In this document: positions 1 through 64,000 of the stretch, piece by piece
Layout of the letters: the number at the start of each line of letters is the position of its first letter
How positions within the stretch are numbered: position 1 is the first letter of the stretch
Origin: a virus
Strand: one strand, 5' to 3'
DNA length: 64,000 bases
IMG/VR virus record: IMGVR_UViG_3300037993_001242
Coordinates: 1 to 64,000 of that record
Notes under the pieces: generated by a model
What the model was told of the DNA's origin: nothing
Databases searched by the model: none
What the model saw: the letters and a program-made list of their open reading frames with translations, nothing else
Position numbers and translations under genes: made by a program

Positions 1-102
1 TATTTCACTCGCTTTAACTACTGCGGTCATCGAAATACTTTTTGCGATCCGGCTGTCCAGCACACCCAGTTCTCGTATACGGTGGCGCTTTACTTCGAGC
101 AT
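1..102 (-). CDS. 5' end of a gene running off the window edge (MLEVKRHRIRELGVLDSR...)
   Basis: ATG at 102-100, open to position 1, GTAGTTA element 6 nt upstream (109-115). Confidence 0.5.
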   Translation of the reverse strand, partial: MLEVKRHRIRELGVLDSRIAKSISMTAVVKASEI

Positions 103-111
103 TTGTAATAA

Positions 112-1116
112 CTACACCGTGCTGATTGAAAATTGGCCGAACGTGTCTGCATTCGACAGACCGGAAAGGGCCACGTCTTGCGCCGTCCGGTTTCGCTTGG
201 CTTTAAGTTCCACCTGACACCGAGTGTCCGGCGGCACGTTCGTCCGTTCGTTGAGCGTGGGGTTGTTGTCACCAAGGCGCAGGTCGTCGCTGCCGAAGAA
301 AATGAAACTGCGCTGAAGCGTAACCGGATCGATGGTGGTCTGGCCGTAGACCAATTCCCACACCGCCGGATAAATCTCATAGTTGAGATCAACATCGAAG
401 CCTTCCACAACCACCGTGAAGCTCGTGCGGAATTCAACGTACTTGTCCGCTTCCGGTTCCTCCGGCGTCAGGCTTTCGATTTCGCCGTCGATGTACAGGC
501 GCACCAGACGCGGCCCCCAACCGGGATAATGCACCCGTATCCATGTTTGTGGCGTCCCGCCGGTGCGCCAGAATTCGCGCATCAACTGCTCGATGTAAAC
601 CGCCTGCGTGTCCGGGCGGTTGCAAAAGTGATCGATCTGGAAACGGTAATCCCACGCCATGGGCATCCGGGACGTGGTGACGTTGCCCAGATCACACCGG
701 CCAAGCTCGGTGCCATTCTGGGTGATGCCGTAAATGGTCGTGCCCGTGTCGCTGACCGTAGGCCAGTTGATTTGCCGCCAGCGATGAATCGAGAAATTTT
801 GATAGGCGCGGTATTTCCAGCCCTTCCTGTATACAGAGAGGATGGGATACCGCATGGGGGACGGGAACGGCTCGTACAGCGGTGTGCCGTTGGCGTCCTT
901 CAGGTCAAACAGGTATTTGAAGGGGTTGTTGTCCTGCTGCCACAGTTGCTGAAACTGGCTGAAGGCGTCCATCGGGGCCGCGAAGACCACCGGCACGGGA
1001 TAACCGACACGGACGAAGAAAAGATTGTTGAGCCAGCCCTGAACGGCAAGCTCATGGTAGCGCATGGATGTGCTACCTACCGCGCCTGCCTGTACGTTTA
1101 GTGTGCCGTCGGCCAT
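112..1116 (-). CDS. putative tail terminator/sheath stabilizer (T4 gp15-like)
   Basis: 334 aa; PVPVVFAAP and FRTSFTVVVEGF segments resemble gp15-type proteins; structural gene context; ATAGTTA upstream. Confidence 0.5.
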   Translation of the reverse strand: MADGTLNVQAGAVGSTSMRYHELAVQGWLNNLFFVRVGYPVPVVFAAPMDAFSQFQQLWQQDNNPFKYLFDLKDANGTPLYEPFPSPMRYPILSVYRKGWKYRAYQNFSIHRWRQINWPTVSDTGTTIYGITQNGTELGRCDLGNVTTSRMPMAWDYRFQIDHFCNRPDTQAVYIEQLMREFWRTGGTPQTWIRVHYPGWGPRLVRLYIDGEIESLTPEEPEADKYVEFRTSFTVVVEGFDVDLNYEIYPAVWELVYGQTTIDPVTLQRSFIFFGSDDLRLGDNNPTLNERTNVPPDTRCQVELKAKRNRTAQDVALSGLSNADTFGQFSISTV

Positions 1117-1140
1117 ACCTTAACTATGGCCGACGAAAAA

Positions 1141-1407
1141 TTAAGTGCGTACGTTGACAAGCAGGCTGGTCTGCATGGGCATCGTGGTGCCGTTTTCAAG
1201 CTCCACGTCGACGAAGCCGCTGCCCTGCCGCGACTCACCCTTCACTTTGCCCTTCGCGCCAGAATAACCGTAAATCGGATCATCGACGACGGCTACGGTG
1301 TCACCGCTTTTCACGTCGCCGCCAAGCAGCATGTTTACGGCTTCGCTGATGTAGTTCTTGTTTCCGTTTTCCACGGACTCGGCTACGATTTGCTTGATGT
1401 CTTTCAT
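1141..1407 (-). CDS. small SH3/KOW-like protein with N-terminal KQIVAESVE tag
   Basis: 88 aa; GDTVAVVDDP..G.KGKV beta-barrel pattern; GTAGTTA 6 nt upstream. Confidence 0.6.
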   Translation of the reverse strand: MKDIKQIVAESVENGNKNYISEAVNMLLGGDVKSGDTVAVVDDPIYGYSGAKGKVKGESRQGSGFVDVELENGTTMPMQTSLLVNVRT

Positions 1408-1769
1408 TTGTGATAACTACCGGCTTCGTCTAAAAGACCGGCGAGTATTCGTTCAATCGCGTATTTATCCGGCTCAAACCAGCTACTGCCCAAACGGTAC
1501 AGCCGCCACGTTTGCTCTGCTGAACCGGCAACCTTAACTACGAGCTTCCCGTCCTCAATTACGACTTTCATGTCCTCCACCATGTCCTTCGTCCGCTTCC
1601 GCATATCCTCAATGCGTTTGTCAAGGTCGGGGATTTCCTTTTTGCGGGCTTCTCCGGTGAGCCACACCATCAGCCGTTCGACGATTTGATCGCGTTTTTT
1701 GCGGTCATCGAACTCCTGCTCGAATATCTCCTCCATGGCCCCGGAGATGGGCTTGAATAGGTCAATCAT
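1404..1769 (-). CDS. hypothetical protein
   Basis: 121 aa ORF, 4-nt overlap with the next gene. Confidence 0.6.
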   Translation of the reverse strand: MIDLFKPISGAMEEIFEQEFDDRKKRDQIVERLMVWLTGEARKKEIPDLDKRIEDMRKRTKDMVEDMKVVIEDGKLVVKVAGSAEQTWRLYRLGSSWFEPDKYAIERILAGLLDEAGSYHK

Positions 1770-2151
1770 CGTATACAGTCAGTTTTTATGACGAACACCA
1801 CGTCTTTGACCGACAATAAAATCTTGGGCAACACCACTCCCAAATTACCGTCGCAATTTTTGAATCCCAACACAGTGGCAATCCGCTCAGCCATGTACCT
1901 CGCCCAAAAACTGATGGTAGACTCTTCATCGTCGTGATCGTTCACGAACCACAGCCGGTGCTTCCAACAGGTGCTTCGCTGCCAGTTTGAGGTCGGCACA
2001 TTGTCAAACGGATAAGCGCCCACGTATCTCGCGGCGATATAACCGCCGGATTCAATCCACACTTCGCATCCCAGCTTCTTCAACCGCCGAATAGTTGGAT
2101 ATTTTTGCTCGCGCCACAGGACATCGATGTAAGCCCGCAGGTCATCAATGT

Positions 2152-2724
2152 CTACGCTTCCGGCAATGGACGTGTCTGGATGATCTCCGCCGGAGCCGCC
2201 GCGCCCAAGTTGACCAACGGGCGGGCGTCGCCTTCCGCCGGGATGATTGTCTCGCATACCATGCCGAGCCATACGTTTGTCTGCTGCCAAAAGGCGTTGG
2301 GTTCCAAAACCGTGTTGATGATCATGTGCCGGTACCCGTCGTAATACACCATGTCGCCGCGCACCGGAAAATAGTCTACCTGCTGAAGCAGCAGGTTAGC
2401 CACCCAAAACTTGTGCTTCTGCTGAGGCACAATACCCACCCGCGTTAATCTCCAGTCAGGACGCTCTTTAGTAACGATGGCAGGAATGTCCAAAACCCGC
2501 GAAAATACGGTTCTGTCGTCCAACGGAACATGCCAAAGCGCGTCATACTTTGTGGCCCGGCGATCCACTTCCATGAATTTAGGCCGGGGATTGGGGCTGA
2601 ACTTTTTGACCGCCTCCGCATGGATGCCGAGCGCAGTCTGGGTATCCGACAACCGGAAGATGTCGGGATCGTACAGGAACTGCTTACGCTCGATATATTT
2701 CACACTGTAACTATGTTGATGCAA
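2152..2724 (-). CDS. putative neck/head-closure protein (T4 gp14-like)
   Basis: VDRRATKYDALW and PVRGDMVYYDGYRHMI pattern typical of head-tail joining proteins. Confidence 0.5.
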   Translation of the reverse strand: MHQHSYSVKYIERKQFLYDPDIFRLSDTQTALGIHAEAVKKFSPNPRPKFMEVDRRATKYDALWHVPLDDRTVFSRVLDIPAIVTKERPDWRLTRVGIVPQQKHKFWVANLLLQQVDYFPVRGDMVYYDGYRHMIINTVLEPNAFWQQTNVWLGMVCETIIPAEGDARPLVNLGAAAPAEIIQTRPLPEA

Positions 2725-2725
2725 A

Positions 2726-3040
2726 ATGAAAAAGCCAAATAATCTGATGCAATTGATCGAGGAACTTCAGGGGGAAGCGATTGATTCCACCGTCGAAGCG
2801 ACCAAGAATTCGGAGGTCGTCATTTACCCGAACGAGCAGGCCGCTGACGACGCGGATGGCATTGTCCTGAATCAAGCCGAAGCGGAATTGGTGCTGGCCA
2901 ACGAGTCGATTGTGGAACGCCTGTACGAAGCACTGGGCAGCCCGCCCACCGCCTCGGTCGTGCTGTGCAGCATTACATTGCCCAACGACGCACTGGATGC
3001 TTTGGAAAGACTTTTTGCGGCGGTGGATGAAGAAGACTAA
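2726..3040 (+). CDS. hypothetical acidic protein
   Basis: 104 aa ORF directly upstream of the hub gene. Confidence 0.55.
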   Translation: MKKPNNLMQLIEELQGEAIDSTVEATKNSEVVIYPNEQAADDADGIVLNQAEAELVLANESIVERLYEALGSPPTASVVLCSITLPNDALDALERLFAAVDEED

Positions 3041-3051
3041 CCCGTATACAC

Positions 3052-4365
3052 ATGGCTGCGTCCATTCAACAGGTCGACGGTCAAGCAGTCGTCAATTTTG
3101 AACTGACCCTGCCGCAGCAGCCGACCTTGCCCTTGACTCCGGCGTTGGTCACCTATGTCGAAAGCCACTTGATGGAGGACGTGTACGGCAAGAAGGAATA
3201 CCGGCACACTTTTTCCACCCTGCTGCCCGATTTTGTCAACGATGTCCTGCGCACGGCGATGACGAGCGGCACTCCGGCTTTTCGCTTTCGTCTCGGACTG
3301 GGCCAACCCCAGCAGACCATCTGGCTGCCGTGGCAAAATCACTACATCGTCCATTACGGCGCAGTTTTGCAGGGCATCAGCAAGGCGGCGGGCCACCGGC
3401 TGGAAATCACCACTTCGGACGCCTTGTACATCATTTCCCGCGATAAGAAAACGGTCGCCCGCAAAGGCTCGATCAGTTCCATGATCCAGACCATCGCGAA
3501 CGAAAATAATCTGGATGTCGTGGTCGAACCCACCAGCGGCGAGTATCTTTACATCCAGAGTTTTGAAGACGACGTATCCTTCATCACCCAGCGGCTGCTG
3601 CGCCGGGCGGTCAACGCCAAAGGCCGGGGCAACTATGTGTTTTTCATTCTGGACAACGTCCTCCATTTCCACAGCCCGGACTATCAGACGAGCGTCAAAG
3701 AGCTTCAGTATTTCCAGCAACCTGCCGGACAGTTGATTCAGTTGGATCGCAGCCAGCAGTTGTGGAAAGAAGGCGTATCGGGCACCCATCTCGTTGTATA
3801 CGACCCCTTGACCGGCGAAACCAAGGACATCCTCAATGATCCCAACAAAAGCCTGCGCTTTGCCAAAGGACTGTACCAACTGAGCAGCGTCACCGGCGGA
3901 CGGCGGCGCATCATGTACCACTTGAGCGCCAACCGGCCCGAAGAAGCGATTGCGCTGGCCCAAAACACCTACGAAAACGCCCGGATGAATACGTTCGAGG
4001 TCAACGTCGACTTCGACAAGAATATCAGCATCCGCACGGGCGACATCGTCAACTTGGTGGTCAATCAGCAGTCCGAAAAAACCTCGTCATGGTCAGGTTT
4101 GTATTTTGTGACCGGTACGGTGTATACAGTGCTGAATAACGCCGTGACCATGAAGCTGATCCTGCGCCGGGGTGAAATCCAGCCCGATCTCAACAATGTG
4201 TCCGTTCAGGCGGCTGACCGGCAACTGGTACCCCAGACCGAAGCGCCGGGGCAGGACATCAACGTGGGAGAGGCCAAGAGTTCGTCTTTGACCAAGGGCG
4301 CGGGCAGTCAGTCGTCGAGTTCGCTTTTTTCGACCGTGGCCAACCCGAACACGCCGCTCGATTAG
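3052..4365 (+). CDS. baseplate hub protein (gp27/gpD-like)
   Basis: 437 aa; SISSMIQTIA, QSFEDDVSFITQRLL, YVFFILDNVLHFHS and IRTGDIVNL motifs typical of contractile-tail hubs. Confidence 0.7.
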   Translation: MAASIQQVDGQAVVNFELTLPQQPTLPLTPALVTYVESHLMEDVYGKKEYRHTFSTLLPDFVNDVLRTAMTSGTPAFRFRLGLGQPQQTIWLPWQNHYIVHYGAVLQGISKAAGHRLEITTSDALYIISRDKKTVARKGSISSMIQTIANENNLDVVVEPTSGEYLYIQSFEDDVSFITQRLLRRAVNAKGRGNYVFFILDNVLHFHSPDYQTSVKELQYFQQPAGQLIQLDRSQQLWKEGVSGTHLVVYDPLTGETKDILNDPNKSLRFAKGLYQLSSVTGGRRRIMYHLSANRPEEAIALAQNTYENARMNTFEVNVDFDKNISIRTGDIVNLVVNQQSEKTSSWSGLYFVTGTVYTVLNNAVTMKLILRRGEIQPDLNNVSVQAADRQLVPQTEAPGQDINVGEAKSSSLTKGAGSQSSSSLFSTVANPNTPLD

Positions 4366-4817
4366 AGCGGGCCGGGAACTTCTTTGGCTTGGAAAAGCTG
4401 CGGCGGGTAAAACGGATCGAACTTGTCGAAACCCATCTCCGTCCAGCGGCGCTGCGCGTCAATCTGCATCCGAATGTTGCTGTCACCGTTGGTGCCGCTG
4501 CAATACAGTTCCAGATAGGGCAGATAGCCTTGATTGACGTATTGGACAGACTGGCCGCCGGGCACCAGTGTCACCGCGTTCATGACGGTATAACGCGTGC
4601 CGGAGATGCTGCGGTCGCTGGTTTCCTGCAAAAGAACAGCGGTGGTATTTACCCCCGTGTTCTCCAAAGTCACCAGCATGTTCGTCGCCGGAACACCCGA
4701 AATGGCCGCCGGAAAATAATCTTGGGCCTGCAAGCGGGCGGTCACGTAGCCCGAAATGACGGGCACCTGAACGAGCATCTTGCGGACTAATGGCTGTACA
4801 TATTCGCCGGGATACAT
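4362..4817 (-). CDS. hypothetical, probably virion beta-rich protein
   Basis: 151 aa ORF in structural context. Confidence 0.55.
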   Translation of the reverse strand: MYPGEYVQPLVRKMLVQVPVISGYVTARLQAQDYFPAAISGVPATNMLVTLENTGVNTTAVLLQETSDRSISGTRYTVMNAVTLVPGGQSVQYVNQGYLPYLELYCSGTNGDSNIRMQIDAQRRWTEMGFDKFDPFYPPQLFQAKEVPGPL

Positions 4818-4844
4818 AGTGGCCTTTAGGACATTGTCATTGGG

Positions 4845-6128
4845 TTACTTTTCAACAGGCCGCCGGTCGGGAAGCTCTTCTTCCTCGTCCTCGTCCTCCT
4901 CTTTTTCGTCGGCAGGAGGTTCGGGGGGCATGGCTCCTTCGCCACCGGGGACTTCTTCACCTTCGGGAGCTTCGGGAGTTTCTTCCGGGGCCAAAGCGGT
5001 TGCCAGTTGGGCGAGAAAATCACGCATCTGGCGCAGCAACCCCAGCGCGGTGTCTTCCTCCGTGTCGGCTCCGACGGCGGAGTCACTGACGGGCGGTTCA
5101 CTGGGTTCCATTGCGCTGTCCACCGGATCATCCAGCGCGGCTGCGGCTGGCGCGGCGGTCAACTCGTCGGCTTCCATTTCTTCGACCAGTTTGATTGCTT
5201 CGTTTAACGTAGTGCTCATAGAATCGCCATTTGCATTAACTACACACTCCATCAGATAATTTTTAAAATCTTGATTATTGGCATCATCCGGCAACGCGTA
5301 CGCGCCGTGCGGCCACGGTTTTGTTCGCGGTGCCGGTTTTATTTTTGCCGCTGGTTTTGGCGGCACGGTTGGTTTCGCCGGTTTAGCCGGTTTGCCGGAA
5401 ATCGGTTTGGGTAACGGCGGCGGCTGAAGCGCTGTAAACGCAGCAGTGGATTTTTCCGGTTCCGGCACTTGAGTTCGACCGGCAACACTGGTGGGCCGAT
5501 CCGCCGGAACCGCCTGTATGGGCAACACCGGGCCGACAACGTTGCGCAGGGCCTGCCGTCGACGAGTTTCGGCGTCGCGTTCCTTGGCGGCCCGCATCTG
5601 ACCCGGAAAATCCGTCCAGCGCTTCTGTGCGAATTTGGTCAGCTTGTTCAGCTTGTCCGCCGTGTCCGGTTTGTCACTGGGGAAGGCCGCCAGCAATCCG
5701 TAAATGTACTGGCGCGCCGCCAGAATGTGTTTGCACAAACCGGGCTTGCCTTTGGGATTGGTTTTACGCGGCGCACGGTTCCACGCCTGATTGAGCGACT
5801 GCGGCCCGACTTGGCTGGAACCGCGCTGCTTGTTCGCCCACGCCCAGCGGTACCGATAATCCGGGCAACTGCAATCGACAACGCAATCCACGTGCTGGAG
5901 CGGCGTATCACGGCCCGTCTTCGGTTTGATGAACTTGACGTAGCCGCGCCAGCGCAGTCCCGTCGTGCTGGGATGACTCTTGAAGTTGAACGCGTAATAA
6001 ACCGCGTCCTGATAGCTGTCGATCTCCAGCGGCGGCCCGCGTACCGTCAAGGAGCGTGTCACTCGTTTAGGATCGGAAATCCTGAAGAGTTTGTCGTAGC
6101 TCAACCGCTCTGCGATAAAAAGTCTCAT
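4845..6128 (-). CDS. SWIM-type zinc-finger protein with Pro/Lys linker and acidic C-terminal domain
   Basis: DCSCPDY...GLCKHILAA (CxC...CxH); possible internal start at 5219. Confidence 0.7.
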   Translation of the reverse strand: MRLFIAERLSYDKLFRISDPKRVTRSLTVRGPPLEIDSYQDAVYYAFNFKSHPSTTGLRWRGYVKFIKPKTGRDTPLQHVDCVVDCSCPDYRYRWAWANKQRGSSQVGPQSLNQAWNRAPRKTNPKGKPGLCKHILAARQYIYGLLAAFPSDKPDTADKLNKLTKFAQKRWTDFPGQMRAAKERDAETRRRQALRNVVGPVLPIQAVPADRPTSVAGRTQVPEPEKSTAAFTALQPPPLPKPISGKPAKPAKPTVPPKPAAKIKPAPRTKPWPHGAYALPDDANNQDFKNYLMECVVNANGDSMSTTLNEAIKLVEEMEADELTAAPAAAALDDPVDSAMEPSEPPVSDSAVGADTEEDTALGLLRQMRDFLAQLATALAPEETPEAPEGEEVPGGEGAMPPEPPADEKEEDEDEEEELPDRRPVEK

Positions 6129-6955
6129 TGCTTTTCCGGCACCATAGCCAGCTTCATACTGCCATCCCCTCGAAGAACGCCCAACGGCACGGGAACGTCA
6201 GGATCAAGTTCGCCCAGCACGTGTTTCAAATCGTCCGCCGTTTTGAGACGGTAATGGCTGGCCTGTCCCTGCGGCGACAGGGATGACGTATAAGGGCCGA
6301 CCGTATACAGCACGTCTCCCGCGACCAACCCGGCTCTCGACGCCGGGCTGTTGGGAGTGACTTTCACGATCCGAATGCCGTCCGTGCTGCCCGTGTCGTA
6401 ATCGAAGCCCAGTTTCACCCGTGGCTGATAGCCTCCTCCACCCGGATTGGGCGCGGGCTGAGTTCCCCCGGTGGGGGGCGCGGCCCCGGCGGCGCGAGTC
6501 ACTAACTCGCGTTGTAGCTGGTGCTGTTTGTCCAGTTCCCGCTGCTGGCGCTCCTTGACCGTGCCGAAAACTTCGTTGGCGGGTTTCTGCTGGGCCGTTG
6601 TCCCGAAGTCCCGCGACCATGCCACGCTACTGCTGTCAGTGTTCACGCCGAACAAGGTCTGGATGCGCTCCTTGCCCTCCCGATCCAGCGCTAAAGGCGT
6701 CGAGCGGCTGTATACATGAATGTCGTTGGGATTCTTTTGAATCACGAAAGCCGCATTCTGCTGCTGGATCAAATCGTTGACGGCTTGCAGCGTGGGAGCA
6801 TCCTTGCTCACCAGATTCAACTGTTTGAAGTTGGTCACCACGTCATCCAGCCGGTTCCCGTAAAAACCGGTGGCCGGAGCACCGTAGCCAAACGCCAAGA
6901 CCGCCCCGTTGGGAGTGGCCTCAAGCATGAGGGATACCAGTGTTTCTGCGCGCAT
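6125..6955 (-). CDS. PDZ-domain protein with N-terminal tag (MRAETLVSLMLEA)
   Basis: C-terminal KLGF...GIRIVKVTPNSPASRAGLVAGDVLYTVG is a PDZ signature; GTAGTTA 5 nt upstream. Confidence 0.75.
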   Translation of the reverse strand: MRAETLVSLMLEATPNGAVLAFGYGAPATGFYGNRLDDVVTNFKQLNLVSKDAPTLQAVNDLIQQQNAAFVIQKNPNDIHVYSRSTPLALDREGKERIQTLFGVNTDSSSVAWSRDFGTTAQQKPANEVFGTVKERQQRELDKQHQLQRELVTRAAGAAPPTGGTQPAPNPGGGGYQPRVKLGFDYDTGSTDGIRIVKVTPNSPASRAGLVAGDVLYTVGPYTSSLSPQGQASHYRLKTADDLKHVLGELDPDVPVPLGVLRGDGSMKLAMVPEKQ

Positions 6956-6979
6956 CAGCTTAACTACGTTCTATTGGGT

Positions 6980-8938
6980 GTGGCCGACCTGAAACTCAAA
7001 AAAGCGTCGTTCCGAAACTGGATGAAGTTCGGTAACGTTCAACTCGATTTCCCTGACCGTGGCCTTGTAATGGTCACCGGCTTAAACAGCGCTTCCGGCG
7101 GCTCGCTTCAGTCCGTGGGATCAGGCAAAACCGGCGTCGGTGAAGCCATCAGCCGGGCGCTGCTGGGTGTGCCGGGTCGCTTTCAGTACGTCAAACAGTT
7201 CAGCACCGACAAACAAGGTGACACCTACGTCCGCATTGACGCCCTGCTCCACGACAAACCGCTGGTTGTGGAACTGGGATACAAATGCGAGGAAATGAGC
7301 AAGACCGGCGAAGCCCTCCGCTTTCATTACGATGGCAAAACCATCGAACGTGGGCTGATCGCCGAAACTCGTACCGAATTGACCCGCTTGATTGGCGTAC
7401 CGCCTTTGCTGGCCACGTGGACGGTGTTCGTGGACGGCGAAAACCTGAAATTCAACAAACTGTCGCAAGCCGACTGTGTGGAACTGGTGATGACAGCGCT
7501 GCGGCAACCGCCGTGGAACGAATATCACGAGCAGTCCAAACGGGCGGTCGGGAAATTCAAACAGGTGCTGGCCAAGGACGAAAAAGCCCACGAGGAGGCC
7601 AGTCGACGCGCCCGCGAGACGGAGCAGGACTGTCTGGACGCCAAGGAAGACGTGACTCGCGAACAAAAGGACTATGCCCGGCGCAAAGCTGAAAACGAGC
7701 GCTTGCTGACCGAAGCCCAGACCGGTATTGACCAAAAACACAGCACCATCAAGCAATACCAGCAGGAGCAGGAAAAAATAAACCGGAAGCTCAAAGAGAT
7801 CGAGCAGCGCCAGTCCACGGACTATCACAATCTTGAAATTCAACGCAATGAAATCGCCGAGCGTATACATGACTGTGAGCGCCATCGTACCGCCCGCTTG
7901 GACAAACGGGAACAAGCGCTGGAAACCCAGTTAAACGCCAAACGCCAGTACCAAAATTACGAGGACAGCGGCAAAGCCAAAAACTGCCCGACCTGCGGCA
8001 AGCCGATGACCAACAAGATTGATCCTGCCCGCTTGGAAACCCTCAAGCAAAAATTCCAGCAAGCGGATGAACAGTTGCGCGCCGCCCGGACGGAGTACGA
8101 CGATAACGAAGAAGCCATCAAAGCCCAGACCAAGCTGTACGCCGAGATAACGGAAAAGCTGGAGGCCCTGTCTACCGAAAAAGAAGTGCGCACCCTGAGC
8201 AAAGCTTACGAAGATTTTGAAGACGGCATCCGCGACATCCTCAATTCAATCCATCAGGCTGAACTTCGCCGGGAACAGTTAAAACGCGGTGCATCGGACG
8301 AAAAACTCAGAAGCGTGGAAGCCACCTTGCGGGAGCGGGAGCGCGTACTGGGTCTTGCCCGAAAAACCGTCGAAACTTCGACCACAACCTTGTTGGAGTC
8401 ACAGGTCACGATGCGCGTGCTCGATTACTGGAATACGGCTTTCAGTCCCTACGGCATCCCCAACATGGTGCTCAAGGATGCCATCCAGCCGTTGAACCGC
8501 GAAGCGCGCCGGGTGTCGAGCATGATGACCGGCAACACCATCGAGGTCGTCTATGGCACCCGCCGGGAACTGGCCAGCGGCCAAGAAAAGGCGGAACTGG
8601 TCATCGAAGTCAACAACACCCTCGGCAGCAAGGAACTGGCCGGAAGCTCCAAGGGCGAATCGGGCCTGACCAACTTGATCATCGCCGAAACACTGGCGGA
8701 AGTGGGACAGGTATCGCGCCGGATCGGTTTTAAATGGCTGGATGAAGTCTTGCCCCATCAAGATCAAACTGTTTGTAAAAGCATCTATTCCCATCTTCGT
8801 GAACTTGCCAACCAACTTGGAATTTTGATATTTTTAGTGGATCATAACCCAACAGCAGCTAACTATGCCGATCACATGCTCGTTGTCGAAAAAAGTCGAG
8901 AAGACAATCGCGTATTTTCCAGTGTAAAATGGCGATAA
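6980..8938 (+). CDS. SMC-family recombination ATPase (T4 gp46/SbcC/Rad50-like)
   Basis: Walker A GSGKTG, coiled coil, Zn hook CPTCG, signature SSKGE, Walker B WLDE; GTG start at 6980 chosen over the 6716 ORF start. Confidence 0.92.
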   Translation: MADLKLKKASFRNWMKFGNVQLDFPDRGLVMVTGLNSASGGSLQSVGSGKTGVGEAISRALLGVPGRFQYVKQFSTDKQGDTYVRIDALLHDKPLVVELGYKCEEMSKTGEALRFHYDGKTIERGLIAETRTELTRLIGVPPLLATWTVFVDGENLKFNKLSQADCVELVMTALRQPPWNEYHEQSKRAVGKFKQVLAKDEKAHEEASRRARETEQDCLDAKEDVTREQKDYARRKAENERLLTEAQTGIDQKHSTIKQYQQEQEKINRKLKEIEQRQSTDYHNLEIQRNEIAERIHDCERHRTARLDKREQALETQLNAKRQYQNYEDSGKAKNCPTCGKPMTNKIDPARLETLKQKFQQADEQLRAARTEYDDNEEAIKAQTKLYAEITEKLEALSTEKEVRTLSKAYEDFEDGIRDILNSIHQAELRREQLKRGASDEKLRSVEATLRERERVLGLARKTVETSTTTLLESQVTMRVLDYWNTAFSPYGIPNMVLKDAIQPLNREARRVSSMMTGNTIEVVYGTRRELASGQEKAELVIEVNNTLGSKELAGSSKGESGLTNLIIAETLAEVGQVSRRIGFKWLDEVLPHQDQTVCKSIYSHLRELANQLGILIFLVDHNPTAANYADHMLVVEKSREDNRVFSSVKWR

Positions 8939-9426
8939 TCGAACTATCCAGAGGGAAAGTTGCAATCGTTGACGACGAGGATTACGAACGAATCATTGCA
9001 GGCCCAAAATGGTCATGCGATTCAAAAGGCTACGCCGTCAGACATGTATACGATGCGGACGGCCATCGTCACATGGAAAAAATGCACCGTGTCGTCATGC
9101 GCGCCGCACCGAGTGAGCATGTCGATCACCGTTTTCATAATACACTGGATAATCGGAAATCAGTACTCAGGAAGTCCAACTGTAAGCTAAACGGAGCCAA
9201 TAGATTAAAACAGAAAACGCAGGCAGGAACGACTCCGAAGTCCAAATTCAAGGGTGTTTGGTATGATCCAAAAAGAAACCGCTGGCGCGCCACCATCAAA
9301 GTAAACGGTAAAACACTTTTTATAGGACGACACCCAACAGAGGAAGAAGCAGCGCGGGCCTACGATAAAAAAGCACTGGAATACTGGGGTGAATACGCCA
9401 GCTTAAATTTTTCATTTAATCGCTGA
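8929..9426 (+). CDS. HNH-AP2 homing endonuclease
   Basis: MHRVVM...VDHRFHNTLDNRKSVLR plus AP2 domain SKFKGVWYDPKRNRWRATI...EAARAYD. Confidence 0.9.
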   Translation: MAIIELSRGKVAIVDDEDYERIIAGPKWSCDSKGYAVRHVYDADGHRHMEKMHRVVMRAAPSEHVDHRFHNTLDNRKSVLRKSNCKLNGANRLKQKTQAGTTPKSKFKGVWYDPKRNRWRATIKVNGKTLFIGRHPTEEEAARAYDKKALEYWGEYASLNFSFNR

Positions 9427-10309
9427 AACCACGATAATTAGCCGCCACAACTAAATTCCTAGTGTTGAAGAGTTTATCTTTGACAGTATTTGCATACGCC
9501 TGCGGCTGCTGGGCAATGGCAAGACCGCCCAAAATTTGTGAAGCGATATTGCTGTTACCATGACCCGGACGATGGACAAAGGTAAAGGAAAAATCCCCCG
9601 ACGTGGGCAGATTGAACCCACCAGATGCGCTACGCCGCCACGGCCCATTGAGTTTTACCCCAACTTCCTTCACGTAACCGATGCACGAAATACCGGGTTG
9701 ATTATCGTCAATGAACATCAAGTGCAACCAGCAAGTAACGGGGTTAGAAACACTGCTGGCTCCGGTTATAGGTGTTTGTACATCTGCCGTCTTTCCTGCC
9801 TTTATTTCCTGTGCATTTGCGTCTGTAGTTCCACTCTTTGGAATTTCGGCAGGCACATTTTGCGGCGGTGTATCGTCAACAAGTTGAGTGTCGCTGGCCG
9901 GAACTGCCGCGCAAGAAGTATTTGAATTTCCCAAGCTAATTGGCAAAATAAACGAGTGTAGACGTGCTGCTAACTGGAGCAGTGTTAAAGCTCCTTGCGG
10001 ACAAAAATCCGAATCTTCGGCATGTAGTCGAAATGAAAGCGGGATTTCAAGTACGTTGGTCTTCATGTACTGGTGTACGCCGTCCGGCATAACCATATTA
10101 GTCAGTACTTTGTACTCCGCCGAGCGCATCAACTCAATCGTATCCGGCATAGCCGGAAAATCTATCGAAACTGCGTCTTGATACGGTTGTGAGGTCAAAG
10201 GGTTTTTAACTTGAAACGGCGAACGTGTGGTTGAAAGTGCAACAAGCCTGCCGCAAAGCAGCGTATCATCGCGCTGGATGACGGGGTCAATGATGGTTTC
10301 AACAGCCAT
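9416..10309 (-). CDS. putative tail tube initiator/baseplate protein
   Basis: Directly downstream of tape measure; FPAMPDTIEL...IPLSFRL pattern like contractile-system tube-initiator domains. Confidence 0.45.
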   Translation of the reverse strand: MAVETIIDPVIQRDDTLLCGRLVALSTTRSPFQVKNPLTSQPYQDAVSIDFPAMPDTIELMRSAEYKVLTNMVMPDGVHQYMKTNVLEIPLSFRLHAEDSDFCPQGALTLLQLAARLHSFILPISLGNSNTSCAAVPASDTQLVDDTPPQNVPAEIPKSGTTDANAQEIKAGKTADVQTPITGASSVSNPVTCWLHLMFIDDNQPGISCIGYVKEVGVKLNGPWRRSASGGFNLPTSGDFSFTFVHRPGHGNSNIASQILGGLAIAQQPQAYANTVKDKLFNTRNLVVAANYRGFSD

Positions 10310-10325
10310 AACTTACTTACGTCGA

Positions 10326-12887
10326 TTAAGGTACTATTGCTGCCCAGTTATACCGGCCTACTGCACCGCCATCGCGCAAGTAGCGCAGTTCGCGAGCCTG
10401 CTGGTCAGCCTCAGCCTGACGTTTTTCTTCGTCGATGGCTTTGCGCGCTTCTTCCAGCGACCGTTTGGTGTTATCGGCAATTTTCTGCTGAAATTCCAGA
10501 TTGTCCTTGGTTTGAGCCTCTCGCTCCACCGGGGTCAGATTCAGCTTGCCAAACTGGGTGGCTGTATACTGGGCCAACCCCACCACCGTTTTCAATTGCT
10601 CACTAAATTTAGCTTTTTCAATGCCTCCTTCCTGCTTGGTCAAAATACCCTGTTTAACTTGCCGATCAATATACTGATAAGCCATGGCCATCACTTCTTG
10701 CGCCCGTGCTTTATCACCTGTACGAGTAGCCATGTAAATTTGCGCTTTGGCAGTATCCAAATATGTACGGCGCATATCCGCCAATCGGATATGCGTCTGC
10801 ATCTGATTTTCGAGCATTTTGGTTTGGGTCTGCCACGTTTTCACTAACACGAAGGTCACAGCACCCAGTGCGGCAGCTATAAGTCCTAATGGGCTAAGCA
10901 GTAGTGAAATACCCCGCAACAACCAAGTAAAACCACTTAGTAAAAAGCGTCCCACAGTTGCTATTAAACTGATTAAGCCTGTTTTAAAAAAAAGACCAAG
11001 TGCTCCAAAGCCCTGTGCCAGTCCGACCCAGCCCGCTTTCATGGTAGCTGTCAATACTTGTACACTTCTACCAACCCAACCTACCTTAGTTCCTAATTCA
11101 GTGGTGCTTCTAATCGAAATACCTTCCCACCTTTTTAACCAACCACCGAAGTTTTCCTTCCACACATTTCCAAACTGCTGACCGATGGAAGGAGCCAGCT
11201 TTTTTTCAATTTCCAAAGCAAATTCACCTTGTTTTAGTGTTTTTGGCGCGAATAAATCACCTTGAATTAAGTTTGGAATTACTTTTTGTTCCACCTGTTT
11301 TAAACCGCCAACTCCCTTCATAAGATTGGTGGCCGCAGTCTGAGCTACTTGCTCTTTTGCATAATTTTTAAGGCTGATCGCTGCAATCTGAGCCGCCAAA
11401 ACAACCTCATAAAAAGCCTTGGCCGCGCTCCGCAACTTCAGCACCGTCATCACGATGGCAATATCTATAGCTATAGCTGCCGCCACCGCCACAGGCTTAT
11501 ACTTCAAAATCGTTTGCAGCATGTTGGCAATGAAATTAGTCAGCAGGTTGATGCCCACAATAGCAGGATACAAAGCGCGTTCCAGCAACGCAGTAACGCT
11601 ACTGTATATGCGCTTAATACCTTCGCCCGCTGTTTGCATCTGCTTGTGAAAGCGCTCCTCCAGTGTGATTCGGCCATTTAACTGAGCGTTGGCGTTTTTA
11701 GCCGCGTCAACCATCAAGGACATCTGCGTGTAAGTTGTACCGAACATGTCCGCAAGCGCCTGCATACGTTGTGCTCTTTCCATCGAGCCTTCAGCACTCC
11801 CCGCCAGCATTTGATCTGCATAGCGGTTAAACGCATCCATTGCCTGCTGGATACCTGTTGCCTTTAAAAGTTGTCCGGGATCGCGTATACCAAGTATTCC
11901 AGCCTGCAATATGCCTTCAGGCGTAAGCATCTTGGCGATCATCTGGGTAAATTCATCGCCCATGCCACCCAAACGCTTGATGGCATCTTCGTACTGAGCA
12001 AGCGCCTGCACGATCTGAGGAAACGCCGGTGCTCCCCTTGGTTGAATGGCCAAAATCAGTGGCCCCAAGGTTTTAGCGATCCGTTCCACTTCATCTGCTG
12101 CCAACGAAGTCTGGTCAACCAATTGCGCCACCACATCCACGGTCGATTTGAAGGAAACTTTTACTTGGCGCTCGGTGACGATAGCCAGATCAGTAGCCGC
12201 GTGGACGGACATGCCCAAACCTTCGCGGAGCATGACCGCCGTCTTGAGCACATCCGCATAATCCTGTCGGGTCTGAAATCCGTAATTTACCAATTCGCGC
12301 TGCGCATCAGCCACCGACCGAAACACAATGCCCGTTTCCTTTTGTACCTGAAGATTGGTGTAAAACAGATCACGACGGCTTCTCCAATCTGCATTGGCTT
12401 TGATGGCCGATTCGTTGAAATCCTGACTAATGTAAAACAGCCGCCCCATAACAGCCGCCGTAGCCGTTAGGATACCAAAACGCAAAGCACCAACCTTGTT
12501 GATTTCCTGTTCCAACTTCAACTGAGCGTTCAACAGCGGCAGTCGACCTCTGGTTATATTTTCAATGCGCTCAAGTTGGGCCTCCGTTATCTTGCCTGCC
12601 TTGAATTCCTCCTGCGCCGCATTCAATTGAAGATAATGCACCGCCTGAAGCTGATCTCGTGTTTTTCCCAGCGTGGTAAACGCTTCCTTGAGGTTGCGGG
12701 CCATGGGTGAAAAAATGGATGCCTTTTCCAAACCCCTGAGCGTGACATCCACCACCACCAACGTCTTCAACAGGCTACCAAGTGCATCCGAAGTCTGCTT
12801 CGACGCTGACTGGCTTGCTTCCATGTCGTGAGCAATGCTGTGGACATGGTCTTTAATTTTGCCGAATTCTGTTGAAGCTTCAGGCAT
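10326..12887 (-). CDS. tail tape measure protein
   Basis: 853 aa helical, Ala/Gly/Leu-rich with hydrophobic central segments; tail module context. Confidence 0.85.
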   Translation of the reverse strand: MPEASTEFGKIKDHVHSIAHDMEASQSASKQTSDALGSLLKTLVVVDVTLRGLEKASIFSPMARNLKEAFTTLGKTRDQLQAVHYLQLNAAQEEFKAGKITEAQLERIENITRGRLPLLNAQLKLEQEINKVGALRFGILTATAAVMGRLFYISQDFNESAIKANADWRSRRDLFYTNLQVQKETGIVFRSVADAQRELVNYGFQTRQDYADVLKTAVMLREGLGMSVHAATDLAIVTERQVKVSFKSTVDVVAQLVDQTSLAADEVERIAKTLGPLILAIQPRGAPAFPQIVQALAQYEDAIKRLGGMGDEFTQMIAKMLTPEGILQAGILGIRDPGQLLKATGIQQAMDAFNRYADQMLAGSAEGSMERAQRMQALADMFGTTYTQMSLMVDAAKNANAQLNGRITLEERFHKQMQTAGEGIKRIYSSVTALLERALYPAIVGINLLTNFIANMLQTILKYKPVAVAAAIAIDIAIVMTVLKLRSAAKAFYEVVLAAQIAAISLKNYAKEQVAQTAATNLMKGVGGLKQVEQKVIPNLIQGDLFAPKTLKQGEFALEIEKKLAPSIGQQFGNVWKENFGGWLKRWEGISIRSTTELGTKVGWVGRSVQVLTATMKAGWVGLAQGFGALGLFFKTGLISLIATVGRFLLSGFTWLLRGISLLLSPLGLIAAALGAVTFVLVKTWQTQTKMLENQMQTHIRLADMRRTYLDTAKAQIYMATRTGDKARAQEVMAMAYQYIDRQVKQGILTKQEGGIEKAKFSEQLKTVVGLAQYTATQFGKLNLTPVEREAQTKDNLEFQQKIADNTKRSLEEARKAIDEEKRQAEADQQARELRYLRDGGAVGRYNWAAIVP

Positions 12888-12923
12888 ACTTGACTTTCAG
12901 ATTAAAACGTATACATTCATCTC

Positions 12924-13196
12924 ATGGATTTAGTAACACTGCTTCTCGCAACGCTCTGGCTGGGGCAGAGAAAACAGATTTCCATAGCAGAACAGTCACA
13001 GATGCCCCAAGCTGTGCGCTATCACATGCTGTACGGTGTAAAACCAGAATTGCAGGCTGTTTGCCGTGACCGGCGTCTTGACCCTGTACGCACTTCCGCA
13101 GGGCATCGTGAAGAACCGGCCCCCGCCGAGGCACGGATCGAATTGGCCAAATACCGAAAGGCTTTTGCCGCCGCCGGGCGGCGCTCCCCATGTTGA
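12924..13196 (+). CDS. hypothetical protein (possible tail assembly chaperone)
   Basis: 90 aa next to tape measure; function only guessed. Confidence 0.35.
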   Translation: MDLVTLLLATLWLGQRKQISIAEQSQMPQAVRYHMLYGVKPELQAVCRDRRLDPVRTSAGHREEPAPAEARIELAKYRKAFAAAGRRSPC

Positions 13197-13199
13197 AAT

Positions 13200-13652
13200 T
13201 TACTGCCAGTGTTTCCATGGCTTGGGCATGATGTAGTGCTTCGGTTGATATTTTTGGGCACCCTTTATCTGGATTTCTGGTTCCTGTTTTTTGGTGCCGA
13301 AATCAGTTGGAAGTACTTCGCCGGTTCTTTCGATCTCCGGCATCTTCGGCCATGTTTTGCGCTCAGGACTGCGGAAGTAATCCCGTGCTTTTAACCGTGT
13401 CCCGTGGAGCAAGGTACCCTTTTTCCGAGCCGCAGCTTCACGCTCACGCCGAAGTTTTTCCTCTTCGGCCATTTCACGTTCAGTTTCCAGCCCAGCTTCA
13501 CGCTCTTGGCTTTGTAGTTGTTTCTGGTGCTGCATTGCCAACTGCTGCGCTATTTCTCCACGCTCGGCTGCATAATCACGACCCATTGGATCGGAATAAT
13601 CCGGTACAAAGGCTTCATCCAGCAAACTGGCAATTATTTGACGTGCGTTCAT
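13200..13652 (-). CDS. tagged hypothetical protein (MNARQIIASLLDEA)
   Basis: 150 aa; shared N-terminal motif; coupled to the upstream gene. Confidence 0.7.
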   Translation of the reverse strand: MNARQIIASLLDEAFVPDYSDPMGRDYAAERGEIAQQLAMQHQKQLQSQEREAGLETEREMAEEEKLRREREAAARKKGTLLHGTRLKARDYFRSPERKTWPKMPEIERTGEVLPTDFGTKKQEPEIQIKGAQKYQPKHYIMPKPWKHWQ

Positions 13653-14236
13653 CAGCCATTCAACATTGTGTCGACGACTTCCTGCGCCAGTGATTCGTTT
13701 TTCTTTTTGGTCAATCCCGGTGAAGCTCCCATCGATCCCCCGCTTGGTTTTTCAGCGGCGTCAAAATTCCTGAAGCCCGCCTTTTTGCCTTTTTGGTTCG
13801 TGTCCGCCGCGACCATGTTGACGTAATCCTTGGGCTGGCGTTTCATCGAGGCCAGACCGCCCCGGCGGGCATAATGCTTTGCTTCCGGCGACATGTTGAG
13901 CTTGCCGATGTCGTCCTGCCCTTCGCTCATAGGCGATTCCTTCGGCTCCTCCGGCTCAACTTCTTCTTTTTTCTTTCCAAAGCCTTTGCCCATGTTCTTA
14001 CAAAACCCGCAAGTACAACCCACCTTATGGCGACCTTCGCTGATCATTGCCTTGATTTGCTCGACTGAGTCTTTTACGTACTTGGGCAGACTTGTTCGCT
14101 CAGTTTTAGCGAATTTGCGCAATTCACCTTTTGACATCGAAGTGGCCATTTGTTTTGAAGCTCCACGAAGCTCACTTTTTGGAGCGTGCAACGCAATGGC
14201 CGCCGCCTGTTGCTGTGATTTTGATAGTGCTGGCAT
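13652..14236 (-). CDS. DUF3008-like protein
   Basis: N-terminus MPALSKSQQQAAAIAL...LRGASKQM..SMSKGELRKFAKT matches the DUF3008 pattern; GTAGTTA 12 nt upstream. Confidence 0.7.
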   Translation of the reverse strand: MPALSKSQQQAAAIALHAPKSELRGASKQMATSMSKGELRKFAKTERTSLPKYVKDSVEQIKAMISEGRHKVGCTCGFCKNMGKGFGKKKEEVEPEEPKESPMSEGQDDIGKLNMSPEAKHYARRGGLASMKRQPKDYVNMVAADTNQKGKKAGFRNFDAAEKPSGGSMGASPGLTKKKNESLAQEVVDTMLNG

Positions 14237-14247
14237 ATAATCTTGAT

Positions 14248-14712
14248 TTAACTACACCGATGCTTTTCCAGATAATCCTGCAATTTTTTAAGGTGTTCCC
14301 CGCTTTCGAGCACAGCAAGATCACTGTTGCAGCCAGCACAAAGAAATTGTCTTGGTTTTCCTGTTTTATGATCGTGGTCTAAGGCTAATCTGTGCTTTCC
14401 CGGTGGCTTGTGGCATACAGCGCATAAGCCTTTCTGTGCTGTATAAATTTCAAAAGCTTTTTCGATAGTTAAGTTCATCGCACGTAGCGTTTCTAATCGA
14501 AATGGTAATGCGGCTCGTTTTTCTTTTTTCCTCTGGTGCATTCGCCGCAACCATTCAGGATGTCGGCTGAATGCTTTTAAAGAATTGGTATTATAGCATG
14601 GTTTACAACGTGATCGCGGATACTGCGCGCCGGTCTTGAGTGTGACCAGATAAAACTCAGAAATTGGCTTTGTTTTCTTACATTCTTTACACATGTAAGC
14701 GGCTTTAATCAT
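14248..14712 (-). CDS. Endonuclease VII-type homing endonuclease
   Basis: QKGLCAVC...LALDHDHKTGKPRQFLCAGCN; N-terminal CxxC...CxxC. Confidence 0.85.
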   Translation of the reverse strand: MIKAAYMCKECKKTKPISEFYLVTLKTGAQYPRSRCKPCYNTNSLKAFSRHPEWLRRMHQRKKEKRAALPFRLETLRAMNLTIEKAFEIYTAQKGLCAVCHKPPGKHRLALDHDHKTGKPRQFLCAGCNSDLAVLESGEHLKKLQDYLEKHRCS

Positions 14713-14785
14713 AAACTAAATACATTATGGTTTATGTAAAAAGAACCAGATTTTCAAAAAAGGCCAAAAACGTTAAATTTTACTG

Positions 14786-14814
14786 TTGACAATTGCCTAC
14801 CCACTGTATACATT
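14786..14814 (+). promoter_or_regulatory. sigma70-type early promoter
   Basis: TTGACA-17 nt-TACATT upstream of the DUF932 gene. Confidence 0.75.
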
Positions 14815-14893
14815 ATACGTACAGTTGGTAACGGAACCGCTGCCGGTACCGGCCCGTTAGCCGGATGAACAGACAACAAATAAACACTGTTAT

Positions 14894-16012
14894 ATGAAAA
14901 ACAATAACCTCATGGTCGCTCACAACCAGTGGGCCGTTCGGCCTGCTGATCAACGTTATCAAACCCTCGCTGCTCTCGCTGCCGCTGTAACCAATCGGCG
15001 CAGCATCTCGGCGTCGGTAGACACTCCCGTCGACAAGCTTCACGTCAAAGTCGAAGGTGACCGCCTCCTGCTTAATGACACCATCCGGCCCACCGAACCT
15101 ACCCACTGGAGCTTCGGCCAGCTTTGCGGCGTCTCGAAAGCTCCGGCATCCTATCTCCGCACTCTCTCCCCACAATTGGCAGCGGACAACCTCAATTACA
15201 GTATTGCTCGCGCTCCCAAAGCCCAGTTCAAGCTGATGACCATCAAAGACCCGGACGGCGGCATCAACACCTTGCAAGCGGTGACTTCCACTACCTACGG
15301 TCGTATTTGGGACGCCGACGTGGTGGATGCGGTTGGCCGCATTGTACAGCGCAGCAGCGGCAAGTTTCACAATCCACTGGCTTACGTCAAAGGTGGCAGC
15401 GGTGCCACTGAACCTAGTGGTCTCTATGCCTCCGATCACGACATTTTCGTTTTCATGATCGACGGCGGCTCCTTCCTCGAAGGTGGCGAACGGGCCAAGC
15501 TCAACCGTGGTTTCATTGTCTGGAATTCCGAGGTCGGCGACCGGACACTGGGCATTATGACATTCCTGCACAACGGCGTTTGTGGCAACCACATCATCTG
15601 GGGTGCCAGCAACGTCCAGCAGCTTCTGATCAAGCACACCAGCGGCGCGCCTGCCCGGTTCGACCGCGAAATCATGCCGGTTCTCGATGAATACTGCAAC
15701 GCCAGCGCCAAACCGATGGAAGACGCCATACATAAGGCCATGGGCCTGCCGCTAGTCAAGGTGCTCGATGTACCTGACACCAATGTTCTCGAACTGCCTT
15801 GGATGAAGACCTTCGCCAAGAAGTACAGCTTCACCGTGGGCGAAGTCACCGACGCCATTGAATACGCCAAGCGTGAAGAGGGCAAGTGCGAAACCCTGTG
15901 GGACATGGTACAGGGCCTGACCGCCTCCGCTCGCGAATACGAATATGTCGACCGCCGGTTCGATCTCGAAAAACGTGCCGGTAACCTGATGAAACTGGCT
16001 GAAACCAACTAA
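14894..16012 (+). CDS. DUF932 family protein
   Basis: TSTTYGRIWDADVV, GLYASDHDIFVF, NSEVG...VCGNHIIWG motifs. Confidence 0.85.
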   Translation: MKNNNLMVAHNQWAVRPADQRYQTLAALAAAVTNRRSISASVDTPVDKLHVKVEGDRLLLNDTIRPTEPTHWSFGQLCGVSKAPASYLRTLSPQLAADNLNYSIARAPKAQFKLMTIKDPDGGINTLQAVTSTTYGRIWDADVVDAVGRIVQRSSGKFHNPLAYVKGGSGATEPSGLYASDHDIFVFMIDGGSFLEGGERAKLNRGFIVWNSEVGDRTLGIMTFLHNGVCGNHIIWGASNVQQLLIKHTSGAPARFDREIMPVLDEYCNASAKPMEDAIHKAMGLPLVKVLDVPDTNVLELPWMKTFAKKYSFTVGEVTDAIEYAKREEGKCETLWDMVQGLTASAREYEYVDRRFDLEKRAGNLMKLAETN

Positions 16013-16029
16013 CCCTGAACGAACCACCG

Positions 16030-16056
16030 GGGGATGCCTTGGGGCATCCCCTTTTT
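16030..16056 (+). terminator. intrinsic terminator
   Basis: GGGGATGCC-TTGG-GGCATCCCC-TTTTT. Confidence 0.85.
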
Positions 16057-16063
16057 ATTAAAC

Positions 16064-16303
16064 ATGGCCTCTTACGTCGAAGATTTGGAGCGGATGATCG
16101 CCAGCGGCTGCCAAACCCCCGGCTGCACCCACAAAGACCATGGTACCTTGTTCCTGCACGGCAAGTGCCACTTCCGGGGCAAAGTCGAAGTCAGCTACAC
16201 CAAAGACTCCGGTGAAATTCTCGTGGCCTGTGCCGAATGTCAAAAGGAAATCGCCCGCATTGCCGTCGCCCGGCGGACACTTCCTGATACCATCAAAAAC
16301 TAA
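16064..16303 (+). CDS. small Cys/His-rich hypothetical protein
   Basis: MASYVEDL...CQTPGCTH...HGKCH...CAEC. Confidence 0.55.
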   Translation: MASYVEDLERMIASGCQTPGCTHKDHGTLFLHGKCHFRGKVEVSYTKDSGEILVACAECQKEIARIAVARRTLPDTIKN

Positions 16304-16519
16304 TGGCCGCCAACGTCAGCAAAGGAGACTCTTCGGACACCTTCAGCGGCCCAAACTGCGCATCCGCCAATTAAAACGGCTGGCGCACCTGACGCTGGAA
16401 GCGGCTGCCGCTAAACTTGGCTTGGGCAAGGAGCGCACCCGGCAATTATATTTCATTTACAAAGTGCCCCGGCAAAAACATATTCGGCGGTGTAGACGAA
16501 AAGCCGTTCTAACCCAAAC

Positions 16520-17983
16520 ATGATTACACTGACTGACGAACAGGAAGCCGTCATTAGCAAAGAAGTCAAACCGGGGGAAGCCCTTAAAGTGATCGCGCTG
16601 GCGGGAACCGGAAAAACCTCAACCCTTGTCGAGTACGCCAACGCCCACGACCATCCGATGCTGTATCTGGCTTTCAACAAGTCGGTTGAAATCGAAGCCA
16701 AGGAGAAATTCGGCCCCAACGTCCGTCCTAAAACATGGCACGCGCTGGCTTATGCCACGCATGGCCGACCTTATCGAAATCTGGGCAATCTGCGCTATTA
16801 TGCCGTAATGAAGTTTTTGAAAGCGGACGTATACGCCGCGACGCTCGTCTGTAAAACCCTCGAAAACTACCTCAACAGCGCCGACGAAGCGATCAGCCTC
16901 AAGCATGTCGCCCCGGACTTGTTGTGCAAATTCAAGGCGGGCTATGAAAGTCAATTGATTGACGGCGCACGGGCAGTCTGGGAACAGGTCAAGCGGGGTA
17001 ATGACCCATTTCCCATGACCCATAGCGGCTATTTAAAGCTGTATCAACTGTCAAAGCCGGTCATTCCCGCCAGAACCATCCTGCTGGACGAGGCACAGGA
17101 TCAGGCACCGGTAATGGTGGACATTGTACGCCAGCAGATGGCCAACGGCACCCGCGTCATATTGGTGGGTGATAAATTTCAGCAAATTTATTCGTGGAGG
17201 GGAGCCGTTGACGCCATGGACATGATTGACGCCCCCACCCTGTATCTGACTCAGAGTTTTCGTTTTGGTGACAAGATCGCCGGGGCCGCCAACAAGCTGT
17301 TGATCGACTGTCTGAATTGTGAAAAACCAGTAGTGGGCCACCCGGACATCACTGATGAACTGCCTGACACCCTGCCAAGCGACGAACCGTATACAATCAT
17401 TTGCCGCACCAACGTTGAAATTTTCCGGCAAGCTCTCCGCTGTGCCGTGGCTCAGACGCCCATGTGCATGGTCGGTGGCGACGGCTTCAATGCCTTTTTG
17501 GAAGCCATCATGGATGTCTTTTACCTGTACGCCGGGCTGTACGACCAGATCAAGGAACGGCAGATTTCCTTTTTCAAGAGCTTTAACGAACTGAAGGCTT
17601 TCGCTGAGGCCCGCCTTGACCCGGAATTACAGGCCCGCGTCAACATCATCAACGAGTACAAAGACGCGGTGCCCAACCACGTCGAGAACATCCGCAAAAA
17701 CATCACGGCGGCGCGACTGGCCAAGGTTTTCATCGTCACCGCGCACAAAGCCAAGGGCCTCGAATGGAATAACGTGATGCTGACCAATGATTTTGCCAGT
17801 CTTTACGACGAAGAGGACAATCTGTTGCCGGTCAGCACGGGCGACCCGGAGGAAGACGCCCGGCGGGGGTACAAAAAGACAATTCCACGGGACGAAGTAA
17901 ACCTGTTGTACGTAGCCGCAACACGCGCAAAACGCAGGTTGAAGCCCAACCACGATTTGCGCGTATTGTTAAATTACTACTGA
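16520..17983 (+). CDS. UvrD/Rep-like superfamily 1 helicase
   Basis: ALAGTGKT, LLDEAQD, VGDKFQQIYSWRGA, TAHKAKGLEW, LLYVAATRAK. Confidence 0.93.
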   Translation: MITLTDEQEAVISKEVKPGEALKVIALAGTGKTSTLVEYANAHDHPMLYLAFNKSVEIEAKEKFGPNVRPKTWHALAYATHGRPYRNLGNLRYYAVMKFLKADVYAATLVCKTLENYLNSADEAISLKHVAPDLLCKFKAGYESQLIDGARAVWEQVKRGNDPFPMTHSGYLKLYQLSKPVIPARTILLDEAQDQAPVMVDIVRQQMANGTRVILVGDKFQQIYSWRGAVDAMDMIDAPTLYLTQSFRFGDKIAGAANKLLIDCLNCEKPVVGHPDITDELPDTLPSDEPYTIICRTNVEIFRQALRCAVAQTPMCMVGGDGFNAFLEAIMDVFYLYAGLYDQIKERQISFFKSFNELKAFAEARLDPELQARVNIINEYKDAVPNHVENIRKNITAARLAKVFIVTAHKAKGLEWNNVMLTNDFASLYDEEDNLLPVSTGDPEEDARRGYKKTIPRDEVNLLYVAATRAKRRLKPNHDLRVLLNYY

Positions 17984-17986
17984 TCG

Positions 17987-18229
17987 TTAATCGGCAGGCC
18001 GCCGCTGCGCGCCCTGCACATTCGGGCCAACCGAATCACGGGTAACACCGGGGCCATTACGCCCCATGAACAGGGTCTGGTGCGTCCCGTACGTGTCCTC
18101 ACCGGCAAGCGTGCCTGCCGATGAAATACTGAGCGTGGGATCAGGAATGGTCGGCTTGCCCATGCCCGCCGCGTTCGGGCCGGGCCAATAGCGCGTGTTC
18201 AGGTCAATGATTGTATTCGTCGATGCCAT
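17987..18229 (-). CDS. small Gly/Pro/Thr-rich protein (paralog family, GPNAAG)
   Basis: 80 aa; shares GPNAAG with 18841..19119; GTAGTTA at 18256-18262. Confidence 0.6.
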   Translation of the reverse strand: MASTNTIIDLNTRYWPGPNAAGMGKPTIPDPTLSISSAGTLAGEDTYGTHQTLFMGRNGPGVTRDSVGPNVQGAQRRPAD

Positions 18230-18267
18230 AATTTTATCGGTTTTTTAACCTGACATAACTACACGCG

Positions 18268-18576
18268 TCAGCCCAGCAAATCCCAACCAGCCGGGGTACC
18301 CCGCGCCGGTTGAATCGGAGTTACGGTACACTCCGCTACACTGTTGTCTTCCGGCGAAAAACCGACATTGTTTGCATGTTGCAACAAAGCTTCTGACACA
18401 TCCGCAATAAGATTGCGCATACCCATTTCGTCAAACGGTTCGCCAAAGCGGAAGACGACTTCCATTTTGACGATTCTCGGATCGGGCATCTGTTTCAGAT
18501 AATCCTTGCCGCGTACAGCATCAGGATCATCCTTTGGCTGATGCTTTTGTTCGATCAATCTTCTGGCAGTACTCAT
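18268..18576 (-). CDS. tagged hypothetical protein (MSTARRLIEQ...DPDAVRGKDYL)
   Basis: Start reassigned to ATG 18576; shares the PD..KDYL motif with tagged proteins. Confidence 0.55.
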   Translation of the reverse strand: MSTARRLIEQKHQPKDDPDAVRGKDYLKQMPDPRIVKMEVVFRFGEPFDEMGMRNLIADVSEALLQHANNVGFSPEDNSVAECTVTPIQPARGTPAGWDLLG

Positions 18577-18577
18577 A

Positions 18578-18841
18578 TCATCCAAAAATAGGTTCCACTG
18601 GCTTAAATAGCAAAGCATTTGACCCGGCACTCGTCAAAGGGCCAACCACAACCGCCGCTGTGCATGTCGGGATAGGCGCACCGGCGCTATTGGCCCCGGA
18701 ACCGGGCAGGCCGTTCGGCCCGTTGTTTCCGCTGGTGACGGGTGCAACGATGAAGTTGTATCGATCAAACACAAACTGTTGCCGTACCGGTGGCGGCATC
18801 GGGTGCGGCTGGGCCAGTTGAAATGGTGTGGGGGAAGCCAT
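18578..18841 (-). CDS. small paralog MASPTPFQLA...
   Basis: Tandem paralog of 18841..19119; shared DNA CCAGTTGAAATGGTGTGGG. Confidence 0.65.
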   Translation of the reverse strand: MASPTPFQLAQPHPMPPPVRQQFVFDRYNFIVAPVTSGNNGPNGLPGSGANSAGAPIPTCTAAVVVGPLTSAGSNALLFKPVEPIFG

Positions 18842-19119
18842 TATGGATTGCCGTGATTGTTTCCGTAGTCCGGCGTCGCACTCCCGGTAATTGTGATCAC
18901 GGTCTCGGCTACTGCCAAAAACTTCGTTGGTGGCGGCGCGCCAGCCGCATTGGGGCCGCAGGCCGGGATGCCTTGCCAGAGACCGGAAGCAAGAGTCGTG
19001 CTGGCTCCGGGACGGGCGGGCGGCTGCGGAAAATTATACGGATCGTAAGTGTATACATTGGTCACGACGACCTGCGGCGCTTTCCGGCTGGCCAGTTGAA
19101 ATGGTGTGGGTGTTGCCAC
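18841..19119 (-). CDS. small paralog MATPTPFQLA...
   Basis: As above; YNF and GPNAAGAP conserved. Confidence 0.65.
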   Translation of the reverse strand: MATPTPFQLASRKAPQVVVTNVYTYDPYNFPQPPARPGASTTLASGLWQGIPACGPNAAGAPPPTKFLAVAETVITITGSATPDYGNNHGNP

Positions 19120-19122
19120 ACT

Positions 19123-19350
19123 CTAAATACCAGCAGGCCGCCGGGAGCGTACCTGACCGCCCAACACCCGCTTTAATTCCATCAAATACAACGACAGGTC
19201 GGACGAGGCAATGCGCTTTTGTCCCTGCTTCGTACCCGTGACAAAATACTGCTCGCCCATAACGTCGGCAGGCCAGTAAAAAATCCAGCCATCGGCACAC
19301 TGGATGGTCTTGAGCCTGCCTCTGCCTTCGATTAACTGTCTGGCCTTCAC
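19123..19350 (-). CDS. hypothetical protein (MKARQLIEG)
   Basis: 75 aa, GTG start, short version of the shared tag. Confidence 0.55.
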   Translation of the reverse strand: MKARQLIEGRGRLKTIQCADGWIFYWPADVMGEQYFVTGTKQGQKRIASSDLSLYLMELKRVLGGQVRSRRPAGI

Positions 19351-19353
19351 AGT

Positions 19354-19917
19354 TTAAATACGTTGTACTGCGGTTATATTGGTTTTTAGAATGCGATAAC
19401 TGTCTACGTTTTTAAAGTCTCGTGCAATCTTTTTATTTGTTCGACCTTCCTCGTAATGTAGCTTACGATGACAATTAGCGCATAAAATATCGCATTTTGC
19501 TATTTCACGCATCAAGTGTTCCCAAGAATATCCTAGCCTCCAAGCTTGCGAAATGTTCATTTCTTTTTGTGCCGGGTTACGGTGATGAAATTCCAAACAA
19601 GCTGGGTGATTTTCAGGACAACGACAGCAGTGTTGTTGAGCCTTCCAAGCTATAAATCTTTGGCGATTTAACTGCGCAGCAGATTGCACTCGCGCTTTAT
19701 GTGCTTCTTTATGTGTTGCATACCAGTGCTTGTGATACGCTTTAATTTGCTCCTTATGCTCTTCACGCCAACGTTTACCTTTTGCTCCAATCTTCTCCTT
19801 ATTACGCTGTTGCCAAAGCACAGTTCTACGTACGCGACAAACTTTACAAACTTTCCTATTCTTAACCAGTTCTTCTGGATTTTTAGGTTCTTTGCATTCA
19901 GTACAAATGATTTTCAT
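19354..19917 (-). CDS. HNH endonuclease
   Basis: CCRC...CLEFHHRNP...EIAKCDILCANCHRKLH. Confidence 0.88.
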   Translation of the reverse strand: MKIICTECKEPKNPEELVKNRKVCKVCRVRRTVLWQQRNKEKIGAKGKRWREEHKEQIKAYHKHWYATHKEAHKARVQSAAQLNRQRFIAWKAQQHCCRCPENHPACLEFHHRNPAQKEMNISQAWRLGYSWEHLMREIAKCDILCANCHRKLHYEEGRTNKKIARDFKNVDSYRILKTNITAVQRI

Positions 19918-19954
19918 GCAATAAGTACACAGTGTAATCTACTAAAACTAAAAT

Positions 19955-20395
19955 ATGCTGAAGAACTACACCAGCGATGTCCCGGTGTCACGAACCATCA
20001 GCCGGATAGAAGAAATCATCGCCCGCGCCAACGCGACGGACATCACCAAAGCTTACGATAACGGTCGTCTGATCGCCCTGTGCTTTGGCATCTACCTGCC
20101 CAACAAGAAACTGGTGACGATCCGCCTGCCTGCCAACACGGACGCTGTATACGAAGCCTTGATGAAGAAAATCCACAAGCCCCAAACCGGCACTGAAGCC
20201 AGAGTCCGGGAGCAGGCCGAGCGCACCGCATGGAAGCTGGTGCAGGATTGGATCGAGGTTCAACTGAGTCTGGTCGAGATGCAACAGGCTGAATTGGCAC
20301 AGGTTTTCATGCCCTACCTGTGGGATGGCAGGCAGACGCTGTTTCAGGTCTGGCGCAGGGAAAACTACAAAGAATTGCCTGAAACTTGTGGGTAA
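19955..20395 (+). CDS. hypothetical phage protein
   Basis: 146 aa, typical codon usage. Confidence 0.7.
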   Translation: MLKNYTSDVPVSRTISRIEEIIARANATDITKAYDNGRLIALCFGIYLPNKKLVTIRLPANTDAVYEALMKKIHKPQTGTEARVREQAERTAWKLVQDWIEVQLSLVEMQQAELAQVFMPYLWDGRQTLFQVWRRENYKELPETCG

Positions 20396-20399
20396 GAAT

Positions 20400-21005
20400 A
20401 TGCCATTTACACCTGAGCAAATCAAAGAAATCGAACATCGTGTTGTTGTTGTGCTGGAAAACGAAGCACGAGCACAACAACAACGAATGATCAGCGGCCA
20501 ACAACAATACGCAGAGCAACAACTGACTCTAAATGCGAACGAATACAATCGAGCCAATGACTATCTAAAATTTCGCAGTAAATTAGATAGACTTACTATT
20601 GTTATTGCTGGAGCAATCCTTGCATATACGATCAATGTCTCACTTTTGTCTCCGGCTAATTCGTGGATGTCAATGCACCTTTATTTACAAGCGGTATCTG
20701 GTTTCTTGGCACTGCTATCTGGATGGAAAGGACTGCAAAGCTGGGATATTGTTTGCGGTATAATTTCAAATAGAATAAAAGCAATCAGAGCTTCAGAAGA
20801 GCTTCTCAGTCCCATAAAAACAAAACCAGAAGAACTTCTGACAGCGACTACACTGTCTTATACAAGAGAAATAGGTAATGACGTTACCAAAGCTGACGAA
20901 GCGCACAATCAGCACCGGTTACTACTCAAAATATCCGTGATTGTATCTGTTATGGCTTTCTGCTGGAAATTTACTGCTTGGATTTTAATTTCACATGGGT
21001 CTTGA
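20400..21005 (+). CDS. predicted membrane protein
   Basis: Three hydrophobic segments; start reassigned to ATG 20400; visibly AT-rich. Confidence 0.6.
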   Translation: MPFTPEQIKEIEHRVVVVLENEARAQQQRMISGQQQYAEQQLTLNANEYNRANDYLKFRSKLDRLTIVIAGAILAYTINVSLLSPANSWMSMHLYLQAVSGFLALLSGWKGLQSWDIVCGIISNRIKAIRASEELLSPIKTKPEELLTATTLSYTREIGNDVTKADEAHNQHRLLLKISVIVSVMAFCWKFTAWILISHGS

Positions 21006-21162
21006 TTCCGACAAAATTCCCTATCCTGACAGCCCCAAGGTCAAATGCACCAAATGCGGGTTTGAGTTCGAGTGTGATCCGGGCTGGCTGAAAGCCACTA
21101 CGACCATCGGTTGCCCAAAGTGTGGGGCATGGATAAAAATACCAAAGCCGCCTGTGGAGTAA
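20995..21162 (+). CDS. small zinc-ribbon protein not in the ORF track (55 aa)
   Basis: MGLDSDKIPYPDSPKVKCTKCGFEFECDPGWLKATTTIGCPKCGAWIKIPKPPVE; two CxxC motifs. Confidence 0.65.
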   Translation: MGLDSDKIPYPDSPKVKCTKCGFEFECDPGWLKATTTIGCPKCGAWIKIPKPPVE

Positions 21163-21226
21163 CTGTGGACAGCTTGTGAATATGTTCTTATAGACATAAG
21201 CATTTTGTGCGCTGTATACACATTAT

Positions 21227-21832
21227 ATGAAAACAATGTCAGCTTTTGATTTAACGGAAAGGAGCGGCCATCTTCATGATACGAATACGGTTCAAGGCCA
21301 ACTTTATCAATATGCTATGGAGCGTGATTCAGAGCGCAAAGTAATCTGTGGTTGGCTGCTCTATGACTCAAGTATTCCTGATGTAATTGGATTGCCTGAT
21401 CCTATCCTCGGCGAACCCGTGCCGATCCTGTGCGGTACGATGGAGGAGATAGACACTGCTGCTCACAGGTACTTGGAGCAATTTAAAGATACAGATGAAG
21501 GAGCACTGTACGCTCTTGAAATGACATTCGGCCAGTTTATTGACCAGTATCTCTGCTGTTATCCGCATTACGCTACTGTTGCTGCTCTGAAAAAACTGCA
21601 AGCATCTGCCAAGAACAGCTACGAAGCTAAGCTAAACAAGCTGACATTTGAATGTAAACTGGAAAAAGACACCACCTACGTTCTTTTAGAAAGTTTGGGC
21701 TTTGGCCTACCTGACACCGACATGCTGCGCAAAATGGAAGAATTAAAAAACAGAGGCTTTAAAGACGAAAAATGCCAGTGTCCATCATGCTGGCCACGAT
21801 CTGGAAGCGTATCCGGCGATGAAAACCATTGA
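21227..21832 (+). CDS. hypothetical protein
   Basis: 201 aa; TGTATACA 7 nt upstream. Confidence 0.65.
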   Translation: MKTMSAFDLTERSGHLHDTNTVQGQLYQYAMERDSERKVICGWLLYDSSIPDVIGLPDPILGEPVPILCGTMEEIDTAAHRYLEQFKDTDEGALYALEMTFGQFIDQYLCCYPHYATVAALKKLQASAKNSYEAKLNKLTFECKLEKDTTYVLLESLGFGLPDTDMLRKMEELKNRGFKDEKCQCPSCWPRSGSVSGDENH

Positions 21833-22593
21833 ATAAATCAACAGTTTATATGCCCTACGAAAATCTCAATAAGTTATGGCCCGCCGAAGCTCCAAATCGA
21901 TCTGATATACCGATTGTAGGAGACGAAATTCGTCACAACGGTCTACTTCTGGAAGCCAACGGTATAGAAGTAGTATTTAACAACTTTGAAGATCGACTGG
22001 TCGAAATGATCAGCCAATCAAAAGCTGTCATTGGCTGCGTGGCGTGGCTAACCAATGAATCTATTCTTGAAGCGCTGGCTTTGTGCCCGGAAACTGCTAT
22101 TGTAGTGCAAAAGGAAGACTTGTGGCGACCAGACATTGACAGCCACAAACGCTCGGACTGGAAACAGCATCTGGCCGACTTATATCGCCAAATTGAAGAC
22201 CGTAACTTGGGCTGGATTATCCGCGTAGGTCGTACACTGTCGGTCTGCGGTAGTTGCGATGGCGGAGGCATCCGTTGCATGGGCAATTACAATTCAACAC
22301 GCAAGGCTGCCTTTCCACGAATGCACCATAAATTTGCTCTTTTTGGTGATATAGTGGAGCACAAAGCTGACCACAAAAGTAGTGAATTTGTACCGCATAC
22401 TCTATGGACAGGCAGCTATAACTGGACGGTCAATGCCGGACATTCACTGGAAAACGCATTGATCGTGGACGCCAAAACACATCCTGTAATCATAGACGCT
22501 TTTTACAACGAATTTATTCACATTTTTTCCCTATCTGAACCACTGGATTTCGAGTCAAACTGGGTAGCACCTGAATGGAGGATTGGAACATAG
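21829..22593 (+). CDS. phospholipase D-like (single HKD) nuclease-family protein
   Basis: MHHKFALFGD and WTGSYNWTVNAGHSLENALIV. Confidence 0.82.
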   Translation: MNKSTVYMPYENLNKLWPAEAPNRSDIPIVGDEIRHNGLLLEANGIEVVFNNFEDRLVEMISQSKAVIGCVAWLTNESILEALALCPETAIVVQKEDLWRPDIDSHKRSDWKQHLADLYRQIEDRNLGWIIRVGRTLSVCGSCDGGGIRCMGNYNSTRKAAFPRMHHKFALFGDIVEHKADHKSSEFVPHTLWTGSYNWTVNAGHSLENALIVDAKTHPVIIDAFYNEFIHIFSLSEPLDFESNWVAPEWRIGT

Positions 22594-22596
22594 CTT

Positions 22597-23250
22597 ATGC
22601 CTCGACAATATCTCAAATTAACAGCCGAGGAAGCGCTTACCAAGTACGCACACGCGGATCACCTGACCAAGCGTTTTATTGCAGCGTGGCTTAATCCGAC
22701 TTTGGAAATAACGGTGCGCAATAGCTGGGAACTTCTTCAACAGGACGTTAAAGGCATAGACTTAGCTGTTTTGTCAGAATGTATACGTAGCATGGATTAT
22801 ACTAAATTTCTGCATACATCCTATTGGGCGACAGTGTCAAAATTTGTTGATGCTCGCGACGGACATACCTGCACACGCTGTAAGCAAGAACGTCCAATCG
22901 TACTTGATACGCATCACAAAACTTACGAACATCACGGTCTTGAGCACCAATTTACCGATGATCTAATTTCACTTTGTAGAATTTGCCACGCATTAGAGCA
23001 TGGTCATTTAGCTGAAGCCATCTGTGCTGAATTCAGCGAAGAAATTCATTACTCTGAAAATAAAAGTGAACTTGAAACGTTTGGTGTGCCCGAACATATT
23101 CGTGACGGTATTGCATGGTGGATAACCAGAATTGGTATCAGTATTGCACGACGCTTAACCGGTGAAGATACGTGCGATCTGCGTGGCATGAGTTTTACAA
23201 AAAAATCTAAACGACCACGCCGCCATGAACTTGATTCCAGTGATTGGTAA
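22597..23250 (+). CDS. HNH endonuclease-domain protein
   Basis: RDGHTCTRC...THHKTY...DLISLCRICHALEH. Confidence 0.8.
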   Translation: MPRQYLKLTAEEALTKYAHADHLTKRFIAAWLNPTLEITVRNSWELLQQDVKGIDLAVLSECIRSMDYTKFLHTSYWATVSKFVDARDGHTCTRCKQERPIVLDTHHKTYEHHGLEHQFTDDLISLCRICHALEHGHLAEAICAEFSEEIHYSENKSELETFGVPEHIRDGIAWWITRIGISIARRLTGEDTCDLRGMSFTKKSKRPRRHELDSSDW

Positions 23251-24151
23251 TTGATTCTGAAATTGATTCCCTGTGCGCCTGCGTGAGCTTTTTGCCCAGC
23301 TTGGCAGCGCACTGCTTACGGCGGGTAGCTTTTGATACGATCCGGCCTGCACCGATGCCCAACACCCGCTTGGGCATGTGGGCTGCGGCTTCATTGAACC
23401 AGCCTTCACGCTTGGCCAGCCGGTAGGACATCTGGCTGTTGTCGATCCATTCCTGCTTGGTAGTGTACTTTTTGGCCTCGGCAAGGATAGCTTCTTTCGT
23501 CCACTTGGTGATCTGGACGGTGCCAAGGCTTCCACCTTCAGCTTCGTTGAGCATCTGCCAGTTTTGGGCCTTGTACTGGGTAATCCACTGGCGCTCGCAC
23601 AGGACGGCTTCCTGCGGGCTGCCAAGCGCGTCCTGAATCACTTTATAGGTATACTGGGCGCAGACCTGCATGTGATTGTGAACCGGGCCGCGCTGCATGT
23701 GCTGGCCATGGCGGGTTTTGGGCAGGAAGGTCAGGCCGACGTAAACGTGCCGGTCAATAAATTCGTAGGCATAAACGATGTAGCTGCCGGAATAGGGGTG
23801 CGCCTGCGGCACCATGTGACTTGCAACCTTGTCCACAAGGCCCCGCCTATGCGCCGCTTGATAATAATTTGGTTCCGTAGTTTTCCAGTCATTACGGTGT
23901 TTGAACTTAGCAGCAGACGCTGCAATTTCTTCTTCCGAATACTGAACAGGCGTAAATTTACCGCGCATACTGGGCATGTGCGCACAGCATGTGCGTATAA
24001 ATTCACTGCCGCGCTTTACTGCACAGCCATAATGACTTTGGTGCCCTGCTCCACGTTCTACTTCACCTGCGGCCCGCCAATCAGCGCGGGTTCCAAATTG
24101 TTTGGCATGTTCAATCAACTGTTCATTCGTGTACTCGCTCTTCATAAACAA
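23207..24151 (-). CDS. GIY-YIG homing endonuclease with repeated helical modules
   Basis: YIVYAYEF...VYVGLT...RHGQH; repeats of W...Y..A.R.G...HM; downstream of the capsid gene. Confidence 0.85.
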   Translation of the reverse strand: MFMKSEYTNEQLIEHAKQFGTRADWRAAGEVERGAGHQSHYGCAVKRGSEFIRTCCAHMPSMRGKFTPVQYSEEEIAASAAKFKHRNDWKTTEPNYYQAAHRRGLVDKVASHMVPQAHPYSGSYIVYAYEFIDRHVYVGLTFLPKTRHGQHMQRGPVHNHMQVCAQYTYKVIQDALGSPQEAVLCERQWITQYKAQNWQMLNEAEGGSLGTVQITKWTKEAILAEAKKYTTKQEWIDNSQMSYRLAKREGWFNEAAAHMPKRVLGIGAGRIVSKATRRKQCAAKLGKKLTQAHRESISESITNHWNQVHGGVVV

Positions 24152-24160
24152 AGGATAACA

Positions 24161-24198
24161 TAAAACAAAACGAGGTCAACATTTTATTGTTGACCTCG
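24161..24198 (-). terminator. terminator after the major capsid gene
   Basis: 11-bp stem CGAGGTCAACA/TGTTGACCTCG followed on the minus strand by TTTTGTTTT. Confidence 0.8.
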
Positions 24199-24222
24199 GT
24201 GAAATTACTGTGTAAGTAACTG

Positions 24223-25686
24223 TTATCCAATGGTCTGACCAAACGCAGTAGGACTGTTCTGAATCAGGCCACGGCAGTACATTTTTGAATTCACCATCTT
24301 CCGGGCGAAGCTGGTCGCAAACCCGCGCTGGTGGATGAAGTCCGGCAGGACGATGTCGGGCGTTGTGTACAATTTTTGATACTCGGCGAGCACATAACCG
24401 GTTGTCAAAAATTGATCCCCCTTGTGCCCAACGAGGAACTCGTTGTTGGGATAGTGAGGATCAGCAAAAACCTTCTTGTTCCCAAGGTCGCCGATGTAGG
24501 TGATACCCTGCATCTGTGTCCGGTTGTTCTTGGGTACGAACTGCGGCAGCGTGGCAACGACCGTCGCGGCCTGAAGGCCCAACAGTAACCAGTTACCGGC
24601 CACCATGTTCGTAGCGCCGAAGATGAAGTTACTCGCGGTTTCAAACGCGTCGATGATCGAGAACTTGTGCGTCTGGTAGTTGACGCTCGTCGGGGGAATC
24701 GCATCCCACACAACGAAGCCAGCGTCAGCCTTGGCGCGCAGGTCGAAGATAACCTGACGGTGTTTCTGGTACTGCAACGCATTCGTCAAAGCATTGAGCA
24801 GGACGCTCTCCGCCTTGATATTATACATTGCTTGCAAGTTCTGATCGGCTTCTTCCGACCAGAGAGTCTTGAGCTTCATCACCTTGGCCGTGACCGGCGT
24901 GGACGACAGCTTCATCTCATAATCCTGAATGGCAAGGTTGCCTTCAGAGTTGAACGCGTAGTTGATGTCGTAGCTCGCCGAGGTCAGCGTGCTAACCGTG
25001 ACCGTGCCCGCGCCGGTACCCTGATAAACCACCGTACCGATTGTCGCGTTGGTCGACGTGTTGATGATGTTGCCGTTGCCATCGTCAGCAATGTTTGTCG
25101 TGCTGACGCTGCCGGTAAGAGTACCGGGGCGGATCGGCGTCCACTCCAAGACAATGACGCCGGAACCATTGCTGGTTCCCGTCTCGTCCTGAACGATTTC
25201 GTCACCGTCATCGTCGCGGTCAGTTGCGCCTTGCAGAGCACGCCACATCGGAGCGCCTGCCGGAGTGCGGCCTTTGCGACGGCCAGTCACGATGTCCATG
25301 TAGACGATCTGGCTGACCGGGCCAGCCATCGGTTGCAACGCAACCAGTTGATCGATCACGTCGTTCTCGGACATGTTCGCGATAATTGGAAAAATCCATT
25401 TATCGAAAGTGCCGAGAGAGGTCGTGCGCGTCACTTCGTCCAACCGGCCAAAGCGGCTGCGGCAGTTTTCGAGCATGATCGCCGCCAGAGGCCGTTTGTA
25501 TTCCGGCATGTGGGCGACAAACTCTTTCCAGCCGCGAGCCTCCCAGAGGCCGCGAGGACTTTTTTCGGGGACGCCGACCGGCGTTTCGGCCAGTCGATAG
25601 CCCCACTCAAGAATGTCGGTAAAGCGGCTGATGTGACCGCCATCCGACGCCAACATCGGTCTTCCCGATTCATTTAGAATAACCAT
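24223..25686 (-). CDS. major capsid protein (T4 gp23-like)
   Basis: VALQPMAGPVSQIVYM, PVTAKVMKLKTLWSEEADQNLQAM, YVLAEYQ motifs. Confidence 0.95.
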   Translation of the reverse strand: MVILNESGRPMLASDGGHISRFTDILEWGYRLAETPVGVPEKSPRGLWEARGWKEFVAHMPEYKRPLAAIMLENCRSRFGRLDEVTRTTSLGTFDKWIFPIIANMSENDVIDQLVALQPMAGPVSQIVYMDIVTGRRKGRTPAGAPMWRALQGATDRDDDGDEIVQDETGTSNGSGVIVLEWTPIRPGTLTGSVSTTNIADDGNGNIINTSTNATIGTVVYQGTGAGTVTVSTLTSASYDINYAFNSEGNLAIQDYEMKLSSTPVTAKVMKLKTLWSEEADQNLQAMYNIKAESVLLNALTNALQYQKHRQVIFDLRAKADAGFVVWDAIPPTSVNYQTHKFSIIDAFETASNFIFGATNMVAGNWLLLGLQAATVVATLPQFVPKNNRTQMQGITYIGDLGNKKVFADPHYPNNEFLVGHKGDQFLTTGYVLAEYQKLYTTPDIVLPDFIHQRGFATSFARKMVNSKMYCRGLIQNSPTAFGQTIG

Positions 25687-25725
25687 AGGTTTTTCTTATT
25701 GTTGTTTTGTTGATGGTTGTGGTTT

Positions 25726-27441
25726 TTACTTGGCGGTTGTGCTCAGCCGTCTGACCATCTCATACGACTCCGTGATCCCACGAGGGTCACGTTCTCTGAG
25801 CAGAATTTTCGCCTCAGCCACGGACGTAGTAGCCGGGGCTTTATCAGCGGTTGCTGAATCCTTTGGAGCATCCTTGGACTCCGCCACCGACGCTGTCGCC
25901 GGTTGGCCGCCCTTGGATTCGTGTGCCACATTGCCGGGTTCCTTGGCGACCAGATCGCCCTTTTCGCCGGTGCCCTTGCCTTGGCCCTCTTTCTTGACCG
26001 TGGTGGCTTCCTCGCCTTCCTTGGGCTGGCCCGCGCCAGCCAGTTTGCCCTTGTCACCTTCCTCGGTGACCGGCTTTTTGCCTTCCAAGGTCTCGCGAAT
26101 GGCCGCGATGTGACGCAGGCGCGTGGCTTCCTTCAACGACTTCTGGATTTCGGGAGTCTGCGCCTTTTCCTTGAATTCGAGCACGATGATGCGCCGACCC
26201 AGTTCGGTGACATCTTCGTGGTAGCGATCCCGCATCAGGTCAAGGGCCTCGCAGGAAGTATTGAAATCATCCTCCAGCGTGGCGTACTTTTGCTTGCGGG
26301 TTTCGGCAAGTGATTGCCAGCCCTGACCGCGCCGGGTCAACTCCTCGATCATCTTGGTGTTGCTGGTGACGGTTTTGAGGGCCTCTCCAAGCTTTTTCTT
26401 GTACGTCAGCGCCGTCTGGGCGACGGCATTGATGACCTTCATCAGCTTGGTGTTGTTCTCCGACAGCCTCTTGGCTTGCTTGGCCGGAGCCGATGCAGTC
26501 TCGCCCAGCTTGTTGCTCAGGCTGTCGAGTTCGCGATGCAGCTTTTGTGCATCCCAATCATTTTTGGCCGGATCAGCGGCACGATACTGGGAAACTTCCC
26601 GACCGATTGAGTCGATGTCCTCCCGCAGCGCATTGATGCGATTCGGGTCAGACGGGCACGATTCCACAGCCGTCCGCAACGCCGATACACGGCTTCTTAC
26701 TTCGTTGATTTCCATAGGTTTTGTTTTTGTTTGTGCGCTGGCGGCAGGGGTGATTTCTGCACCAGTTGAAGGAGATTCCTTCAAATTCATTTTAGTGGCG
26801 GCTTCAGCCAGTACGGTTTGATCGCTCGCCTTGAGACTGTTTCTGGATTCCGCAGCGACTACTGGCTGATCGCGTACCGGGGTGAGTTCCGCTGTCTCGA
26901 AGGAAGGCTTGATCACCACGTCCCATCCTTCGCAAATGTAGTCCTCACACACGTTATCCACGCCGTCCGTCCCTTTTTCGAGCGAGCCATAACCCCGGCT
27001 GGAAACCATCGGGTTGTAGCCGCCCTCGATCAAAGCCCGTAGCTTGCCGCCTTCGGGGGTTTCAAGAAGTTCGATGGTGCCGTGGACTTCGTAGATCGTT
27101 TTACCCGTGATGTCTTTGGTTTCTTTGAGGTCAGCTTCAGTAACGTGGTGGGAAATGGGGGAAAGCAGGGTGACGATGCCGTCTTTGGGATGCTCCAGAA
27201 GGCCAAAGGCCGCATTGCGCTTCATCGACTCCCGGAGCACCGAACCGTTTTGAAGGTTCTTTTCCCAGACCTTCTTGGAATAGCGCCGATTGTTGCCGTT
27301 GACGCAATCACAAATGGAAAAACGACCGGGAATTCTTGACGTGGACGCGCCGTCCGTGCGGGTCTCAAATACAAACGGTTTTGTCCTGTCTACAAAAAAA
27401 GGAACAGCACCGGTCGCGCCTTCAACAAGATATTGTCGCAT
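25726..27441 (-). CDS. prohead protease (T4 gp21-like) fused to coiled-coil scaffold
   Basis: NGNNRRYS, GLLEHP, ISHH, TPEG..L, VSSRGYGSL, WDVVIKPS; long coiled-coil and acidic C-terminus. Confidence 0.92.
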   Translation of the reverse strand: MRQYLVEGATGAVPFFVDRTKPFVFETRTDGASTSRIPGRFSICDCVNGNNRRYSKKVWEKNLQNGSVLRESMKRNAAFGLLEHPKDGIVTLLSPISHHVTEADLKETKDITGKTIYEVHGTIELLETPEGGKLRALIEGGYNPMVSSRGYGSLEKGTDGVDNVCEDYICEGWDVVIKPSFETAELTPVRDQPVVAAESRNSLKASDQTVLAEAATKMNLKESPSTGAEITPAASAQTKTKPMEINEVRSRVSALRTAVESCPSDPNRINALREDIDSIGREVSQYRAADPAKNDWDAQKLHRELDSLSNKLGETASAPAKQAKRLSENNTKLMKVINAVAQTALTYKKKLGEALKTVTSNTKMIEELTRRGQGWQSLAETRKQKYATLEDDFNTSCEALDLMRDRYHEDVTELGRRIIVLEFKEKAQTPEIQKSLKEATRLRHIAAIRETLEGKKPVTEEGDKGKLAGAGQPKEGEEATTVKKEGQGKGTGEKGDLVAKEPGNVAHESKGGQPATASVAESKDAPKDSATADKAPATTSVAEAKILLRERDPRGITESYEMVRRLSTTAK

Positions 27442-27660
27442 GTCGTGTTACGGCAGAAAACTGCTTGCTGTAAACACGCATAAAGCTCCTTGGCCGGTGT
27501 AAACATCGAGGAACTGCATCTAAGACACTTGAAAACTAACTGAAACCGTGAAATCCCGATGACACAAAAAACAAAGCAAAATTGAAGTATACTTGGCATA
27601 ACTAACTGATTACAACAGGCTTATACTACGTATACAAATCGAGGTTGCGGGGATGCTTTT

Positions 27661-27942
27661 TTAGACCTTCGGGGCGTGCGCCAATTTGGGACGGGGCGGT
27701 TCCTTGGGATTGACGATATTGATCTCCGCCCGGTAAAAATTCCAGACGTGATCCATCACCTTGTCCAGCTTGTCCATGTTGGCCCCACGTTCCTTAAACC
27801 ACTGTTTACACTCTTCCAGTTCAAGTTCCTCCGTGGTGCCATCATCGAGTGTCAGGTTGTAAAAATCCATGAACGGCTCACGCGTAACCACGACGTGCAG
27901 GTTGCTGTCCAGCTTAGGAGTTGGAATTTCAGTTTCTGGCAT
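27661..27942 (-). CDS. hypothetical protein
   Basis: Start reassigned to ATG 27942 (MPETEIPTPKL). Confidence 0.6.
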   Translation of the reverse strand: MPETEIPTPKLDSNLHVVVTREPFMDFYNLTLDDGTTEELELEECKQWFKERGANMDKLDKVMDHVWNFYRAEINIVNPKEPPRPKLAHAPKV

Positions 27943-27958
27943 AGCAGCAGGCGGGCCG

Positions 27959-28690
27959 TCAGCCCATAAAGTGCCGGAAAGCTTCGCAAATCCTCTTGCC
28001 ATCACCCGGCGTTGGTTCCGGCATCGGTGTCCCCGGTACCATGGCCGCCCCGACAGTTTCAGCCATGCCCGGCGGATCAACCTTTAAAGCAGCGTACGCA
28101 GCAGCCTCAGACGTAATAGCGCCTGCTCTTTGGGCCTCAGCGCGGTCAGCAGCGGGTTTTCCGGCCCGTGTGCGGCCCAAGATCACATCCATCGCCCGCG
28201 TGGCCTTGTCGACGCCCGGCCCTTCAATTTCTTCCGGGGCAACCTCTTGTTCAGGCTCGGCTTTTTCCAGTTCGGCTGCCGTGAAGCTCTGGGTGGTACT
28301 GCCGGGCACTTTGGAAGGATCGAGCGGAGTCATGGCCCCCGGCGTGGCATCCGGGGCCGTCAGCGCAGCGTAAGGCGTCATCAGCTTTTCGCGGTCGCCG
28401 CTGGGATGCGAGGGTTCCTGAACCACGTCCTTGATCGGTTTCATCGTTTTGGGCAGCACGGAGAGACCCATGTCGTTGATCTCCTCGGCATTGTCCGGGA
28501 TGATGCTGGTGTCCTTTGCTTCACCAACGACCCGCTTGAGCGCGGTGGAATCTTCGTCCTCGGCCCGCCGTCCCTGCCGCTGCTGGATCATGCGGTCACG
28601 ATACGTGCGCCGGGTGACTGCGCCCGCCGGTACCGGCACTGCGTCGTCTTCCTGTATCCGGCCTGTGACTTTGGCTAAAAACGGATTCAT
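27959..28690 (-). CDS. Pro/Ala-rich putative prohead core/internal protein
   Basis: 243 aa; RIQE and VVGE sites; head module. Confidence 0.6.
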   Translation of the reverse strand: MNPFLAKVTGRIQEDDAVPVPAGAVTRRTYRDRMIQQRQGRRAEDEDSTALKRVVGEAKDTSIIPDNAEEINDMGLSVLPKTMKPIKDVVQEPSHPSGDREKLMTPYAALTAPDATPGAMTPLDPSKVPGSTTQSFTAAELEKAEPEQEVAPEEIEGPGVDKATRAMDVILGRTRAGKPAADRAEAQRAGAITSEAAAYAALKVDPPGMAETVGAAMVPGTPMPEPTPGDGKRICEAFRHFMG

Positions 28691-29250
28691 TCTCTTTGGG
28701 TAACTGCCGCCAGATCGTCCCCGGCTGAGCGCTGAGGAACTTCGCCGTCTTCGGCTCCGATACGCTGTTTTTTGAAACCATCCACGCGGGACAAGATGTT
28801 GTCCGCCGGTGGCGCGCCGTCGCCGCCCTGTCCCTCGACCAGATCGTCCAGTATTTGGCCCAGTTCCAAGGCGCTTTCAGGGCCAATGGCCTGCACCAAG
28901 CCAATAAAGTCGGTGTACCTGACCGGTTCGGTCAAAAGCTTGATGGCCACGTCCATTTTGCCGCCGCTTGACCACAGGGAAGCGAGGACTTGGACGGGAT
29001 CGCTGACGTGATCTGGCTCACCGGGTTCGGCAACGGCGGCAGCCGTGTCTGCATCGGTTTCGGGCGCAGGTTCCGCCTCGGCGGCTTTGGGTGCTTCCTC
29101 GGCTTTGGGTTTTTCCTTCGGCTCAGTTTTTTCCTCTTCTTCTTCTTCGCCGAGCACCTGCTGCAAAATCGAGGGGGCTGGTTTTACCGGCGCGGGCGGC
29201 GCTGGCGTAGCGTCTTCGCCGAGCACTTTGCCGATCCAATTATTTTTCAT
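28687..29250 (-). CDS. acidic putative prohead core/internal protein
   Basis: KVLGE and QVLGE repeats, poly-E; GTAGTTA 4 nt upstream. Confidence 0.65.
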   Translation of the reverse strand: MKNNWIGKVLGEDATPAPPAPVKPAPSILQQVLGEEEEEEKTEPKEKPKAEEAPKAAEAEPAPETDADTAAAVAEPGEPDHVSDPVQVLASLWSSGGKMDVAIKLLTEPVRYTDFIGLVQAIGPESALELGQILDDLVEGQGGDGAPPADNILSRVDGFKKQRIGAEDGEVPQRSAGDDLAAVTQRE

Positions 29251-29257
29251 GCCATAA

Positions 29258-30187
29258 CTACACCAAGTCCGTCACCAACTTGCAGTCAGACTCCAGCAAA
29301 TCATCGACGGAGATACCGCCGCCGGTGTAACCATTGGCAAATTTGGGCCGCAGGAGCAGATAGGGACGATAGTAGTGCCGGTACTTGTAACCATCAGTGC
29401 AACGACGCATAATGGTGGCAGCTTCTTCGTCGGCGCACTTGCGCACGGTGCCCTGAACCGAAGTTTCCACATCCTGATGCCGCAATAGCTTGTGCTCAAC
29501 GTCAAGGCAGTTCATGTCCTGCCCTTCGAGCTTGATGCCTCCGGCCAAGCGGCACCGGATGGTAAAGTCACTGTGCTCTTCGCCGAATTTGCCAAAAGCC
29601 GCGTCAAAGTAACCCACCTTTTTCAGCAAGGAACGCGTGATGGACAGCATGATGCCCGTAAAGCGAGGCAGCAATTTAACCTTGTACCCGCGCCACGGAT
29701 AAGTCGTCCACTTGTACGATTCAGGATTGCCGGAAATGGCGGGTGAGGCTTTGTCGAAATCACAAAAACAAAAAAGGCCGACGCTCAGGTCGTTGTGCGC
29801 ACTGGCGTAGGCTTTCACGAAGTCGCCGTCTACAAACAGATCGTCGTTGCACAGACACAGATGATCAGCATCCGTTTCGTCCATGAACCATCGAATAATA
29901 CGATTAGTATTTCCGGTGACACCGAGGTTCCTGTCACCCATGAATACTCGTACATTCGGGTAATTTACGCCCATTGGAGCATCAGGCACAACGTACTCTG
30001 TTGCCAACAGGTCTTTGCGTGGTGACGGTTTTCGGCCTTTTTGCAAAAAATCTGCGGTTCCATCACGTTGACCACAGTCTTCTGCAATAGCTGTTGGATA
30101 TTGTGCGCAATGTTTTTGCAAACCTTCCATCATGGTTTGAAGCGCGCCCAAACGTCTGTATGTTAAAATTCCAACGCAAGAAGTCAT
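29258..30187 (-). CDS. glycosyltransferase family 2 (GT-A)
   Basis: ILTYRR, AEDCG, NLGVTGNTN, LCNDD, GKFGEEHSDFT. Confidence 0.8.
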   Translation of the reverse strand: MTSCVGILTYRRLGALQTMMEGLQKHCAQYPTAIAEDCGQRDGTADFLQKGRKPSPRKDLLATEYVVPDAPMGVNYPNVRVFMGDRNLGVTGNTNRIIRWFMDETDADHLCLCNDDLFVDGDFVKAYASAHNDLSVGLFCFCDFDKASPAISGNPESYKWTTYPWRGYKVKLLPRFTGIMLSITRSLLKKVGYFDAAFGKFGEEHSDFTIRCRLAGGIKLEGQDMNCLDVEHKLLRHQDVETSVQGTVRKCADEEAATIMRRCTDGYKYRHYYRPYLLLRPKFANGYTGGGISVDDLLESDCKLVTDLV

Positions 30188-30202
30188 AAACCAGTGTAGT
30201 TA

Positions 30203-30805
30203 ATGATAAACCAAATGAAACGCATAAATTTAATCGGCAAAAAATTTGGACGATTGATCGTAGTAAAGCCCAGCCAGTCTGTCCGAACCAAAACAGGTAT
30301 GTATACAATGTGGCATTGCATTTGCGATTGCGGCAATAAAACAATAGTTAGGACGGCGCATCTTACAGAAGGAAGAACCAAAAGTTGTGGCTGCTTATTC
30401 ATTGAATCTTTGTCGAGCAAACCACGTGGCAGAAAGCCAGAAGGCTTGGCGTACATGCGCTACGTCTTCGGCTATTACGAAAAGAATGCCAAAATACGAG
30501 GCATAAATTTCGAGCTTAATTTTGACGATTTCTGCAAAATTACACAGCAAAATTGTTTTTACTGCGGCGCGACTCCTGTTCAAGGAAACAACAAAAGCCG
30601 TTTAAACCGACCCAACGTTTTTAACGGCATTGTAAAACACAACGGGATAGATCGGATCAACAACACACTGGGTTACGCAGTCAATAACTCCGTTCCCTGT
30701 TGTAAAACTTGCAACTACGCTAAACGACAAATGCCACAACTTGAATTTTACACATGGGTAAAAAGAGTGTACGAGTACCGCGTGTCTTCAGTGCTCAAAG
30801 ATTAG
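30203..30805 (+). CDS. HNH homing endonuclease
   Basis: LIGKKFGRLIV...WHCICDCG...KSCGC; CFYCG...GIDRINNTLGY..NNSVPCCKTCN. Confidence 0.9.
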   Translation: MINQMKRINLIGKKFGRLIVVKPSQSVRTKTGMYTMWHCICDCGNKTIVRTAHLTEGRTKSCGCLFIESLSSKPRGRKPEGLAYMRYVFGYYEKNAKIRGINFELNFDDFCKITQQNCFYCGATPVQGNNKSRLNRPNVFNGIVKHNGIDRINNTLGYAVNNSVPCCKTCNYAKRQMPQLEFYTWVKRVYEYRVSSVLKD

Positions 30806-31027
30806 TTTAACCTTTTCAGACGGTTCAAAAACATTGAATCTTTCGCACATTACAGTTAAAATATCCTCCAATGCTTCCATCGGATAATCTGAAATCGCTG
30901 TAACAGCCACACAGACGACCGGGCAATCGTTGTGGTCTTCGTCAATAATCGCCCATTCCTTACCCAATTCTGGACGTTTTAAGTTCGTCATCCAATCTGT
31001 TTCAAGCTGAACTACTTTAAGTTTCAT
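30788..31027 (-). CDS. hypothetical protein
   Basis: 79 aa; GTATAC 6 nt upstream. Confidence 0.55.
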   Translation of the reverse strand: MKLKVVQLETDWMTNLKRPELGKEWAIIDEDHNDCPVVCVAVTAISDYPMEALEDILTVMCERFNVFEPSEKVKLIFEH

Positions 31028-31042
31028 ACGGGTGTATACAGC

Positions 31043-31408
31043 TTACGTTTTGGGTGGGCGGCCTTCAAAATAACCCACAGCGATGCGCGCCGCCGCCTCT
31101 GGCAAAAGCCCGATGTCGGAGTGCGCGTCCAAGATGAAGACGAGGCAGCGGTAAACGAGCACGATCAACCACGCCAAGGCAAACAGGCACGAGCACAGGA
31201 GCAGTACCGCCGCCTTGATCCACGTCAACTGCCCAGTGACGGCAAACGCCCCGATGGCCAGCAAGCTGAAAAGAATCAACGCAAACATGATCCAATCGTG
31301 CGTCGCGAACAGACCCAATTTGATCTGGGCCTGAAAACGGGTCAGATTGGCATCCTCTGGAACGGGGTCAATGGGCTTGGCCATAAGAATTACACGCGTG
31401 GGCGTCAC
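31043..31408 (-). CDS. two-TM membrane protein
   Basis: Two long hydrophobic helices. Confidence 0.65.
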   Translation of the reverse strand: MTPTRVILMAKPIDPVPEDANLTRFQAQIKLGLFATHDWIMFALILFSLLAIGAFAVTGQLTWIKAAVLLLCSCLFALAWLIVLVYRCLVFILDAHSDIGLLPEAAARIAVGYFEGRPPKT

Positions 31409-32862
31409 TGACAGCTTTCTTTAGCGTGCTGGTCAACCAAAGCGAGTGTTTCGCGCAAGGTCAGATTGTCCGGGGCAAACCAGTAACCCCTGCCGCCCGC
31501 TGTCAATTTGGTTTTCAGTTCCTCGCTGGGATTGCAGAACCGCAGCTTGAGCGGTACGGGCTGCGCGCCGGTGCAAAAAATAAAATGCCGATCTTTGGTC
31601 TCGGACTCCACCGGGCTGAACCATGTTTCGCCCTTCCACACAATTTTGCGGAAGGTCTCTTCGAGGTAGGCGATAACTTCGCTGTCTTTGGAATCGGCTG
31701 CCGCAGGCGTCTCGCCTTCCACGGCGGGCAACATGGCCGGTATCCGAATCTGGCGCGCTCCCAGCAGCTTGGGGCTGATGGTGATCTTGGTCAGCCCGAC
31801 GTTGGCCGCCTCGGTGGCGCAGCTAAAACGCAAACCGCACGAATTACAGATGCGGTGATTTTTCTGATACAACACGCCGTAGCACGAAAGTTCATGGCCG
31901 AGGACGGTCGGGATTTTGGCTCCCACTTCTTCGAGCATCTCCGCCACCTGCTTGTTGACCTTCAAATACTGATCCCGTGCCGCCAAAGTCAGCAACCGCC
32001 GCGTCAAGATGTCATCAGCCACCGGCGGGATTTGCAGACCAAAAACTTCTTTCAATTGGGAGAGGATGGCGCTGTGCCGGGAATTTTGTTCGTGTTGTTC
32101 TTCGCTCATACTGCGGTAATTGTTGATTTTTACTCGTATGGATAGAACAGCTTCTTCAAAAAGTTCGGGCGCTAAACCGATGCCCTTGGCCATGTGCTCG
32201 TGCTTGATCTTGACCGAAGTTTTTCCGGGTTTCTTGTGGAAGTAGGCATCCAGCAGCGCGTAACCGTAGGCCAGATCGTTGGCCTGAATCAATTGCTTAA
32301 AAACCAATTTCTCTACTTCGGTCAGCAAGACGGCATATTCATCGGCAACCTCATGCAGCGTTTCGTGAGGGCGGCTGCCTTCGTCAGGCACCTGCAAATT
32401 CAAATCGGGATCGTCGAGGCTCAGTTCGACGCTCTTGTGGTATTCCGGCACCGGCGGGGCGTCATCGTCGGGATCGACCACCTTGGGCAGAAAGCGCTGT
32501 CCCCGTGGCGGTGGTTTGACTCCAGTGCGCTTTTCGGTGAACCGATATTTTTGCACCCGGCTACGGGCCTGATTGTTGATGGACGCTTTGAAAAATTTGA
32601 AGAAGTCGGCGCGACTGTGCTGGCGATCCAGTTCGCCGCGATGCAAAAGTTCGGCCAACTTTAACCGGCCCTCGCCCACCATTTCGTCAAATTGCAGGTG
32701 GGGTGACGTGTGGTCGGAAAAGCGCTGGGCGACCGAGGCGATCAGTCGCGAAATGTCCGGCATCATTTCATCCAGCACCGGCGGTCGCAGCGTGGATTCT
32801 TTAAAAATCAACGAATATCGGCGGATACTGGGCCGCATCTGCTCGAAAAGTTCAGATGTCAT
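31405..32862 (-). CDS. sigma70-like transcription factor with C-terminal Cys-containing domain
   Basis: Region-2-like FDEMVGEGRLKL...FFKFFKASINNQAR; region-4-like LTEVEKLVF...HEHMAKGIGL; CYG...CNSC..C. Confidence 0.6.
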   Translation of the reverse strand: MTSELFEQMRPSIRRYSLIFKESTLRPPVLDEMMPDISRLIASVAQRFSDHTSPHLQFDEMVGEGRLKLAELLHRGELDRQHSRADFFKFFKASINNQARSRVQKYRFTEKRTGVKPPPRGQRFLPKVVDPDDDAPPVPEYHKSVELSLDDPDLNLQVPDEGSRPHETLHEVADEYAVLLTEVEKLVFKQLIQANDLAYGYALLDAYFHKKPGKTSVKIKHEHMAKGIGLAPELFEEAVLSIRVKINNYRSMSEEQHEQNSRHSAILSQLKEVFGLQIPPVADDILTRRLLTLAARDQYLKVNKQVAEMLEEVGAKIPTVLGHELSCYGVLYQKNHRICNSCGLRFSCATEAANVGLTKITISPKLLGARQIRIPAMLPAVEGETPAAADSKDSEVIAYLEETFRKIVWKGETWFSPVESETKDRHFIFCTGAQPVPLKLRFCNPSEELKTKLTAGGRGYWFAPDNLTLRETLALVDQHAKESCQ

Positions 32863-33859
32863 TATTCTCGTCATAGATCGAGTACTCTCCATAACGCCGG
32901 GGATCGAGCGTGTCCACCATTTCTTCAAAAATTTGCTGCGCCGACCGGGGCGTCTTTTTGAATTTTTTGGCGATCTCCGCCACGGCATCCGGGTCTTGGT
33001 CGCTCTTGTCTACAGCGTGATACAGCGCGTAATTTTCCTTGAGCTTGGCCAGATGGTTGATCGTGGGAATCTTCAAGCGCTTGCCGCCCCAGATGGCGAT
33101 CAACTGCTTGATCTGCTCCCACGTGAGGATTTCCCGCAGGTCAACAATGTGATCGTAACTCTCCGCCGCCACAAACAAATCCTGTTCCGTAAATGGCATG
33201 TGGATGCGGTCGTACATGGCGTGCCGCAACGCCGACAGCGCCCATGAATAAAAGAATTTGGACAATTCGTGGCTAATGCCATAGGCGTAGGCCGCTGAAC
33301 GAATGGCCGCGTGCTTGTCGTGCTCGTCGTCGTCAATTACGCACTCGATCAGGTAGCGAATGGCTCCGATCTCCTGTGGATCACCCCAGCGGCAGGTCAT
33401 GTTTTCAATCTTGTCCCGGACTTCCTTGGCCAAATCATGCTTGTCGACCTCGTGATCCTCGACGCCATAAAACTTTTCCAGATGCTCACTGGTGACGTGG
33501 AAACGTTTCCGATACTGGTTGACCTTGACCAGTTCGGAGCGGAAGGCATTTTTGGCACACTTGCTAAACCACGAAAAAAGCCGTCCTTTTTTGGGCTGCC
33601 ACTTGATCAGCCACTTGACGACTTTTTCCTGCGCGGCTCCCACCAAGATCGGCAAATCAACGGTGTAATGAAAATCCTCGTACTGGGCCAACCGCTCGAA
33701 CATGGCCGTGGAACCCTCCACAATCTGCTCCAAGACCAGCATGGCCTCCTTGTGCCGCCCGGCGGCGGATAGTTCCTTCCACTTTACCGCCAGTGGCGTT
33801 AATTGCGAGGCAGGAAAAATGTGCTCGTTTACGTCTGCTTCTTTTTTAACCCTCGGCAT
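32852..33859 (-). CDS. gp55-like late sigma factor with Mor-like C-terminal HTH
   Basis: KWQPKKGRLFSWFSKCAKNAF resembles sigma region 2 of gp55-type factors; IWGGKRLKIP...EIAKKFKKTPRSAQQI resembles Mor. Confidence 0.65.
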   Translation of the reverse strand: MPRVKKEADVNEHIFPASQLTPLAVKWKELSAAGRHKEAMLVLEQIVEGSTAMFERLAQYEDFHYTVDLPILVGAAQEKVVKWLIKWQPKKGRLFSWFSKCAKNAFRSELVKVNQYRKRFHVTSEHLEKFYGVEDHEVDKHDLAKEVRDKIENMTCRWGDPQEIGAIRYLIECVIDDDEHDKHAAIRSAAYAYGISHELSKFFYSWALSALRHAMYDRIHMPFTEQDLFVAAESYDHIVDLREILTWEQIKQLIAIWGGKRLKIPTINHLAKLKENYALYHAVDKSDQDPDAVAEIAKKFKKTPRSAQQIFEEMVDTLDPRRYGEYSIYDENNDI

Positions 33860-33884
33860 ATCGATTTCATCCGCTACAGATGCG

Positions 33885-34661
33885 TTAACCTCGGCTGGCG
33901 CTGGGAATCACCGTCCGACGATTGATTTCATCGATAATTTTGTCCAGCCGTTCTTTGATCTCCTTACCTTCGAGTGTCCGGTCATGAATTTCAAGCAACT
34001 GGGACGCGCAGATCAAATTGCTGTTGACCGCGCAACCAACGGCAAAGGGCACCACGCTATTTTGCGCCTGCGTGGGCGGTGAAGCAACCGTCACCATGAT
34101 CGGCTCCGCCTGATGTGGCTTGGGGCGCTTGGGGCGTTCCGCTGGCGCTTTTTTCTCGGCGGGCGCTGGCGGCGCAGGCTCAACTTTCGGTTTTTCCGCC
34201 TCCACCGGTGCCGTTTTGGGAACCTCGACTTTGGACACGGACTGCCGTTTCCTTCCCGGCTTTTTTGGTTTTGCAGCGGTGGTTTCTGGAACGGCAGCCT
34301 TTTGAACCGCAGGCTTTTGAACTGCAACTTTGCGCCGTTTTTTTCTTGTCTTGGATGCGGCGGGTTCAATTTTCGGCTCAGCCTTGGGAAGTGCCGCCAT
34401 ACTGCCGTTGCCGCCGTGAAGAATCATATCAATTGCCAGTTGGACGATCTTGTCCTTGCCATAGAAACTGGCATCGTGGCCGTTGGCGTGAATACGCTCC
34501 GTCACGTCCACCACTTCCTTCGGAAACTCGACTTTATCCCCATTGGGTTTCAGGACTACCTCGGTTTTGCCGCCCATTCGTGCTTTGAGTGCAGGTTCGG
34601 TTGCGATCACGTCAGCCACCCGCTGGTATCGCATGAAGTTGGGTTTGGTCTCGTCGCTCAT
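33885..34661 (-). CDS. hypothetical protein with Lys/Pro-rich linker
   Basis: 258 aa ORF. Confidence 0.65.
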   Translation of the reverse strand: MSDETKPNFMRYQRVADVIATEPALKARMGGKTEVVLKPNGDKVEFPKEVVDVTERIHANGHDASFYGKDKIVQLAIDMILHGGNGSMAALPKAEPKIEPAASKTRKKRRKVAVQKPAVQKAAVPETTAAKPKKPGRKRQSVSKVEVPKTAPVEAEKPKVEPAPPAPAEKKAPAERPKRPKPHQAEPIMVTVASPPTQAQNSVVPFAVGCAVNSNLICASQLLEIHDRTLEGKEIKERLDKIIDEINRRTVIPSASRG

Positions 34662-34764
34662 AAAAAATTTATTGCAACAGTGTTACTGTCGTTTGTAACT
34701 GGGTTAAAAATTTTCTCAAGAAATTTCGTGACGTATACATGACAAATTTATCCACACCTATTTA

Positions 34765-35298
34765 CTAATTGTCCACCGAGTTATCCACGGCCTCTTCCGC
34801 AACCTCTTCCACGGCCTCCACCGTCGGCAGAATGCGGTTGACTGAATTGCGAAAAGCTTCACGCAAATTAAGCAATTGCTCCGTATAGGCACCGAAGCGC
34901 TCCACCGTGCGAATAAATTCGACGATTTCCGGCGTGCGCGTACTCAGATGAATGCCGTCGTCATCTTTTTCAGCCACGAGTCGCATCAATCCCCGGTGCA
35001 ACATGATCTTGCGCCGCTGTTCGTCGGCGGCGCTCCATGCGCCATAATCAACGACCAGTATAAAATGTGGTTTCTTGGACATGAACAAACGCTCCACCGG
35101 CCCAATGCGCTTGACCGAAACCGCTTCACCTGTACACGGTTGGCTTTCGCCATCCTTGTCCATGCGTATGCGCATACACGGCAGCACAATGATGCTCAGT
35201 TCCCGCAAAGCCTCAAATTCGCTGAGGGCCGCGTCTTCGATCATGCTGGCCACGTCGTGTTCCAGTTCCTTGTCCATGTCGTATTCGATGTTTGCCAT
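34765..35298 (-). CDS. phage metallopeptidase-like protein, degenerate active site
   Basis: FILVVDYGAW...RRKIMLHRGLMRL where HEL.H is expected. Confidence 0.5.
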   Translation of the reverse strand: MANIEYDMDKELEHDVASMIEDAALSEFEALRELSIIVLPCMRIRMDKDGESQPCTGEAVSVKRIGPVERLFMSKKPHFILVVDYGAWSAADEQRRKIMLHRGLMRLVAEKDDDGIHLSTRTPEIVEFIRTVERFGAYTEQLLNLREAFRNSVNRILPTVEAVEEVAEEAVDNSVDN

Positions 35299-35301
35299 AA
35301 A

Positions 35302-36669
35302 TCAGGTCTCCTCTATGTCTTCCACCAGATCATCATCCGCGAGGACGGCCCCATCCAGTCCGGGCGTGTTAAACGTATAGACGACAGCCGCTTGCCAGAG
35401 TTTTTCAATGTCGTCCTTGTGCTCCGCGTAAAACTTGGGCCACTCGGAACGGTACTTGAAACCGGGGTCTTTGCGGCTGGCCCGCCGGGGCTTGACCGCG
35501 TCGTCGTCTTCGTCGAGCGTGGTTTTAACCTGCGCCTCGCCAAAGGTCGTGGGCACGATGCCATTCTTGGCAAATTTACACGTGAAATCCGTGCCCTTTT
35601 CCTTGCTCACTTCGATGAAGCCCGTGAAGATCAGGTTTTCCAGCAAGCTGAATTCGTTGTTCAACCCGCCGTGATCTTTGTCGTAAAGCAGAACCATGCG
35701 GCCATCCCTGTCCTGCGGACGCAGCCGGTTTTTGACCGAATGAAAGGCAATGAGCAGCCCTGCCGGAAACTTGGCGTCGGGCAGCAGCTTGTATTTAGAC
35801 GCCAGCGCTTGCACAAAAATCCGGTGCGTGCTGTAAAACTTCAAAGCATAACCGCCCGGACTCGAAAATTGCCAGCTTTGGGGCGCGCCACTGCCGCTGC
35901 GTCCGCCCGTGACCGGCGCGCCTTGTTGAAATTTGGTGCGCACCTGATTGGTGCAGATCATGCAGGCGTTCATCACGTTCAAGCGCCGGACGATCTTGCT
36001 GAAGCCCTTGCTGATTTCTCCGGGTACACGCGGGAAGTCGCGTTTGCCCCACGCTGCCGCCAGTTCTTCGCGGGAACTGGTGCTGGCAATCGTGTCAACA
36101 ATGATGACGAGAAATTGCAGTTTGGGTTCCTTGCCTGATTTTTCGGCGGCGTCGGCATTGGCGTCGGCCCTTGCTTCGGCACCATCCAGAAAATCGTTGG
36201 TCATCTTGAAAACCCCTTCGATGGTGTCGCAGCGGCCCGTGATGACATCCAGTTTTTTGCCGTCGACAATGAGCTTGTTGTCCTCGTCCAAGGAACCTTC
36301 GTTGTCGATGTAAAGCACCGCCACGTCGTAATCGTCCGGGTTCAGCGGGTGGTAGCTCAAAGTGCCGTTTTCATCCCGGACGACCTGACTGATGCAACCT
36401 TCACGAGCACGGATCGCCGTGCGGATCGCCATCGCGGTTTTGCCGCTGTTTTCCAGTCCGATGTATTCGACAATCCGGCCAAAGGGAAAACCGCCCGATA
36501 CTTCGTCGAATGACGCAATGCCCGTGGTCAGGACATACTTGATCTTCGACAAAATGAGTTTGTTACTGGCCGACACTTCGTACGTGCCCCATTCAGCACT
36601 GCTGGGGGCGTGTCGATTCATGCTGGCCAGCACGAAGTCCTGCAAATCTGCTGGTACTTTTTTGCTCAT
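35302..36669 (-). CDS. recA: RecA/UvsX recombinase
   Basis: TTGIASFD..SGGFPFGRIVEYIGLENSGKT, IIVDTIA, TNQVR, GGYALKFYS. Confidence 0.95.
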   Translation of the reverse strand: MSKKVPADLQDFVLASMNRHAPSSAEWGTYEVSASNKLILSKIKYVLTTGIASFDEVSGGFPFGRIVEYIGLENSGKTAMAIRTAIRAREGCISQVVRDENGTLSYHPLNPDDYDVAVLYIDNEGSLDEDNKLIVDGKKLDVITGRCDTIEGVFKMTNDFLDGAEARADANADAAEKSGKEPKLQFLVIIVDTIASTSSREELAAAWGKRDFPRVPGEISKGFSKIVRRLNVMNACMICTNQVRTKFQQGAPVTGGRSGSGAPQSWQFSSPGGYALKFYSTHRIFVQALASKYKLLPDAKFPAGLLIAFHSVKNRLRPQDRDGRMVLLYDKDHGGLNNEFSLLENLIFTGFIEVSKEKGTDFTCKFAKNGIVPTTFGEAQVKTTLDEDDDAVKPRRASRKDPGFKYRSEWPKFYAEHKDDIEKLWQAAVVYTFNTPGLDGAVLADDDLVEDIEET

Positions 36670-37967
36670 GCGCCACGCTTGGTTAAGCTGTCAATTTTGC
36701 CTTTGATTTGCGTGCCCATACCGCCTCGCCGGGTAACAGCGGGTGGTTCTGGCGCGCCCGCATCAGCTTGCTCCACCGGCGCGTCGGCGGGCGGAGCTTG
36801 ATCGGTCGCCTCTTCCGGCAAATCTTCCTCTTCGCCCACTTCTTCGGGCGGCGCAGCCGTTGCTTCGGAAGCGACGGCCCGTGTCCGATTGGGTGAAGGA
36901 GCCAACTTGGTTGCCGGGGCCGGAACCGAACGACGAACTGGCGGAGCCGGAGCTTCAACCACTTCTGCCGGGGCCGCCGCAGCCGCTGGACGGCGCGGAG
37001 CAGGCTTTTCCGGGTTTAATTCGGGATTGGAATCGTCTTCCGGCGGAGCTTCCGTGGATTCATCAACTGCCGCCGGTGCCGACGTGGGCCGCCGGGCGGG
37101 ACTGGCTGTTGTCCCCCGTGGACGAGTAACCGGCGCAGCCGGTTCGTCGTCGTGCTCCTGATAACCACCTTCACCACCCTCTTCGGCTTCTTCCGGTGCG
37201 GCGGATGTGCGGCGGCGGCGTGCGCCGCCTTCAGGAGCTTCACCGCCTTGCAGTTTGTCAGCCCATTCCTGAATTTTCTGCGAAAAGATGTAAAGTTGGT
37301 CGTTTGTCGGAATCGTAACTTTGGGCAGCTTGATCCCGGCCTCGATCTTCTCGATGTAAGACTTGAAATTGGGTTCTTTCAAATCAAAGATGGGGCCGCT
37401 GTCCTGCTTGTCGAGCTTCATGCCCTTACCCGTCCGTGTTACAACAAAGTCGTTGCCCATGCGGTAATCGAAGACGCTGTCGGGGCTGCGCCGCAGTCCG
37501 GCTTTGTAAAAAGCCATCAATTCCTCGAAACTGCTTTTGTAGTGGGCAAATTCGTACGGCAGCAAGACTTCCCGCATCATTTGAGCCACGCCGTCCTTTT
37601 CAAAAACCACGCAATAGGTCAACCACTGCGGCTGGCCGAACGATTTGAAACCAAACTTGGAAACATCCGGGTCAGGACTCTCGTTGAGCGCCGCTGCCAC
37701 GTCGCAGCACGGGCAATCTGCATCCGGGTCGCCGCCAAAATCCGGCGATGTATTGCGCGGACAGATGATGGGTTTCATGGACAGCCAGTGCTGGGCAACG
37801 CGGGCGAACCACGTACCTTTCGGCCCCAGCTTGGCGGGTAAAAAGCGGATTAACCACATTTTACCACGCTCCATTTTAATGCGACGGCGTGCGTTGGATT
37901 GCGCCTGCAAAAATTGTCCCTCGTAGTCACAGGCTGCGAGGATGTCGGGATTAACATTTGTGCTCAT
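36666..37967 (-). CDS. single-stranded DNA-binding protein (gp32-like) with long disordered tail
   Basis: IRFLP...HW...ICP...CPCCD; Pro/Ala/Glu-rich C-terminus; adjacent to recA. Confidence 0.85.
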   Translation of the reverse strand: MSTNVNPDILAACDYEGQFLQAQSNARRRIKMERGKMWLIRFLPAKLGPKGTWFARVAQHWLSMKPIICPRNTSPDFGGDPDADCPCCDVAAALNESPDPDVSKFGFKSFGQPQWLTYCVVFEKDGVAQMMREVLLPYEFAHYKSSFEELMAFYKAGLRRSPDSVFDYRMGNDFVVTRTGKGMKLDKQDSGPIFDLKEPNFKSYIEKIEAGIKLPKVTIPTNDQLYIFSQKIQEWADKLQGGEAPEGGARRRRTSAAPEEAEEGGEGGYQEHDDEPAAPVTRPRGTTASPARRPTSAPAAVDESTEAPPEDDSNPELNPEKPAPRRPAAAAAPAEVVEAPAPPVRRSVPAPATKLAPSPNRTRAVASEATAAPPEEVGEEEDLPEEATDQAPPADAPVEQADAGAPEPPAVTRRGGMGTQIKGKIDSLTKRGA

Positions 37968-37968
37968 T

Positions 37969-38466
37969 TTATGTATGTCTGGTTGATGGTGGTGTTGCTG
38001 ATTTTTCGAGGACATCCGGCGGCACTTCAATCAAGCGTCGTCGTGTGGCCTCGGACGTACGTACCAAATCCAATTTGGCGATTATCGCCTCGATCACGCT
38101 GTTGTATACTTCGAGCCAGCGCTTGGCCGAGGCATACTCCGCCGCTGCCTGCGAAACCGACTGATCCAGAAGAACGGCTTTCTTCAGCGCCTCTTCGGTC
38201 ATCTTGTCGCCGTAACCTTTTTCAATGAAACCGCCGTTACGCAACTCGAAATAGACGCGGGCCTCGGTCTCGTTCCATTCCTGTTCGGTAATGGTCAGCC
38301 GTTCGTAGGCATAACCCCGATGAAAACCCAGCCACGCAATGGCGGCGGGAAGCTGTTCGGAAGCCTCTCGAACATCCTCGAATTCGGAATTAAGCAAGTA
38401 ATCAATGTCCAACGTCTCGTTGCCGACCTTGATATTTTTGAGTTTGGGTACGACGATTTTTTTCAT
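37969..38466 (-). CDS. UvsY-like recombination mediator
   Basis: Helical 165 aa, ARVYFELR..MTEEALKKAVLLD; next to SSB and RecA. Confidence 0.55.
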   Translation of the reverse strand: MKKIVVPKLKNIKVGNETLDIDYLLNSEFEDVREASEQLPAAIAWLGFHRGYAYERLTITEQEWNETEARVYFELRNGGFIEKGYGDKMTEEALKKAVLLDQSVSQAAAEYASAKRWLEVYNSVIEAIIAKLDLVRTSEATRRRLIEVPPDVLEKSATPPSTRHT

Positions 38467-39701
38467 TTGGCTTTGAACTGGCCGAGGGTGGCGTTTGCGC
38501 TTTCGACCATGTCCACCTTTTGTAGAACGTGCTTTGGTTCGACCGTGGCCAGAACTTCGCAAACTATTTGACCGCCTGCGCGGGGACATTTGTGGTGCGG
38601 AAATTCAGCGTAGGCAAAACAGGGCGCGTGATTGCAATCGTTCTCATTCCACACCGCCAAATCCATGTAAGTTTTGTCATAACCGATGCGCACCCCCGGA
38701 TCAAGGTTGCCCCACACCGAAACCGCCGGAGTATTGAGCGCCTGTGCGATATACAGCGGCGCGGAATCCAAGCACAACACGCAGGTTGCCTGTTTGATCA
38801 GGGCCATCAACACGCGCAAGGGCGTGGCGTCAATGGCGTTGATCACGCCGCCCCCCAGATTGGCCAGATGATTTTGAAACGAGCCGAAACTCATGTCCGT
38901 GTCCGGGACACGCAGTTTTGAATTGCCCACCACCAACGTCGGCCTGCGCTGGCCAAGTTGCTTGATGATCTCCAGCCATGTCTTGTAATTCATGCAGCGC
39001 AAGGACGAATTGGCCACGGGAGCCACCACGTAGTAACCCATGCGCCGCAGGTCAATTTTGCGCTGGTCAAAGATGGTTTTGAACACCGCGTCCAGATTCA
39101 AAAAATCATCACTGATAACCGTGGCCGAGGGCCGTTTCCAGCGCGGATCAATCTGCTCGTAATCAAAACCCAGTTGTTTGAAAAGCGCGTCGTATACATT
39201 AAGTTGATCCTGCTCCTCGTCGCACTCCGTTACCGATCCCACCAGCCAGTGGTAGTTGTAAAATTTAAGATGGTCGTACTCCAGCGGGCCGCACAACACC
39301 GTGCGGTGGTACAACAGGGGAGAATGCGACAGGACTGCGCCCCGGTCGCTGTAGGCATAGAGATCAACCTTGACATTGCCGCCGGTAACGTGATTCAAAT
39401 AGCCCAGCGGGCCGGTGAGAAAGAGCAGATCGCCGATGCCCCGTTCGCGAAACCGTTCGACCAGTATCTTGGCCCCGGTGATGTTCCGGCCCGCGTGCAA
39501 TTGATTGTGCAGCGGGGCTGAGTCAAATTCGGAAACCGATTCAATATATTGGTGGATGGAAGGAATGCGCGCTGCGTTGATGATGTACCGGCGGTTGGGG
39601 TTCAACAGCCACGTTTCCTCTTCGGTCTGGTGCCAAAGCATCGGTTGATTTACCGTGACAATGACATAATGCGAATTAGACGGCAGTTTGGATGCTTGCA
39701 T
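38463..39701 (-). CDS. glycosyltransferase family 9-like (GT-B)
   Basis: RGIGDLLFLT, CVLCLDSAPLYIAQALNTPAVSVWG. Confidence 0.85.
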   Translation of the reverse strand: MQASKLPSNSHYVIVTVNQPMLWHQTEEETWLLNPNRRYIINAARIPSIHQYIESVSEFDSAPLHNQLHAGRNITGAKILVERFRERGIGDLLFLTGPLGYLNHVTGGNVKVDLYAYSDRGAVLSHSPLLYHRTVLCGPLEYDHLKFYNYHWLVGSVTECDEEQDQLNVYDALFKQLGFDYEQIDPRWKRPSATVISDDFLNLDAVFKTIFDQRKIDLRRMGYYVVAPVANSSLRCMNYKTWLEIIKQLGQRRPTLVVGNSKLRVPDTDMSFGSFQNHLANLGGGVINAIDATPLRVLMALIKQATCVLCLDSAPLYIAQALNTPAVSVWGNLDPGVRIGYDKTYMDLAVWNENDCNHAPCFAYAEFPHHKCPRAGGQIVCEVLATVEPKHVLQKVDMVESANATLGQFKAK

Positions 39702-39719
39702 CGTCGTGAAAGAACGGAA

Positions 39720-41294
39720 TTACTTTGTGATGTTGTCCGGCAAACCAAGATAAGGATGCAAAGACACGGGAAGCTGTTGAATTTCATCGGAGCGCCAGTC
39801 GCGCACGGTTGGCCAAATCTGGTACTTCTTGTACATGTGGGCGTTCTTAAGGCCCGGCTTGACGTTGGGCAGGATGTTTTTCAGCCAACCCTCGAAATCG
39901 TAATCAGGATCGTCGTAATGACCGGAACGCCGATGTTTCCTGATGGTTTCCTCCATGGTGCGGCGCGTACCGGTGAAGTGATAAATGCGAGGAAAAGGAA
40001 TGACCGTCTGCCGGACGGTAGGCGTGCGGCAGGACTTGAAAATAATGGTACCACCGATGTATACGACAGCCAAGTCCTGCGCCATTTCAATGGGATAACC
40101 GGGCAGACCAATGACCGGAATCATGTAGGTACTGATCGCGGTGTGCCCCTGTTCAATGTAGGGTTGAAGCATTTCCAACGTCCCCCGCATCCAAAGTTCA
40201 TCGCCGTCGACTATCAAAATGTTGTGATAACCAAGGCTGCGCACCCAAGCCAAACTGTCATTGCGCACGCGGGTTTCGACCGTCAGCCGATCATCGCCGG
40301 TAAACCGGTATTTTTTAACGTCAAAAGTCTTTTGATGCACGGTCAGGCCCAGCGCCCGAACCTGCTCGGCCACCTTGTCGACTTCACCCGTGTATACAGT
40401 GTCTATGGCCTCCCCCGACCAGTACTCGTTGGGCTGGGCAAAAAAGAAAATTTTAACCCCTTCCTCGGCCAGTCGCTTGCAAACTTCCAGCAGGCACAGG
40501 TCATCCTGCGTCACTTGCATGTAGGCCACGAATTCATCATTCTTTTTAGCTTCGGGCTTGACCTCCGTTTCCGCTGTATACACCGGCGCTTTGGGGCCGT
40601 CATCCAGCGGAAAACCTCTGGCTTTGCGAAATTTGAAAAGCATTTCCCCGGCATTCCAGCGCTCTTGGGAGGCGTGAGCGCGATCCACGTCATCCCGCTC
40701 GCGTTTGCCACAATCCGGGTGGATGTGCTCAAACAACAGGTGCATGGCTTCAATCACCACACCGTCGCGGTAAGCGACTTCGGTAAACTCGGTGTCGTTG
40801 AACATCGACTGATACTTCGGATACCAGAGATAGCCAAATTTGTCGTAGCGGGTGCGGGTGAAAATGGCCAAGGTGCAAAGATCGCGCACATAACCGTCAT
40901 TGATGTGGATGACCCGGTCTTCGTCCAGCCACGTCTTGGGTTCGAGCGCCAGCAGGACTTCGTCCCAATTGGGTGGTGGCATGAAATCGTCGGCCACGGC
41001 AATGATAATCTTTCCGGTGGAAATCTCCGCTGCCGCATTCCACCCGGCATTGCAGTTTTTCGGCCCTTTATTGACTGTGGTTTTGGCCGAACGACAAGCT
41101 CCTGACAGGACGGCGGCATTGGTGGCTGAACTGGCAGCGGCCAACGAAGCGATGTCGCCATCGTCCACCGCCACGCACCATTCGATGTCATGAAGTTTGG
41201 AGCGCGAATTCCATAACTCCATTACTTGGGGGATCACCTTCGGTCTGACCGAAGTGTATACGAGAGAAAATAATGGGACGCTTGTCTCAGCCAT
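39720..41294 (-). CDS. two-domain glycosyltransferase (GT2-like)
   Basis: VAVDDGD, NAGWNAAAEISTGKIIIAVADDF; second domain LIVDGDELW. Confidence 0.8.
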   Translation of the reverse strand: MAETSVPLFSLVYTSVRPKVIPQVMELWNSRSKLHDIEWCVAVDDGDIASLAAASSATNAAVLSGACRSAKTTVNKGPKNCNAGWNAAAEISTGKIIIAVADDFMPPPNWDEVLLALEPKTWLDEDRVIHINDGYVRDLCTLAIFTRTRYDKFGYLWYPKYQSMFNDTEFTEVAYRDGVVIEAMHLLFEHIHPDCGKRERDDVDRAHASQERWNAGEMLFKFRKARGFPLDDGPKAPVYTAETEVKPEAKKNDEFVAYMQVTQDDLCLLEVCKRLAEEGVKIFFFAQPNEYWSGEAIDTVYTGEVDKVAEQVRALGLTVHQKTFDVKKYRFTGDDRLTVETRVRNDSLAWVRSLGYHNILIVDGDELWMRGTLEMLQPYIEQGHTAISTYMIPVIGLPGYPIEMAQDLAVVYIGGTIIFKSCRTPTVRQTVIPFPRIYHFTGTRRTMEETIRKHRRSGHYDDPDYDFEGWLKNILPNVKPGLKNAHMYKKYQIWPTVRDWRSDEIQQLPVSLHPYLGLPDNITK

Positions 41295-41318
41295 AAGTTC
41301 GTTCTTAAAAGAACAGCA

Positions 41319-41777
41319 ATGCGCGAAATTGACCTGACAAATACCGATAAAAAAGCTCTGATTGACGACTCCGACTTTGAGCGCGTCAACCAGTTTCGTT
41401 GGCTTTTGCTTAAAAACGGATATGTCATGTCGAATTCAGCAGAACATCTTTATCTACACCGATTCATTTTTGGCGTGAAGATAAAAGCAAGAGTTGATCA
41501 CAAGGATAGAAATCCTTTGAATAATCGGCGGCACAATCTTCGGTCGGCAACCAACAGCCAAAATCAAGCCAATGCAGCGAAACAACAATCCTACAACAAC
41601 CACGCTGTTACATCTAAGTTTAAAGGTGTTTCTTGGTATCCACGTCATGCCAAATGGCGAACAACCGTCGCAGGTAAACACGTCGGCTATTTTAACGAAG
41701 AATTAGAAGCTGCTGCGGCTTACAACGAAATAGCACTAGAAAAATTTGGAGAATTTGCACTTCTAAATGTATTTTAA
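41319..41777 (+). CDS. HNH-AP2 homing endonuclease
   Basis: LHRFIF..VDHKDRNPLNNRRHNLR; SKFKGVSW...EAAAAYN. Confidence 0.9.
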   Translation: MREIDLTNTDKKALIDDSDFERVNQFRWLLLKNGYVMSNSAEHLYLHRFIFGVKIKARVDHKDRNPLNNRRHNLRSATNSQNQANAAKQQSYNNHAVTSKFKGVSWYPRHAKWRTTVAGKHVGYFNEELEAAAAYNEIALEKFGEFALLNVF

Positions 41778-42006
41778 TATGCGCACTGACTTTGAAAAAG
41801 AGCAGTTGGCCCTGAAGTTTCAGGCCAATGTCATCAGCAACCGGGGCATGGCCCTGCTGCTGGCCGCCGAACTGATTCAGGAATATCGGGCATTGGTGCA
41901 ACAACTGCTGGCTCACAACGAAAAATTACTGATGGCTTTGAATGAAAAAGAAAATCCTAAGCGAGATGGTGGAGCAGTACCAACAGCGCCAGCACAGGCT
42001 GCCTGA
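41767..42006 (+). CDS. hypothetical coiled-coil protein
   Basis: 79 aa ORF. Confidence 0.5.
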   Translation: MYFNMRTDFEKEQLALKFQANVISNRGMALLLAAELIQEYRALVQQLLAHNEKLLMALNEKENPKRDGGAVPTAPAQAA

Positions 42007-42196
42007 AAGGATTGTGATTCATCCGTTGGCGCTGGTGGCCCTTGGGATCAGGCGGTCGGTAGCTCCGGTATGGAATGGCATCCCGGTGGAATGCCGAGAA
42101 GTGTCACCGGCGGAAGGTAAAAAGGGAGGAAGTCGGCTGGGAGTATATTTGGAAGCAAAGAGGAAGGAAGCCGCGCTAGTTAGCTTTGACTGTTAA
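41942..42196 (+). CDS. hypothetical protein
   Basis: 84 aa ORF. Confidence 0.5.
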   Translation: MKKKILSEMVEQYQQRQHRLPERIVIHPLALVALGIRRSVAPVWNGIPVECREVSPAEGKKGGSRLGVYLEAKRKEAALVSFDC

Positions 42197-42197
42197 T

Positions 42198-42551
42198 ATG
42201 CGCGCAAAACAACTCGTAGACATCCTGCTGGAGGACAAAAAAGTCATCGCCGTTGATCTGGACGGCACATTAGCCCGCCGCCTGCCCGGCAAGTTTGACC
42301 GGGAAAAGATCGGCAAACCGGTTCCAGAAATGGTGCGGAAAATCCGGCGGGCATTGGAAAGCGGCCACGAAGTCATCATCTTTACCGCTCGCGCAGCGGA
42401 GCCGATCAACATTCGTCCTATCAAGGCGTGGCTGAAGGAGCACGATCTTCCCGATCTGAAGATAACCCACGAAAAGACGCCCGACATCGACGAATTCTGG
42501 GACGACAAGGCCAAGGGCGTGGAGCAAAACAAAGGAACGTTCAAACACTGA
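42198..42551 (+). CDS. minimal HAD-family phosphatase with N-terminal tag (MRAKQLVDILLED)
   Basis: IAVDLDGTL (motif I), IFTAR (II), EK (III), FWDDK (IV). Confidence 0.85.
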   Translation: MRAKQLVDILLEDKKVIAVDLDGTLARRLPGKFDREKIGKPVPEMVRKIRRALESGHEVIIFTARAAEPINIRPIKAWLKEHDLPDLKITHEKTPDIDEFWDDKAKGVEQNKGTFKH

Positions 42552-42668
42552 TGGTCGAGTCACGCATACCGCAAAAAAGCTATCCGTTGTCCTACCTGTG
42601 GAACCATATCCACATGAAGCCCCTTGCGGTCTCCAAAGCCAAAAAGCGGAAGACCGTCCTCCTCAAAA

Positions 42669-42974
42669 CTAATTGCGCCGATCCCGGATGAAATTCTGCG
42701 CAAACTTTTCGTTTTCCTGCTGTTCGTGCTCCGCTTCCTGTTCGGCGGTTTGGCCGATCCAGTAGGGTACGGCATAAGCCAGAAAATCGGGATCAAAACC
42801 TTTGGCCTCAAGCTGCTGGCGAAATTGCCCGTAATAGTCCTTGAGCATCTTGGTCTTTTCAATATCGGAAACAGGTCGCTGCATAATCTGGAGCGTCTGG
42901 GTGATCTGATCCTGATCAAGGATGCTTCCCAACGGCACCGTCTTCCAGCCTTTTGGCAATTTAGGTTTGGCCAT
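42669..42974 (-). CDS. hypothetical protein
   Basis: 101 aa ORF. Confidence 0.55.
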   Translation of the reverse strand: MAKPKLPKGWKTVPLGSILDQDQITQTLQIMQRPVSDIEKTKMLKDYYGQFRQQLEAKGFDPDFLAYAVPYWIGQTAEQEAEHEQQENEKFAQNFIRDRRN

Positions 42975-42975
42975 A

Positions 42976-43740
42976 TTATTCGTCCAGCATGGCAGGAGCC
43001 ATCCGGCCCATACCTTTGAGCAGTTCCATCAATTTGTCCAGTTCCTGTTGTGCCGAATCCCGCCGCCCGGTGTCAAGCTGTAAATTTTGAAGGGGGCCGG
43101 GAATGGCTCCGCTGAACTTCATCCAGATGTCGGCCAGCTTGAACCGCGACAGCGCCAACGAGTAGCGTTTTACCCAATCCGCCCCGGTCGCGGTAAGCTG
43201 TTCTGTCCGGGTATGCGGCCAATAGGCAAATATACCGGCTTGATAACGCTCGATGGGATTGTGGATGTACAGTGCCTGCTCCATTTCATCATAAAACCAG
43301 TCGGGCCGAATACTGGTCACTCGCTGCCACGTCTTGCGCCAGCGTAGGAAGATGTCGTATTCATCGAGACCCAGCCGGAACAGCGGAGCCGGGTTGATCA
43401 GGTTGCCATAAAAGATTTCCGTCGGCACCGGGTTGGGTTCAACAAACTGGACGTTGGCAACACCCAGTCCTACATCAACGCCTTGGAGATATTTGAACTG
43501 ACCCCGGACGAGGATGATGTTGCCAACTTTGATCTTGGGAACCCACTGAGAATACAACGACATCGAATCCTGAATGGCATCCAGAATCTGCTGGTTGGTA
43601 AGCTCAACATTCCACACCGGCCCGCCCAAACTGCGGATGATGTAATTTTTTAACTGGTCAACCGTATAGCCACGAAGGGGCAGCGTATCCGGGCTGTCCT
43701 GACTGGTTTTGACTGGTTCACTGGCATTGCTTGTGGCCAT
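42976..43740 (-). CDS. neck/head adaptor protein (T4 gp13-like)
   Basis: QLKNYIIRSLGGPVWNVELTNQQILDAI matches the gp13 N-terminus; GTAGTTA 4 nt upstream. Confidence 0.9.
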   Translation of the reverse strand: MATSNASEPVKTSQDSPDTLPLRGYTVDQLKNYIIRSLGGPVWNVELTNQQILDAIQDSMSLYSQWVPKIKVGNIILVRGQFKYLQGVDVGLGVANVQFVEPNPVPTEIFYGNLINPAPLFRLGLDEYDIFLRWRKTWQRVTSIRPDWFYDEMEQALYIHNPIERYQAGIFAYWPHTRTEQLTATGADWVKRYSLALSRFKLADIWMKFSGAIPGPLQNLQLDTGRRDSAQQELDKLMELLKGMGRMAPAMLDE

Positions 43741-43752
43741 GCCCTAACTACT

Positions 43753-44784
43753 TCAGGTTGTCAGCGGGTATGGAGCCATGATGGCGTCGACCTGATCAGG
43801 ATGCTTTGATTCCGCGTGCTGTTTAAGCTGTGACCGGAATTTGCGTTCAATGTGGCAGATCGAGCACACAAATGGCTGATCAGTCTCTGGCGCGGGAGCC
43901 GCTTCATCCGGCGGAACCGGCGGCGTTTCATCCGTGGGCACCGGGGGCAGACTTCCACCTTCTGGCACTTCGTCCAGTTCCGGTTCCGGCAGGGGCACCA
44001 CTTCCGCAACAACCGCAACTTCAGGTAGCGGGGCGGATTCGGTTATGGCCGCCGGTTTGCCCGCCACCACCGGCGCGTTGGGGGGAGCCGTGCGCACGAT
44101 GGTATTCATAAAGCCTGTCTCGCTGTCGAGTTGAGCGTTGGTGGTCTCGGCCTTTTTGAGTTGCGCCAGCAATGGTTGTCGCTGGGTCGCAATCTCCGAC
44201 GGCATCTGGAGTAATTCTTTGGGCAAGTCGGCGGGACGCTTGGTCATCGAGGAATCGATGGCATACTTGATCATTGGCACGTCCGACAAGCGCGGCGGTG
44301 TTCCATCTGTATCCGTCACGCCGTAATTCTCCGGCACTTCCCTCGGCTTCTTGATCAAACCGGCGCGCCGCGCCTCGTCCATGGACATAGCAACGACCGA
44401 GGGCTTATTGATCGCCTGTTCCGGTATGTCTCTCGGCTTGGGCATCACCGGCTGACGGACACCGTGTTTGTCCTGCGTAAATTCCGTCACGGCGTGTACG
44501 GACAAGCCATCGCTTCGAGGAGCCACGTTCATGGTGGCCACGGGCACCCGGATCACGGGTACTGGTTTATCGGACATTTCCCGATGCAGTTGCTTGTTGT
44601 TGGCGTAAAGCTCGAAGAACGGGTCATTGATTTTTCGTCCTTGCCGGTCGAGGACATATTCGCCGGGCTGCAAAAAAAGCGTGATGCTCAATTTGGAAAT
44701 CACCAATTGCATGGGCCATTTATTGCCGTTGTAATATCCGACGACGTTGGTCGTGGGCACGGTTGCGGGCACAGTTTTGCTCAT
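43753..44784 (-). CDS. Pro-rich protein with C-terminal C2H2 zinc finger
   Basis: FVCSICHIERKFRSQLKQHAESKH. Confidence 0.7.
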   Translation of the reverse strand: MSKTVPATVPTTNVVGYYNGNKWPMQLVISKLSITLFLQPGEYVLDRQGRKINDPFFELYANNKQLHREMSDKPVPVIRVPVATMNVAPRSDGLSVHAVTEFTQDKHGVRQPVMPKPRDIPEQAINKPSVVAMSMDEARRAGLIKKPREVPENYGVTDTDGTPPRLSDVPMIKYAIDSSMTKRPADLPKELLQMPSEIATQRQPLLAQLKKAETTNAQLDSETGFMNTIVRTAPPNAPVVAGKPAAITESAPLPEVAVVAEVVPLPEPELDEVPEGGSLPPVPTDETPPVPPDEAAPAPETDQPFVCSICHIERKFRSQLKQHAESKHPDQVDAIMAPYPLTT

Positions 44785-44820
44785 GCTTTTTAAGAACGTA
44801 TTTTCGCAGGAGCAAATTGA

Positions 44821-44859
44821 AAAAATAAAACGGCGGTCGTTCCAACTACGACCGCCGTT
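44821..44859 (-). terminator. intrinsic terminator
   Basis: 12-bp stem AACGGCGGTCGT/ACGACCGCCGTT with T tract on the minus strand. Confidence 0.8.
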
Positions 44860-44922
44860 AATCAGACTAACCACCAAACCCTCTATGAAACACTTAAACG
44901 GTAAGCCTGCCCTACCAAATCG

Positions 44923-45504
44923 TCAAGACCATTTCCGCGTGAACCACGCCAGCGTTGTCCGTTTCCGCGTTCCGCCCATGGGATAATAATGCGTCGGATA
45001 ACGGTTGTCTTTCAAAACAATGCCTTCATACATCGGGAGATTTCTGGCCCCGCGCAGCAGCCACGCTCTGGTCGGTTTGGGGAACATCCAGCGATGCTGG
45101 ATGAACCTGACCATCTGGAACGCCATGACCTCCCGCTCGTCCACCGACCGATACAACATAGATTTTCCGTCAAGGGCCAACAGGTCAAAAGGGTGAAATT
45201 CTTCTTCGTACACCACGCCGTCAAAAACCGTCCGGTTGGGCAATTTCAGAAAATCGTGCGTATGCTGGAGCGGCTTTTTGTACCACTTGCCAAAGCCATC
45301 CTGAACGTAGAGCCTCTTGTCGACGACCGCCAGACAGGCCCGTTCCCCGGCCAGCAGAGGCTGGGCGCACCACAAGCCCGGTTTGCTGATTTCTTGGTAT
45401 AAGTCCTCGATCAGACGCACAGCCCGCAGCGTGCGGCCCGTAGCGGGGCGCACCGGCTGAAAAGGAAACACCACGCCCGAAACGATGACAATCTTTTCCT
45501 GCAT
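44923..45504 (-). CDS. ATP-dependent ligase/capping-type nucleotidyltransferase domain lacking the motif I Lys
   Basis: AQPLLAGER (KxDG position), VFDG, FDLLALDG, YEGIVLKD, W..K. Confidence 0.65.
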   Translation of the reverse strand: MQEKIVIVSGVVFPFQPVRPATGRTLRAVRLIEDLYQEISKPGLWCAQPLLAGERACLAVVDKRLYVQDGFGKWYKKPLQHTHDFLKLPNRTVFDGVVYEEEFHPFDLLALDGKSMLYRSVDEREVMAFQMVRFIQHRWMFPKPTRAWLLRGARNLPMYEGIVLKDNRYPTHYYPMGGTRKRTTLAWFTRKWS

Positions 45505-45512
45505 ACACCCAA

Positions 45513-45540
45513 AATGTATACCGAAAACACCACTTGTCAA
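45513..45540 (-). promoter_or_regulatory. sigma70-type promoter
   Basis: TTGACA-16 nt-TACATT just upstream of ATG 45504. Confidence 0.6.
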
Positions 45541-45549
45541 TAGCAAAAT

Positions 45550-45771
45550 TTAATAGCGCTTGGGGGGCGGTTCCGGGAGCATCGCCACAGGAATTGGTTC
45601 AAAACGAACCACCACTTTGTTGGTCTTCGGATCGACCGCCTTCAAATCCTTCCCCTCCCGGCGCAGGGCCAGCCCGCGACGGCGGCAAAGCCATTTCAAT
45701 TCGTGATCCGAGTAGCGTTTGCTCCGCCGCCACACTCTGGAAAATTCACGATTGGTTAGCCGGTAATCCAT
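45550..45771 (-). CDS. small basic hypothetical protein
   Basis: MDYRLTNREFSRVWRRSKRY... Confidence 0.5.
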   Translation of the reverse strand: MDYRLTNREFSRVWRRSKRYSDHELKWLCRRRGLALRREGKDLKAVDPKTNKVVVRFEPIPVAMLPEPPPKRY

Positions 45772-45802
45772 GATTTGTAGAACTGTTCCCCGTGGAACAT
45801 TT

Positions 45803-46225
45803 TTAAATGCCGCCTCCAATGTTTTGCTCGCGCTGTTTGAGCGCCCGGTCGGCGTGCTTGTAGTACAGACGCCTGCTCGGCGTGGGCCAGTCACGTTCCC
45901 GCGTGCTGTAGACATCGGTCGCGCCAAAAGACCGGCGGCGCAAATTCCGGTTGGTCGCCAGCGTGTGTGATTTACGGGGATAACCGGGCGGCTCCTCCGC
46001 TGCCGGTTGAAACACGTATTTGCGCCCGCCCTGAACAAACCAGTTAACGCCCAACCGGTGAGCCTCCGCTTTGGTCGTGGGCGGGTTGTTACGCAGTTGG
46101 TATCGTTGATACTGCGGGCTGCCGGGCTTGAAAACTTGGGAATAATCCCAAGGTTCGGCCCCTTCCAACGAATCCAATGAGTCGTCTTCCAGCAACGCGT
46201 CTACGATGTGCTCGGCTCTGGTCAC
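45803..46225 (-). CDS. tagged hypothetical protein (MTRAEHIVDALLEDD)
   Basis: Shared tag; GTAATTA 4 nt upstream. Confidence 0.7.
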   Translation of the reverse strand: MTRAEHIVDALLEDDSLDSLEGAEPWDYSQVFKPGSPQYQRYQLRNNPPTTKAEAHRLGVNWFVQGGRKYVFQPAAEEPPGYPRKSHTLATNRNLRRRSFGATDVYSTRERDWPTPSRRLYYKHADRALKQREQNIGGGI

Positions 46226-46367
46226 AATTTAATTACGAAAATTTTCTTGTAAAAATAAAAAATCCAGTTCTGTAGTTACGTCGCGCACAAAGCGCACACC
46301 AGCGGGTGGCCGCCGTCGAGCCGCCCGGCTGAGAAAAACATCGACGAGAATGAAAGACTGAAAGAGC

Positions 46368-47255
46368 ATGAATGAAACAAACTGGAACGACCGCATGGCC
46401 GCTGCCGCTGCGGTATTGGGCCTCACCCCGGCTGTATTCGAGGAGGAATTCAAAAGGTTGACACGCATAACCACCGTCGAAGACATCGACGACGATGACG
46501 TGTTCAAATTTGGAGACTTCCGGGAAATCTACAAGTCACTGCCGGTGCCGGTGCTCCGCAAAGTGTTCAAAGCCCTGCGCGGCGGCAAATCCACCGACAA
46601 ACAAACTCCGGGCGGCGAAGGCACTGATCCCCGGATTCAGGAACTCAAAGCACTGGGCTTCAAAACCCGGCTCGAAGACGCTGATCCGGCGATCCTGCTC
46701 AAGTATTACCTGCCGGACAAACCGGCTGACCCAATCAGCACCGCGCTTAAAAAGCGCTTCGGCGACAAACCGTTGATCGCCTTCAAAGACGACGGCACCG
46801 TGGCGCTGACCGAAACGCTGCAATACCTCGCTGATCTGGAGCAGCATTACCCGGAGCAGGAAACCATCACCGTGGACGGCAAGCTGGCCAAATTGTGGCC
46901 TATCGGAGCCAAACCCGACACAATGGTCGAAGAAGACCCGCTCTTCCCCGGCCAACCGTTGCGGAACGGTTACAGCCTTGTCAACCACCGGAATTGGACA
47001 AAAGTCTCAATGGAAAACCGGCAGATGTGCCGCATCATCCTTGAGCGCGGCGAAATCGATCCCGACAACAAAGAAGCCGTCCTGCGGTTTCTGGAACGGG
47101 CCGAAACCAAAGACGGCCTCAACGCCGCCTACCCGGAAGCGGAACTCGAATTCCGCGAGAAAAAGAAAAAAGACGAACTGCCCAAACTGAAAGTCCAACT
47201 GGGTGCCGCTGGCACCAAGCCGAACAATCCGTTTGGCGTCCGCCGCCAGTACTAA
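46368..47255 (+). CDS. hypothetical protein
   Basis: 295 aa, typical codon usage. Confidence 0.75.
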   Translation: MNETNWNDRMAAAAAVLGLTPAVFEEEFKRLTRITTVEDIDDDDVFKFGDFREIYKSLPVPVLRKVFKALRGGKSTDKQTPGGEGTDPRIQELKALGFKTRLEDADPAILLKYYLPDKPADPISTALKKRFGDKPLIAFKDDGTVALTETLQYLADLEQHYPEQETITVDGKLAKLWPIGAKPDTMVEEDPLFPGQPLRNGYSLVNHRNWTKVSMENRQMCRIILERGEIDPDNKEAVLRFLERAETKDGLNAAYPEAELEFREKKKKDELPKLKVQLGAAGTKPNNPFGVRRQY

Positions 47256-47268
47256 CCAATCAACCGGA

Positions 47269-47294
47269 GGAGCGCGGCAACGCGCTCCCCTTTT
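47269..47294 (+). terminator. intrinsic terminator
   Basis: GGAGCGCG-GCAA-CGCGCTCC-CCTTTT. Confidence 0.7.
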
Positions 47295-47298
47295 GCCC

Positions 47299-48552
47299 AT
47301 GAATTATTTCGATACAACCGTAAATTCAACGGATTATCTGATGACCATCAACGGGTTGTCCGTTGGCCTGAATCTGCCCGAAGCCCTGCATTCCAAGGGC
47401 GAAGGCGAAGAGGAATTGACCCATGGTCTGCCGCCCTACCGACCACGCCGGGCGTATCTGGTCGACGAGTATCCGGCCTGCCCGGACAGTTGGCTGCGCA
47501 GCAGCGGGCGCATCAAAAGCTACTTCGTGCCCATCATGGCCGATACGGGCCTGTGGCTGGATTTTAACGCCTGCTCGCGCCACGCCAACCACACGGCCAT
47601 TGTCATCTCGGTGCAGGGCATCAATGCCGTAACTGGATTGCCTTGCAAAGATGCCCAACTGGAGCAGTACAAGGATCAATGCCCCAAGCACAAGGAACCG
47701 TTTGGCCCTGACCGTCTGTGCAAGAAGTGCAACTTCAAGTGGCCCAAACAAAATTACCTGTCCAGCACCGGCACTCCGTACGGCGCGCTGTGGTTGGATG
47801 GCTTCCGGGCGGAAGACGGCAAGGTGCGCCAGTACGTGTTTACGGAACAAAAACTACGCAGCGTGGCCAAGGCCATCATTGGCGAGGATCGCGTCTTTGC
47901 GCTGGGGATCAGCTACTTCCTGTCAAAGGAACCACGCCCGGTCACTGCTCCCAGCGTCACACGCGGCTACCACGGCATAAAAATGAACTACCTCGCAGGG
48001 GGTGATGAAATTGGGGCAATTGAAGGTGATACTAGCATTGAGGCTGATACTTGCAGTTTTGGCGATATGCCACTCAACTCCGATACCTCGGTCAACACGG
48101 CAGACATGTCGTCCGTCCATGTATACAACATGTCAATGGGCACACCAACCGCCTCGCTGGGGTCGAGTGGTTCCAAGGGAATGAGCGCCGGTAAACTGTA
48201 CTCTGGAAGTTTGAATGCAAACACGAGGAAGTATTCCGGCGGCACACTTGCCAAAAAGCATTTCTTGTCCGCAATGCCCAAAAGCTCATCGCTCGATGCG
48301 CCAGTAACCACAGCGGCTTTTCACAAACTCGCAGCGGTAAAACAAATGGAAATCGCCGCCGGGGCGCGCATTGACCAGCAAGTGCATGACGATCCAAACG
48401 ATCTGGAATTCTGGCAGAAGGAACCGGAGGGATTAATCGTGATCAACTACTGCACCCAGTCCGAGGCAATGAAGATCATCCGGGCGGGCAAGGTCGACGT
48501 GTCCGGCAGCAAGGAAGGCTTCTTGCAAAACGTACCCAAGGGCAACCCCTAA
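47299..48552 (+). CDS. conserved uncharacterized protein (LPP...LWLDFN...WLDGF...EIAAGARI.Q.V.DDP family)
   Basis: Motifs recall a widespread hypothetical family; inserted CPKH...CKKC; start reassigned to 47299. Confidence 0.65.
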   Translation: MNYFDTTVNSTDYLMTINGLSVGLNLPEALHSKGEGEEELTHGLPPYRPRRAYLVDEYPACPDSWLRSSGRIKSYFVPIMADTGLWLDFNACSRHANHTAIVISVQGINAVTGLPCKDAQLEQYKDQCPKHKEPFGPDRLCKKCNFKWPKQNYLSSTGTPYGALWLDGFRAEDGKVRQYVFTEQKLRSVAKAIIGEDRVFALGISYFLSKEPRPVTAPSVTRGYHGIKMNYLAGGDEIGAIEGDTSIEADTCSFGDMPLNSDTSVNTADMSSVHVYNMSMGTPTASLGSSGSKGMSAGKLYSGSLNANTRKYSGGTLAKKHFLSAMPKSSSLDAPVTTAAFHKLAAVKQMEIAAGARIDQQVHDDPNDLEFWQKEPEGLIVINYCTQSEAMKIIRAGKVDVSGSKEGFLQNVPKGNP

Positions 48553-48558
48553 GCGGTC

Positions 48559-49095
48559 GTGAATGTCCGCTTCGTCTCAGCCGACAGCCGCAAGGAAATC
48601 CAAGCGGCTGTCGGTTTTTTGGCCAAACAATCCTTGGGTTATCCCCGATACAATGACTGGGTGGGCCGGGCGGAAGCGGAACTTCATACCGGGTACAAGC
48701 GCGCCATACTGGCGTTCAGCGAAGACTGTCTGGTGGGTAATCTGGTCTGGCAGCCGCACAAAGCCATTCAAGGTGCGGTGGAGTGGAAGAACCTGCGGGT
48801 GCATCCCGCCGTCAAACGGCGGCTCTTTGGGAGATTCATTATCCGGCAGGCTGAAGAAATTTGTGGTTTTCCGGCGGCCATCTGTGACGTGCGCTCGGAT
48901 CAAAAAGATACCATCCAGTTCCTGCTGGTTTGTGGCTACACCATCGCCGCGACATTGCCGCTTTATGATTCGGAAAAACCGGACACGGTCATGGTGAAGT
49001 GGCTACGGCCATCAACTCAGGATTTGAAAACCGCTTTTACCTCCGCCGCTTCAAAGTCGTTATTTGACGCCAAGTACTCGATCCGTCGAGATTGA
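48559..49095 (+). CDS. GNAT-family acetyltransferase
   Basis: KNLRVHPAVKRRLFGRFII...QFLLVCGY. Confidence 0.75.
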   Translation: MNVRFVSADSRKEIQAAVGFLAKQSLGYPRYNDWVGRAEAELHTGYKRAILAFSEDCLVGNLVWQPHKAIQGAVEWKNLRVHPAVKRRLFGRFIIRQAEEICGFPAAICDVRSDQKDTIQFLLVCGYTIAATLPLYDSEKPDTVMVKWLRPSTQDLKTAFTSAASKSLFDAKYSIRRD

Positions 49096-49220
49096 CGACG
49101 TTCCGCCCGGTGCGTCCATACCTTAGTAAAGCGTCCCGGTGAGGAGCCACATATATTGCCGGGCCGCCGCGTCCAGTATTCGTAGCCCGCTGCTTTCGTC
49201 TTTTTGATCGTTTTGGACAT
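49017..49220 (-). CDS. small basic phage protein
   Basis: MSKTIKKTKAAGYEYWTRRPG...THRAERR. Confidence 0.5.
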   Translation of the reverse strand: MSKTIKKTKAAGYEYWTRRPGNICGSSPGRFTKVWTHRAERRQSRRIEYLASNNDFEAAEVKAVFKS

Positions 49221-49382
49221 CGGGACGTGGTGCTTCAGCAACATCACCCTCTAAACCCAAATAGTGATTCGGGTGGCAAAACTCACAACTGCATGGATGT
49301 TGTTCGATAACGGCTTCCATGCCGCAAACCTAAACCATGTTGTAGACGCCTACAAGTAAAATTTGTAGGCGTCTACACGTAA

Positions 49383-49946
49383 TCAGCCCCGGCCAAAAAG
49401 GAACGGCTTCCAGTCCTCGTGCAGCGGACGAATCCGCGTGCAGGCCGGAACCGACTTCGGGCGAAACGGCTGCCGCCGGAGCTTCAGGCCCGCCTCCTGC
49501 GGCGTCTTGTTGCCCTTCCGGTGGTTCAAGTCCTTCCGACTCCAAGAAACGTTGTCCCACGCGTTCCGGCCACCCCGGCTGCGGGGAATGACGTGATCGA
49601 TGGTACCGTCGGGCGCGTATTCGCCCGTGTACTGGCAAATGAAACCGTCCCGTTCGCCGACGCCCCGCCGGTTGAACTTGGGCACCCGCTTGGGCATCTG
49701 GGCGTAGCTGGACTTGCAAATGACCGTGGGCACCCGGATGGGGCCATGGATCGTCCGCAGGAACCGGTCGCCATCGCGAATGGGCAGCACGGCCCACTCC
49801 GACCACGGCACGGCGCGCATCTCGCCCATCTCAATGCCCGTGGCGACGCCGCGCACCATGTCGCACATGGCCGTCTGGACGTTCGTCTCGTCAATGGCCT
49901 GCCACAGCCGGTTGACCACAAGCACTTTTTGTTTCAGCAGTTTCAT
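49383..49946 (-). CDS. HNH endonuclease (McrA-like) with N-terminal extension
   Basis: VLVVN...RVPTVI...RDGFICQYTG...TIDHVIPRSRGG..AWDN...NHRKGNKTP. Confidence 0.88.
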   Translation of the reverse strand: MKLLKQKVLVVNRLWQAIDETNVQTAMCDMVRGVATGIEMGEMRAVPWSEWAVLPIRDGDRFLRTIHGPIRVPTVICKSSYAQMPKRVPKFNRRGVGERDGFICQYTGEYAPDGTIDHVIPRSRGGRNAWDNVSWSRKDLNHRKGNKTPQEAGLKLRRQPFRPKSVPACTRIRPLHEDWKPFLFGRG

Positions 49947-49961
49947 AAAGTAATTAGGTGT

Positions 49962-50354
49962 TTATTCACATTGCTTCTTAAATAACGGTAAATGCTGCCA
50001 TTGGGTTACACCTTCTGGAGTTTCAGCATCATAAAATCGATCCATAAACCGGATAAAGACATGGCCTGATAAAGAATCATTTGGATCACCCGTCAGATTG
50101 CCGGGATCAAGGACTTCAACATCGTCTTGACCTGTTACTGCCTTGTAGCGTCGCCTGACATCTTCGGCCCATTCTTCGCACAAACCACAGTTAACATCGT
50201 AAGCATCAACTGCTCGTCGTGAATCTGGCCGCCCACCGCCAAATAACTTCACGGCGGGGTCGTTTAAAATAGCCGCCGTAGCATCTCGCATGGCTTCCTG
50301 AAAAGCATTTTCATTCATCTCAAGAAGACTGTATACAACTTGTTTAGCGTTCAC
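49962..50354 (-). CDS. tagged hypothetical protein (MNAKQVVYSLLEM)
   Basis: Shared tag; GTAATTA 4 nt upstream. Confidence 0.7.
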   Translation of the reverse strand: MNAKQVVYSLLEMNENAFQEAMRDATAAILNDPAVKLFGGGRPDSRRAVDAYDVNCGLCEEWAEDVRRRYKAVTGQDDVEVLDPGNLTGDPNDSLSGHVFIRFMDRFYDAETPEGVTQWQHLPLFKKQCE

Positions 50355-50369
50355 AAACTAATTACAAAA

Positions 50370-50443
50370 TGGCACCGGTGGCCCGAATCGGACGGGAACT
50401 AAGCAGTCCAAAGCTGCCTGTGCTGCCATTACACCACACCGGT
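50370..50443 (-). tRNA. tRNA-Gln(UUG)
   Basis: Cloverleaf, loop CUUUGGA, encoded CCA, T loop UCCGAUU. Confidence 0.9.
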
Positions 50444-50449
50444 ATAAAT

Positions 50450-50525
50450 TGGTACCTCCGGTGGGGCATGATCCCACAACTCCCGCATTAAAAGTGCGGT
50501 ACTCTACCAATTGAGTTACGGAGGT
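50450..50525 (-). tRNA. tRNA-Lys(UUU)
   Basis: Loop CUUUUAA, CCA; T loop AUCAUGC. Confidence 0.9.
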
Positions 50526-50531
50526 ATGAAA

Positions 50532-50615
50532 TGGTCGGCGCGGGGAGAATTGGACTCCCAAGGCTCACTCCCTCTCAAGGAGGCCGGTCTGCCATTCCCG
50601 GTAAACCACGCGCCG
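50532..50615 (-). tRNA. tRNA-Leu(GAG), atypical fold
   Basis: Loop UUGAGAG, A73-CCA; long acceptor-D linker, short variable region. Confidence 0.8.
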
Positions 50616-50616
50616 T

Positions 50617-50692
50617 TGGTTGGCCCGGTGGGGTACAATCCCACGACCTGACGATTATGAGTCGACTGCTCTATCAACTGAGCTACGGGCCA
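50617..50692 (-). tRNA. tRNA(CAU), Ile2-like
   Basis: Loop CUCAUAA; GGCCCG acceptor and CGA-CUCAUAA-UCG resemble Ile2; Met not excluded. Confidence 0.8.
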
Positions 50693-50858
50693 CTCTTGAA
50701 ATTTTCCAGCCTTTGCGTTTGGCGTACAGGTATACATCGTCGTAGGACTTGCCCACCATCCAATGAATGATCGGGGCCGCTCGCGTGCAAATCAGCAGGC
50801 TGCCTTCAAATTCGGCTCCAGCGCAAAAATAACCGCTGTCGAATTGCAGCATGAACAT
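50655..50858 (-). CDS. small phage protein (FCAG...AAPIIHWM.G...RKGW)
   Basis: 67 aa; 3' end reads into the tRNA gene. Confidence 0.5.
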   Translation of the reverse strand: MFMLQFDSGYFCAGAEFEGSLLICTRAAPIIHWMVGKSYDDVYLYAKRKGWKISRVARSSVDRAVDS

Positions 50859-50862
50859 AAAA

Positions 50863-50952
50863 TGGCGGAGGGTGCAGGCTTCGATCCTGCGCAGGTGTTA
50901 CCCCGACTTCTGGTTAGCAACCAGATACTTTACCAGACTCAGTCAACCCTCC
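50863..50952 (-). tRNA. tRNA-Ser(GCU)
   Basis: Class II with long variable arm, G73-CCA. Confidence 0.92.
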
Positions 50953-51263
50953 AAATACACTTCAAAACCACGACGCTCACCGTCCTCAACCCAGATGCCG
51001 TTGATGATGATTTCCTTGCCGATATTTTTTTGCGTCACTTTTTCCAGTTCGCCGTCTTCGCTCCCGACGTATTCCCATTTGCCGTGTCCGGCACCGGGCC
51101 ACAACTGCGCTTTATAGCGTCGGGGGCCACGGGTGCGTTCGTCCAGCTTGTCGTTGAAAGTGATGGTGACGCCGCTCGGCAAGTTTTCCGCCGTCTGCAA
51201 AAAGATAATCTCGTCGGGCCGCTTGTTGTTCAGGTCTTTGAATGTGATGGTGTTCATGCTCAT
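50943..51263 (-). CDS. hypothetical protein
   Basis: Start reassigned to 51263. Confidence 0.5.
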   Translation of the reverse strand: MSMNTITFKDLNNKRPDEIIFLQTAENLPSGVTITFNDKLDERTRGPRRYKAQLWPGAGHGKWEYVGSEDGELEKVTQKNIGKEIIINGIWVEDGERRGFEVYLEG

Positions 51264-51282
51264 GTTCCCAAGAACACGATTT

Positions 51283-51546
51283 TCAAATTTTGAACGGATG
51301 CAGCGGCGCGCCTTGTGCCATGCAATCATGCGCCCAATTTTGCGTATAGTCACAAACCGGACACACCCAACCTTTTTCTGTGGCGATTAAAATCCCGTGA
51401 TCGCCTTCATGATGTTCTTCAGCGTATTTGTGGTGGGCGTCATCGTTGCGGTTGCTACAGGTGAAGGGATGCACCCAGTCACACTGCTGCCACGCATTCA
51501 AACCCTTTACTTGCTGTTTATCCCATGGCGCGTAAATTTTGCCCAT
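51283..51546 (-). CDS. small Cys/His phage protein
   Basis: HPFTC...LIAT..GWVCPVCDYTQNWAH. Confidence 0.6.
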   Translation of the reverse strand: MGKIYAPWDKQQVKGLNAWQQCDWVHPFTCSNRNDDAHHKYAEEHHEGDHGILIATEKGWVCPVCDYTQNWAHDCMAQGAPLHPFKI

Positions 51547-51550
51547 AAGA

Positions 51551-51847
51551 TCATCGGGTTACCCAAAGCCCCATTCGCTCACAATGACGTTCGTTCAACG
51601 GAAACGGCCCCGTCCAGCCAACCTGTTTCAAATCCGAAAGAATATGCTGCCGTGCAGCTTCAGCGGCCTTCGGCCCCCACAGGTGCGCTACTTCGGCGAT
51701 CCCGGCTTCATGATGGCGTTTACGCCGGTGAGCAACGCCGCCACAGCCGGGCAGATCGTGGCAGGCATCCAACCACACGTGGACTTCGCGAAAACCTTGA
51801 CCATACGTGCTGATCGATTCAGCGCAATGTTCTTCCAAAGTTGGCAT
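51551..51847 (-). CDS. His-rich DUF6915-like protein
   Basis: EHC..S...EVHVWLD...HRRKRHHEAGI...QHILSDL. Confidence 0.55.
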   Translation of the reverse strand: MPTLEEHCAESISTYGQGFREVHVWLDACHDLPGCGGVAHRRKRHHEAGIAEVAHLWGPKAAEAARQHILSDLKQVGWTGPFPLNERHCERMGLWVTR

Positions 51848-51850
51848 AAA

Positions 51851-52078
51851 TTAAGAATACCGGTCGGGCAGACGGGCGCGCCAGTTGTCCTCCCAGTTTG
51901 CTGCTGCTTCAAATTGAGCGCGCACTTCTTCCAAAGTGGGCGGTGGTAAATTGCGCAGGTTTTCCATGCGTTGTTTCAGCCATAACGGAGCACCGAGACC
52001 GTCATCATAGTCACCGGTGCTGAGCGCTGTCAGCGCACAATGCTTAAAATCTTCATGTGTGCCTTCTTCAATTATCAT
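51851..52078 (-). CDS. hypothetical protein
   Basis: 75 aa ORF. Confidence 0.45.
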   Translation of the reverse strand: MIIEEGTHEDFKHCALTALSTGDYDDGLGAPLWLKQRMENLRNLPPPTLEEVRAQFEAAANWEDNWRARLPDRYS

Positions 52079-52080
52079 CG

Positions 52081-52118
52081 AAATAAAAGCGGCTGGACGG
52101 AAATATCCATCCAGCCGC
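52081..52118 (-). terminator. terminator after Ro60
   Basis: GCGGCTGGATGGA-TATT-TCCGTCCAGCCGC-TTTTATTT. Confidence 0.85.
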
Positions 52119-52132
52119 CGTGATTGTCTACG

Positions 52133-53848
52133 CTAATCTTCGGCTTCGTCGGCAGCAACCTTGCGGTCGCCCCGGATGAAGTCGGCGATTACCGGCGGAG
52201 CCGACGCGTCGAAACCGACCACGTCCATGCCCCACTTGTCCTCCGGGTCGTTGACCGTGAAGTCGTTGGCGCAGGTACCCACGAACACTGACCGGGTATC
52301 CGGCACGAACTTTTCACGGTACTCCCGCAGGCGCAGAGTTGGATGCGGGCCTTGGTTGACCTCGCCGTCGGTCATAACGATCAGACCGCCGATCTTCAGA
52401 CGGTTTTGCAGTGCGTACTCGATTGCCAAGCTGATGTTGGTCGAACCGAAGTTGTTCACCTGTGCCCGACGGCACGCCGTTTCCAGCGTCATGCCCTTGC
52501 GGATGCCAAGCTCGCGGAAGGTATCCGCGAATCCGAAGATATGGCATTCCGGCTCGACGCTGGCGTGAACCAGCGACAGGGCGGCGACGGCCTCACACGA
52601 AGACAGGGGAGTTCCTGCCATCGCCGAGGACATCGAACCGGACACGTCCAGCGCGATCAACAGCGGCTTGCCGCACGGTTCAACGTTCGGGAACGCCGCG
52701 TAAAAGGCTTCGTCCAGCGCCGTCATGATTGACGGAACCGGCGTCCAGCTTAGCTTACCCTTGTCACCATGGCCTTGACCGTAAATCTTGGTCGCGATCA
52801 AGACCTGCATCGGGTGAACGCGTGACTTCTTCAGGAACGCGCCGTCCTGCAACCGCTTCTGGACGAGCTTGGTGGCTTCGCCCAGCGGCTTCAGGAGACC
52901 GAGGCTGGTCATCTTGCCAAGATTACGGATCGTCGCCGTCAACGGCATCTTCTGCAACAGGGCTTCCCAGACCGCGAGGCTGTTGAGCTTCTCGGTCGGT
53001 ACGGCCTCACGCGGCAGGTTGTGCTCGGTGATCAGCTTGACCAGCGCCTTTTCGTCGGCAGTCTTGGCTTCCTCGAACGCGCCGATGATGTCCGGCAGAT
53101 ACTTTTTGACGGAAGGATACTTCCGAATACGCGGGATGTCCGGTGCCATTGACTTCGGCAGGTTGGGAAACTTTCGGGTGACCTCGCGGGCACCCAGCGC
53201 GTCCTTGCCGCCGATGATCCAGCGGAAGACGGCCTGCTGTGCCTTGACCTCGGTGACCGGGTGGGCCACGCGAAGCACGTCACGAGCCGACCAGCCGTCG
53301 CGCTGCTGATACTTGACGACCTGCGCCGCCAAACGGTCAGCGGGCATGTCCGTGAACCAGCGGGCGATAGCGCGCCGGAAACCAGAGCCGCCGCCCCGCA
53401 TCGCCGAACAGTACTGCATGAAGTGGTACAGGTGCGTACCAATCCGGCAGACCTTCGGCAGCGCGGCATAAGCTGCCTGCCGGGCTTCCGCGTCACCGTG
53501 GGTGGCGACCAGCGCCAGTGCAAAAATGGCCGGGTCGTTCTTGTAGGCGCGTCCCTTGACGGACACATCTACAATCTCCTTGACCGTCCGCACACCGCTG
53601 GCCTTGATACACTGCAACACCGCGTCGTGGCCCTGCTTGAGCAAGTCCTTTTCGTCGATGTAATAGGTGCCGCCTTCGGTACCGAGAATCAAAAACCGCG
53701 CCAGCTTGTCCCAGATGCTGACCTTCCAGACGTACGCGCCGTCCGAGTCCTGAACCTGATTCTTGCCCGGCAACGGAGTGTATACAGAGGTCGTGCGCGA
53801 ACGCTTGGCTGACCGGGTGTCGAACTGCTTGGTGCTGATGAGTGCCAT
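52133..53848 (-). CDS. rsr: Ro60 / TROVE-vWA RNA-binding protein
   Basis: LARFLILGTEGGTYY, YQQRDGWSARDVLRVAHP, MPLTATIRNLGKMT, vWA MIDAS ALDVSGSM, VMTDGE, DVVGFD. Confidence 0.97.
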   Translation of the reverse strand: MALISTKQFDTRSAKRSRTTSVYTPLPGKNQVQDSDGAYVWKVSIWDKLARFLILGTEGGTYYIDEKDLLKQGHDAVLQCIKASGVRTVKEIVDVSVKGRAYKNDPAIFALALVATHGDAEARQAAYAALPKVCRIGTHLYHFMQYCSAMRGGGSGFRRAIARWFTDMPADRLAAQVVKYQQRDGWSARDVLRVAHPVTEVKAQQAVFRWIIGGKDALGAREVTRKFPNLPKSMAPDIPRIRKYPSVKKYLPDIIGAFEEAKTADEKALVKLITEHNLPREAVPTEKLNSLAVWEALLQKMPLTATIRNLGKMTSLGLLKPLGEATKLVQKRLQDGAFLKKSRVHPMQVLIATKIYGQGHGDKGKLSWTPVPSIMTALDEAFYAAFPNVEPCGKPLLIALDVSGSMSSAMAGTPLSSCEAVAALSLVHASVEPECHIFGFADTFRELGIRKGMTLETACRRAQVNNFGSTNISLAIEYALQNRLKIGGLIVMTDGEVNQGPHPTLRLREYREKFVPDTRSVFVGTCANDFTVNDPEDKWGMDVVGFDASAPPVIADFIRGDRKVAADEAED

Positions 53849-53940
53849 ATCCTTGGAATGACAATCACACTCCAACTACGATGTGTTTTCGGGTTTTCAC
53901 CGTTGGCCCATGCCATGGGCCTGATTCTGTTTTTGTTGGA

Positions 53941-53963
53941 CGCAGGCAAGTTGGCGGCCTGCG
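53941..53963 (-). promoter_or_regulatory. minimal Ro-binding-site hairpin in the Ro60 leader
   Basis: CGCAGG-C(bulge)-CG-ccaacu-UG-CCUGCG reproduces the bulged-C helix of the Y RNAs. Confidence 0.55.
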
Positions 53964-53992
53964 AATGTCTACATTGCTGAGAACTGCATTTT

Positions 53993-54367
53993 TTAAGATT
54001 TGTTTACGAAAAAATTACAGGTTGACGTTGGCTCAACCCTGAACCGGTGTAAAAGGCATCTTGGCGGAAACCGATGCCAACCTTGTGCTTTTTTATAATA
54101 CACACAACAAATACATCCTAGTACGTCGCCCGGTGCCCGTTTTCTACTGGAACTAAGATAACCAACTTCTTCCTGTTGCCCGCGTTTGAACAATCTTTTG
54201 ACTGTGCCGACTGACCGCTGTTGAATTTTGGCTATCTTTACCCACGAAACTCCGGTTCTGCGAAGCTCGATAATGTAGGCCCAGCGCCGCCGCATCATTT
54301 TTCGGCCATTTTCAGGGGAAAGAATGCGCAGAACTTCTCGTTTGCTGACAACGTCTGGATCAAACAT
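53993..54367 (-). CDS. HTH protein with Cys-rich tail, between Y RNA and Ro60
   Basis: ELRRTGVSWVKIAKIQQRSVGTVKRL; CICC...C. Confidence 0.6.
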   Translation of the reverse strand: MFDPDVVSKREVLRILSPENGRKMMRRRWAYIIELRRTGVSWVKIAKIQQRSVGTVKRLFKRGQQEEVGYLSSSRKRAPGDVLGCICCVYYKKAQGWHRFPPRCLLHRFRVEPTSTCNFFVNKS

Positions 54368-54380
54368 GCAGTAAATAAAA

Positions 54381-54517
54381 GCGGGCAAGGGTTTGGGTCG
54401 GAGATGGCTTTCGCCAAACCACTGCTCTGCCAATTGAGCTACCCCGGCATTTGCGCCGGAGGCTGGAATCGAACCAGCAACCAACGGTTTTATGATAACC
54501 AACCACAGTCGGCCCGC
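54381..54517 (-). ncRNA. yrlA: Y RNA, YrlA type (Ro stem plus permuted tRNA-like domain)
   Basis: GCGGGCCGA/UUGCCCGC bulged-C stem; T arm GCUGG-UUCGAUU-CCAGC, closed acceptor CUCCGGC-gcaaau-GCCGGGG, D arm GCUC-AAUUGGCA-GAGC in permuted order. Confidence 0.9.
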
Positions 54518-54523
54518 TAAAGT

Positions 54524-54835
54524 TTATGGCCCGCGCAGGCGGTTTAACCGCCAATCAGTTGGTGTCGAATCCGCAATCTCTTCACCGCTGACTGTGCTGA
54601 TCGTGCCGTCTTCGTTATGCACGGTTAAAATTCTATTTTCGTAATCCCACTCCCAGCTTTCATCCCAATTACCGGTAGCACTACTGCTATCCCTGACCCA
54701 ACGCGCAATGCCGTCCAATTCAACCGCATGACTTGGCATCTGATTGTCCAGATGCTGAAGATAATCCTTCGGTCGAATCACATCAGGATCATCTTCCAGC
54801 AAAAAATCAACAAGCTGTTTTGGTGCCAAACCCAC
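54524..54835 (-). CDS. tagged hypothetical protein (APKQLVDFLLEDDPDVIRPKDYL)
   Basis: Shared tag; GTAGTTA 4 nt upstream. Confidence 0.7.
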   Translation of the reverse strand: MGLAPKQLVDFLLEDDPDVIRPKDYLQHLDNQMPSHAVELDGIARWVRDSSSATGNWDESWEWDYENRILTVHNEDGTISTVSGEEIADSTPTDWRLNRLRGP

Positions 54836-54850
54836 GCCGTAACTACTAAA

Positions 54851-54935
54851 GGCACAGGCGGGGCGTTCTCATGGGGGTGGGAGCCACCACGCCCGAATCT
54901 CAGTTCCACCCTGAACTGCTTTCAATACCTGTGCC
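54851..54935 (-). ncRNA. unclassified structured RNA A (85 nt)
   Basis: Terminal stem GGCACAGG/CCUGUGCC enclosing two hairpins; 5 nt after the tRNA-Phe CCA. Confidence 0.55.
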
Positions 54936-54940
54936 AAAAA

Positions 54941-55017
54941 TGGTGCCAAGGGCTGGTTTCGATCCAGCGACACCGACCTCTTCAGGGTCGTGCTCTACCA
55001 ATCTGAGCTACCTTGGC
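54941..55017 (-). tRNA. tRNA-Phe(GAA)
   Basis: Loop CUGAAGA, CCA; T loop AUCGAAA. Confidence 0.92.
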
Positions 55018-55019
55018 AA

Positions 55020-55265
55020 TGGTGCTGTCTTGGAACCTTCAGCAGTGGGTCGCAGTTCCGCCGTTGCTTAAATAAGCCGCAGTACTAACGCTAATGAGCG
55101 TCTGGAACACACTGCGACCCCCAGTCACGCTATTGACGACAACTTGTACTTGTCTCCCACAACCGGGTCAGCGCATTCCGCTCAAGATGGTATTGGTATC
55201 AAGCCGTGGTAGTTTACGTGATTTTCCCACACTTACGGGCAGATTTTACGATCTGCAACAGCACC
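55020..55265 (-). ncRNA. unclassified structured RNA B (~246 nt)
   Basis: Terminal stem GGUGCUGU/ACAGCACC, GGGUCGCAGU/ACUGCGACCC and several hairpins; no ORF in the track. Confidence 0.6.
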
Positions 55266-55274
55266 AAAAATAAC

Positions 55275-55342
55275 GTCCGGGAAGCCCTCAGAAAGGTCGG
55301 TGCGAACGACGCACCGTGATGTTAAAAACGAGCCACCCGGAC
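55275..55342 (-). ncRNA. unclassified structured RNA C (68 nt)
   Basis: GUCCGGG/CCCGGAC closing stem, inner CGGUGCG-ucguu-CGCACCG; 3 nt after the tmRNA CCA. Confidence 0.45.
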
Positions 55343-55345
55343 ACA

Positions 55346-55771
55346 TGGTGGAGGCGGCGAGAGTTGAACTCGCGTCTTTGACTCCGTTGCATGTTGCCAC
55401 TACACGCTTATCCCGTTTTGTACAAGCTCAGCCAGTTGGGCATCTATGTGAAAAAATCTGAGCAGGTTCGGTTGATCCAACCGTAGAAGCGCCGACATTG
55501 CTCGGCACTCACACGATCCTGCTGCATCGCTCGACCCGCCGTAGCAGGCATCCAGCGGCGAACGGTGTGGCGCTTTAGGCCACAGCAAGTTCGGCATTCA
55601 GGACGGCATCAGGGTTGGCGAAAATCGCTTCCGCCTGAGCCAGCAAGCCTGCCGGACAATCATTTGCTTCGTCAGCATTTGAGTTTTGATCCGAGTTTTT
55701 AGCGAGGCCAACGAATCATCCTCGGCGTGCAACAGCATACTTCAGTTTCAAATCGAAACCAGTACGCCCCC
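55346..55771 (-). ncRNA. ssrA: tmRNA, tag ADEANDCPAGLLAQAEAIFANPDAVLNAELAVA*
   Basis: 5' GGGGGCGUACUGGUUUCGA, 3' GCGAG-UUCAACU-CUCGC-CGCCUCC-ACCA, G3-U70 pair; tag frame 55676-55575. Confidence 0.95.
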
Positions 55772-55790
55772 ATTTCAAAGATCAAAAAAC

Positions 55791-55852
55791 GATGGGCAAG
55801 GTGGTGCAGGAAGGGTTGTCCAAGGATGATAACCTTCCAACTTCGGCCCATC
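55791..55852 (-). ncRNA. short Y RNA 2 (62 nt)
   Basis: GAUGGGCCGA/UUGCCCAUC bulged-C stem; GGUUAUCA 9 nt after CCG. Confidence 0.8.
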
Positions 55853-55855
55853 AAT

Positions 55856-55950
55856 TCGACCCGGCCCCGTCGTCAGTTCGTGCCGGAACGCACAAGAATG
55901 TCCATGCCCGGCTGATCAATTCCGGGCGCTGACCCAGTTGTACCTGTGCC
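55856..55950 (-). ncRNA. unclassified structured RNA D
   Basis: Starts GGCACAGGUA like RNA A; GUCAG/CUGAC junction with GCCCGG/CCGGGC and GUGC/GCAC hairpins; 4 nt after the fMet CCA. Confidence 0.5.
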
Positions 55951-55954
55951 AAAT

Positions 55955-56031
55955 TGGTTGCGGGGGAAGGATTCCAACCTCCGACCTCTTGGTTATGAGC
56001 CAAGCGCGCTTGCGGACTGCGCCACCCCGCG
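55955..56031 (-). tRNA. initiator tRNA-fMet(CAU)
   Basis: C1:A72 mismatch, CGCGGGG acceptor, loop CUCAUAA. Confidence 0.88.
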
Positions 56032-56049
56032 ATCAAAAAGAACACGATA

Positions 56050-56078
56050 TTTGTAATCCTGCTGATTAAAAACGTCAA
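56050..56078 (-). promoter_or_regulatory. sigma70-type promoter for the fMet/Y RNA/tmRNA run
   Basis: TTGACG-17 nt-TACAAA about 18 nt upstream of fMet. Confidence 0.55.
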
Positions 56079-56097
56079 CAAAATTTTCACAGGAAAT

Positions 56098-56181
56098 TGG
56101 TCGGCGCGAAGGGACTTGAACCCCCAAGGATCACTCATTTTGAATGAGGTCAGTCTGCCATTCCTGATGAACCACGCGCCG
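56098..56181 (-). tRNA. tRNA-Leu(CAA), atypical fold
   Basis: Loop UUCAAAA; linker UGGUUCAU, variable GAUCCUU. Confidence 0.85.
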
Positions 56182-56185
56182 AAAA

Positions 56186-56494
56186 TCAATCTTCGCCGGT
56201 GACCTGCCGCAAAAGTTTTTTGGCGTAGTCCGCCGCGATCCACACTTCCGCTTCGTCGTCGTCGATGTAAACTTCAAAACCAACGTCGTTTTTATTGCAG
56301 TAGTCGTAGACCGCTTTAACCTCTGGATTGGTTTGGGCAATGTATTCGGCTACATAATCGGCAGCATAATTCCCGGCAAATCCGATTTTGCGCAAATCGA
56401 TTAGTTGGTCATACGTGGCCTGTTGAAACCACGGTTCAGCATCGAAGCTAACCTCCATGGCATTGTCATCGGATATGATTGTCGCCGGGATCAT
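56186..56494 (-). CDS. hypothetical phage protein
   Basis: MIPATIISDDNAMEVSFDAEPWF... Confidence 0.6.
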   Translation of the reverse strand: MIPATIISDDNAMEVSFDAEPWFQQATYDQLIDLRKIGFAGNYAADYVAEYIAQTNPEVKAVYDYCNKNDVGFEVYIDDDEAEVWIAADYAKKLLRQVTGED

Positions 56495-56506
56495 CGTCTT
56501 AAATAC

Positions 56507-56591
56507 TGGTCGCCGGAGCGGGACTCGAACCCGCAAGGCTGCTGGATTTTAAGTCCAGTGGGTCTGCCAATTCCACCTTAACCACCCGGCG
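56507..56591 (-). tRNA. tRNA-Leu(UAA), atypical fold
   Basis: Loop CUUAAAA; linker UGGUUAAG, variable CAGCCUU. Confidence 0.85.
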
Positions 56592-56632
56592 AATACTCCA
56601 AAAAGTTTCTGATGAACGGAAGTAGTTAAGCC

Positions 56633-57646
56633 GTGAGAACAAAACACAAGATTCTGTTCATCCTGAAACGGCATCACTATGGGCCGTCCTACGGATTGCT
56701 GAATTCCTGCCAGTTCGTCGCCGAAGCTCTCCGCAGGGAAGGCGTCGAGACCAAAATCATCGAAGTTGTAGACAACAACAGCATTGACCGTGAAGTCACG
56801 CGCTATTTGCCGACGCACGTAATCATCGAAGCTTTGTGGGTTGTTCCCCAAAAATTTCCCGTCTTGCTCCAACTTCATCCCGCCATCCAGTGGGCCGTTC
56901 GCATTCACAGTAACGCACCGTTTCTTTCCGGCGAAGGCATGGCGCTGGAATGGCTGTACGGCTACGGCAAGGTGGCCAAAACTTTCAGTAATTTCCATGT
57001 CGGAGCCAACAGCCGCAAAATGTCCACGGAACTTGATCTGGCGTTGGGTATGGACTCCCTTTATCTGCCAAACATTTACACCGACAGCCTGACCCAGAAA
57101 CGACTGCCTCCGCCATTTGAAAAATCACATCAGGCGCACGTGAACATCGGCTGCTTTGGCGCGATCCGACCGCTCAAAAATCACTTGGAGCAGGCGCTGG
57201 CCGCGATTATTTTTGCCCGTTCAATTGGGCGGCCATTACGATTCCACATCAACGCCACCCGTGTTGAACAAAATTCCGATCCGATTTTGCGCAACTTGAT
57301 CAGCCTGTTCGCCCACGGGCCAAATCATTTGGTACAGCATCCGTGGATGCCGCACGATCAATTCATCGAAGTGCTGCGCCGCATGGATTATGGAATGCAG
57401 GTCAGTTTCTCGGAAACCTTCAACATCGTGGCCGCCGACTTCGTATACAACGAAATCCCGTTCGTTGGATCAAAGGAAATTGAATGGCTGGCATCCCACA
57501 GTATTGCCGATCCAACCAACTGGGAAAGCATTGTTGACCGGCTAAACCAAAGCTACTCGCACCACATCATTCACGAAAACAAACACGCCCTGCATTCTTT
57601 CAGTATTCAATCACTGAAAGAATGGCTGGAATACATCGACGATTAA
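56633..57646 (+). CDS. GT-B glycosyltransferase (GT4-like)
   Basis: GCFGAIRPLKNH, MQVSFSETFNIVAAD; GTAGTTA 4 nt upstream. Confidence 0.82.
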   Translation: MRTKHKILFILKRHHYGPSYGLLNSCQFVAEALRREGVETKIIEVVDNNSIDREVTRYLPTHVIIEALWVVPQKFPVLLQLHPAIQWAVRIHSNAPFLSGEGMALEWLYGYGKVAKTFSNFHVGANSRKMSTELDLALGMDSLYLPNIYTDSLTQKRLPPPFEKSHQAHVNIGCFGAIRPLKNHLEQALAAIIFARSIGRPLRFHINATRVEQNSDPILRNLISLFAHGPNHLVQHPWMPHDQFIEVLRRMDYGMQVSFSETFNIVAADFVYNEIPFVGSKEIEWLASHSIADPTNWESIVDRLNQSYSHHIIHENKHALHSFSIQSLKEWLEYIDD

Positions 57647-57650
57647 AATT

Positions 57651-58445
57651 ATGGCCTTTAGACACAACACCAAATACGGCTGGCGGCGCGACCGCCCGGA
57701 CATCCGCGACTTCAAATTCGAGCGCATGGTCACGCTCAAAACCCTGCGCACCACGGCGCTTCCGGCGCACGTTTATCTGCGCCGTTTTTGCTCACAAATT
57801 ACAGATCAGGGCCAACTTGGGTCTTGCACTGCCAACGCATTGACCAATCTGCTGGAATACAACGAATGTGCCAACGGACGCGGCGGTAAACAGTTCAAGG
57901 ATTTGAGCCGTCTTTTTGTTTATTACAACGAACGGACACTGGAAGGTACTGCTGGTCAGGACGCCGGAGCCGAACTGCGTGATGGCATCAAATCATTGGC
58001 CACCTACGGGGTCTGCCCGGAAACCGAATGGCCTTACGTCGAAAATAAATTTGCCATGCCTCCCACGACACAATGCTACGGCGACGCCATTCCTTACAAA
58101 ATCCACAGCTACTACACCCTGAACACCCTTACTGACATGCGCGTTAGCTTGGCTAACGGCAATCCCTTCGTCTTCGGATTCACTGTATACGAATCGTTTG
58201 AATCTGACGAAGTCGCCAGCACCGGAATCGTCCAGATGCCCAAAGCGGGCGAACAAGTTTTAGGTGGTCATGCGGTCATGGCCATGGGCTACAACGACGC
58301 CCAGCAGCGGTTCCTCGTCAAAAACTCGTGGGGCAAAGACTGGGGTCTCAAAGGCGAATTGGGCGGCTATTTCACCTTGCCCTACGGCTATTTTACCGAC
58401 CCAAACCTGTCGTCCGACTTTTGGACGGTGGTCAAGGACATCTGA
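57651..58445 (+). CDS. papain-like C1 family cysteine peptidase
   Basis: DQGQLGSCTANA, GGHAV, KNSWG catalytic motifs. Confidence 0.95.
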   Translation: MAFRHNTKYGWRRDRPDIRDFKFERMVTLKTLRTTALPAHVYLRRFCSQITDQGQLGSCTANALTNLLEYNECANGRGGKQFKDLSRLFVYYNERTLEGTAGQDAGAELRDGIKSLATYGVCPETEWPYVENKFAMPPTTQCYGDAIPYKIHSYYTLNTLTDMRVSLANGNPFVFGFTVYESFESDEVASTGIVQMPKAGEQVLGGHAVMAMGYNDAQQRFLVKNSWGKDWGLKGELGGYFTLPYGYFTDPNLSSDFWTVVKDI

Positions 58446-58448
58446 AAT

Positions 58449-58533
58449 TGGTGCCGGTGAAGGGACTCGAACCCCCAAGGCTGCGGCGTCCTAAGCGCCG
58501 TGGGTCTGCCAATTCCCCGTTAACCACACCGGC
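58449..58533 (-). tRNA. tRNA-Leu(UAG), atypical fold
   Basis: Loop CUUAGGA; linker UGGUUAAC, variable CAGCCUU. Confidence 0.85.
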
Positions 58534-58539
58534 ATAAAT

Positions 58540-58623
58540 TGGTCGCGCTGAGTGGACTTGAACCACCAAGGATCACCGCCTCTGAAGCGGGCCGGTCTGC
58601 CATTCCCGGTAAACCACAGCGCG
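58540..58623 (-). tRNA. tRNA-Leu(CAG), atypical fold
   Basis: Loop UUCAGAG; linker UGGUUUAC, variable GAUCCUU. Confidence 0.85.
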
Positions 58624-58635
58624 TAATTAAATCAG

Positions 58636-59244
58636 ATGAAACGAAATCCAAAGCCGCTGCCAGATCGTGGCGATCCGGCGCATGATCCGCATCTCCCGCA
58701 CACGACGCGGTATCAAAAACGCGACATTGAGCACCTGATCCCACCAGAAGCCAATGCCGTTATCGAGCAGCAGTGGCCGGAGGTTATTCGTACGTTCCAG
58801 CAATACGATGAAGGCGCTGGAATGCTGATGCTTTTTGGCCTCGTCCGCGACGCGTGCAAAGCAGCAAAGTGGCCTGACACCATGGCCTATCAGATGCGCG
58901 ATTATCTGCTCACCAAGCTCAATGCCGAAAAAGTCAAAACATACACCGGGAGCGATGACCGCCCCGGTGACTGGAAGGTTTTCAACATGAAAGAGTCCGC
59001 CGAACAAATTGTCGACCGTCTGCTGGAATACGGCCTACCCAATACTCCCACAAGCGCCGATCTTAAAATCGAAAATCACGGCAGCATCGTTTTGGTTCGG
59101 CCCTTAACCGACGCCGGTAAAGAAGGGCTGCGAAGAACCGCCCCTGAAGATGCACAATTCATGGGCGACGCCATGGCGGTCGAACCCCGCTACGTCGAAG
59201 GCGTCACTGACGCCGCGCAAGAGGATGGTCTGACCGTTTCGTAG
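58636..59244 (+). CDS. two-part protein with internal tag (ESAEQIVDRLLEYG)
   Basis: GTAATTA 6 nt upstream. Confidence 0.7.
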   Translation: MKRNPKPLPDRGDPAHDPHLPHTTRYQKRDIEHLIPPEANAVIEQQWPEVIRTFQQYDEGAGMLMLFGLVRDACKAAKWPDTMAYQMRDYLLTKLNAEKVKTYTGSDDRPGDWKVFNMKESAEQIVDRLLEYGLPNTPTSADLKIENHGSIVLVRPLTDAGKEGLRRTAPEDAQFMGDAMAVEPRYVEGVTDAAQEDGLTVS

Positions 59245-59255
59245 TTAACATCGGT

Positions 59256-59789
59256 ATGAACATCGACGAACGAGAAGCCAAACTGAGCACCGGCAAACGC
59301 TTTGCCAAACTGGAGCGGCCATCGACCCGCAAAAAAAGCACCCAAGACACAGGTGCAAGCTGGATGCCACACGGCGGCCAAAAAACATCCAGCAAAGAAC
59401 GCCTTCAAAAAAGTGGCGCAAGCTGGCTACCACATCACGAATCTGCCGCCCAGATCGTGGCCCGCCTGCTGGAATATGAAAATGTTGCCAGCACGGGAGG
59501 GCCGGGCAACACCGGTACTGGTTACAACCCGGAAACTCTGCACCAAACCATTCGCTATTTGATGCAGACGCTCGGTATCGACTATCCAGAAGCGCGTGAT
59601 ATTGCCATGCAGCATCACGATCCCAAAGCGGGCGGTACACGTGAACCAATGCAGGCGGCTGAACCTGAAGCGGCGGAACCACCGCCTGAACGACCGTTGA
59701 TGACGCAACGGCCTGAAACTCATTGCGGTCGCTGTGGATCGAGACATCACCACACCGCCAATTGCCACTTGAGCGGCATACCGCTGTAA
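59256..59789 (+). CDS. protein with duplicated GASW(M/L)PH and internal tag (ESAAQIVARLLEYE), C-terminal Zn knuckle
   Basis: CGRCGSRHHHTANC; GTAGTTA 8 nt upstream. Confidence 0.7.
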   Translation: MNIDEREAKLSTGKRFAKLERPSTRKKSTQDTGASWMPHGGQKTSSKERLQKSGASWLPHHESAAQIVARLLEYENVASTGGPGNTGTGYNPETLHQTIRYLMQTLGIDYPEARDIAMQHHDPKAGGTREPMQAAEPEAAEPPPERPLMTQRPETHCGRCGSRHHHTANCHLSGIPL

Positions 59790-59791
59790 AA

Positions 59792-59866
59792 TGGTACGCC
59801 CGACTGGACTTTAACCAGTAACCTGTGGTTCCGAAGACCACTGCTCTATCATTGAGCTACGAGCGC
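59792..59866 (-). tRNA. tRNA-Arg(UCG)
   Basis: Loop CUUCGGA; T loop UUAAAGU. Confidence 0.88.
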
Positions 59867-60088
59867 ATGAAAGCCGAACAAATCGTTAACATCCTTCTGG
59901 AAGCCGGGCCAGATGAAGTCCCGCCCAAGGACTATCTTAAAAAAGTCCCTCCGCCTCCACGTTGTCCGATGTGTGACAGCTTTAACGTCAAGGTCGTGCG
60001 CCGCCCGGAAGACAATTCCATCGATTACGCGGAATGTTTGGACTGCGGCGAAATCGGGCTGTCTTTCTTTAGCGACGAGAATAGTTAA
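59867..60088 (+). CDS. tagged zinc-ribbon protein (MKAEQIVNILLEAGPDEVPPKDYL)
   Basis: CPMC...CLDC. Confidence 0.75.
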   Translation: MKAEQIVNILLEAGPDEVPPKDYLKKVPPPPRCPMCDSFNVKVVRRPEDNSIDYAECLDCGEIGLSFFSDENS

Positions 60089-60092
60089 AGTG

Positions 60093-60362
60093 ATGAATGC
60101 AAAACAGATTGTAACTGTGCTTCTTGAACTGGAGCACCCCATTGCCCGTTGCCCCGTTTGCAGCGGAAACAGTATGCACGAAATCATGGGTCTTGAACAC
60201 GGCTGGCGTTGTAATATCTGCGGACACGAATTCCAGTGGCCACCACCAGAGCATCCTCCTTTGGCTGGAGAAAAAACCAAATCAAAAATCCCACCCAAAG
60301 CCATGATGATGGCCGTCACTGGCGGTTCGGACTTCCCGATTGCAGGCGGCGGTCAGGGCTGA
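60093..60362 (+). CDS. tagged zinc-ribbon protein (MNAKQIVTVLLELE)
   Basis: CPVC...CNIC; ATAGTTA 5 nt upstream. Confidence 0.75.
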   Translation: MNAKQIVTVLLELEHPIARCPVCSGNSMHEIMGLEHGWRCNICGHEFQWPPPEHPPLAGEKTKSKIPPKAMMMAVTGGSDFPIAGGGQG

Positions 60363-60376
60363 CGTAGTTAAGATAT

Positions 60377-60790
60377 ATGGCAGACAGCACAACAACCAAC
60401 GGTGTGGTTCTTCAAACGCCTTACGCGTACCTGAAGAATTTCGTAAGAGTGCGCCCGTTTACGGTATCAGTGATCGGCGTCAATCCGCTGCTCAATCAAA
60501 ACAGCGACAATTTGCGAGTCTTCCCCACCAACTACCAGAGCCAACTATACGGTGTCGCCAATGGCATCATTGTATACGTCGGTGACAAAATTCATTTCGA
60601 CCTTCAAGCCCCTTGCAACGATGCCACGGCCCCTGCCTTTGACCTCATTCAAGTCAACCCATCGACTGGTGTCGAGACGACGCAGGAAACGGCGCGGTTT
60701 ACCGCCAAATGGCAGCGCAGCATGGTCATCACCGTCACGGCCATCAACGCCTCAACGGGAGCCATTACGTACACTGTCGCTTATCGGTAA
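60377..60790 (+). CDS. beta-rich hypothetical, probable virion protein
   Basis: 137 aa; GTAGTTA 6 nt upstream. Confidence 0.65.
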   Translation: MADSTTTNGVVLQTPYAYLKNFVRVRPFTVSVIGVNPLLNQNSDNLRVFPTNYQSQLYGVANGIIVYVGDKIHFDLQAPCNDATAPAFDLIQVNPSTGVETTQETARFTAKWQRSMVITVTAINASTGAITYTVAYR

Positions 60791-60791
60791 A

Positions 60792-60868
60792 TGGTGCGGC
60801 GAGCAGGCTTCGATCCTGCGACTTCCACGATGTCAACGTGGCGATCTACCGGGCTGATCTACCGCCGC
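60792..60868 (-). tRNA. tRNA-Val(GAC)
   Basis: Loop UUGACAU; T loop AUCGAAG. Confidence 0.92.
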
Positions 60869-60872
60869 AAAA

Positions 60873-60948
60873 TGGAGCCAGCAGAGGGCTTCGATCCCCC
60901 GACATTCAGTTTACAGAACTGACGCTCTACCAACTGAGCTATGCTGGC
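60873..60948 (-). tRNA. tRNA-Thr(UGU) with C33
   Basis: Stem UCAGU/ACUGA, loop UCUGUAA. Confidence 0.82.
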
Positions 60949-60954
60949 CTAAAT

Positions 60955-61030
60955 TGGTGCGTTGGGTGGGCAACGATCCCACAATCTTCCGGGTAAGGGC
61001 CGGGTGCTCTGCCAATTGAGCTACCAACGC
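60955..61030 (-). tRNA. tRNA-Lys(CUU) with C33
   Basis: Stem CCCGG/CCGGA, loop CCCUUAC. Confidence 0.78.
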
Positions 61031-61035
61031 AAAAA

Positions 61036-61111
61036 TGGTCGCTGTGGGCGGGTACGATCCGCCGACCTTTTCCTTATGAGGGAACTGCGCTACCAACTGC
61101 GCCACACAGCG
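61036..61111 (-). tRNA. tRNA-Met(CAU), elongator-like
   Basis: Loop CUCAUAA, paired C1-G72. Confidence 0.82.
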
Positions 61112-61118
61112 TGAAAAA

Positions 61119-61685
61119 TCAATTTATAGCGCTAAAAGCTTCGCTTAACTGCTCTCCAAGTTCCGGCGTGATTCTGTTCGCCGGAACAAACGCCTGTACG
61201 GCATAGCGCCCATTAAAAACATGCGGGCCAACCGTTATAGAAAATTCAGCTTGCGGAAACCGAGTTTCCAGCGCGCTCATTCTGTGCCAAAGGTCTCGTT
61301 CAATTTCCTCCGTCGTCACGGGGCCTTCCCACGCGTCGCGGATGGCCTGTTCATCGTCGCTTCCCTCTGGATTAAGAAATTTTTCTTCAAAAAGAACACC
61401 ATACTGCCCGTCCATTATCCGCTGTACGATGAAATTGTTTTCCCAGCCACCAATACACCGCTGTAGACGCTGAATGATATTTTTTACTTTTCGGGATGCA
61501 CCGGGAATTTTCGGCACACCTTCGCCGGATTCCAAATCTTGACCCCAACGATCACTGAGATACTTAAATTCCTCGGCGCGCTTAATCTTGTCCCGCCAAC
61601 CGGGCAGCCGCATCACTTCCGCTTTGGCGGGCAGTTCATCCGGCCCAACCTCAAGCAGTCGATTCACTAACGCCTTTGCATTCAT
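61119..61685 (-). CDS. tagged hypothetical protein (MNAKALVNRLLEVGPDELPAK)
   Basis: Shared tag, 188 aa. Confidence 0.72.
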   Translation of the reverse strand: MNAKALVNRLLEVGPDELPAKAEVMRLPGWRDKIKRAEEFKYLSDRWGQDLESGEGVPKIPGASRKVKNIIQRLQRCIGGWENNFIVQRIMDGQYGVLFEEKFLNPEGSDDEQAIRDAWEGPVTTEEIERDLWHRMSALETRFPQAEFSITVGPHVFNGRYAVQAFVPANRITPELGEQLSEAFSAIN

Positions 61686-61689
61686 AACA

Positions 61690-61765
<76 letters not shown>

Positions 61766-61769
61766 AAAA

Positions 61770-61845
61770 TGGAGCGAACGACGGGAAACGATCCCGCAAC
61801 ATCCGCGTTGGAAGCGCGGTGCTCTGCCAATTGAGCTACGTTCGC
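61770..61845 (-). tRNA. tRNA-Gly(UCC)
   Basis: Loop CUUCCAA, U73. Confidence 0.92.
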
Positions 61846-61857
61846 AAAAATTCAAGA

Positions 61858-62214
61858 TCATGGATGGCCTTCGTTGGCCTTTTTGGCGGCAGCTTCACGC
61901 TGCTGTTGTTCCACCCATTGCTCCCATTCTATAAAACTTGGGATATGACCAATGATTTGATCACCATTTCTCAGCATACCGTGACTAAAATCTTTGGTCA
62001 CCGTTTTATAACCAACGGACGGCGTGGGCTGGCCAGTGAGGCTCATATCCGCCGGATAATAACCTGTAAAGACACCGTCAGTGACTGAACCATCGGGATG
62101 CTGAATTTTGATCGGAATTTCAAGATGCTTAATGCGTCCATATTCCAACAGCAAATCCACGATGTTGCGCGCATTTTCTTGGATGCGGGCGTTTTTTTCA
62201 GCACTGTCACTCAT
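61858..62214 (-). CDS. tagged hypothetical protein (QENARNIVDLLLEYG)
   Basis: Start 62214 with GTAATTA 5 nt upstream. Confidence 0.68.
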   Translation of the reverse strand: MSDSAEKNARIQENARNIVDLLLEYGRIKHLEIPIKIQHPDGSVTDGVFTGYYPADMSLTGQPTPSVGYKTVTKDFSHGMLRNGDQIIGHIPSFIEWEQWVEQQQREAAAKKANEGHP

Positions 62215-62236
62215 TACTTTAATTACCAAAGCAAAT

Positions 62237-62312
62237 TGGAGACCAACCAGAGACTCGAACTCTGCTAAATCGGTTTTGCAGACCGTTCCGTTCACCCGCT
62301 CGGTCGTTGGCC
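62237..62312 (-). tRNA. tRNA-Cys(GCA)
   Basis: Loop CUGCAAA, U73. Confidence 0.88.
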
Positions 62313-62740
62313 GTTATTGGAGAAATTATGTTCTCCAATGTATGAAATTGAAAGTAAAAATCTTAAAATTAAAAACGCAAAGGAATTTGCAACAAAGAGA
62401 TAGCGGAAAAACTCGGATGCAGTCCAACAACCATAACGTATCATTGCAACGAAGCTTATCGTAAACGGCACACTTTTAACAGGCAACGACGACGTTCTGA
62501 AATAAAAACCCAGATTGTAAATCAATTTGGTGGCAAGTGCAAAATTTGTGGTTACGACCGTTGCGTCGATGCCTTGGAGTTTCACCATACCAAAGATAAA
62601 GACTCGGTTATTTTACTAAAAGGAAGCGCGGGTTTATCAAGATTACCATTCAAAATCTTAATGGCTGAACTCAAAAAGTGTATACTTTTGTGCTGTCGCT
62701 GCCATCGTGAAGTCCATGCCGGTGTTGTTTCTATTTAAAT

Positions 62741-62815
62741 TGGGGTGACGTACGAGATTCGGACTCGTGCTTTTTGTTCCACAAACAAAGGTGCTACCAC
62801 TACACCAACGCCACC
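62741..62815 (-). tRNA. tRNA-His(GUG)
   Basis: G-1:C73, loop UUGUGGA. Confidence 0.9.
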
Positions 62816-62825
62816 ATTAAAGAAC

Positions 62826-62901
62826 TGGAGCCTGTGGCCGGTGACGATCCGACAACCTGCGCATTACGAATGCGCCGCTCTGCCAATTGAGCTACACAGG
62901 C
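62826..62901 (-). tRNA. tRNA-Thr(CGU)
   Basis: Loop UUCGUAA. Confidence 0.92.
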
Positions 62902-62905
62902 AAAA

Positions 62906-62982
62906 TGGTAGGGGATGCAGCGTGACGTGCTGCGACCTCCTCGGTGTAGGCGAGGCGCTCTTGGCATCTGAGCTAATCCCCC
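62906..62982 (-). tRNA. tRNA-Val(UAC) with C33 and swapped elbow
   Basis: Loop CCUACAC; D loop GCC, T loop ACGUCAC. Confidence 0.8.
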
Positions 62983-62989
62983 GTTAAAA

Positions 62990-63066
62990 TGGCGTTCCCG
63001 ACTGGACTTTAACCAGTGGCCTCCGCCTTCGCAGAGCGGCGCTCTATACAACTGAGCTACGGGAAC
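62990..63066 (-). tRNA. tRNA-Arg(GCG)
   Basis: Loop CUGCGAA; T loop UUAAAGU. Confidence 0.85.
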
Positions 63067-63069
63067 AAA

Positions 63070-63146
63070 GTGGGCAAAAATCGTCGGAGGACATTGACAG
63101 AAACGCTTAATAGGCATTTGTTGATAACCCTCAGACAGCGGCCCAC
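63070..63146 (-). ncRNA. short Y RNA 3 (77 nt)
   Basis: GUGGGCCG/UGCCCAC stem; GGUUAUCA 9 nt after CCG; 3-4 nt spacers to the flanking tRNAs. Confidence 0.78.
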
Positions 63147-63150
63147 AAAA

Positions 63151-63227
63151 TGGTACTTCCGGCTGGAGTTTAACCAGTAACCTCTTCCTTCGGAGGGAAG
63201 CGCTCTATACAATTGAGCTACGGAAGC
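63151..63227 (-). tRNA. tRNA-Arg(CCG)
   Basis: Loop CUCCGAA; T loop UUAAACU. Confidence 0.88.
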
Positions 63228-63234
63228 GTCAAAA

Positions 63235-63630
63235 TTAAAGTTCAAAATCCTTGGCAAATCGGATGCGCTTTGATTGATTATTTACAGTGGGATCAACGCG
63301 TAAATATGCAATACTGCTGCCGGGAACAGAATCAACAGGAACCAAATAACAGCAACCTGTGTCAGGACAGTAAACTCCAAAAAGTTCAGCTTGACCTTTG
63401 TAATCACGCCGACCTGTTTTCCAACTGAAACCGCTGGCAGTATTAAAAACTATTGAACCGTTCCTAAGCCGACCTGTTTTACACTGTATACGCTTAAAAA
63501 TACCACCTTCATCCAAGAGCAAATCGTAACGGCTACCTTCTCCAAACGGACGCAACACATTCTTCCCAAGCTCTGTTAGCCTAACAGCAATTTTTAGCTC
63601 GGACAAATTTCCTTTTTGGGCCGTATTCAC
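63235..63630 (-). CDS. PD-(D/E)XK homing endonuclease (group I intron-associated type), free-standing
   Basis: KGNLSELKIA...PFGEGSRYDLLLD...RIQCKTG. Confidence 0.88.
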   Translation of the reverse strand: MNTAQKGNLSELKIAVRLTELGKNVLRPFGEGSRYDLLLDEGGIFKRIQCKTGRLRNGSIVFNTASGFSWKTGRRDYKGQAELFGVYCPDTGCCYLVPVDSVPGSSIAYLRVDPTVNNQSKRIRFAKDFEL

Positions 63631-63646
63631 GCAACAAAGAACAAAG

Positions 63647-63725
63647 TGGCAGCCCATACCGGTGTCGATCCGGTTTCTGCTGCTTGAGAAGCAGCCATCC
63701 TAAGCCAAACGTAGACGAATGGGCC
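63647..63725 (-). tRNA. tRNA-Glu(CUC)
   Basis: Loop UUCUCAA, G73-CCA. Confidence 0.9.
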
Positions 63726-63733
63726 AAATTAAA

Positions 63734-63797
63734 TACGGGCAAGGTGTCAGACTGGGATGGTTCATTTCAAGTGATAACCCAATCAATTCGGCCCGTA
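63734..63797 (-). ncRNA. short Y RNA 4 (64 nt)
   Basis: UACGGGCCGA/UUGCCCGUA stem; GGUUAUCA 9 nt after CCG. Confidence 0.8.
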
Positions 63798-63809
63798 AAA
63801 TCATCGGCT

Positions 63810-63922
63810 GGTACCGAATATGACCGGCTGGCCGGTACCAAAGGGCGCACGTTCTTCGCTCGGCTGCGAAGCTTGTCCGGTCGGGCCAACCAGCACCGGC
63901 TGGCCCCATGGCTGGAACGTGC
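63810..63922 (-). ncRNA. unclassified structured RNA E
   Basis: GCACGUUC/GAACGUGC junction with GGGCCAGCC/GGUUGGCCC and UUCGC/GCGAA hairpins; adjacent GGUACCG/CGGUACC stem. Confidence 0.4.
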
Positions 63923-64000
63923 CGCGTAAAAACGGACTGCCAAAGCGTATACCAAGCTGCCGCCACGCATCGACCCAATCCGTGGCCGTGACCGACTGCG

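Follow-up and report, generated by a model that had tools for sequence, protein, structure and literature searches.

Leucine tRNA genes with a fifth helix in a peat-soil phage and in mobile tRNA arrays of Verrucomicrobiota

In Escherichia coli, the leucine identity set comprises A73, A14, A15-U48, G18/G19-U55/C56 and U54-A58, and leucyl-tRNA synthetase (LeuRS) charges long-arm tRNA-Leu only (PMC6614811). Beside its long-arm leucine tRNAs, Streptomyces coelicolor has a type I tRNA-Leu(CAA) that lacks the arm; a single LeuRS charges both, so a bacterial LeuRS can accept short-loop as well as long-arm tRNA-Leu and work without the hairpin (PMC6614811). Animal mitochondrial type I leucine tRNAs likewise have no long arm. 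Natural bacterial and phage tRNAs with non-standard cloverleaves are known from metagenomes as allo-tRNAs, some of them with leucine anticodons (PMC5389517, PMC7609411). Dense, horizontally mobile tRNA array units serving most amino acids are described from chromosomes, phages and plasmids in two surveys (PMC4758250, PMC5966550), one of which defines them by at least 20 tRNA genes at no fewer than 2 per kb (PMC4758250). Phages also carry tRNA copies altered, relative to the host versions, at nuclease-relevant positions and thereby escape defence (PMC10264068, PMC11464382, PMC11555353).

Here we describe leucine tRNA genes, in a large phage and in Verrucomicrobiota chromosomes, in which the connector and the variable region form an additional helix. 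With a probability of about 0.7, we read them as working non-cloverleaf leucine tRNAs, predicted to be charged by the host and carried on a mobile module that phages and genomic islands share.

Anatomy of the five leucine tRNA genes

The window analysed is a stretch of 64,000 nucleotides, positions 1 to 64,000 of a 199-kb peat-soil phage record (IMGVR_UViG_3300037993_001242). A sequence-only reading had located five tRNA-Leu genes in it, and we confirmed all five (Table 1). Each has a 7-bp acceptor stem of seven standard pairs, A73, an encoded CCA, a 3-bp D stem with the loop GAAU(U)GGCAGA, and a T arm with a 5-bp stem and a 7-nt loop. Their anticodon arms are normal (5-bp stem, 7-nt loop, U33), with the loops UUGAGAG, UUCAAAA, UUCAGAG, CUUAAAA and CUUAGGA; A73-CCA and the five leucine anticodons are thus retained, as the sequence-only reading had noted.

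The departures that it had singled out recur in every gene. The connector between the acceptor and D stems is 8 nt long, U8 being followed by seven bases (GGUUUAC, GGUUCAU, GGUUAAG, GGUUAAC and GGUUUAC in Leu GAG, CAA, UAA, UAG and CAG, respectively), and the variable strand is 7 nt long (GAGCCUU, GAUCCUU or CAGCCUU), with no internal pairing. The proposed pairing between the two strands amounts to 4 bp, GGUU/A(G/U)CC, and is 95–96% paired in 98 relatives. GGUU and AGCC pair antiparallel as G:C, G:C, U:G and U:A; the AUCC of two of the five genes places U.U at the third pair. The last connector base of Leu-GAG, Leu-CAA and Leu-CAG can pair with base 26 to give a 4-bp D stem, and in the same genes the fifth helix is extendable to 6 bp; 27:43 is C.U in three of the five, and in Leu-GAG it is this mismatch that allows the extension. 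RNAalifold, unaided, predicts the fifth helix from the five window genes alone. Single-sequence energy folds recover the structure inconsistently, as is usual for tRNAs. The secondary structure of these genes is not a cloverleaf, the fifth helix being supported both by folding and by pairing across the family.

Table 1. Positions in the window of the tRNA cluster, the leucine tRNA genes and the strands of their fifth helices.
Feature	Position	Strand	Remarks
HNH endonuclease gene	49383..49946	-	Edge of phage tRNA cluster
Phage tRNA cluster, part in window	50370..63227	-	All genes on minus strand
tRNA-Leu(GAG)	50532..50615	-	84 nt, five-helix type; T loop UCCAAUU (C55)
Leu-GAG fifth helix, 5' strand GGUU	50604..50607	-	tRNA nt 9-12
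Leu-GAG fifth helix, 3' strand AGCC	50562..50565	-	tRNA nt 51-54
tRNA-Leu(CAA)	56098..56181	-	84 nt, five-helix type
Leu-CAA fifth helix, GGUU; AUCC	56170-56173; 56128-56131	-	Third pair U.U
tRNA-Leu(UAA)	56507..56591	-	85 nt, five-helix type
Leu-UAA fifth helix, GGUU; AGCC	56580-56583; 56537-56540	-	
tRNA-Leu(UAG)	58449..58533	-	85 nt, five-helix type
Leu-UAG fifth helix, GGUU; AGCC	58522-58525; 58479-58482	-	
tRNA-Leu(CAG)	58540..58623	-	84 nt, five-helix type
Leu-CAG fifth helix, GGUU; AUCC	58612-58615; 58570-58573	-	Third pair U.U

The bacterial leucine identity bases A73, U8:A14 and A15:U48 and the D/T-loop pairs are present in all five genes (G18 G19 with U55 or C55, and C56). The hosts' own normal leucine tRNAs have an almost identical D loop, and the window form, GAAUUGGCAGA, corresponds to the E. 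coli tRNA-Leu D loop, GAAUUGGUAGA. These features make it very improbable that the tRNAs carry a different amino acid and recode leucine codons, although the unusual tRNA body would suit such a role and allo-tRNAs that combine a leucine anticodon with acceptance of serine or alanine are on record (PMC7609411). Seryl-tRNA synthetase would have no long arm available to it, the 3:70 pair is G:C or C:G with G3:U70 in none of the five, and recoding all six leucine codons would harm the phage's own proteins, in which leucine accounts for 8.5% of codons.

Conservation and covariation across the family

We count 133 distinct sequences with the five-helix layout, spread over 12 viral records and dozens of bacterial assemblies (86 stretches); 94% of cells are paired, and all stems covary. 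Among 98 distinct relatives, aligned with a model containing no fifth helix, this helix was 94.7–96.5% paired and the standard stems 92–99.9%. Pair types were GC (80) and GU (9) at columns 9:81; GC (81), AU (2) and GU (2) at 11:74; UG (70), CG (7), GC (2), AU (1) and UA (1) at 13:73; and UA (78), CG (2) and GC (1) at 15:72. The covariation check put forward by the sequence-only reading returned compensatory changes: two-sided changes filled eight cells compared with 0.8 in shuffles (0/500), a count that rests on few events because the helix sequence is highly conserved. Helix variants were GGCU/AGCC and the doubly changed GGAU/AUCU, GGUC/GACU, GACC/GGUU, GGGU/ACCU and GGCC/GGCC.

The strong conservation of GGUU/AGCC could alternatively signify a sequence-specific contact. 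Along these lines, the helix might not form at all, leaving leucine tRNAs that combine a short variable loop with a long, flexible connector and in which the two motifs are kept for tertiary or protein contacts. We think this quite unlikely: modest covariation and tolerated U.U, C.A and C.C mismatches would fit it (some chromosomal UAA members have C.A, C.C or A.C instead of the fourth pair), as would the 75-78-nt leucine-anticodon tRNAs of related arrays, whose variable loop has 5 nt and whose connector is not enlarged, and which indicate that the helix is not indispensable. Against it stand the compensated cells and the double changes that preserve pairing, and a U.G-to-C.A change is tolerable at a wobble pair; sliding the partner strands, moreover, drops pairing to 48–64%. 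At the family level, the fifth helix is real.

Other parts of the molecule vary as tRNAs do. The covariation of bases 18 and 55 has no exceptions (A18/G55 in 72, G18/U55 in 9 and G18/C55 in 2), and one family member has G19:C56 swapped to C19:G56; such perfect covariation of the D-loop/T-loop elbow pairs argues for an L-shaped tRNA fold of these RNAs. Every one of the 121 sequences with the five-helix layout has a leucine anticodon, A73 is present in 132 of the 133 family sequences, and CCA is encoded in 111 of the 133. Decay of ordinary leucine tRNAs into pseudogenes is barely credible with a layout kept in so many distinct viral and bacterial sequences and no build-up of uncompensated stem changes, even if gene finders miss the genes and degeneration is plain in a few family members (such as L145:7170 and L055:1153).

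Genomic context and predicted role

The phage tRNA cluster continues beyond the window to about 74.3 kb of the record. Within it, the five leucine genes share a strand with ordinary tRNA genes and form a row with them, separated by 1-6 nt from the adjacent genes (Lys, Met or each other), and a Ro60-like protein and a Y-RNA-like gene are encoded in the same cluster. Between 50.4 and 74.3 kb, 39 tRNAs called by ARAGORN and the five leucine genes give a density of about 1.8 per kb. ARAGORN found tRNAs for 19 amino acids on the 199-kb record, leucine alone missing, and called none of the five window leucine genes. These genes fill the leucine gap, their anticodons covering all six leucine codons, each of which the phage uses. 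The Rfam tRNA model (RF00005) scored four of them at 35.1, 28.5, 28.2 and 26.1 bits, so that only Leu-UAG exceeded the gathering score of 29 bits, and Leu-GAG had no match to this model at E≤1. Because ARAGORN misses 125 of the 133 family sequences, phage and island tRNA sets are reported without leucine, which, if the genes are active, would expose a blind spot of gene finders. The phage Ser (88-90 nt) and Tyr (91 nt) tRNAs keep long variable arms, as the sequence-only reading had observed for Ser.

That reading had also supposed the fold to be lineage-wide, which the genomes contradict. The same leucine design is present in Verrucomicrobiota chromosomes only inside dense, sporadic, mobile tRNA arrays, and ordinary long-arm leucine tRNAs are also kept in all five array-bearing genomes examined, so it is not a feature of the host lineage. 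An identical, already described architecture in the host chromosome had been named as evidence against a new fold: the design does occur there, in arrays only, and we found no published description of a five-helix leucine tRNA in the literature or Rfam families searched. The phage cluster and a chromosomal array agree in gene order; within 8-kb pieces, the median tRNA density at the chromosomal loci is 1 per kb. The HNH endonuclease at the cluster edge is the only phage protein with homologues (40–49% identity) beside chromosomal arrays carrying the same leucine tRNAs. RtcB, AbiE toxin-antitoxin pairs and a restriction-modification system are neighbours of the chromosomal arrays.

We propose that these genes belong to a mobile tRNA module common to large peat and soil phages and to integrase-bearing Verrucomicrobiota islands, which would supply its own near-complete tRNA set. 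In the proposed structure, the long hairpin arm typical of bacterial leucine tRNAs is missing, and six extra connector bases would pair with the 7-nt variable strand in a new 4-bp helix (G:C, G:C, U.G, U:A). This helix would enclose the D and anticodon arms, turning the four-way junction into two three-way junctions. It probably stacks on the anticodon stem, in the D stem's normal place; whichever the sub-type (5+1+4 or 4+6), the anticodon stem and fifth helix would then add up to the 10 layers of a standard tRNA. Beside this stack, the short D stem would bring A14, A15, G18 and G19 to their usual partners and so keep the L shape. The claim that the helix replaces the variable arm holds in secondary structure; in three dimensions the helix cannot project outward like the arm, because the tRNA core anchors it at both ends.

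All the contacts in core and elbow that bacterial LeuRS is known to read (U8, A14, A15 with U48, 18:55, 19:56 and A73) are kept, and we expect host LeuRS to charge the five-helix tRNAs with leucine and the ribosome to use them. The phage record yielded no LeuRS domain, so charging should fall to the host enzyme; its acceptance of these tRNAs is not guaranteed, given that E. coli LeuRS charges only long-arm tRNA-Leu (PMC6614811). A look for RNA runs that contain this DNA listed none. The earlier argument for function is plausible, with leucine the sole gap in the phage tRNA set and family anticodons that are all leucine.

A complete set of normal leucine tRNAs persists in the hosts examined, so neither phage nor island strictly needs the five-helix genes. 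One unlikely explanation is that the RNAs are made and act outside translation, either as decoys or sponges that draw off host enzymes attacking or modifying leucine tRNAs or as binding partners for some other protein; the reshaped core would then be their essential feature. It would account for the retention of normal leucine tRNAs by hosts, for the RNA-repair and defence genes adjoining chromosomal arrays (RtcB, AbiE pairs, restriction-modification), for the Ro60-like protein and Y-RNA-like gene of the phage cluster, and for a helix sequence conserved as a binding site might be. It sits poorly with decoding features kept under selection (five leucine anticodons, U33 in all five window genes, the 7-nt loop, A73 and CCA), with anticodon stems that covary freely while anticodons stay leucine, and with leucine being the only amino acid absent from the phage's ordinary tRNA set. 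Far more tentatively than our preferred reading, one may suppose active tRNAs with a truly different core, two short helices side by side and the connector-variable helix atop the anticodon stem, kept in mobile arrays so that leucine decoding survives when the cell's own leucine tRNAs fall to host enzymes recognising long-arm (type II) tRNAs. Leucine would then be the only long-arm tRNA to have been rebuilt because its synthetase, alone of the three, needs no arm.

If the five-helix leucine tRNAs are active, as we favour, they would provide a natural counter-example to the cloverleaf in bacteria and phages, with at least 133 sequence variants, and would show how far a bacterial synthetase, EF-Tu and the ribosome tolerate a change in the tRNA core. 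They would also offer a ready-made scaffold for engineered tRNAs and a means of testing whether mobile elements rebuild whole tRNA arms to avoid host tRNA-targeting enzymes.

Comparison with described tRNAs

The arrays studied here are those of Verrucomicrobiota and their phages, and the abstracts of the tRNA-array surveys make no mention of a reshaped leucine tRNA (PMC4758250, PMC5966550). Defence-escaping phage tRNAs change a few anticodon-loop bases, whereas the five-helix leucine tRNAs rebuild a whole arm, and any defence role of theirs is hypothetical.

With the class II tRNA-Leu of E. coli and of the Verrucomicrobiota examined, the five-helix genes share the 3-bp D stem, U8, A14, A15 with U48, A73 and leucine anticodons, as well as an overall length of 84-88 nt that hides the difference in annotation tables. 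Class II tRNA-Leu has its own variable hairpin (at least 10 nt), whereas the five-helix genes have 7 nt and no hairpin; here the partner strand comes from six additional nucleotides that separate U8 from the D stem, and the D and anticodon arms are enclosed by the helix so formed, which does not project from the core. Type I tRNA-Leu is a four-arm cloverleaf with a 2-nt connector, a 5-nt variable loop and no fifth helix, in contrast to the 8 and 7 nt found here. The RF00005 cloverleaf has a two-base connector (8, 9) and four helices, and the five-helix genes depart from it in both. Allo-tRNAs divide the acceptor and T stems 8/4 or 9/3, whereas the five window genes and the family alignment have 7 and 5 bp, which upholds the distinction drawn in the sequence-only reading; allo-tRNAs keep the long variable arm, and the departure of the five-helix tRNAs lies in the core, in the connector and variable region.

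Five leucine tRNA genes in a phage tRNA cluster

The phage record, from IMG/VR, is 199,098 bp long and ~82% complete, the window being its initial 64 kb, and it carries a long tRNA cluster on the minus strand. Over the full record ARAGORN recognizes 40 tRNAs, 18 of them in the window, where it also calls a tmRNA; the set of 40 comprises a CUA suppressor and tRNAs for 19 amino acids, with leucine the sole amino acid absent. That gap is filled by five leucine tRNA genes, none of which ARAGORN finds, each 1–6 nt from an adjacent ordinary tRNA gene on the same strand. The Rfam tRNA model gives 26–35 bits for four of them (cut-off 29) and does not match Leu-GAG. A sequence-only reading had proposed a non-canonical leucine layout at five places, and all five genes are confirmed there; its remark that the phage serine tRNA keeps a long variable arm also holds, and the tyrosine tRNA is likewise of the ordinary long-arm type.

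Each gene is 84–85 nt long, has an acceptor stem of 7 bp and A73, and encodes its CCA end. The connector from acceptor stem to D stem, usually 2 nt, is 8 nt as first read, comprising U8 and seven bases (GGUUNNN) directly after the acceptor stem. A 3-bp D stem then bears the loop GAAU(U)GGCAGA, the loop of bacterial leucine tRNAs and almost the same as in the hosts' normal tRNA-Leu. Next come base 26, an anticodon arm of normal form that includes U33, a variable strand of 7 nt (N-A(G/U)CC-UU) and a standard T arm. The antiparallel pairing claimed for the two strands is present, GGUU with AGCC forming G:C, G:C, U.G and U:A; with AUCC, as in Leu-CAA and Leu-CAG, the third pair becomes U.U. This fifth helix is nested and encloses the D and anticodon arms, thereby turning the standard four-way junction into two three-way junctions.

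Phage DNA is present in peat and wetland metagenomes dated 2017–2021, and no RNA run among those listed contained it. Contigs from four peat or wetland DNA runs were identical to the phage, with no informative variants. Megablast of the region against GenBank phages and blastn of the tRNA pairs against phages and plasmids gave no relevant match, the sole hit being a partial one of 65 nt in an Enterococcus phage.

The cluster holds other unusual genes (table). T loops of many ordinary phage tRNAs (window 50370–63227 and the record to 74.3 kb) begin with A at the U54 position (GGAUCAUGC, GGAUCGAAG, GGAUCGUUG and similar), unlike the five window Leu genes, which retain U54. A Ro60-like gene within the cluster and a weak match to YrlA, a Y-RNA-like family, ~500 nt from it look like a phage Ro60/Y-RNA module. 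A papain-family protease gene lies between Leu tRNA genes on the opposite strand and has relatives in ~25 other viral contigs (40–57% identity).

Features of the window, of the phage record beyond it and of compared loci (L-numbers: loci in viral records or bacterial assemblies)
Feature	Position	Strand	Remarks
tRNA-Leu(GAG)	window 50532-50615	-	6-bp helix, 27:43 mismatch sub-type
tRNA-Leu(CAA)	window 56098-56181	-	6-bp helix, 27:43 mismatch sub-type; AUCC strand
tRNA-Leu(UAA)	window 56507-56591	-	4-bp helix sub-type, 5-bp anticodon stem
tRNA-Leu(UAG)	window 58449-58533	-	4-bp helix sub-type, 5-bp anticodon stem
tRNA-Leu(CAG)	window 58540-58623	-	6-bp helix, 27:43 mismatch sub-type; AUCC strand
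HNH endonuclease	window 49383-49946	-	cluster edge
Ro60-like protein	window 52133-53875	-	TROVE domain E 1e-39, Ro60 vWA domain E 2e-38
YrlA-like match	window 54392-54505	-	39.9 bits, below 69-bit cut-off
tmRNA	window 55346-55771	-	Rfam 113.5 bits; tag peptide end ...AELAVA
C1 cysteine protease	window 57651-58445	+
tRNA-like gene, apparently Val-UAC with C33	window 62910-62982	-	overlooked by ARAGORN; Rfam 28.6 bits; anticodon loop CCUACAC, aberrant T loop ACGUCAC
ARAGORN 'tRNA-Ser(gct)'	record 64447-64514	-	outside window; 68 nt, anticodon at position 27, seemingly without normal D arm
Amber-suppressor tRNA	record 111560-111633	-	outside window; anticodon CUA, ARAGORN label Pyl
HNH beside chromosomal arrays	L218:8030-8593, L219:10220-10783, L221:11235-11798, L220:10697-11317
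RtcB RNA ligase, flanking AbiE genes	L218:12697-13827 (-), 16509-19716
Short-loop tRNAs	L218:8998-9074, L053:5154-5231, L053:5930-6007	-	also L077 and ~40 others

Covariation, sub-types and the tRNA fold

Relatives were gathered with a covariance model built from the five window genes with the four standard stems only, which therefore could not favour a fifth helix; RNAalifold on the same five genes alone predicts it. Pair counts were taken from the model-made alignment A4 (103 matches, 98 distinct), preferred because the MAFFT alignment A3 (133 sequences) shifted members with 9-nt connectors by one column. In A4 the four fifth-helix pairs are 94.7–96.5% paired and the standard stems 92–99.9%, with column 9:81 holding GC 80 and GU 9, column 11:74 GC 81, AU 2 and GU 2, column 13:73 UG 70, CG 7, GC 2, AU 1 and UA 1, and column 15:72 UA 78, CG 2 and GC 1. 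Sliding the partner strand lowers fifth-helix pairing to 48–64%. Covariation, named by the sequence-only reading as a check on its linker pairing, bears it out: both-side changes in the fifth helix alone occupy 8 cells, compared with 0.8 in shuffles (0 of 500 reach 8). Variant helices include GGAU/AUCU, GGUC/GACU, GACC/GGUU, GGGU/ACCU, GGCU/AGCC and GGCC/GGCC, and in the form GGCU/AACC the U.G wobble becomes C.A. The covariation support is real but comes from few events, given how strongly the sequence of the helix is conserved.

Single-sequence energy folds of the Leu genes are inconsistent and suggest GGUUU with AGACC of the D arm, a pairing ruled out because the D-stem 3′ strand varies (CCG, CUG, CCC, GGG, UGG, GUA) and GGUU is fixed. 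A folded state with no fifth helix is improbable. Pairing of UGGU (nt 8–11) with the 3′ ACCA end was also rejected: geometrically, the acceptor stem separates the two, one at each of its ends, and it is the variable strand with which the UGGU strand covaries. An extra pair (column 17 with 65) is not a family-wide trait, being just 36.8% paired and limited to a sub-type with a mismatch at 27:43.

Where 27:43, the top pair of the anticodon stem, is such a mismatch (C.U), three features usually occur jointly (21 of 33 cases): connector bases 5 and 6 pair with the first variable base and with base 43, and the last connector base pairs with base 26. The outcome is a 6-bp fifth helix with 4-bp D and anticodon stems. 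Anticodon stem and fifth helix amount to ten layers in both sub-types (4+6 or 5+1+4), equal to the anticodon stem, 26:44 and D stem of a standard tRNA, and to nine in two divergent members. Since the helix runs straight into U8 and U47-U48 at its top and into the anticodon stem at its bottom, we infer that it would stack where the D stem normally does, with the short D stem beside it presenting A14, A15, G18 and G19 to their normal partners.

As far as sequence can show, the five-helix RNAs fold as tRNAs. Bases 18 (D loop) and 55 (T loop) covary with no exceptions (A18/G55 72, G18/U55 9, G18/C55 2), one member has C19:G56 instead of G19:C56, and hardly any variation is seen at U8, A14, A15 or the final variable base, U48. 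A73 is found in 132 of 133 members and an encoded CCA in 111, and ARAGORN fails on 125. Decay into pseudogenes is the least credible explanation. The layout goes with a leucine anticodon in 121 of 121 sequences (CAG 48, CAA 24, GAG 19, UAA 14, UAG 14, AAG 2) and occurs in none of hundreds of other tRNAs at the same loci. Recoding of leucine codons by these tRNAs is very improbable.

A mobile tRNA module in phages and Verrucomicrobiota

A scan of viral contigs with the window's exact D loop gave 10 matches, all chance hits in coding sequence and none tRNA-like. A looser pattern, set after locus L039 had been seen, succeeded, and the search of phage genomes envisaged by the sequence-only reading now places the family in 11 other viral records of 4.5–360 kb; L039 is a true relative of the phage (50–73% protein identity across many genes). 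Scanning one genome per species (185,579 species) yielded 86 stretches with 110 distinct five-helix leucine tRNAs. Verrucomicrobiota-labelled assemblies account for 66 of the 80 matches listed (Limisphaerales, Pedosphaerales, Opitutales, Chthoniobacterales and others; some contigs 500–850 kb), and a small number of copies come from bins that carry the label of another phylum. Judged from the shared tRNA module only, the phage host would be a member of the Verrucomicrobiota.

The early reading took the fold to be lineage-wide, which is not upheld, and held that an already described host architecture of this kind would count against it. The design does occur in host-phylum chromosomes; no published description was found in the sources searched, and normal long-arm tRNA-Leu is also present. 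All five array-bearing genomes searched in full carry ordinary long-arm leucine tRNAs, with three to five isoacceptors recovered in each. Among 151 Verrucomicrobiota genomes only the seed genome scored with the covariance model (30 candidates scored per genome, strict filters), a rough sign of rarity in the phylum, not a measure. Chromosomal five-helix genes sit in dense tRNA arrays (in pieces of at most 8 kb, ARAGORN calls a median of 7 tRNAs), one of them inside an 851-kb contig and adjoining an integrase, a BsuBI/PstI restriction-modification pair, an HNH endonuclease, RtcB and AbiE modules. Phage and island share the order Thr(cgt), His, Cys, Thr(tgt), Arg(tcg), Leu(CAG), Leu(UAA), Leu(CAA), Leu(GAG), Gln(ttg), HNH. 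Arrays, coexisting normal tRNA-Leu, shared gene order and the 151-genome sample together assign the five-helix design to a mobile tRNA module and not to any bacterial lineage.

The HNH endonuclease is the sole phage protein common to the chromosomal loci (40–49% identity); it adjoins tRNA-Gln(UUG) in the phage and the array in four of four chromosomal loci, and it may be the mover of the module. One chromosomal array is interleaved with the RNA ligase RtcB, and AbiE toxin-antitoxin genes flank that array; the ends of tRNA or other RNA are the substrate of RtcB and AbiE alike. In the Verrucomicrobiota arrays L102–L187, tRNAs for almost every amino acid carry G at T-loop position 55 (UGCRA in 368 of the 402 T loops that could be scored), which in the Leu family goes with A replacing G18; leucine tRNAs belonging to the hosts themselves show the normal UUCRA. 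Another unusual family consists of 45 distinct tRNAs of 75–78 nt with leucine anticodons, a normal 2–3-nt connector and a 5-nt variable loop; it shares arrays with five-helix genes and occurs in related phages, and C replaces U33 in many of its GAG members (loop UCGAGAG).

Function and comparison with known leucine tRNAs

No description of the five-helix leucine tRNA was found in a review of non-canonical tRNAs from 2020 (PMC7609411), in the abstracts of the allo-tRNA paper (PMC5389517) and of tRNA-array surveys, in Rfam or in literature reached by further full-text searching, and a 2024 paper gives the canonical cloverleaf as the form of all known bacterial tRNAs (PMC11551756). Results of the present work are the arrays in chromosomes, the presence of normal leucine tRNAs in the same genomes, the covarying elbow bases and the division into two sub-types.

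No LeuRS was found with PF13603 or PF00133 in the ~82% complete phage record, so charging would fall to the host enzyme. The long arm is used by SerRS and bacterial TyrRS, which would explain why leucine alone is rebuilt, with Ser and Tyr left unchanged. The design may shield leucine tRNAs of the module from host enzymes that recognize long-arm tRNAs, or it may have arisen by accident, been tolerated and become fixed in a single mobile lineage. Small changes are known to let phage tRNAs evade defences that target tRNA (PMC10264068, PMC11464382, PMC11555353). A decoy or other non-translational role is unlikely.

We consider the five-helix genes to be probably working leucine tRNAs (probability about 0.7). 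A single Streptomyces LeuRS accepts tRNA-Leu of the long-arm and of the short-loop kind, although the E. coli enzyme accepts the long-arm kind only (PMC6614811). Compared with the E. coli tRNA-Leu identity set of A73, A14, A15-U48, G18/G19-U55/C56 and U54-A58 (PMC6614811), the five-helix tRNAs retain all listed elements.

What the first reader, a model, noticed from the sequence alone, without database searches (positions are those of the whole stretch)
52133..63797. Phage Ro60 with a family of four Y RNAs dispersed through a tRNA/tmRNA array
Seen: an intact Ro60 gene and four non-coding minus-strand elements at 54381-54517, 55791-55852, 63070-63146 and 63734-63797. All four have a terminal helix GGG-C(bulge)-CG / UG-CCC and the identical octamer GGUUAUCA exactly 9 nt after CCG. 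Known: the bulged-C helix (GUCCGA/UUGAC in animal Y RNAs) is the Ro60 binding site, and bacterial Y RNAs tether Ro60 to effectors such as PNPase or gate its cavity. Inference: one phage Ro60 is loaded with several interchangeable adaptor RNAs with different payload domains. They are co-transcribed with tRNAs and tmRNA and may protect or recycle phage RNAs during host tRNA-targeting defence. Four Y RNAs per Ro60, up to 10 kb from the gene, exceeds the one or two usually described.
Basis: partly seen in the sequence, partly recalled or inferred. Interest (0 to 1): 0.92.

Follow-up and report, generated by a model that had tools for sequence, protein, structure and literature searches.

The report
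Phage Ro60 with six Y RNAs
A large uncultured phage encodes the ring-shaped RNA-binding protein Ro60 plus six small partner RNAs scattered among its tRNA genes. Their stems closely resemble those of human and worm Y RNAs, and the same RNA class lies next to Ro60 in many other phages and bacteria.

Summary
Ro60 (52133-53875, minus strand) is intact. The four elements match GGGCCG-N9-GGTTATCA exactly. Two more members lie just past the window at contig 64390-64518 and 70846-70931, so there are six. Four are short stem-bulge RNAs of 56-85 nt. Two carry a YrlA-type permuted tRNA module.

A covariance model built from relatives finds the short class beside Ro60 in uncultured phages and in bacteria of many phyla. 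It is usually on the Ro60 strand and often present in 3-6 copies, with strong compensatory base changes in both stems. Ro60 linkage is highly significant (Fisher p = 2e-17).

The stem matches animal Y RNAs. It scores just under threshold against the Rfam nematode sbRNA model. Human Y4 has the same GGUCCG-N9-GGUUAUCA. UUAUC has so far been discussed as an animal DNA-replication motif.

These are very probably Ro60-binding Y RNAs matured with the tRNA array, but no binding or transcript data exist. The defence-related function is untested.

Phage Y RNAs are already known (YrlA; phiLo Yrl1 and Yrl2), so this is a new variant of a known kind. Earlier notes of this scan cover the same stretch of the same contig (e1-5773240, e1-5773259), not other DNA.

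The parts
52133..53875 (-). Ro60 gene (580 aa): TROVE ring domain plus vWA domain with an intact DxSxS MIDAS motif
   Evidence: Pfam TROVE 1e-39 and vWA_Ro60 2e-38. PDB matches: 1yvp 1e-106, human 9nen 7e-103, Rsr 2nvo 6e-101. D410, S412 and S414 are invariant in 9 phage orthologues.
52088..52119 (-). Strong terminator-like hairpin (14 bp stem plus U tract) 14 nt after the Ro60 stop. Likely end of the minus-strand unit.
   Evidence: The scan as a whole is not above chance, but this is the longest stem found.
54381..54517 (-). Y1: YrlA-type Y RNA. It combines a Ro60-binding stem, an upper stem, UUAUCA and a permuted tRNA-like module (T arm, 7-bp acceptor hairpin, D arm) with a canonical UUCGA T-loop.
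   Evidence: Pattern match. Rfam YrlA 39.9 bits against a threshold of 69, E 6e-6. Fold at -54.8 kcal/mol, z -2.1.
55791..55852 (-). Y2: short stem-bulge Y RNA, 19 nt upstream of the tmRNA 5' end
   Evidence: Pattern match. Rfam sbRNA RF01656 34.0 bits against a threshold of 38, aligned end to end. R1 62.8 bits as a seed sequence.
63070..63146 (-). Y3: short Y RNA with a ~40-nt hairpin insert. It lies between tRNA-Arg(ccg) and tRNA-Arg(gcg), with 4-nt and 3-nt U spacers.
   Evidence: Pattern match. R1 32.5 bits, E 1e-5, and not a seed sequence. tRNA coordinates, sequence.
63734..63797 (-). Y4: short stem-bulge Y RNA
   Evidence: Pattern match. RF01656 28.7 bits, E 0.022. R1 60.8 bits as a seed sequence.
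55346..55771 (-). Phage tmRNA, immediately downstream of Y2 in the RNA sense
   Evidence: ARAGORN. Rfam tmRNA 113.5 bits.
54941..55017 (-). tRNA-Phe, between the tmRNA and Y1
62990..63227 (-). tRNA-Arg(ccg), Y3 and tRNA-Arg(gcg) as one unit. tRNA end-processing would release Y3.

Best explanation
This is a phage Ro60 ribonucleoprotein system made of one Ro60 ring protein and six phage-encoded Y RNAs.

Shared architecture (shown from sequence and covariation):
- A terminal helix formed by the 5' and 3' ends, 5'-GGG(C)CGA paired with UUGCCC-3' and a bulged C. This is the known Ro60-binding helix.
- An asymmetric internal loop.
- A roughly 9-bp upper stem that ends in GG:CC.
- The motif UUAUC directly after the upper stem, followed by a variable module.

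In four RNAs the variable module is one or two small hairpins. In two (Y1 and, outside the window, Y5) it is a YrlA-type permuted tRNA mimic with a 7-bp acceptor stem.

Maturation (inferred): the genes sit in the minus-strand tRNA/tmRNA array, some only 3-4 nt from flanking tRNAs. They are probably made from the tRNA precursors and released by the tRNA end-processing enzymes.

Function (inferred by analogy with Deinococcus, Salmonella and Thermus phage phiLo): each RNA docks on the outer face of Ro60. From there it gates the central cavity and tethers the ring to a partner. The most likely partner is a host 3'-5' exoribonuclease such as PNPase; the two tRNA mimics would instead engage tRNA-binding factors. 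The phage could then redirect decay or quality control of structured RNA during infection.
For: Protein: Ro60 is intact and close to structurally solved Ro60 proteins.

Motif and location: there are four exact matches against 0.41 expected. All six members on the contig are on the minus strand within 54.4-70.9 kb. Model R1 finds no other convincing hit in 199 kb; the next best scores 16.7 bits.

Ro60 linkage:
- Of 117 IMG/VR stretches that match the bare pattern, 26 carry Ro60 in the stretch. Of those 26, 25 have a full R1 hit, against 8 of the 91 without Ro60. Fisher p = 1.6e-17.
- Two of those 8 have TROVE elsewhere on the contig.
- In 35 bacterial loci found through the Ro60 protein alone, R1 gives 52 hits. 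Of these, 51 are on the Ro60 strand, mostly within 1 kb upstream.

Structure:
- In the set found by protein only, 85.0% of cells pair, against 64.3% in shuffles.
- That set has 217 double-sided changes against 78 +/- 6.5 (0 of 500 shuffles), and slid controls give 53-67.
- The phage set gives a similar result.
- MFE folds of 24 members show the same architecture.

Known families: YrlA scores 39.9 bits for Y1 and 35.9 bits for Y5. The nematode sbRNA model scores 34.0 and 28.7 bits.

Literature:
- The bulged helix is the Ro60 site, and GGC(C)GA is protected by Rsr in Yrn1 (PMC4201824).
- YrlA-related RNAs occur in 22 phages.
- phiLo Ro60 binds two phage Y-like RNAs and forms complexes with host PNPase (PMC12135203).
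Against: - There is no transcript or binding evidence.
- All Rfam matches fall below the curated thresholds, and the vertebrate Y_RNA model gives no hit at E <= 10.
- The R1 alignments are fitted to the model's structure. Many phage loci were recruited with a pattern that contains GGTTATCA, so motif conservation there is partly circular. The set found by protein only reduces this problem but does not remove it.
- The contig encodes no PNPase partner, RtcB, RNA ligase or CCA-adding enzyme that I could find. The effector is therefore a guess.
- Two nearly complete phage contigs carry a variant of the RNA without any TROVE gene.
Confidence: 0.78

Rival explanations
1. The RNAs are counter-defence decoys or sensors rather than, or as well as, Ro60 adaptors. 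This phage has rewritten the T-loops of nearly all its tRNAs, yet the tRNA-like modules of Y1 and Y5 keep the canonical UUCGA T-loop. They could soak up or report a host enzyme that reads that loop, or sequester a host Ro60.
For: Of the phage tRNA calls, 35 of 39 have non-UUC T-loops such as AUCGAAG or UUAAAGU. Y1 (CUGG-UUCGAUU-CCAG) and Y5 (CAGG-UUCGAGU-CCUG) are canonical. Variant Y-like RNAs occur in about-complete phage contigs that lack TROVE, so a phage RNA can exist without a phage Ro60.
Against: Four of the six RNAs have no tRNA module. YrlA modules keep canonical T-loops in bacteria generally, so retention may simply be ancestral. No nuclease or defence gene is linked here. The tight Ro60 linkage is explained more simply by direct partnership.
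Confidence: 0.1
2. They are punctuation elements of the tRNA array, such as processing hairpins or leaky terminators, and their likeness to Y RNAs is coincidental.
For: Each is a GC-rich terminal helix followed by a U-rich tract and sits in tRNA spacers.
Against: The same RNA lies beside Ro60 in bacterial loci with no tRNA array. Base-specific conservation of GGGCCGA/UUGCCC and UUAUC, together with covariation in the upper stem, goes well beyond what a terminator needs. The terminator scan is not above chance.
Confidence: 0.05
3. The upper stem plus UUAUC acts without Ro60 in DNA replication, as reported for vertebrate Y RNAs and nematode sbRNAs.
For: UUAUC and the upper stem are the elements required for replication activity of sbRNAs and Y RNAs (PMC4726728). 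The phage RNAs carry both at the same spacing.
Against: No bacterial or phage replication role for Y RNAs is known. The RNA tracks Ro60, not replication genes. The GUG-CAC core of the upper stem is not conserved across the family (one search shows every upper-stem pair varying).
Confidence: 0.03
4. A dispersed repeat or mobile element, or chance.
For: Multiple copies on one strand.
Against: Copies share only the functional motifs, while their helices differ through compensatory changes. There are no shared flanks. 0 of 100 shuffles reach four matches.
Confidence: 0.01

Closest known systems
YrlA (Rfam RF02553; Chen et al. 2014, PMC4201824), including the mycobacteriophage members
   Same: Encoded on the Ro60 strand. 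Carries the GNCGAA(N0-1)G 5' motif (GCCGAAG here). Y1 and Y5 have the T arm, acceptor and D arm in permuted tRNA order with a 7-bp acceptor stem, like the M. smegmatis form. YrlA-related RNAs were reported in 22 phages.
   Different: Scores are 39.9 and 35.9 bits against a threshold of 69. Both strands of the Ro60 helix are conserved here, whereas only the 5' strand is recognisable in Salmonella and M. smegmatis YrlA. An upper stem and UUAUC are present. Four of the six members have no tRNA module. The genes lie up to 17 kb from Ro60, compared with within 4 kb.
Animal Y RNAs and nematode stem-bulge RNAs (Rfam RF00019, RF01656)
   Same: GGNCCG(A), a 9-nt spacer, then GGUUAUC(A), with a CUUGNCC 3' strand and a bulged C. 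Human Y4 has the identical octamer at the identical spacing. Phage Y5 shares a 15-mer (AGUGUUGUGGGUUAU) with human Y5. Y2 aligns end to end with the sbRNA consensus. Both occur as multi-copy families.
   Different: Prokaryotic or viral origin. Embedded in tRNA operons rather than transcribed as Pol III genes. Scores are 34.0 and 28.7 bits against a threshold of 38, and RF00019 gives no hit. The GUG-CAC core of the upper stem is not conserved. There is no pyrimidine-rich loop.
Deinococcus radiodurans Yrn1/Yrn2 with Rsr and PNPase (RYPER)
   Same: The literature calls these the 'more metazoan-like' bacterial Y RNAs. Both helix strands are retained. GGC(C)GA is protected by Rsr. They are encoded upstream of rsr. 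This system is the mechanistic model for tethering and gating.
   Different: I made no direct sequence comparison here. A review states that DrY has no upper-stem similarity to vertebrate Y RNAs. PNPase tethering is not shown for the phage.
Thermus phage phiLo Ro60 with Yrl1 and Yrl2 (PMC12135203, 2025)
   Same: A phage-encoded Ro60 with more than one phage-encoded Y-like RNA. Binding was shown by EMSA and cryo-EM, and the complex associates with host PNPase.
   Different: Two RNAs directly upstream of the gene, compared with six dispersed among tRNAs. The phiLo RNAs were identified by a CGAA motif, and UUAUC or a tRNA-array context is not reported in the passages I read.

Membership tests
Y RNA (Ro60-bound ncRNA, functional definition) | Stem formed by the 5' and 3' ends that contains the conserved bulged-C Ro60-binding helix | tested here: met
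   GGG(C)CGA/UUGCCC is present in all six. Helix 1 is 95% paired with compensatory changes such as G:C to A:U at position 5 in 12 of 48.
Y RNA (Ro60-bound ncRNA, functional definition) | Encoded with, and co-distributed with, a Ro60 gene | tested here: met
   Same strand, 0.5-17 kb from Ro60. Cross-contig association gives Fisher p 1.6e-17. In bacteria, 51 of 52 hits are on the Ro60 strand.
Y RNA (Ro60-bound ncRNA, functional definition) | Physically bound and stabilised by Ro60; accumulates as a discrete small RNA | not testable with these tools
YrlA (RF02553) | Reaches the Rfam gathering score | tested here: not met
   39.9 bits (Y1) and 35.9 bits (Y5) against 69. The short members give no hit.
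YrlA (RF02553) | tRNA-like module with T arm, acceptor-like stem and D arm | tested here: met
   Met for Y1 and Y5 only. ARAGORN even calls Y5's module a 'tRNA-Ser'. Absent from Y2, Y3, Y4 and Y6.
YrlA (RF02553) | GNCGAA(N0-1)G motif in the 5' strand | tested here: met
   Exact in Y2, Y5 and Y6 (GCCGAAG, GCCGAAUG). Partial in Y1, Y3 and Y4. The family consensus is GGGCCGAAG.
Nematode sbRNA (RF01656) and vertebrate Y_RNA (RF00019) | Reaches the Rfam gathering score | tested here: not met
   RF01656 scores 34.0 and 28.7 bits against 38. RF00019 gives no hit at E <= 10.
Nematode sbRNA (RF01656) and vertebrate Y_RNA (RF00019) | Upper stem followed by a conserved UUAUC motif | tested here: met
   UUAUC is present in all six. 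Among 48 hits found by protein only, 34 have UUAUC, 5 have UUACC, and the spacer is 9 nt in 36 of 39. All nine upper-stem pairs covary. The proposed AUC/GAU hairpin is not supported, at 47-55% paired.
Ro60 / TROVE protein | TROVE HEAT-repeat ring plus vWA domain with a MIDAS motif | tested here: met

The most novel reading that the evidence does not exclude
The lower stem, upper stem and UUAUC together form one ancient unit that travels with Ro60 through bacteria, phages and animals, by common descent or by transfer together with the protein. If so, UUAUC and the 9-nt spacing serve the Ro60 particle itself and are not an animal-specific replication signal. The supposed split between 'metazoan-like' and 'YrlA' bacterial lineages would also be false, because Y1 and Y5 combine both. 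In this phage the six RNAs would be interchangeable adaptors. That includes canonical-T-loop tRNA mimics kept deliberately different from the phage's own remodelled tRNAs.
Probability: 0.3. Interest if true: 0.85.

Novelty: new variant of a known kind. Interest (0 to 1): 0.7.

Why it matters
Y RNAs have been known since 1981, yet what their conserved upper stem and UUAUC motif do is still debated. Reviews state that bacterial Y RNAs are not homologous to vertebrate ones and lack upper-stem similarity (PMC4726728).

Here the full animal-type stem, at identical spacing, appears next to Ro60 in phages and in bacteria of many phyla. That puts the question within reach of simple bacterial and phage genetics and biochemistry. 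Diverged copies also lie in unannotated gaps upstream of Ro60 in cultured phages (Mycobacterium phage Cane17, Vibrio phage BONAISHI).

The finding also gives a concrete multi-adaptor Ro60 system inside a phage tRNA operon. It supplies seed alignments for an RNA family that Rfam does not currently capture.

Tried and rejected
- Megablast of the locus against GenBank phages gave no match.
- The Rfam vertebrate Y_RNA model gave no hit.
- The sigma-70 promoter and terminator scan was not above chance, so it says nothing about transcription units except for the strong hairpin after Ro60.
- Searches of the contig for RtcB, RNA_ligase (PF09414) and PolyA_pol/CCA-adding enzyme found none. I therefore dropped the idea of a linked RNA-repair operon.
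- A third helix pairing (A)UC with GA(U) was put into the model but is not supported, at 47-55% paired. UUAUC is better treated as a conserved unpaired motif.
- Model R1 does not detect the two long YrlA-type members because of their large inserts. They were found by pattern search and by Rfam instead.
- A seventh YrlA-like Rfam hit at contig 71546-71672 (27.4 bits) has the permuted tRNA module but no Ro60 stem.
- Two reviews (PMC10870794, PMC6047535) and the supplements of Chen et al. 2014 are not held. Prior description of this short class cannot be fully excluded.

Full report
**What is there**

The window is the first 64 kb of a 199,098-bp IMG/VR virus record estimated at 82% complete. The ORF at 52133-53875(-) is a complete Ro60. 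It has a TROVE domain (E 1e-39) and the Ro60-type vWA domain (E 2e-38). It matches Xenopus Ro60 (1yvp, E 1e-106), human Ro60 (9nen, E 7e-103) and Deinococcus Rsr (2nvo, E 6e-101). The MIDAS residues are invariant among phage orthologues. A 14-bp terminator-like hairpin follows its stop codon.

Upstream on the same strand, from 50.3 to 74.3 kb, lie 39 ARAGORN tRNA calls and a tmRNA. One of those 39 is really a module of Y5.

**Checking the observation**

GGGCCG-N9-GGTTATCA occurs four times with no mismatch, always on the minus strand and at the stated places. With two mismatches allowed, 0.41 matches are expected, and no shuffle reaches four. Each element closes with UUGCCC, which pairs with GGG(C)CG.

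Relaxing the spacer on the whole contig adds two members outside the window:
- Y5 at contig 64390-64518.
- Y6 at contig 70846-70931.

Y1 and Y5 carry a permuted tRNA-like module (T arm, 7-bp acceptor hairpin, D arm). They are sub-threshold YrlA matches at 39.9 and 35.9 bits against a threshold of 69. Y2, Y3, Y4 and Y6 are compact RNAs of 56-85 nt.

**Is it a real RNA family tied to Ro60?**

I scanned IMG/VR for the bare 14-base pattern and got at least 117 stretches, as chance would predict. Separately, I scanned for relatives of the Ro60 protein and got 12 loci.

By tblastn, 26 of the 117 pattern stretches carry Ro60 inside the few kb fetched. Individual folds of 24 elements from about 15 contigs give one architecture:
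- a terminal helix;
- an internal loop;
- an 8-9-bp upper stem whose sequence differs from copy to copy through compensatory changes;
- UUAUC directly after the upper stem.

I built covariance model R1 from these elements. Its results were:
- **Own contig:** only Y2 and Y4 (seed sequences), Y6 (33.2 bits) and Y3 (32.5 bits). The next best hit scores 16.7 bits.
- **39 Ro60-bearing loci:** 75 hits at E <= 0.01, often three or four per contig.
- **91 pattern stretches without Ro60 (760 kb):** 10 hits in 8 stretches. Two of those 8 contigs have TROVE elsewhere.
- **Association:** 25 of 26 against 8 of 91, Fisher p = 1.6e-17.

An independent test used bacterial loci recruited through the protein only. 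This gave 35 loci from Armatimonadota, Planctomycetota, Verrucomicrobiota, Chloroflexota, Poribacteria, Acidobacteriota, Actinomycetes, Brocadia and others. R1 produced 52 hits there. Of these, 51 are on the Ro60 strand, mostly just upstream, with up to six in one locus.

Covariation on the set found by protein only:

| Measure | Observed | Control |
|---|---|---|
| Cells paired | 85.0% | 64.3% in shuffles |
| Double-sided changes | 217 | 78 +/- 6.5 in shuffles (0 of 500 reach 217) |
| Double-sided changes, slid registers | 217 | 53-67 |

All nine upper-stem pairs covary. The phage set behaves the same way. The alignment is fitted to the model, which favours the structure. The gap to the slid controls is nevertheless large.

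In this independent set the spacer is 9 nt in 36 of 39 cases. The motif is UUAUC in 34 and UUACC in 5 of the 48 hits.

**Resemblance to animal Y RNAs**

The best Rfam matches of the short elements are to the nematode stem-bulge RNA family RF01656, the worm homologues of Y RNAs. Y2 scores 34.0 bits and Y4 scores 28.7 bits against a threshold of 38.

The alignment runs end to end. The consensus GGUCCG, nine nucleotides, GGUUAUCA ... CACCAACUUGACC lines up with Y2's GGGCCG, nine nucleotides, GGUUAUCA ... CACCACCUUGCCC.

Published human sequences show the same pattern:
- Y4 has GGUCCG-AUGGUAGUG-GGUUAUCAG.
- Y5 has GGUCCG-AGUGUUGUG-GGUUAUUG.
- Phage Y5 shares the 15-mer AGUGUUGUGGGUUAU with human Y5.

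The literature treats UUAUC and the upper stem as elements needed for the DNA-replication activity of vertebrate Y RNAs and sbRNAs. It describes bacterial Y RNAs as not homologous to the vertebrate clades and lacking upper-stem similarity (PMC4726728). Chen et al. 2014 do not mention UUAUC. They note that only the 5' strand of the Ro60 helix is recognisable in YrlA, and they regard the 'metazoan-like' Deinococcus RNAs as a separate lineage.

Y1 and Y5 join an animal-type stem to a YrlA-type tRNA module, which argues against a clean split between those lineages.

**Genomic setting and maturation**

- **Y3** lies 4 nt (UUUU) after the CCA of tRNA-Arg(ccg) and 3 nt before tRNA-Arg(gcg).
- **Y6** follows tRNA-Trp after CCA-UUUU.
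- **Y5** follows a tRNA after CCA-UUUUA.
- **Y2** lies 19 nt before the tmRNA.

The same CCA-UUUU-R spacer separates the tRNAs themselves. Co-transcription with neighbouring tRNAs, and release by RNase P and the 3'-end machinery, is therefore the simplest reading for these members. This is inference.

A plus-strand block at 56.6-60.8 kb, which includes a papain-like protease, shows that the 24-kb array is not one transcript. Related large-phage loci (L134, L136, L129) also have R1 hits wedged between tRNAs.

**Function**

No data here show what the particle does. The known cases are the Deinococcus RYPER complex, Salmonella Rsr-YrlA-PNPase, and phiLo Ro60-Yrl with host PNPase. By analogy, I judge it most likely that each RNA docks on Ro60, gates its cavity and tethers it to a host exoribonuclease or to tRNA-binding factors.

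The contig encodes no RtcB, Rnl2-type ligase or CCA-adding enzyme. I therefore see no support for a self-contained repair operon.

Of the phage tRNA calls, 35 of 39 have non-canonical T-loops, while the tRNA mimics in Y1 and Y5 keep UUCGA. It may be mere ancestry, or it may mean these modules are meant to be read by host factors that the phage tRNAs avoid.

**Known or new**

Phage Ro60 and phage Y RNAs are established:
- YrlA-related RNAs in 22 phages.
- phiLo Yrl1 and Yrl2.
- A suggestion for Listeria phage CKA15.

As far as I could check, the following are not described:
- The short class with the complete animal-type stem and UUAUC.
- Its wide occurrence in multiple copies beside Ro60 in both phages and bacteria.
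- Six members in one phage, dispersed through a tRNA array.
- The chimeric Y1 and Y5.

Rfam 15 has no family that reaches threshold on them. Two key reviews were not available to me, so prior description cannot be fully excluded.

Diverged copies sit in unannotated gaps upstream of Ro60 in cultured phages:
- Vibrio phage BONAISHI, 30.5 bits.
- Mycobacterium phage Cane17, 22.8 and 19.0 bits.
- Gordonia phage Sixama, 19.3 bits.

These phages offer experimental systems.

**Verdict**

The identification as Y RNAs is strongly supported by comparative evidence but not by experiment. The mechanism is inferred. It is a new variant of a known kind, and its main interest is the animal-type stem and UUAUC motif in prokaryotic and viral Ro60 systems.

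Noticed in passing
contig G000:C1 64390-64518 and 70846-70931 (minus strand, outside the window; L006:390-518 and 6846-6931): Fifth and sixth family members. Y5 is YrlA-type with a 7-bp acceptor stem and an encoded CCA, and ARAGORN miscalls it as a 68-nt tRNA-Ser. Y6 is a short type directly after tRNA-Trp.
   Followed up: yes
contig G000:C1 71546-71672 (minus strand; L006:7546-7672): A permuted tRNA-like RNA (T arm, acceptor hairpin, D arm; YrlA 27.4 bits) without the Ro60-binding stem.
   Followed up: partly
all tRNAs, window 50370-63227 and contig up to 74307: Of 39 tRNA calls, 35 have non-canonical T-loops (AUCGAAG, AUCGUGC, UUAAAGU and others). The tRNA-like modules of Y1, Y5 and the 71.5-kb RNA keep UUCGA or UUCAA. 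All tRNAs encode CCA.
   Followed up: partly
window 63640-63720 (minus strand): A tRNA-shaped sequence ending in GCCA lies directly downstream of Y4. Its anticodon-loop-like sequence is UUCUCAA. Neither ARAGORN nor the Rfam tRNA model calls it.
   Followed up: no
window 63235-63657 (minus strand): A PD-(D/E)XK endonuclease (PF11645, E 6e-32) is inserted in the tRNA array between tRNA-Arg(ccg) and Y4. It may be a homing-type endonuclease.
   Followed up: no
window 56633-60790 (plus strand): A block of six plus-strand ORFs, including a papain-family cysteine protease (57651-58445, E 9e-14), interrupts the minus-strand tRNA array.
   Followed up: no
L100:5612-5673, L114:835-896, L088:6067-6131, L094:10894-10959: A variant of the RNA (GGGCCGGA...GGGUUAUCA...ACAUGACC, with a G.A opposition in the lower stem) occurs in phage contigs where no TROVE was found. 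Two of these are 96-100% complete. They may be orphan Y RNAs that use a host Ro60.
   Followed up: partly
L127:9620-9800: A short Y RNA appears to be nested inside the acceptor-loop position of a YrlA-type RNA just upstream of Ro60.
   Followed up: no
L174:4653-5901 (Armatimonadota MAG) and other bacterial loci L147-L181: Tandem arrays of up to six short Y-like RNAs lie directly upstream of bacterial Ro60 genes in many phyla.
   Followed up: partly
L133:10001-11614: The Ro60 match in a 437-kb phage contig contains one in-frame stop. The cause could be a pseudogene, recoding or a sequencing error.
   Followed up: no
L183:5588-5931 (Mycobacterium phage Cane17) and L186:5405-5465 (Vibrio phage BONAISHI): Diverged members of the short class lie in unannotated gaps just upstream of the annotated Ro-like genes of cultured phages.
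   Followed up: partly

What the first reader, a model, noticed from the sequence alone, without database searches (positions are those of the whole stretch)
54381..54517. YrlA-type Y RNA: circularly permuted tRNA mimic with a canonical elbow
Seen, in order: Ro stem, GGUUAUCA, AAACCGU, T arm (UUCGAUU), acceptor stem closed by a GCAAAU loop, D arm (AAUUGGCA), GUGGUUU pairing back to AAACCGU, a GGC-GAAA-GCC tetraloop, then the Ro stem 3' strand. This is the YrlA layout, with the anticodon arm replaced by the link to the Ro stem. It keeps the textbook GG and UUCG elbow while most true tRNAs in this window do not. Inference: it could be a decoy for elbow-recognising host enzymes.
Basis: partly seen in the sequence, partly recalled or inferred. 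Interest (0 to 1): 0.75.

Follow-up and report, generated by a model that had tools for sequence, protein, structure and literature searches.

The report
Phage Y RNA with tRNA-like module
This 137-base stretch of an uncultured peat-soil phage encodes a small RNA of the known YrlA class: a docking stem for the phage's own Ro60 protein joined to a tRNA written in rotated order. It is a well-supported but ordinary new member of a family described in 2014.

Summary
It has a terminal helix with a bulged C, GGUUAUCA, a two-strand anticodon-like stem, a T arm (UUCGAUU) and a 7-bp acceptor stem closed by GCAAAU. It also has a D arm (AAUUGGCA), a GGC-GAAA-GCC hairpin and a U run.

Rfam YrlA matches at 39.9 bits, below the gathering score of 69, with E about 1e-7. 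A model built here scores it 111.9 bits and finds 162 relatives in viral contigs. All six modelled helices covary (89.6% paired against 63.7% shuffled).

A Ro60 gene (TROVE plus vWA) lies about 0.5 kb downstream on the same strand. Mycobacteriophage Alice and Gordonia phage Cashline carry the same RNA next to their Ro genes. It is therefore a new member of the phage YrlA group of Chen et al. 2014.

The comparison with the phage's tRNAs is half right. Only 1 of 18 window tRNAs keeps UUCRA, but 13 of 18 keep GG. The decoy idea is untested, and family-wide constraint on the elbow explains the contrast as well.

This scan already followed up the paralogue at 64.4 kb of the same genome.

The parts
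54381..54517 (-). Whole YrlA-type Y RNA (137 nt)
   Evidence: Rfam RF02553 39.9 bits over 54392-54505. Own model R1 111.9 bits over 54380-54518.
54509..54517 (-). Ro60-binding helix, 5' strand GCGGGC-C-GA (bulged C at 54511)
   Evidence: Sequence. Helix 1 in A2: 88% paired, 8 of 8 pairs with changes on both sides. Resembles GGUCCGA of animal Y RNAs (PMC4201824).
54381..54388 (-). Ro60-binding helix, 3' strand UUGCCCGC
   Evidence: Pairs with 54509-54517.
54493..54500 (-). GGUUAUCA octamer, 8 nt after CCGA; its GG closes the middle helix
   Evidence: The pattern GGCCG-N9-GGTTATCA occurs 4 times in the window against 0 expected. Human Y4 has the same octamer and spacing (PMC7012775).
54499..54504 (-). 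Middle helix 5' strand GGUUGG; pairs with CCGACC at 54396-54401
   Evidence: RNAfold. Helix 2 in A2: 83% paired, 5 of 5 pairs covary.
54396..54401 (-). Middle helix 3' strand CCGACC
54484..54490 (-). Anticodon-like stem, strand AAACCGU (tRNA positions 39-43 plus 2)
   Evidence: In the short-variable-loop class, 14 of 27 members have 5 of 5 pairs and 6 have 4 of 5; shifted controls mostly give 1-3.
54416..54422 (-). Anticodon-like stem, strand GUGGUUU (tRNA positions 27-31 plus 2)
   Evidence: helix 3.
54479..54483 (-). 5-nt variable loop UGGUU; its last U is position 48, Levitt partner of A15
   Evidence: 15:48 is G:C in 54 and A:U in 27 of 89 relatives.
54462..54478 (-). T arm GCUGG-UUCGAUU-CCAGC
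   Evidence: helix 4 is 99.6% paired.
54442..54461 (-). Closed acceptor stem: CUCCGGC, loop GCAAAU, GCCGGGG (7 bp)
   Evidence: helix 5 is 93% paired, 6 of 6 modelled pairs covary.
54424..54439 (-). D arm GCUC-AAUUGGCA-GAGC, preceded by U8 and A9 at 54441-54440
   Evidence: helix 6 is 97% paired.
54406..54415 (-). GNRA hairpin GGC-GAAA-GCC at the three-way junction
   Evidence: Present in 5 relatives with covarying stems and GNRA loops: GAAA, GUAA, GCAA.
54373..54380 (-). U run UUUUAUUU straight after the terminal helix; likely 3' end or terminator
   Evidence: Sequence. Not called by the simple terminator scan, whose loop limit is 8 nt.
52133..53875 (-). Ro60 orthologue (580-aa ORF; the true start may lie further in)
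   Evidence: Pfam TROVE 1e-39 and vWA_Ro60 2e-38; PHROG 850 RNA-binding protein 1e-66; 361 phage records with homologues.
53993..54367 (-). Small ORF (124 aa from the ATG at 54367) between the Y RNA and Ro60, with a weak HTH signal
   Evidence: Pfam HTH_23 E 0.0011, below its cut-off; no PHROG match.
55791..55852 (-). Small paralogous Y RNA (no tRNA module) just upstream of the tmRNA gene
   Evidence: Same GGGCCGA-N8-GGUUAUCA and CCUUGCCC ends, then a U run.
63070..63146 (-). Small paralogous Y RNA
63734..63797 (-). Small paralogous Y RNA
   Evidence: Weak match to the Rfam nematode family RF01656 (28.7 bits, E 0.005). That these are stem-bulge RNAs related to Y RNAs is from my memory, not checked here.

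Best explanation
The stretch is the gene of a YrlA-type Y RNA of a roughly 200-kb phage from peat and wetland metagenomes.

Shown:
- The 5' and 3' ends pair into a bulged helix that carries the Ro60 recognition sequence (GGGC-C-GA with UUGCCC).
- The interior folds as a complete tRNA body in rotated order: T arm, closed 7-bp acceptor stem, D arm, and a two-strand anticodon-like stem in place of the anticodon arm.
- All nucleotides needed for the tRNA elbow and core are present: U8, A14, A15:U48, G18 G19, U54 U55 C56, A58.
- A Ro60 gene lies about 0.5 kb downstream on the same strand.

Inferred from the family (Chen et al. 2014; Wang et al. 2018; the phiLo Ro60 study of 2025):
- The RNA binds the phage Ro60 ring through the terminal helix.
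- It gates access to the ring, and it presents the L-shaped tRNA-like module as a handle for a tRNA-elbow-binding partner or host PNPase. This would retarget host RNA decay or RNA quality control during infection.
- Host TruB and Dus enzymes probably modify the module.
- Because the acceptor stem has 7 bp, as in M. smegmatis YrlA, RNase P may nick it.

It is one of at least two YrlA-type and four small Y RNAs in this phage's tRNA/tmRNA island.
For: - Rfam YrlA match, E 5e-7 and 1.9e-8. Tandem tRNAs give at most about 24-27 bits against 39.9 here.
- Ro60 gene with TROVE 1e-39 and vWA_Ro60 2e-38 on the same strand.
- Own model R1: 111.9 bits, 162 matches at E <= 1e-5.
- Covariation: 89.6% of cells paired against 63.7% shuffled. 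Score 0.64 against 0.20 shuffled and about 0.09 with slid partners. 31 of 33 pairs show changes on both sides.
- 57 of 118 viral loci fetched by the RNA pattern alone carry a Ro60 gene within the few kb held.
- Levitt pair covaries; two-strand anticodon-like stem and GNRA hairpin are supported.
- The orthologue in the closest relative sits 155 nt upstream of its Ro gene and has an identical Ro helix.
- Alice and Cashline carry R1 matches directly upstream of Ro.
- Family properties come from PMC4201824, bioRxiv 10.1101/312249 and PMC12135203.
Against: - The Rfam score is below the curated gathering threshold (39.9 against 69).
- The strict 5' motif GNCGAA reads GCCGAC here.
- The relatives were partly collected with a pattern taken from this family, and A2 was fitted to the model's structure. 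Conservation of the T loop, of the D-arm start TAGCTCA and of GGUUAUC in that set is therefore by construction; only the stem covariation is informative.
- Function of the tRNA-like module is unknown even for the type members.
- RNAfold's MFE prefers another pairing for GUGGUUU.
Confidence: 0.9

Rival explanations
1. Decoy or sensor. The phage's tRNAs have lost the UUC T loop to escape a host enzyme that reads it, such as a T-loop-cutting Schlafen-type nuclease. The Y RNA keeps a textbook elbow so that it soaks up that enzyme, or reports its activity by being cut.
For: - Only 1 of 18 window tRNAs, and at most 7 of 41 ARAGORN calls genome-wide (one of them a piece of the second Y RNA), have UUCRA. 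24 have A54.
- Relative G002 has 3 of 13.
- All three tRNA-like Y RNA modules of this genome, and the Y RNAs of G001 and G002, keep UUCRA.
- CbCash cuts at UUC in the T loop and is blocked by single U54 or U55 changes (PMC13462974).
Against: - The canonical elbow is conserved in YrlA RNAs of phages whose tRNAs are ordinary (G007, G009, G010) and in bacteria (PMC4201824). Its retention here needs no special explanation.
- The searches that found the Y RNAs reward a canonical T loop.
- No nuclease, host or stoichiometry is known.
- One or two small RNAs would have to compete with the whole host tRNA pool.
Confidence: 0.1
2. Two-piece Y RNA, which is not exclusive with the best explanation. RNase P nicks the closed acceptor stem before G70. 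The GCAAAU tail is then trimmed and repaired to CCA, as shown for M. smegmatis YrlA. The result is a nicked RNP with a tRNA-like 3' end.
For: - 7-bp acceptor stem, as in M. smegmatis YrlA, which is an RNase P substrate (PMC4201824; 10.1101/312249).
- The loop reads N-CAA-AU, and the paralogue has U-CCA-AU.
- 15 of 97 parsed relatives start the loop with N-CCA, where about 1.5 are expected.
Against: - The loop here is CAA, not CCA.
- 22 relatives close the stem with a tetraloop and cannot need processing.
- Salmonella YrlA and D. radiodurans Yrn1 are not cleaved at this site.
- No CCA-adding enzyme gene in the held part of the phage.
Confidence: 0.2
3. Cis-acting element only: a structured terminator or attenuator, or a relic of a tRNA dimer, in front of the small ORF and the Ro60 gene, with no function as a free RNA.
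For: - The terminal helix is followed by a U run 10 nt before the ATG of the next ORF.
- YrlA RNAs are thought to derive from tRNA dimers (10.1101/312249).
- Tandem tRNAs weakly match the YrlA model.
Against: - Compensatory changes maintain all helices, including acceptor, D and anticodon-like stems, across 134 distinct sequences.
- The Ro-binding sequence and GGUUAUCA recur in four more RNAs of this genome that sit elsewhere in the tRNA array.
- No anticodon loop exists, so it cannot be a decoding permuted tRNA.
Confidence: 0.05

Closest known systems
YrlA RNAs of actinobacteriophages and Mycobacterium smegmatis (Chen et al. 2014, PMC4201824; Rfam RF02553)
   Same: - Encoded next to Ro60 on the same strand.
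- Same order: T arm, closed acceptor stem, D arm.
- Tertiary-contact nucleotides conserved, and the Levitt pair covaries.
- 7-bp acceptor stem, as in M. smegmatis.
- My model built on this element hits mycobacteriophage Alice (79.7 bits) and Gordonia phage Cashline (78.3 and 53.4 bits) directly upstream of their Ro genes.
   Different: - From an uncultured peat phage with only about 40% Ro identity to those phages.
- Scores below the Rfam gathering score.
- Both strands of the Ro helix are recognisable.
- Has a GNRA hairpin at the junction.
- Sits in an island with about 40 tRNAs, a tmRNA and five other Y RNAs.
Salmonella Typhimurium YrlA (crystal structure 6CU1; Wang et al. 2018, bioRxiv 10.1101/312249)
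   Same: - L-shaped tRNA mimic with a closed acceptor stem and no anticodon loop.
- The anticodon stem is made of two strands that lead to the Ro module.
- A conserved YUAY/UA lies near the junction (UUAU within GGUUAUC here).
   Different: - The Salmonella acceptor stem has 6 bp, and only the 5' strand of the Ro site is recognisable.
- Salmonella YrlA lies in the rsr-yrlBA-rtcBA operon (from memory; the paper that covers that operon, PMC7790460, was listed but not read). No RtcB is found in the held part of this phage.
Animal Y RNAs (e.g. human Y4)
   Same: The 5' strand is GG-N-CCGA, then 8 nt, then GGUUAUCA. This matches the published human Y4 5' end GGUCCGA-UGGUAGUG-GGUUAUCA (PMC7012775). 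The bulged-C helix is formed by both ends.
   Different: - Animal Y RNAs have no tRNA-like module (PMC4201824).
- The Rfam Y_RNA model gave no match at E <= 10 here.
Thermus phage phiLo Ro60 with Yrl1 and Yrl2 (PMC12135203)
   Same: A phage-encoded Ro60 with Y RNA-like genes beside it. That work shows binding of the phage Ro60 to its RNAs and assembly with host PNPase.
   Different: Yrl1 and Yrl2 are described as stem-bulge-stem RNAs with a CGAA motif, and no tRNA-like domain is reported. They resemble the small paralogues of this window more than this element.

Membership tests
YrlA (Y RNA-like A; Chen et al. 2014) | Encoded within about 4 kb of a Ro60 orthologue on the same strand | tested here: met
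   The Ro60 ORF 52133-53875(-) starts at least 505 nt downstream of the RNA's 3' end.
YrlA (Y RNA-like A; Chen et al. 2014) | 5' motif GNCGAAN0-1G, related to GGUCCGA, the Ro60 contact | tested here: inconclusive
   Reads GCCGAC (5 of 6). The paralogue at 64.4 kb reads GCCGAAG exactly. The wider GG-N-CCGA with bulged C and a pairing 3' strand is present.
YrlA (Y RNA-like A; Chen et al. 2014) | T-arm-like then D-arm-like stem-loops with the invariant tRNA nucleotides, T before D | tested here: met
   GCUGG-UUCGAUU-CCAGC and GCUC-AAUUGGCA-GAGC. Helices are 99.6% and 97% paired in relatives.
YrlA (Y RNA-like A; Chen et al. 2014) | Stem-loop between T and D that stands for a closed acceptor stem | tested here: met
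   7 bp closed by GCAAAU. Six of the seven pairs were modelled (63-70 was left out of the structure); all six covary and are 93% paired.
YrlA (Y RNA-like A; Chen et al. 2014) | Tertiary pairs of tRNA can form, with a covarying Levitt pair 15:48 | tested here: met
   A15:U48 here. G:C in 54 and A:U in 27 of 89 relatives. U8, A14, G18 G19, U54, A58 all present.
YrlA (Y RNA-like A; Chen et al. 2014) | Two-strand anticodon-like stem linking the tRNA module to the Ro module (6CU1) | tested here: met
   AAACCGU pairs with GUGGUUU. Supported in the short-variable-loop class. It is the weakest helix over the whole family, at 75% paired.
Rfam RF02553 YrlA | Score at or above the curated gathering threshold (69 bits) | tested here: not met
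   39.9 bits, E 5e-7. None of 12 related phage records reached the threshold either, nor did D. radiodurans among the control genomes.
Y RNA (functional definition) | Bound by Ro60 in vivo; modified by TruB and Dus | not testable with these tools
   No RNA data; the host is unknown.
Permuted tRNA gene (decoding) | Anticodon loop of 7 nt with an anticodon | tested here: not met
   The anticodon-like stem opens into a three-way junction with the GNRA hairpin and the middle helix. ARAGORN calls no tRNA here.

The most novel reading that the evidence does not exclude
In this phage lineage, where the tRNAs have shed the UUC T loop, the Ro60-bound YrlA RNAs are the only phage RNAs that still show a textbook elbow. 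They might serve as bait or sensor for a host nuclease or enzyme that reads UUC in the T loop, linking Ro60 and Y RNA to the conflict over tRNA cleavage.
Probability: 0.1. Interest if true: 0.75.

Novelty: new member of a known kind. Interest (0 to 1): 0.3.

Why it matters
It adds a clean, comparatively supported YrlA to a phage lineage far from the actinophages in which phage Y RNAs were first reported.

It also shows that Rfam's gathering score misses this viral clade. More than 118 viral contigs carry the signature, none of the 12 related records checked reached the threshold, and none of the three deposited phage records inspected annotates the RNA. In Alice the match lies under two small 'hypothetical protein' calls.

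The function of the tRNA-like handle is still an open question for the whole family. A phage that pairs it with a near-complete, elbow-remodelled tRNA set is a useful natural contrast, but the element itself is not a surprise to a specialist.

Tried and rejected
- **megablast of the locus against deposited phages:** no match.
- **Simple promoter scan:** none found. The terminator scan did not call the Y RNA because the closing helix spans the whole RNA.
- **Structure-only detector for a permuted tRNA:** it gives many chance matches in the window. Only the sequence-aware models are discriminating.
- **Sequencing runs:** no RNA holder listed. Contigs of four peat and wetland DNA runs laid on 53900-54900 are identical to the window over the Y RNA. 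They therefore gave no population-level covariation.
- **Origin of the module:** compared with the phage's own tRNAs, none is close, so a recent origin from one of them is not supported.
- **RtcB and CCA-adding enzyme:** not found in the held 199 kb.
- **Neighbouring ORFs:** no RNA-repair context. Only a papain-like protease and a PD-(D/E)XK nuclease were recognised.
- **Sinorhizobium phage Phosso (best Ro match among cultured phages):** no R1 match within 4 kb of Ro.
- **Annual Review on bacterial Ro60:** could not be read.
- **MAFFT seed alignment A1:** imperfect, with G009c misplaced. The model was used only to re-align hits.

Full report
**What is there.** The window is the first 64 kb of a 199-kb IMG/VR virus record (linear, estimated 82% complete). 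That record recurs in peat and wetland metagenomes sampled in several years. From about 50 kb onward the minus strand carries a dense RNA island. ARAGORN and Rfam find 18 tRNAs and a tmRNA in the window, and about 40 tRNAs in the genome.

I checked each coordinate against the plus-strand ruler; the parts list gives them.

**Is it more than chance?**
- The Rfam YrlA model (RF02553) aligns end to end over 54392-54505. The score is 39.9 bits, with E 5e-7 against all families on 1.3 kb and 1.9e-8 over the genome.
- This is below Rfam's gathering score of 69. None of 12 related phage records reached that score either.
- The trivial look-alike gives at most about 24-27 bits in this genome. That look-alike is the T arm of one tRNA followed by the D arm of the next in a tandem array.
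- A purely structural detector is not specific, so the evidence rests on sequence-plus-structure models and on comparison.

**Surroundings.**
- The 580-aa ORF at 52133-53875 on the same strand is a Ro60 orthologue. It matches TROVE at 1e-39, vWA_Ro60 at 2e-38 and PHROG 850 at 1e-66. It has 361 homologous phage records, mostly actinophages and all under 60% identity.
- Between the RNA and Ro60 lies a 124-aa ORF with a sub-threshold HTH signal.
- A U run follows the terminal helix, 10 nt before that ORF's ATG.

**Relatives and covariation.**
- Ro60-anchored loci from IMG/VR contain YrlA-like matches near Ro.
- From eleven of these I built a covariance model, R1.
- Independently of Ro, a DNA signature was scanned over viral contigs. 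It is GGTTATC, a gap, GGTTCGANTCC, a gap, then TAGCTCA. Of those loci, 57 carry a Ro60 gene within the few kb held.
- R1 scores the window element at 111.9 bits. It finds 162 matches at E <= 1e-5 in 100 sources, often several in tandem.
- On the resulting alignment (134 distinct rows), 89.6% of cells pair against 63.7% in shuffles. The covariation score is 0.64, against 0.20 in shuffles and about 0.09 with slid partners. Changes on both sides occur in 31 of 33 pairs.
- Per helix, the share paired is: Ro helix 88%, middle helix 83%, anticodon-like stem 75%, T 99.6%, acceptor 93%, D 97%.

Two caveats apply. The alignment is fitted to the model. The pattern fixes the T loop, the D-arm start TAGCTCA and GGUUAUC. 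Only the stems are therefore informative.

RNAfold alone pairs GUGGUUU with the hairpin region instead of AAACCGU.
- Among the 27 relatives with a short variable region, the class this element belongs to, the 5-bp stem at tRNA positions 27-31/39-43 has 5 of 5 pairs in 14 and 4 of 5 in 6. A shifted control mostly gives 1-3.
- The last nucleotide of the 5-nt variable loop covaries with D-loop position 15. It is G:C in 54 and A:U in 27 of 89 relatives, and A:U here. Chen et al. found the same for YrlA.
- The GGC-GAAA-GCC hairpin recurs in five members: GGC-GUAA-GCC in the closest relative, GGC-GCAA-GCC, GCC-GUAA-GGC and GGG-GAAA-CCC. The loop is always GNRA and the stem covaries.
- A second, larger class replaces the two-strand stem by a 3-4-bp hairpin with a 7-nt loop. 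This is the 'V' stem-loop of Chen et al. The paralogue at 64.4 kb belongs to it.

**The Ro module.**
- The terminal helix GCGGGC-C-GA with UUGCCCGC retains both strands and the bulged C. Chen et al. state that only the 5' strand is recognisable in Salmonella and M. smegmatis YrlA.
- Eight nucleotides after CCGA comes GGUUAUCA. The pattern GGCCG-N9-GGTTATCA occurs four times in the window against none expected: here, and in three small RNAs at 55791-55852, 63070-63146 and 63734-63797.
- Those three share the same ends but have no tRNA module.
- The published 5' end of human Y4 RNA reads GGUCCGA, eight nucleotides, GGUUAUCA (PMC7012775).
- GGUUAUC therefore belongs to the Ro-binding half, not to the tRNA half. 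It contains the YUAY/UA that Wang et al. saw kinking the Salmonella stem.

**Family membership.** Mycobacteriophage Alice has an R1 match (79.7 bits) ending 160 nt before its Ro gene. The match lies under two annotated 'hypothetical protein' ORFs. Gordonia phage Cashline has two in tandem, and no record annotates them. Mycobacteriophages are the phage group in which Chen et al. reported YrlA RNAs. The element is thus a new member of a known kind. The membership table lists which defining features were met, the one that was not (the Rfam threshold) and the one that was inconclusive (the strict GNCGAA motif).

**How it most likely works.**

*Shown here:* the gene, its fold by covariation, and its linkage to Ro60.

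*Inferred from the family:*
- The terminal helix docks on the outer surface of the phage Ro60 ring.
- The RNA gates the ring.
- The tRNA-like L presents a conserved elbow, with D and T stems, to an unidentified tRNA-binding partner. Alternatively, as shown for D. radiodurans and for Thermus phage phiLo, the RNP assembles with host PNPase.
- Host TruB and Dus enzymes probably modify it.
- With a 7-bp acceptor stem it may be nicked by RNase P, like M. smegmatis YrlA. Its loop, G-CAA-AU, looks like a decayed discriminator-CCA plus a 2-nt linker. The paralogue has U-CCA-AU, and 15 of 97 relatives keep N-CCA.

**The decoy idea.**
- The contrast is real for the T loop. Of 18 window tRNAs only one has UUCRA and 11 have A54; genome-wide 24 of about 40 have A54.
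- Relative G002 has 3 of 13 with UUCRA, although its Y RNA keeps UUCAAAU.
- GG, however, is kept in 13 of 18 window tRNAs.
- A T-loop nuclease that needs U54 and U55 exists (CbCash, PMC13462974), so the idea can be tested.
- Against it, YrlA elbows are just as canonical in phages with ordinary tRNAs and in bacteria. My searches also favour canonical T loops.
- I give the idea about 0.1.

**Verdict.** The YrlA reading is supported. The decoy inference is unsupported but not excluded. The element is a new member of a known kind and of modest interest.

Noticed in passing
window 50370-63227 and G000 up to 74307 (minus strand): The phage's tRNAs nearly all lack the UUC T loop. 24 of about 40 have A54 (AUCGAAG, AUCGUxx); several Arg tRNAs have UUAAAGU and no GG. 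All encode CCA. Relative G002 avoids UUC in a different way (UGCAAxU). Other Ro-encoding phages mostly keep UUCRA.
   Followed up: partly
window 55791-55852, 63070-63146, 63734-63797 (minus); G000:70845-70932 (minus): Small Y RNAs with the same Ro helix and GGUUAUCA but no tRNA module. One lies directly upstream of the tmRNA gene and one starts about 5 nt after a tRNA CCA end. One weakly matches the Rfam nematode family RF01656, which from memory comprises stem-bulge RNAs related to Y RNAs.
   Followed up: partly
G000:64389-64519 (minus), just beyond the window: Second YrlA-type Y RNA (R1 109.2 bits). Its acceptor loop reads U-CCA-AU and it has a 7-nt-loop hairpin in place of the two-strand anticodon-like stem. 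It is embedded between tRNAs with no terminator.
   Followed up: partly
G000:71546-71672 (minus): Third permuted tRNA-like core (T arm UUCAAAU, acceptor stem closed by a 13-nt loop starting C-CCA, D arm). No recognisable GGGCCGA/GGUUAUC Ro module. YrlA 27.4 bits; R1 40 bits over the core only.
   Followed up: no
G000:111560-111633 (minus): tRNA with a CUA anticodon (ARAGORN labels it 'Pyl'), far from the main array. It could be an amber suppressor, so TAG may be read through in part of the genome.
   Followed up: no
window 55346-55771 (minus): Phage-encoded tmRNA (Rfam 113.5 bits) with an unusually long predicted tag of 33 residues ending AELAVA.
   Followed up: no
L165 3568-3907 (Mycobacterium phage Alice gp218, gp219): Two small annotated 'hypothetical protein' ORFs overlap the R1 match (3635-3776) just upstream of the Ro gene. 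They are probably mis-called over the Y RNA gene.
   Followed up: no
IMG/VR loci L051, L059, L072, L106, L111, L115: Several contigs labelled as giant-virus MAGs (GVMAG) carry the same Y RNA signature. Either these bins contain phage DNA or the RNA reaches further than phages.
   Followed up: no
window 57651-58445 (+) and 63235-63657 (-): A papain-family cysteine protease (E 9e-14) and a PD-(D/E)XK endonuclease (E 6e-32) are interspersed in the tRNA island.
   Followed up: no
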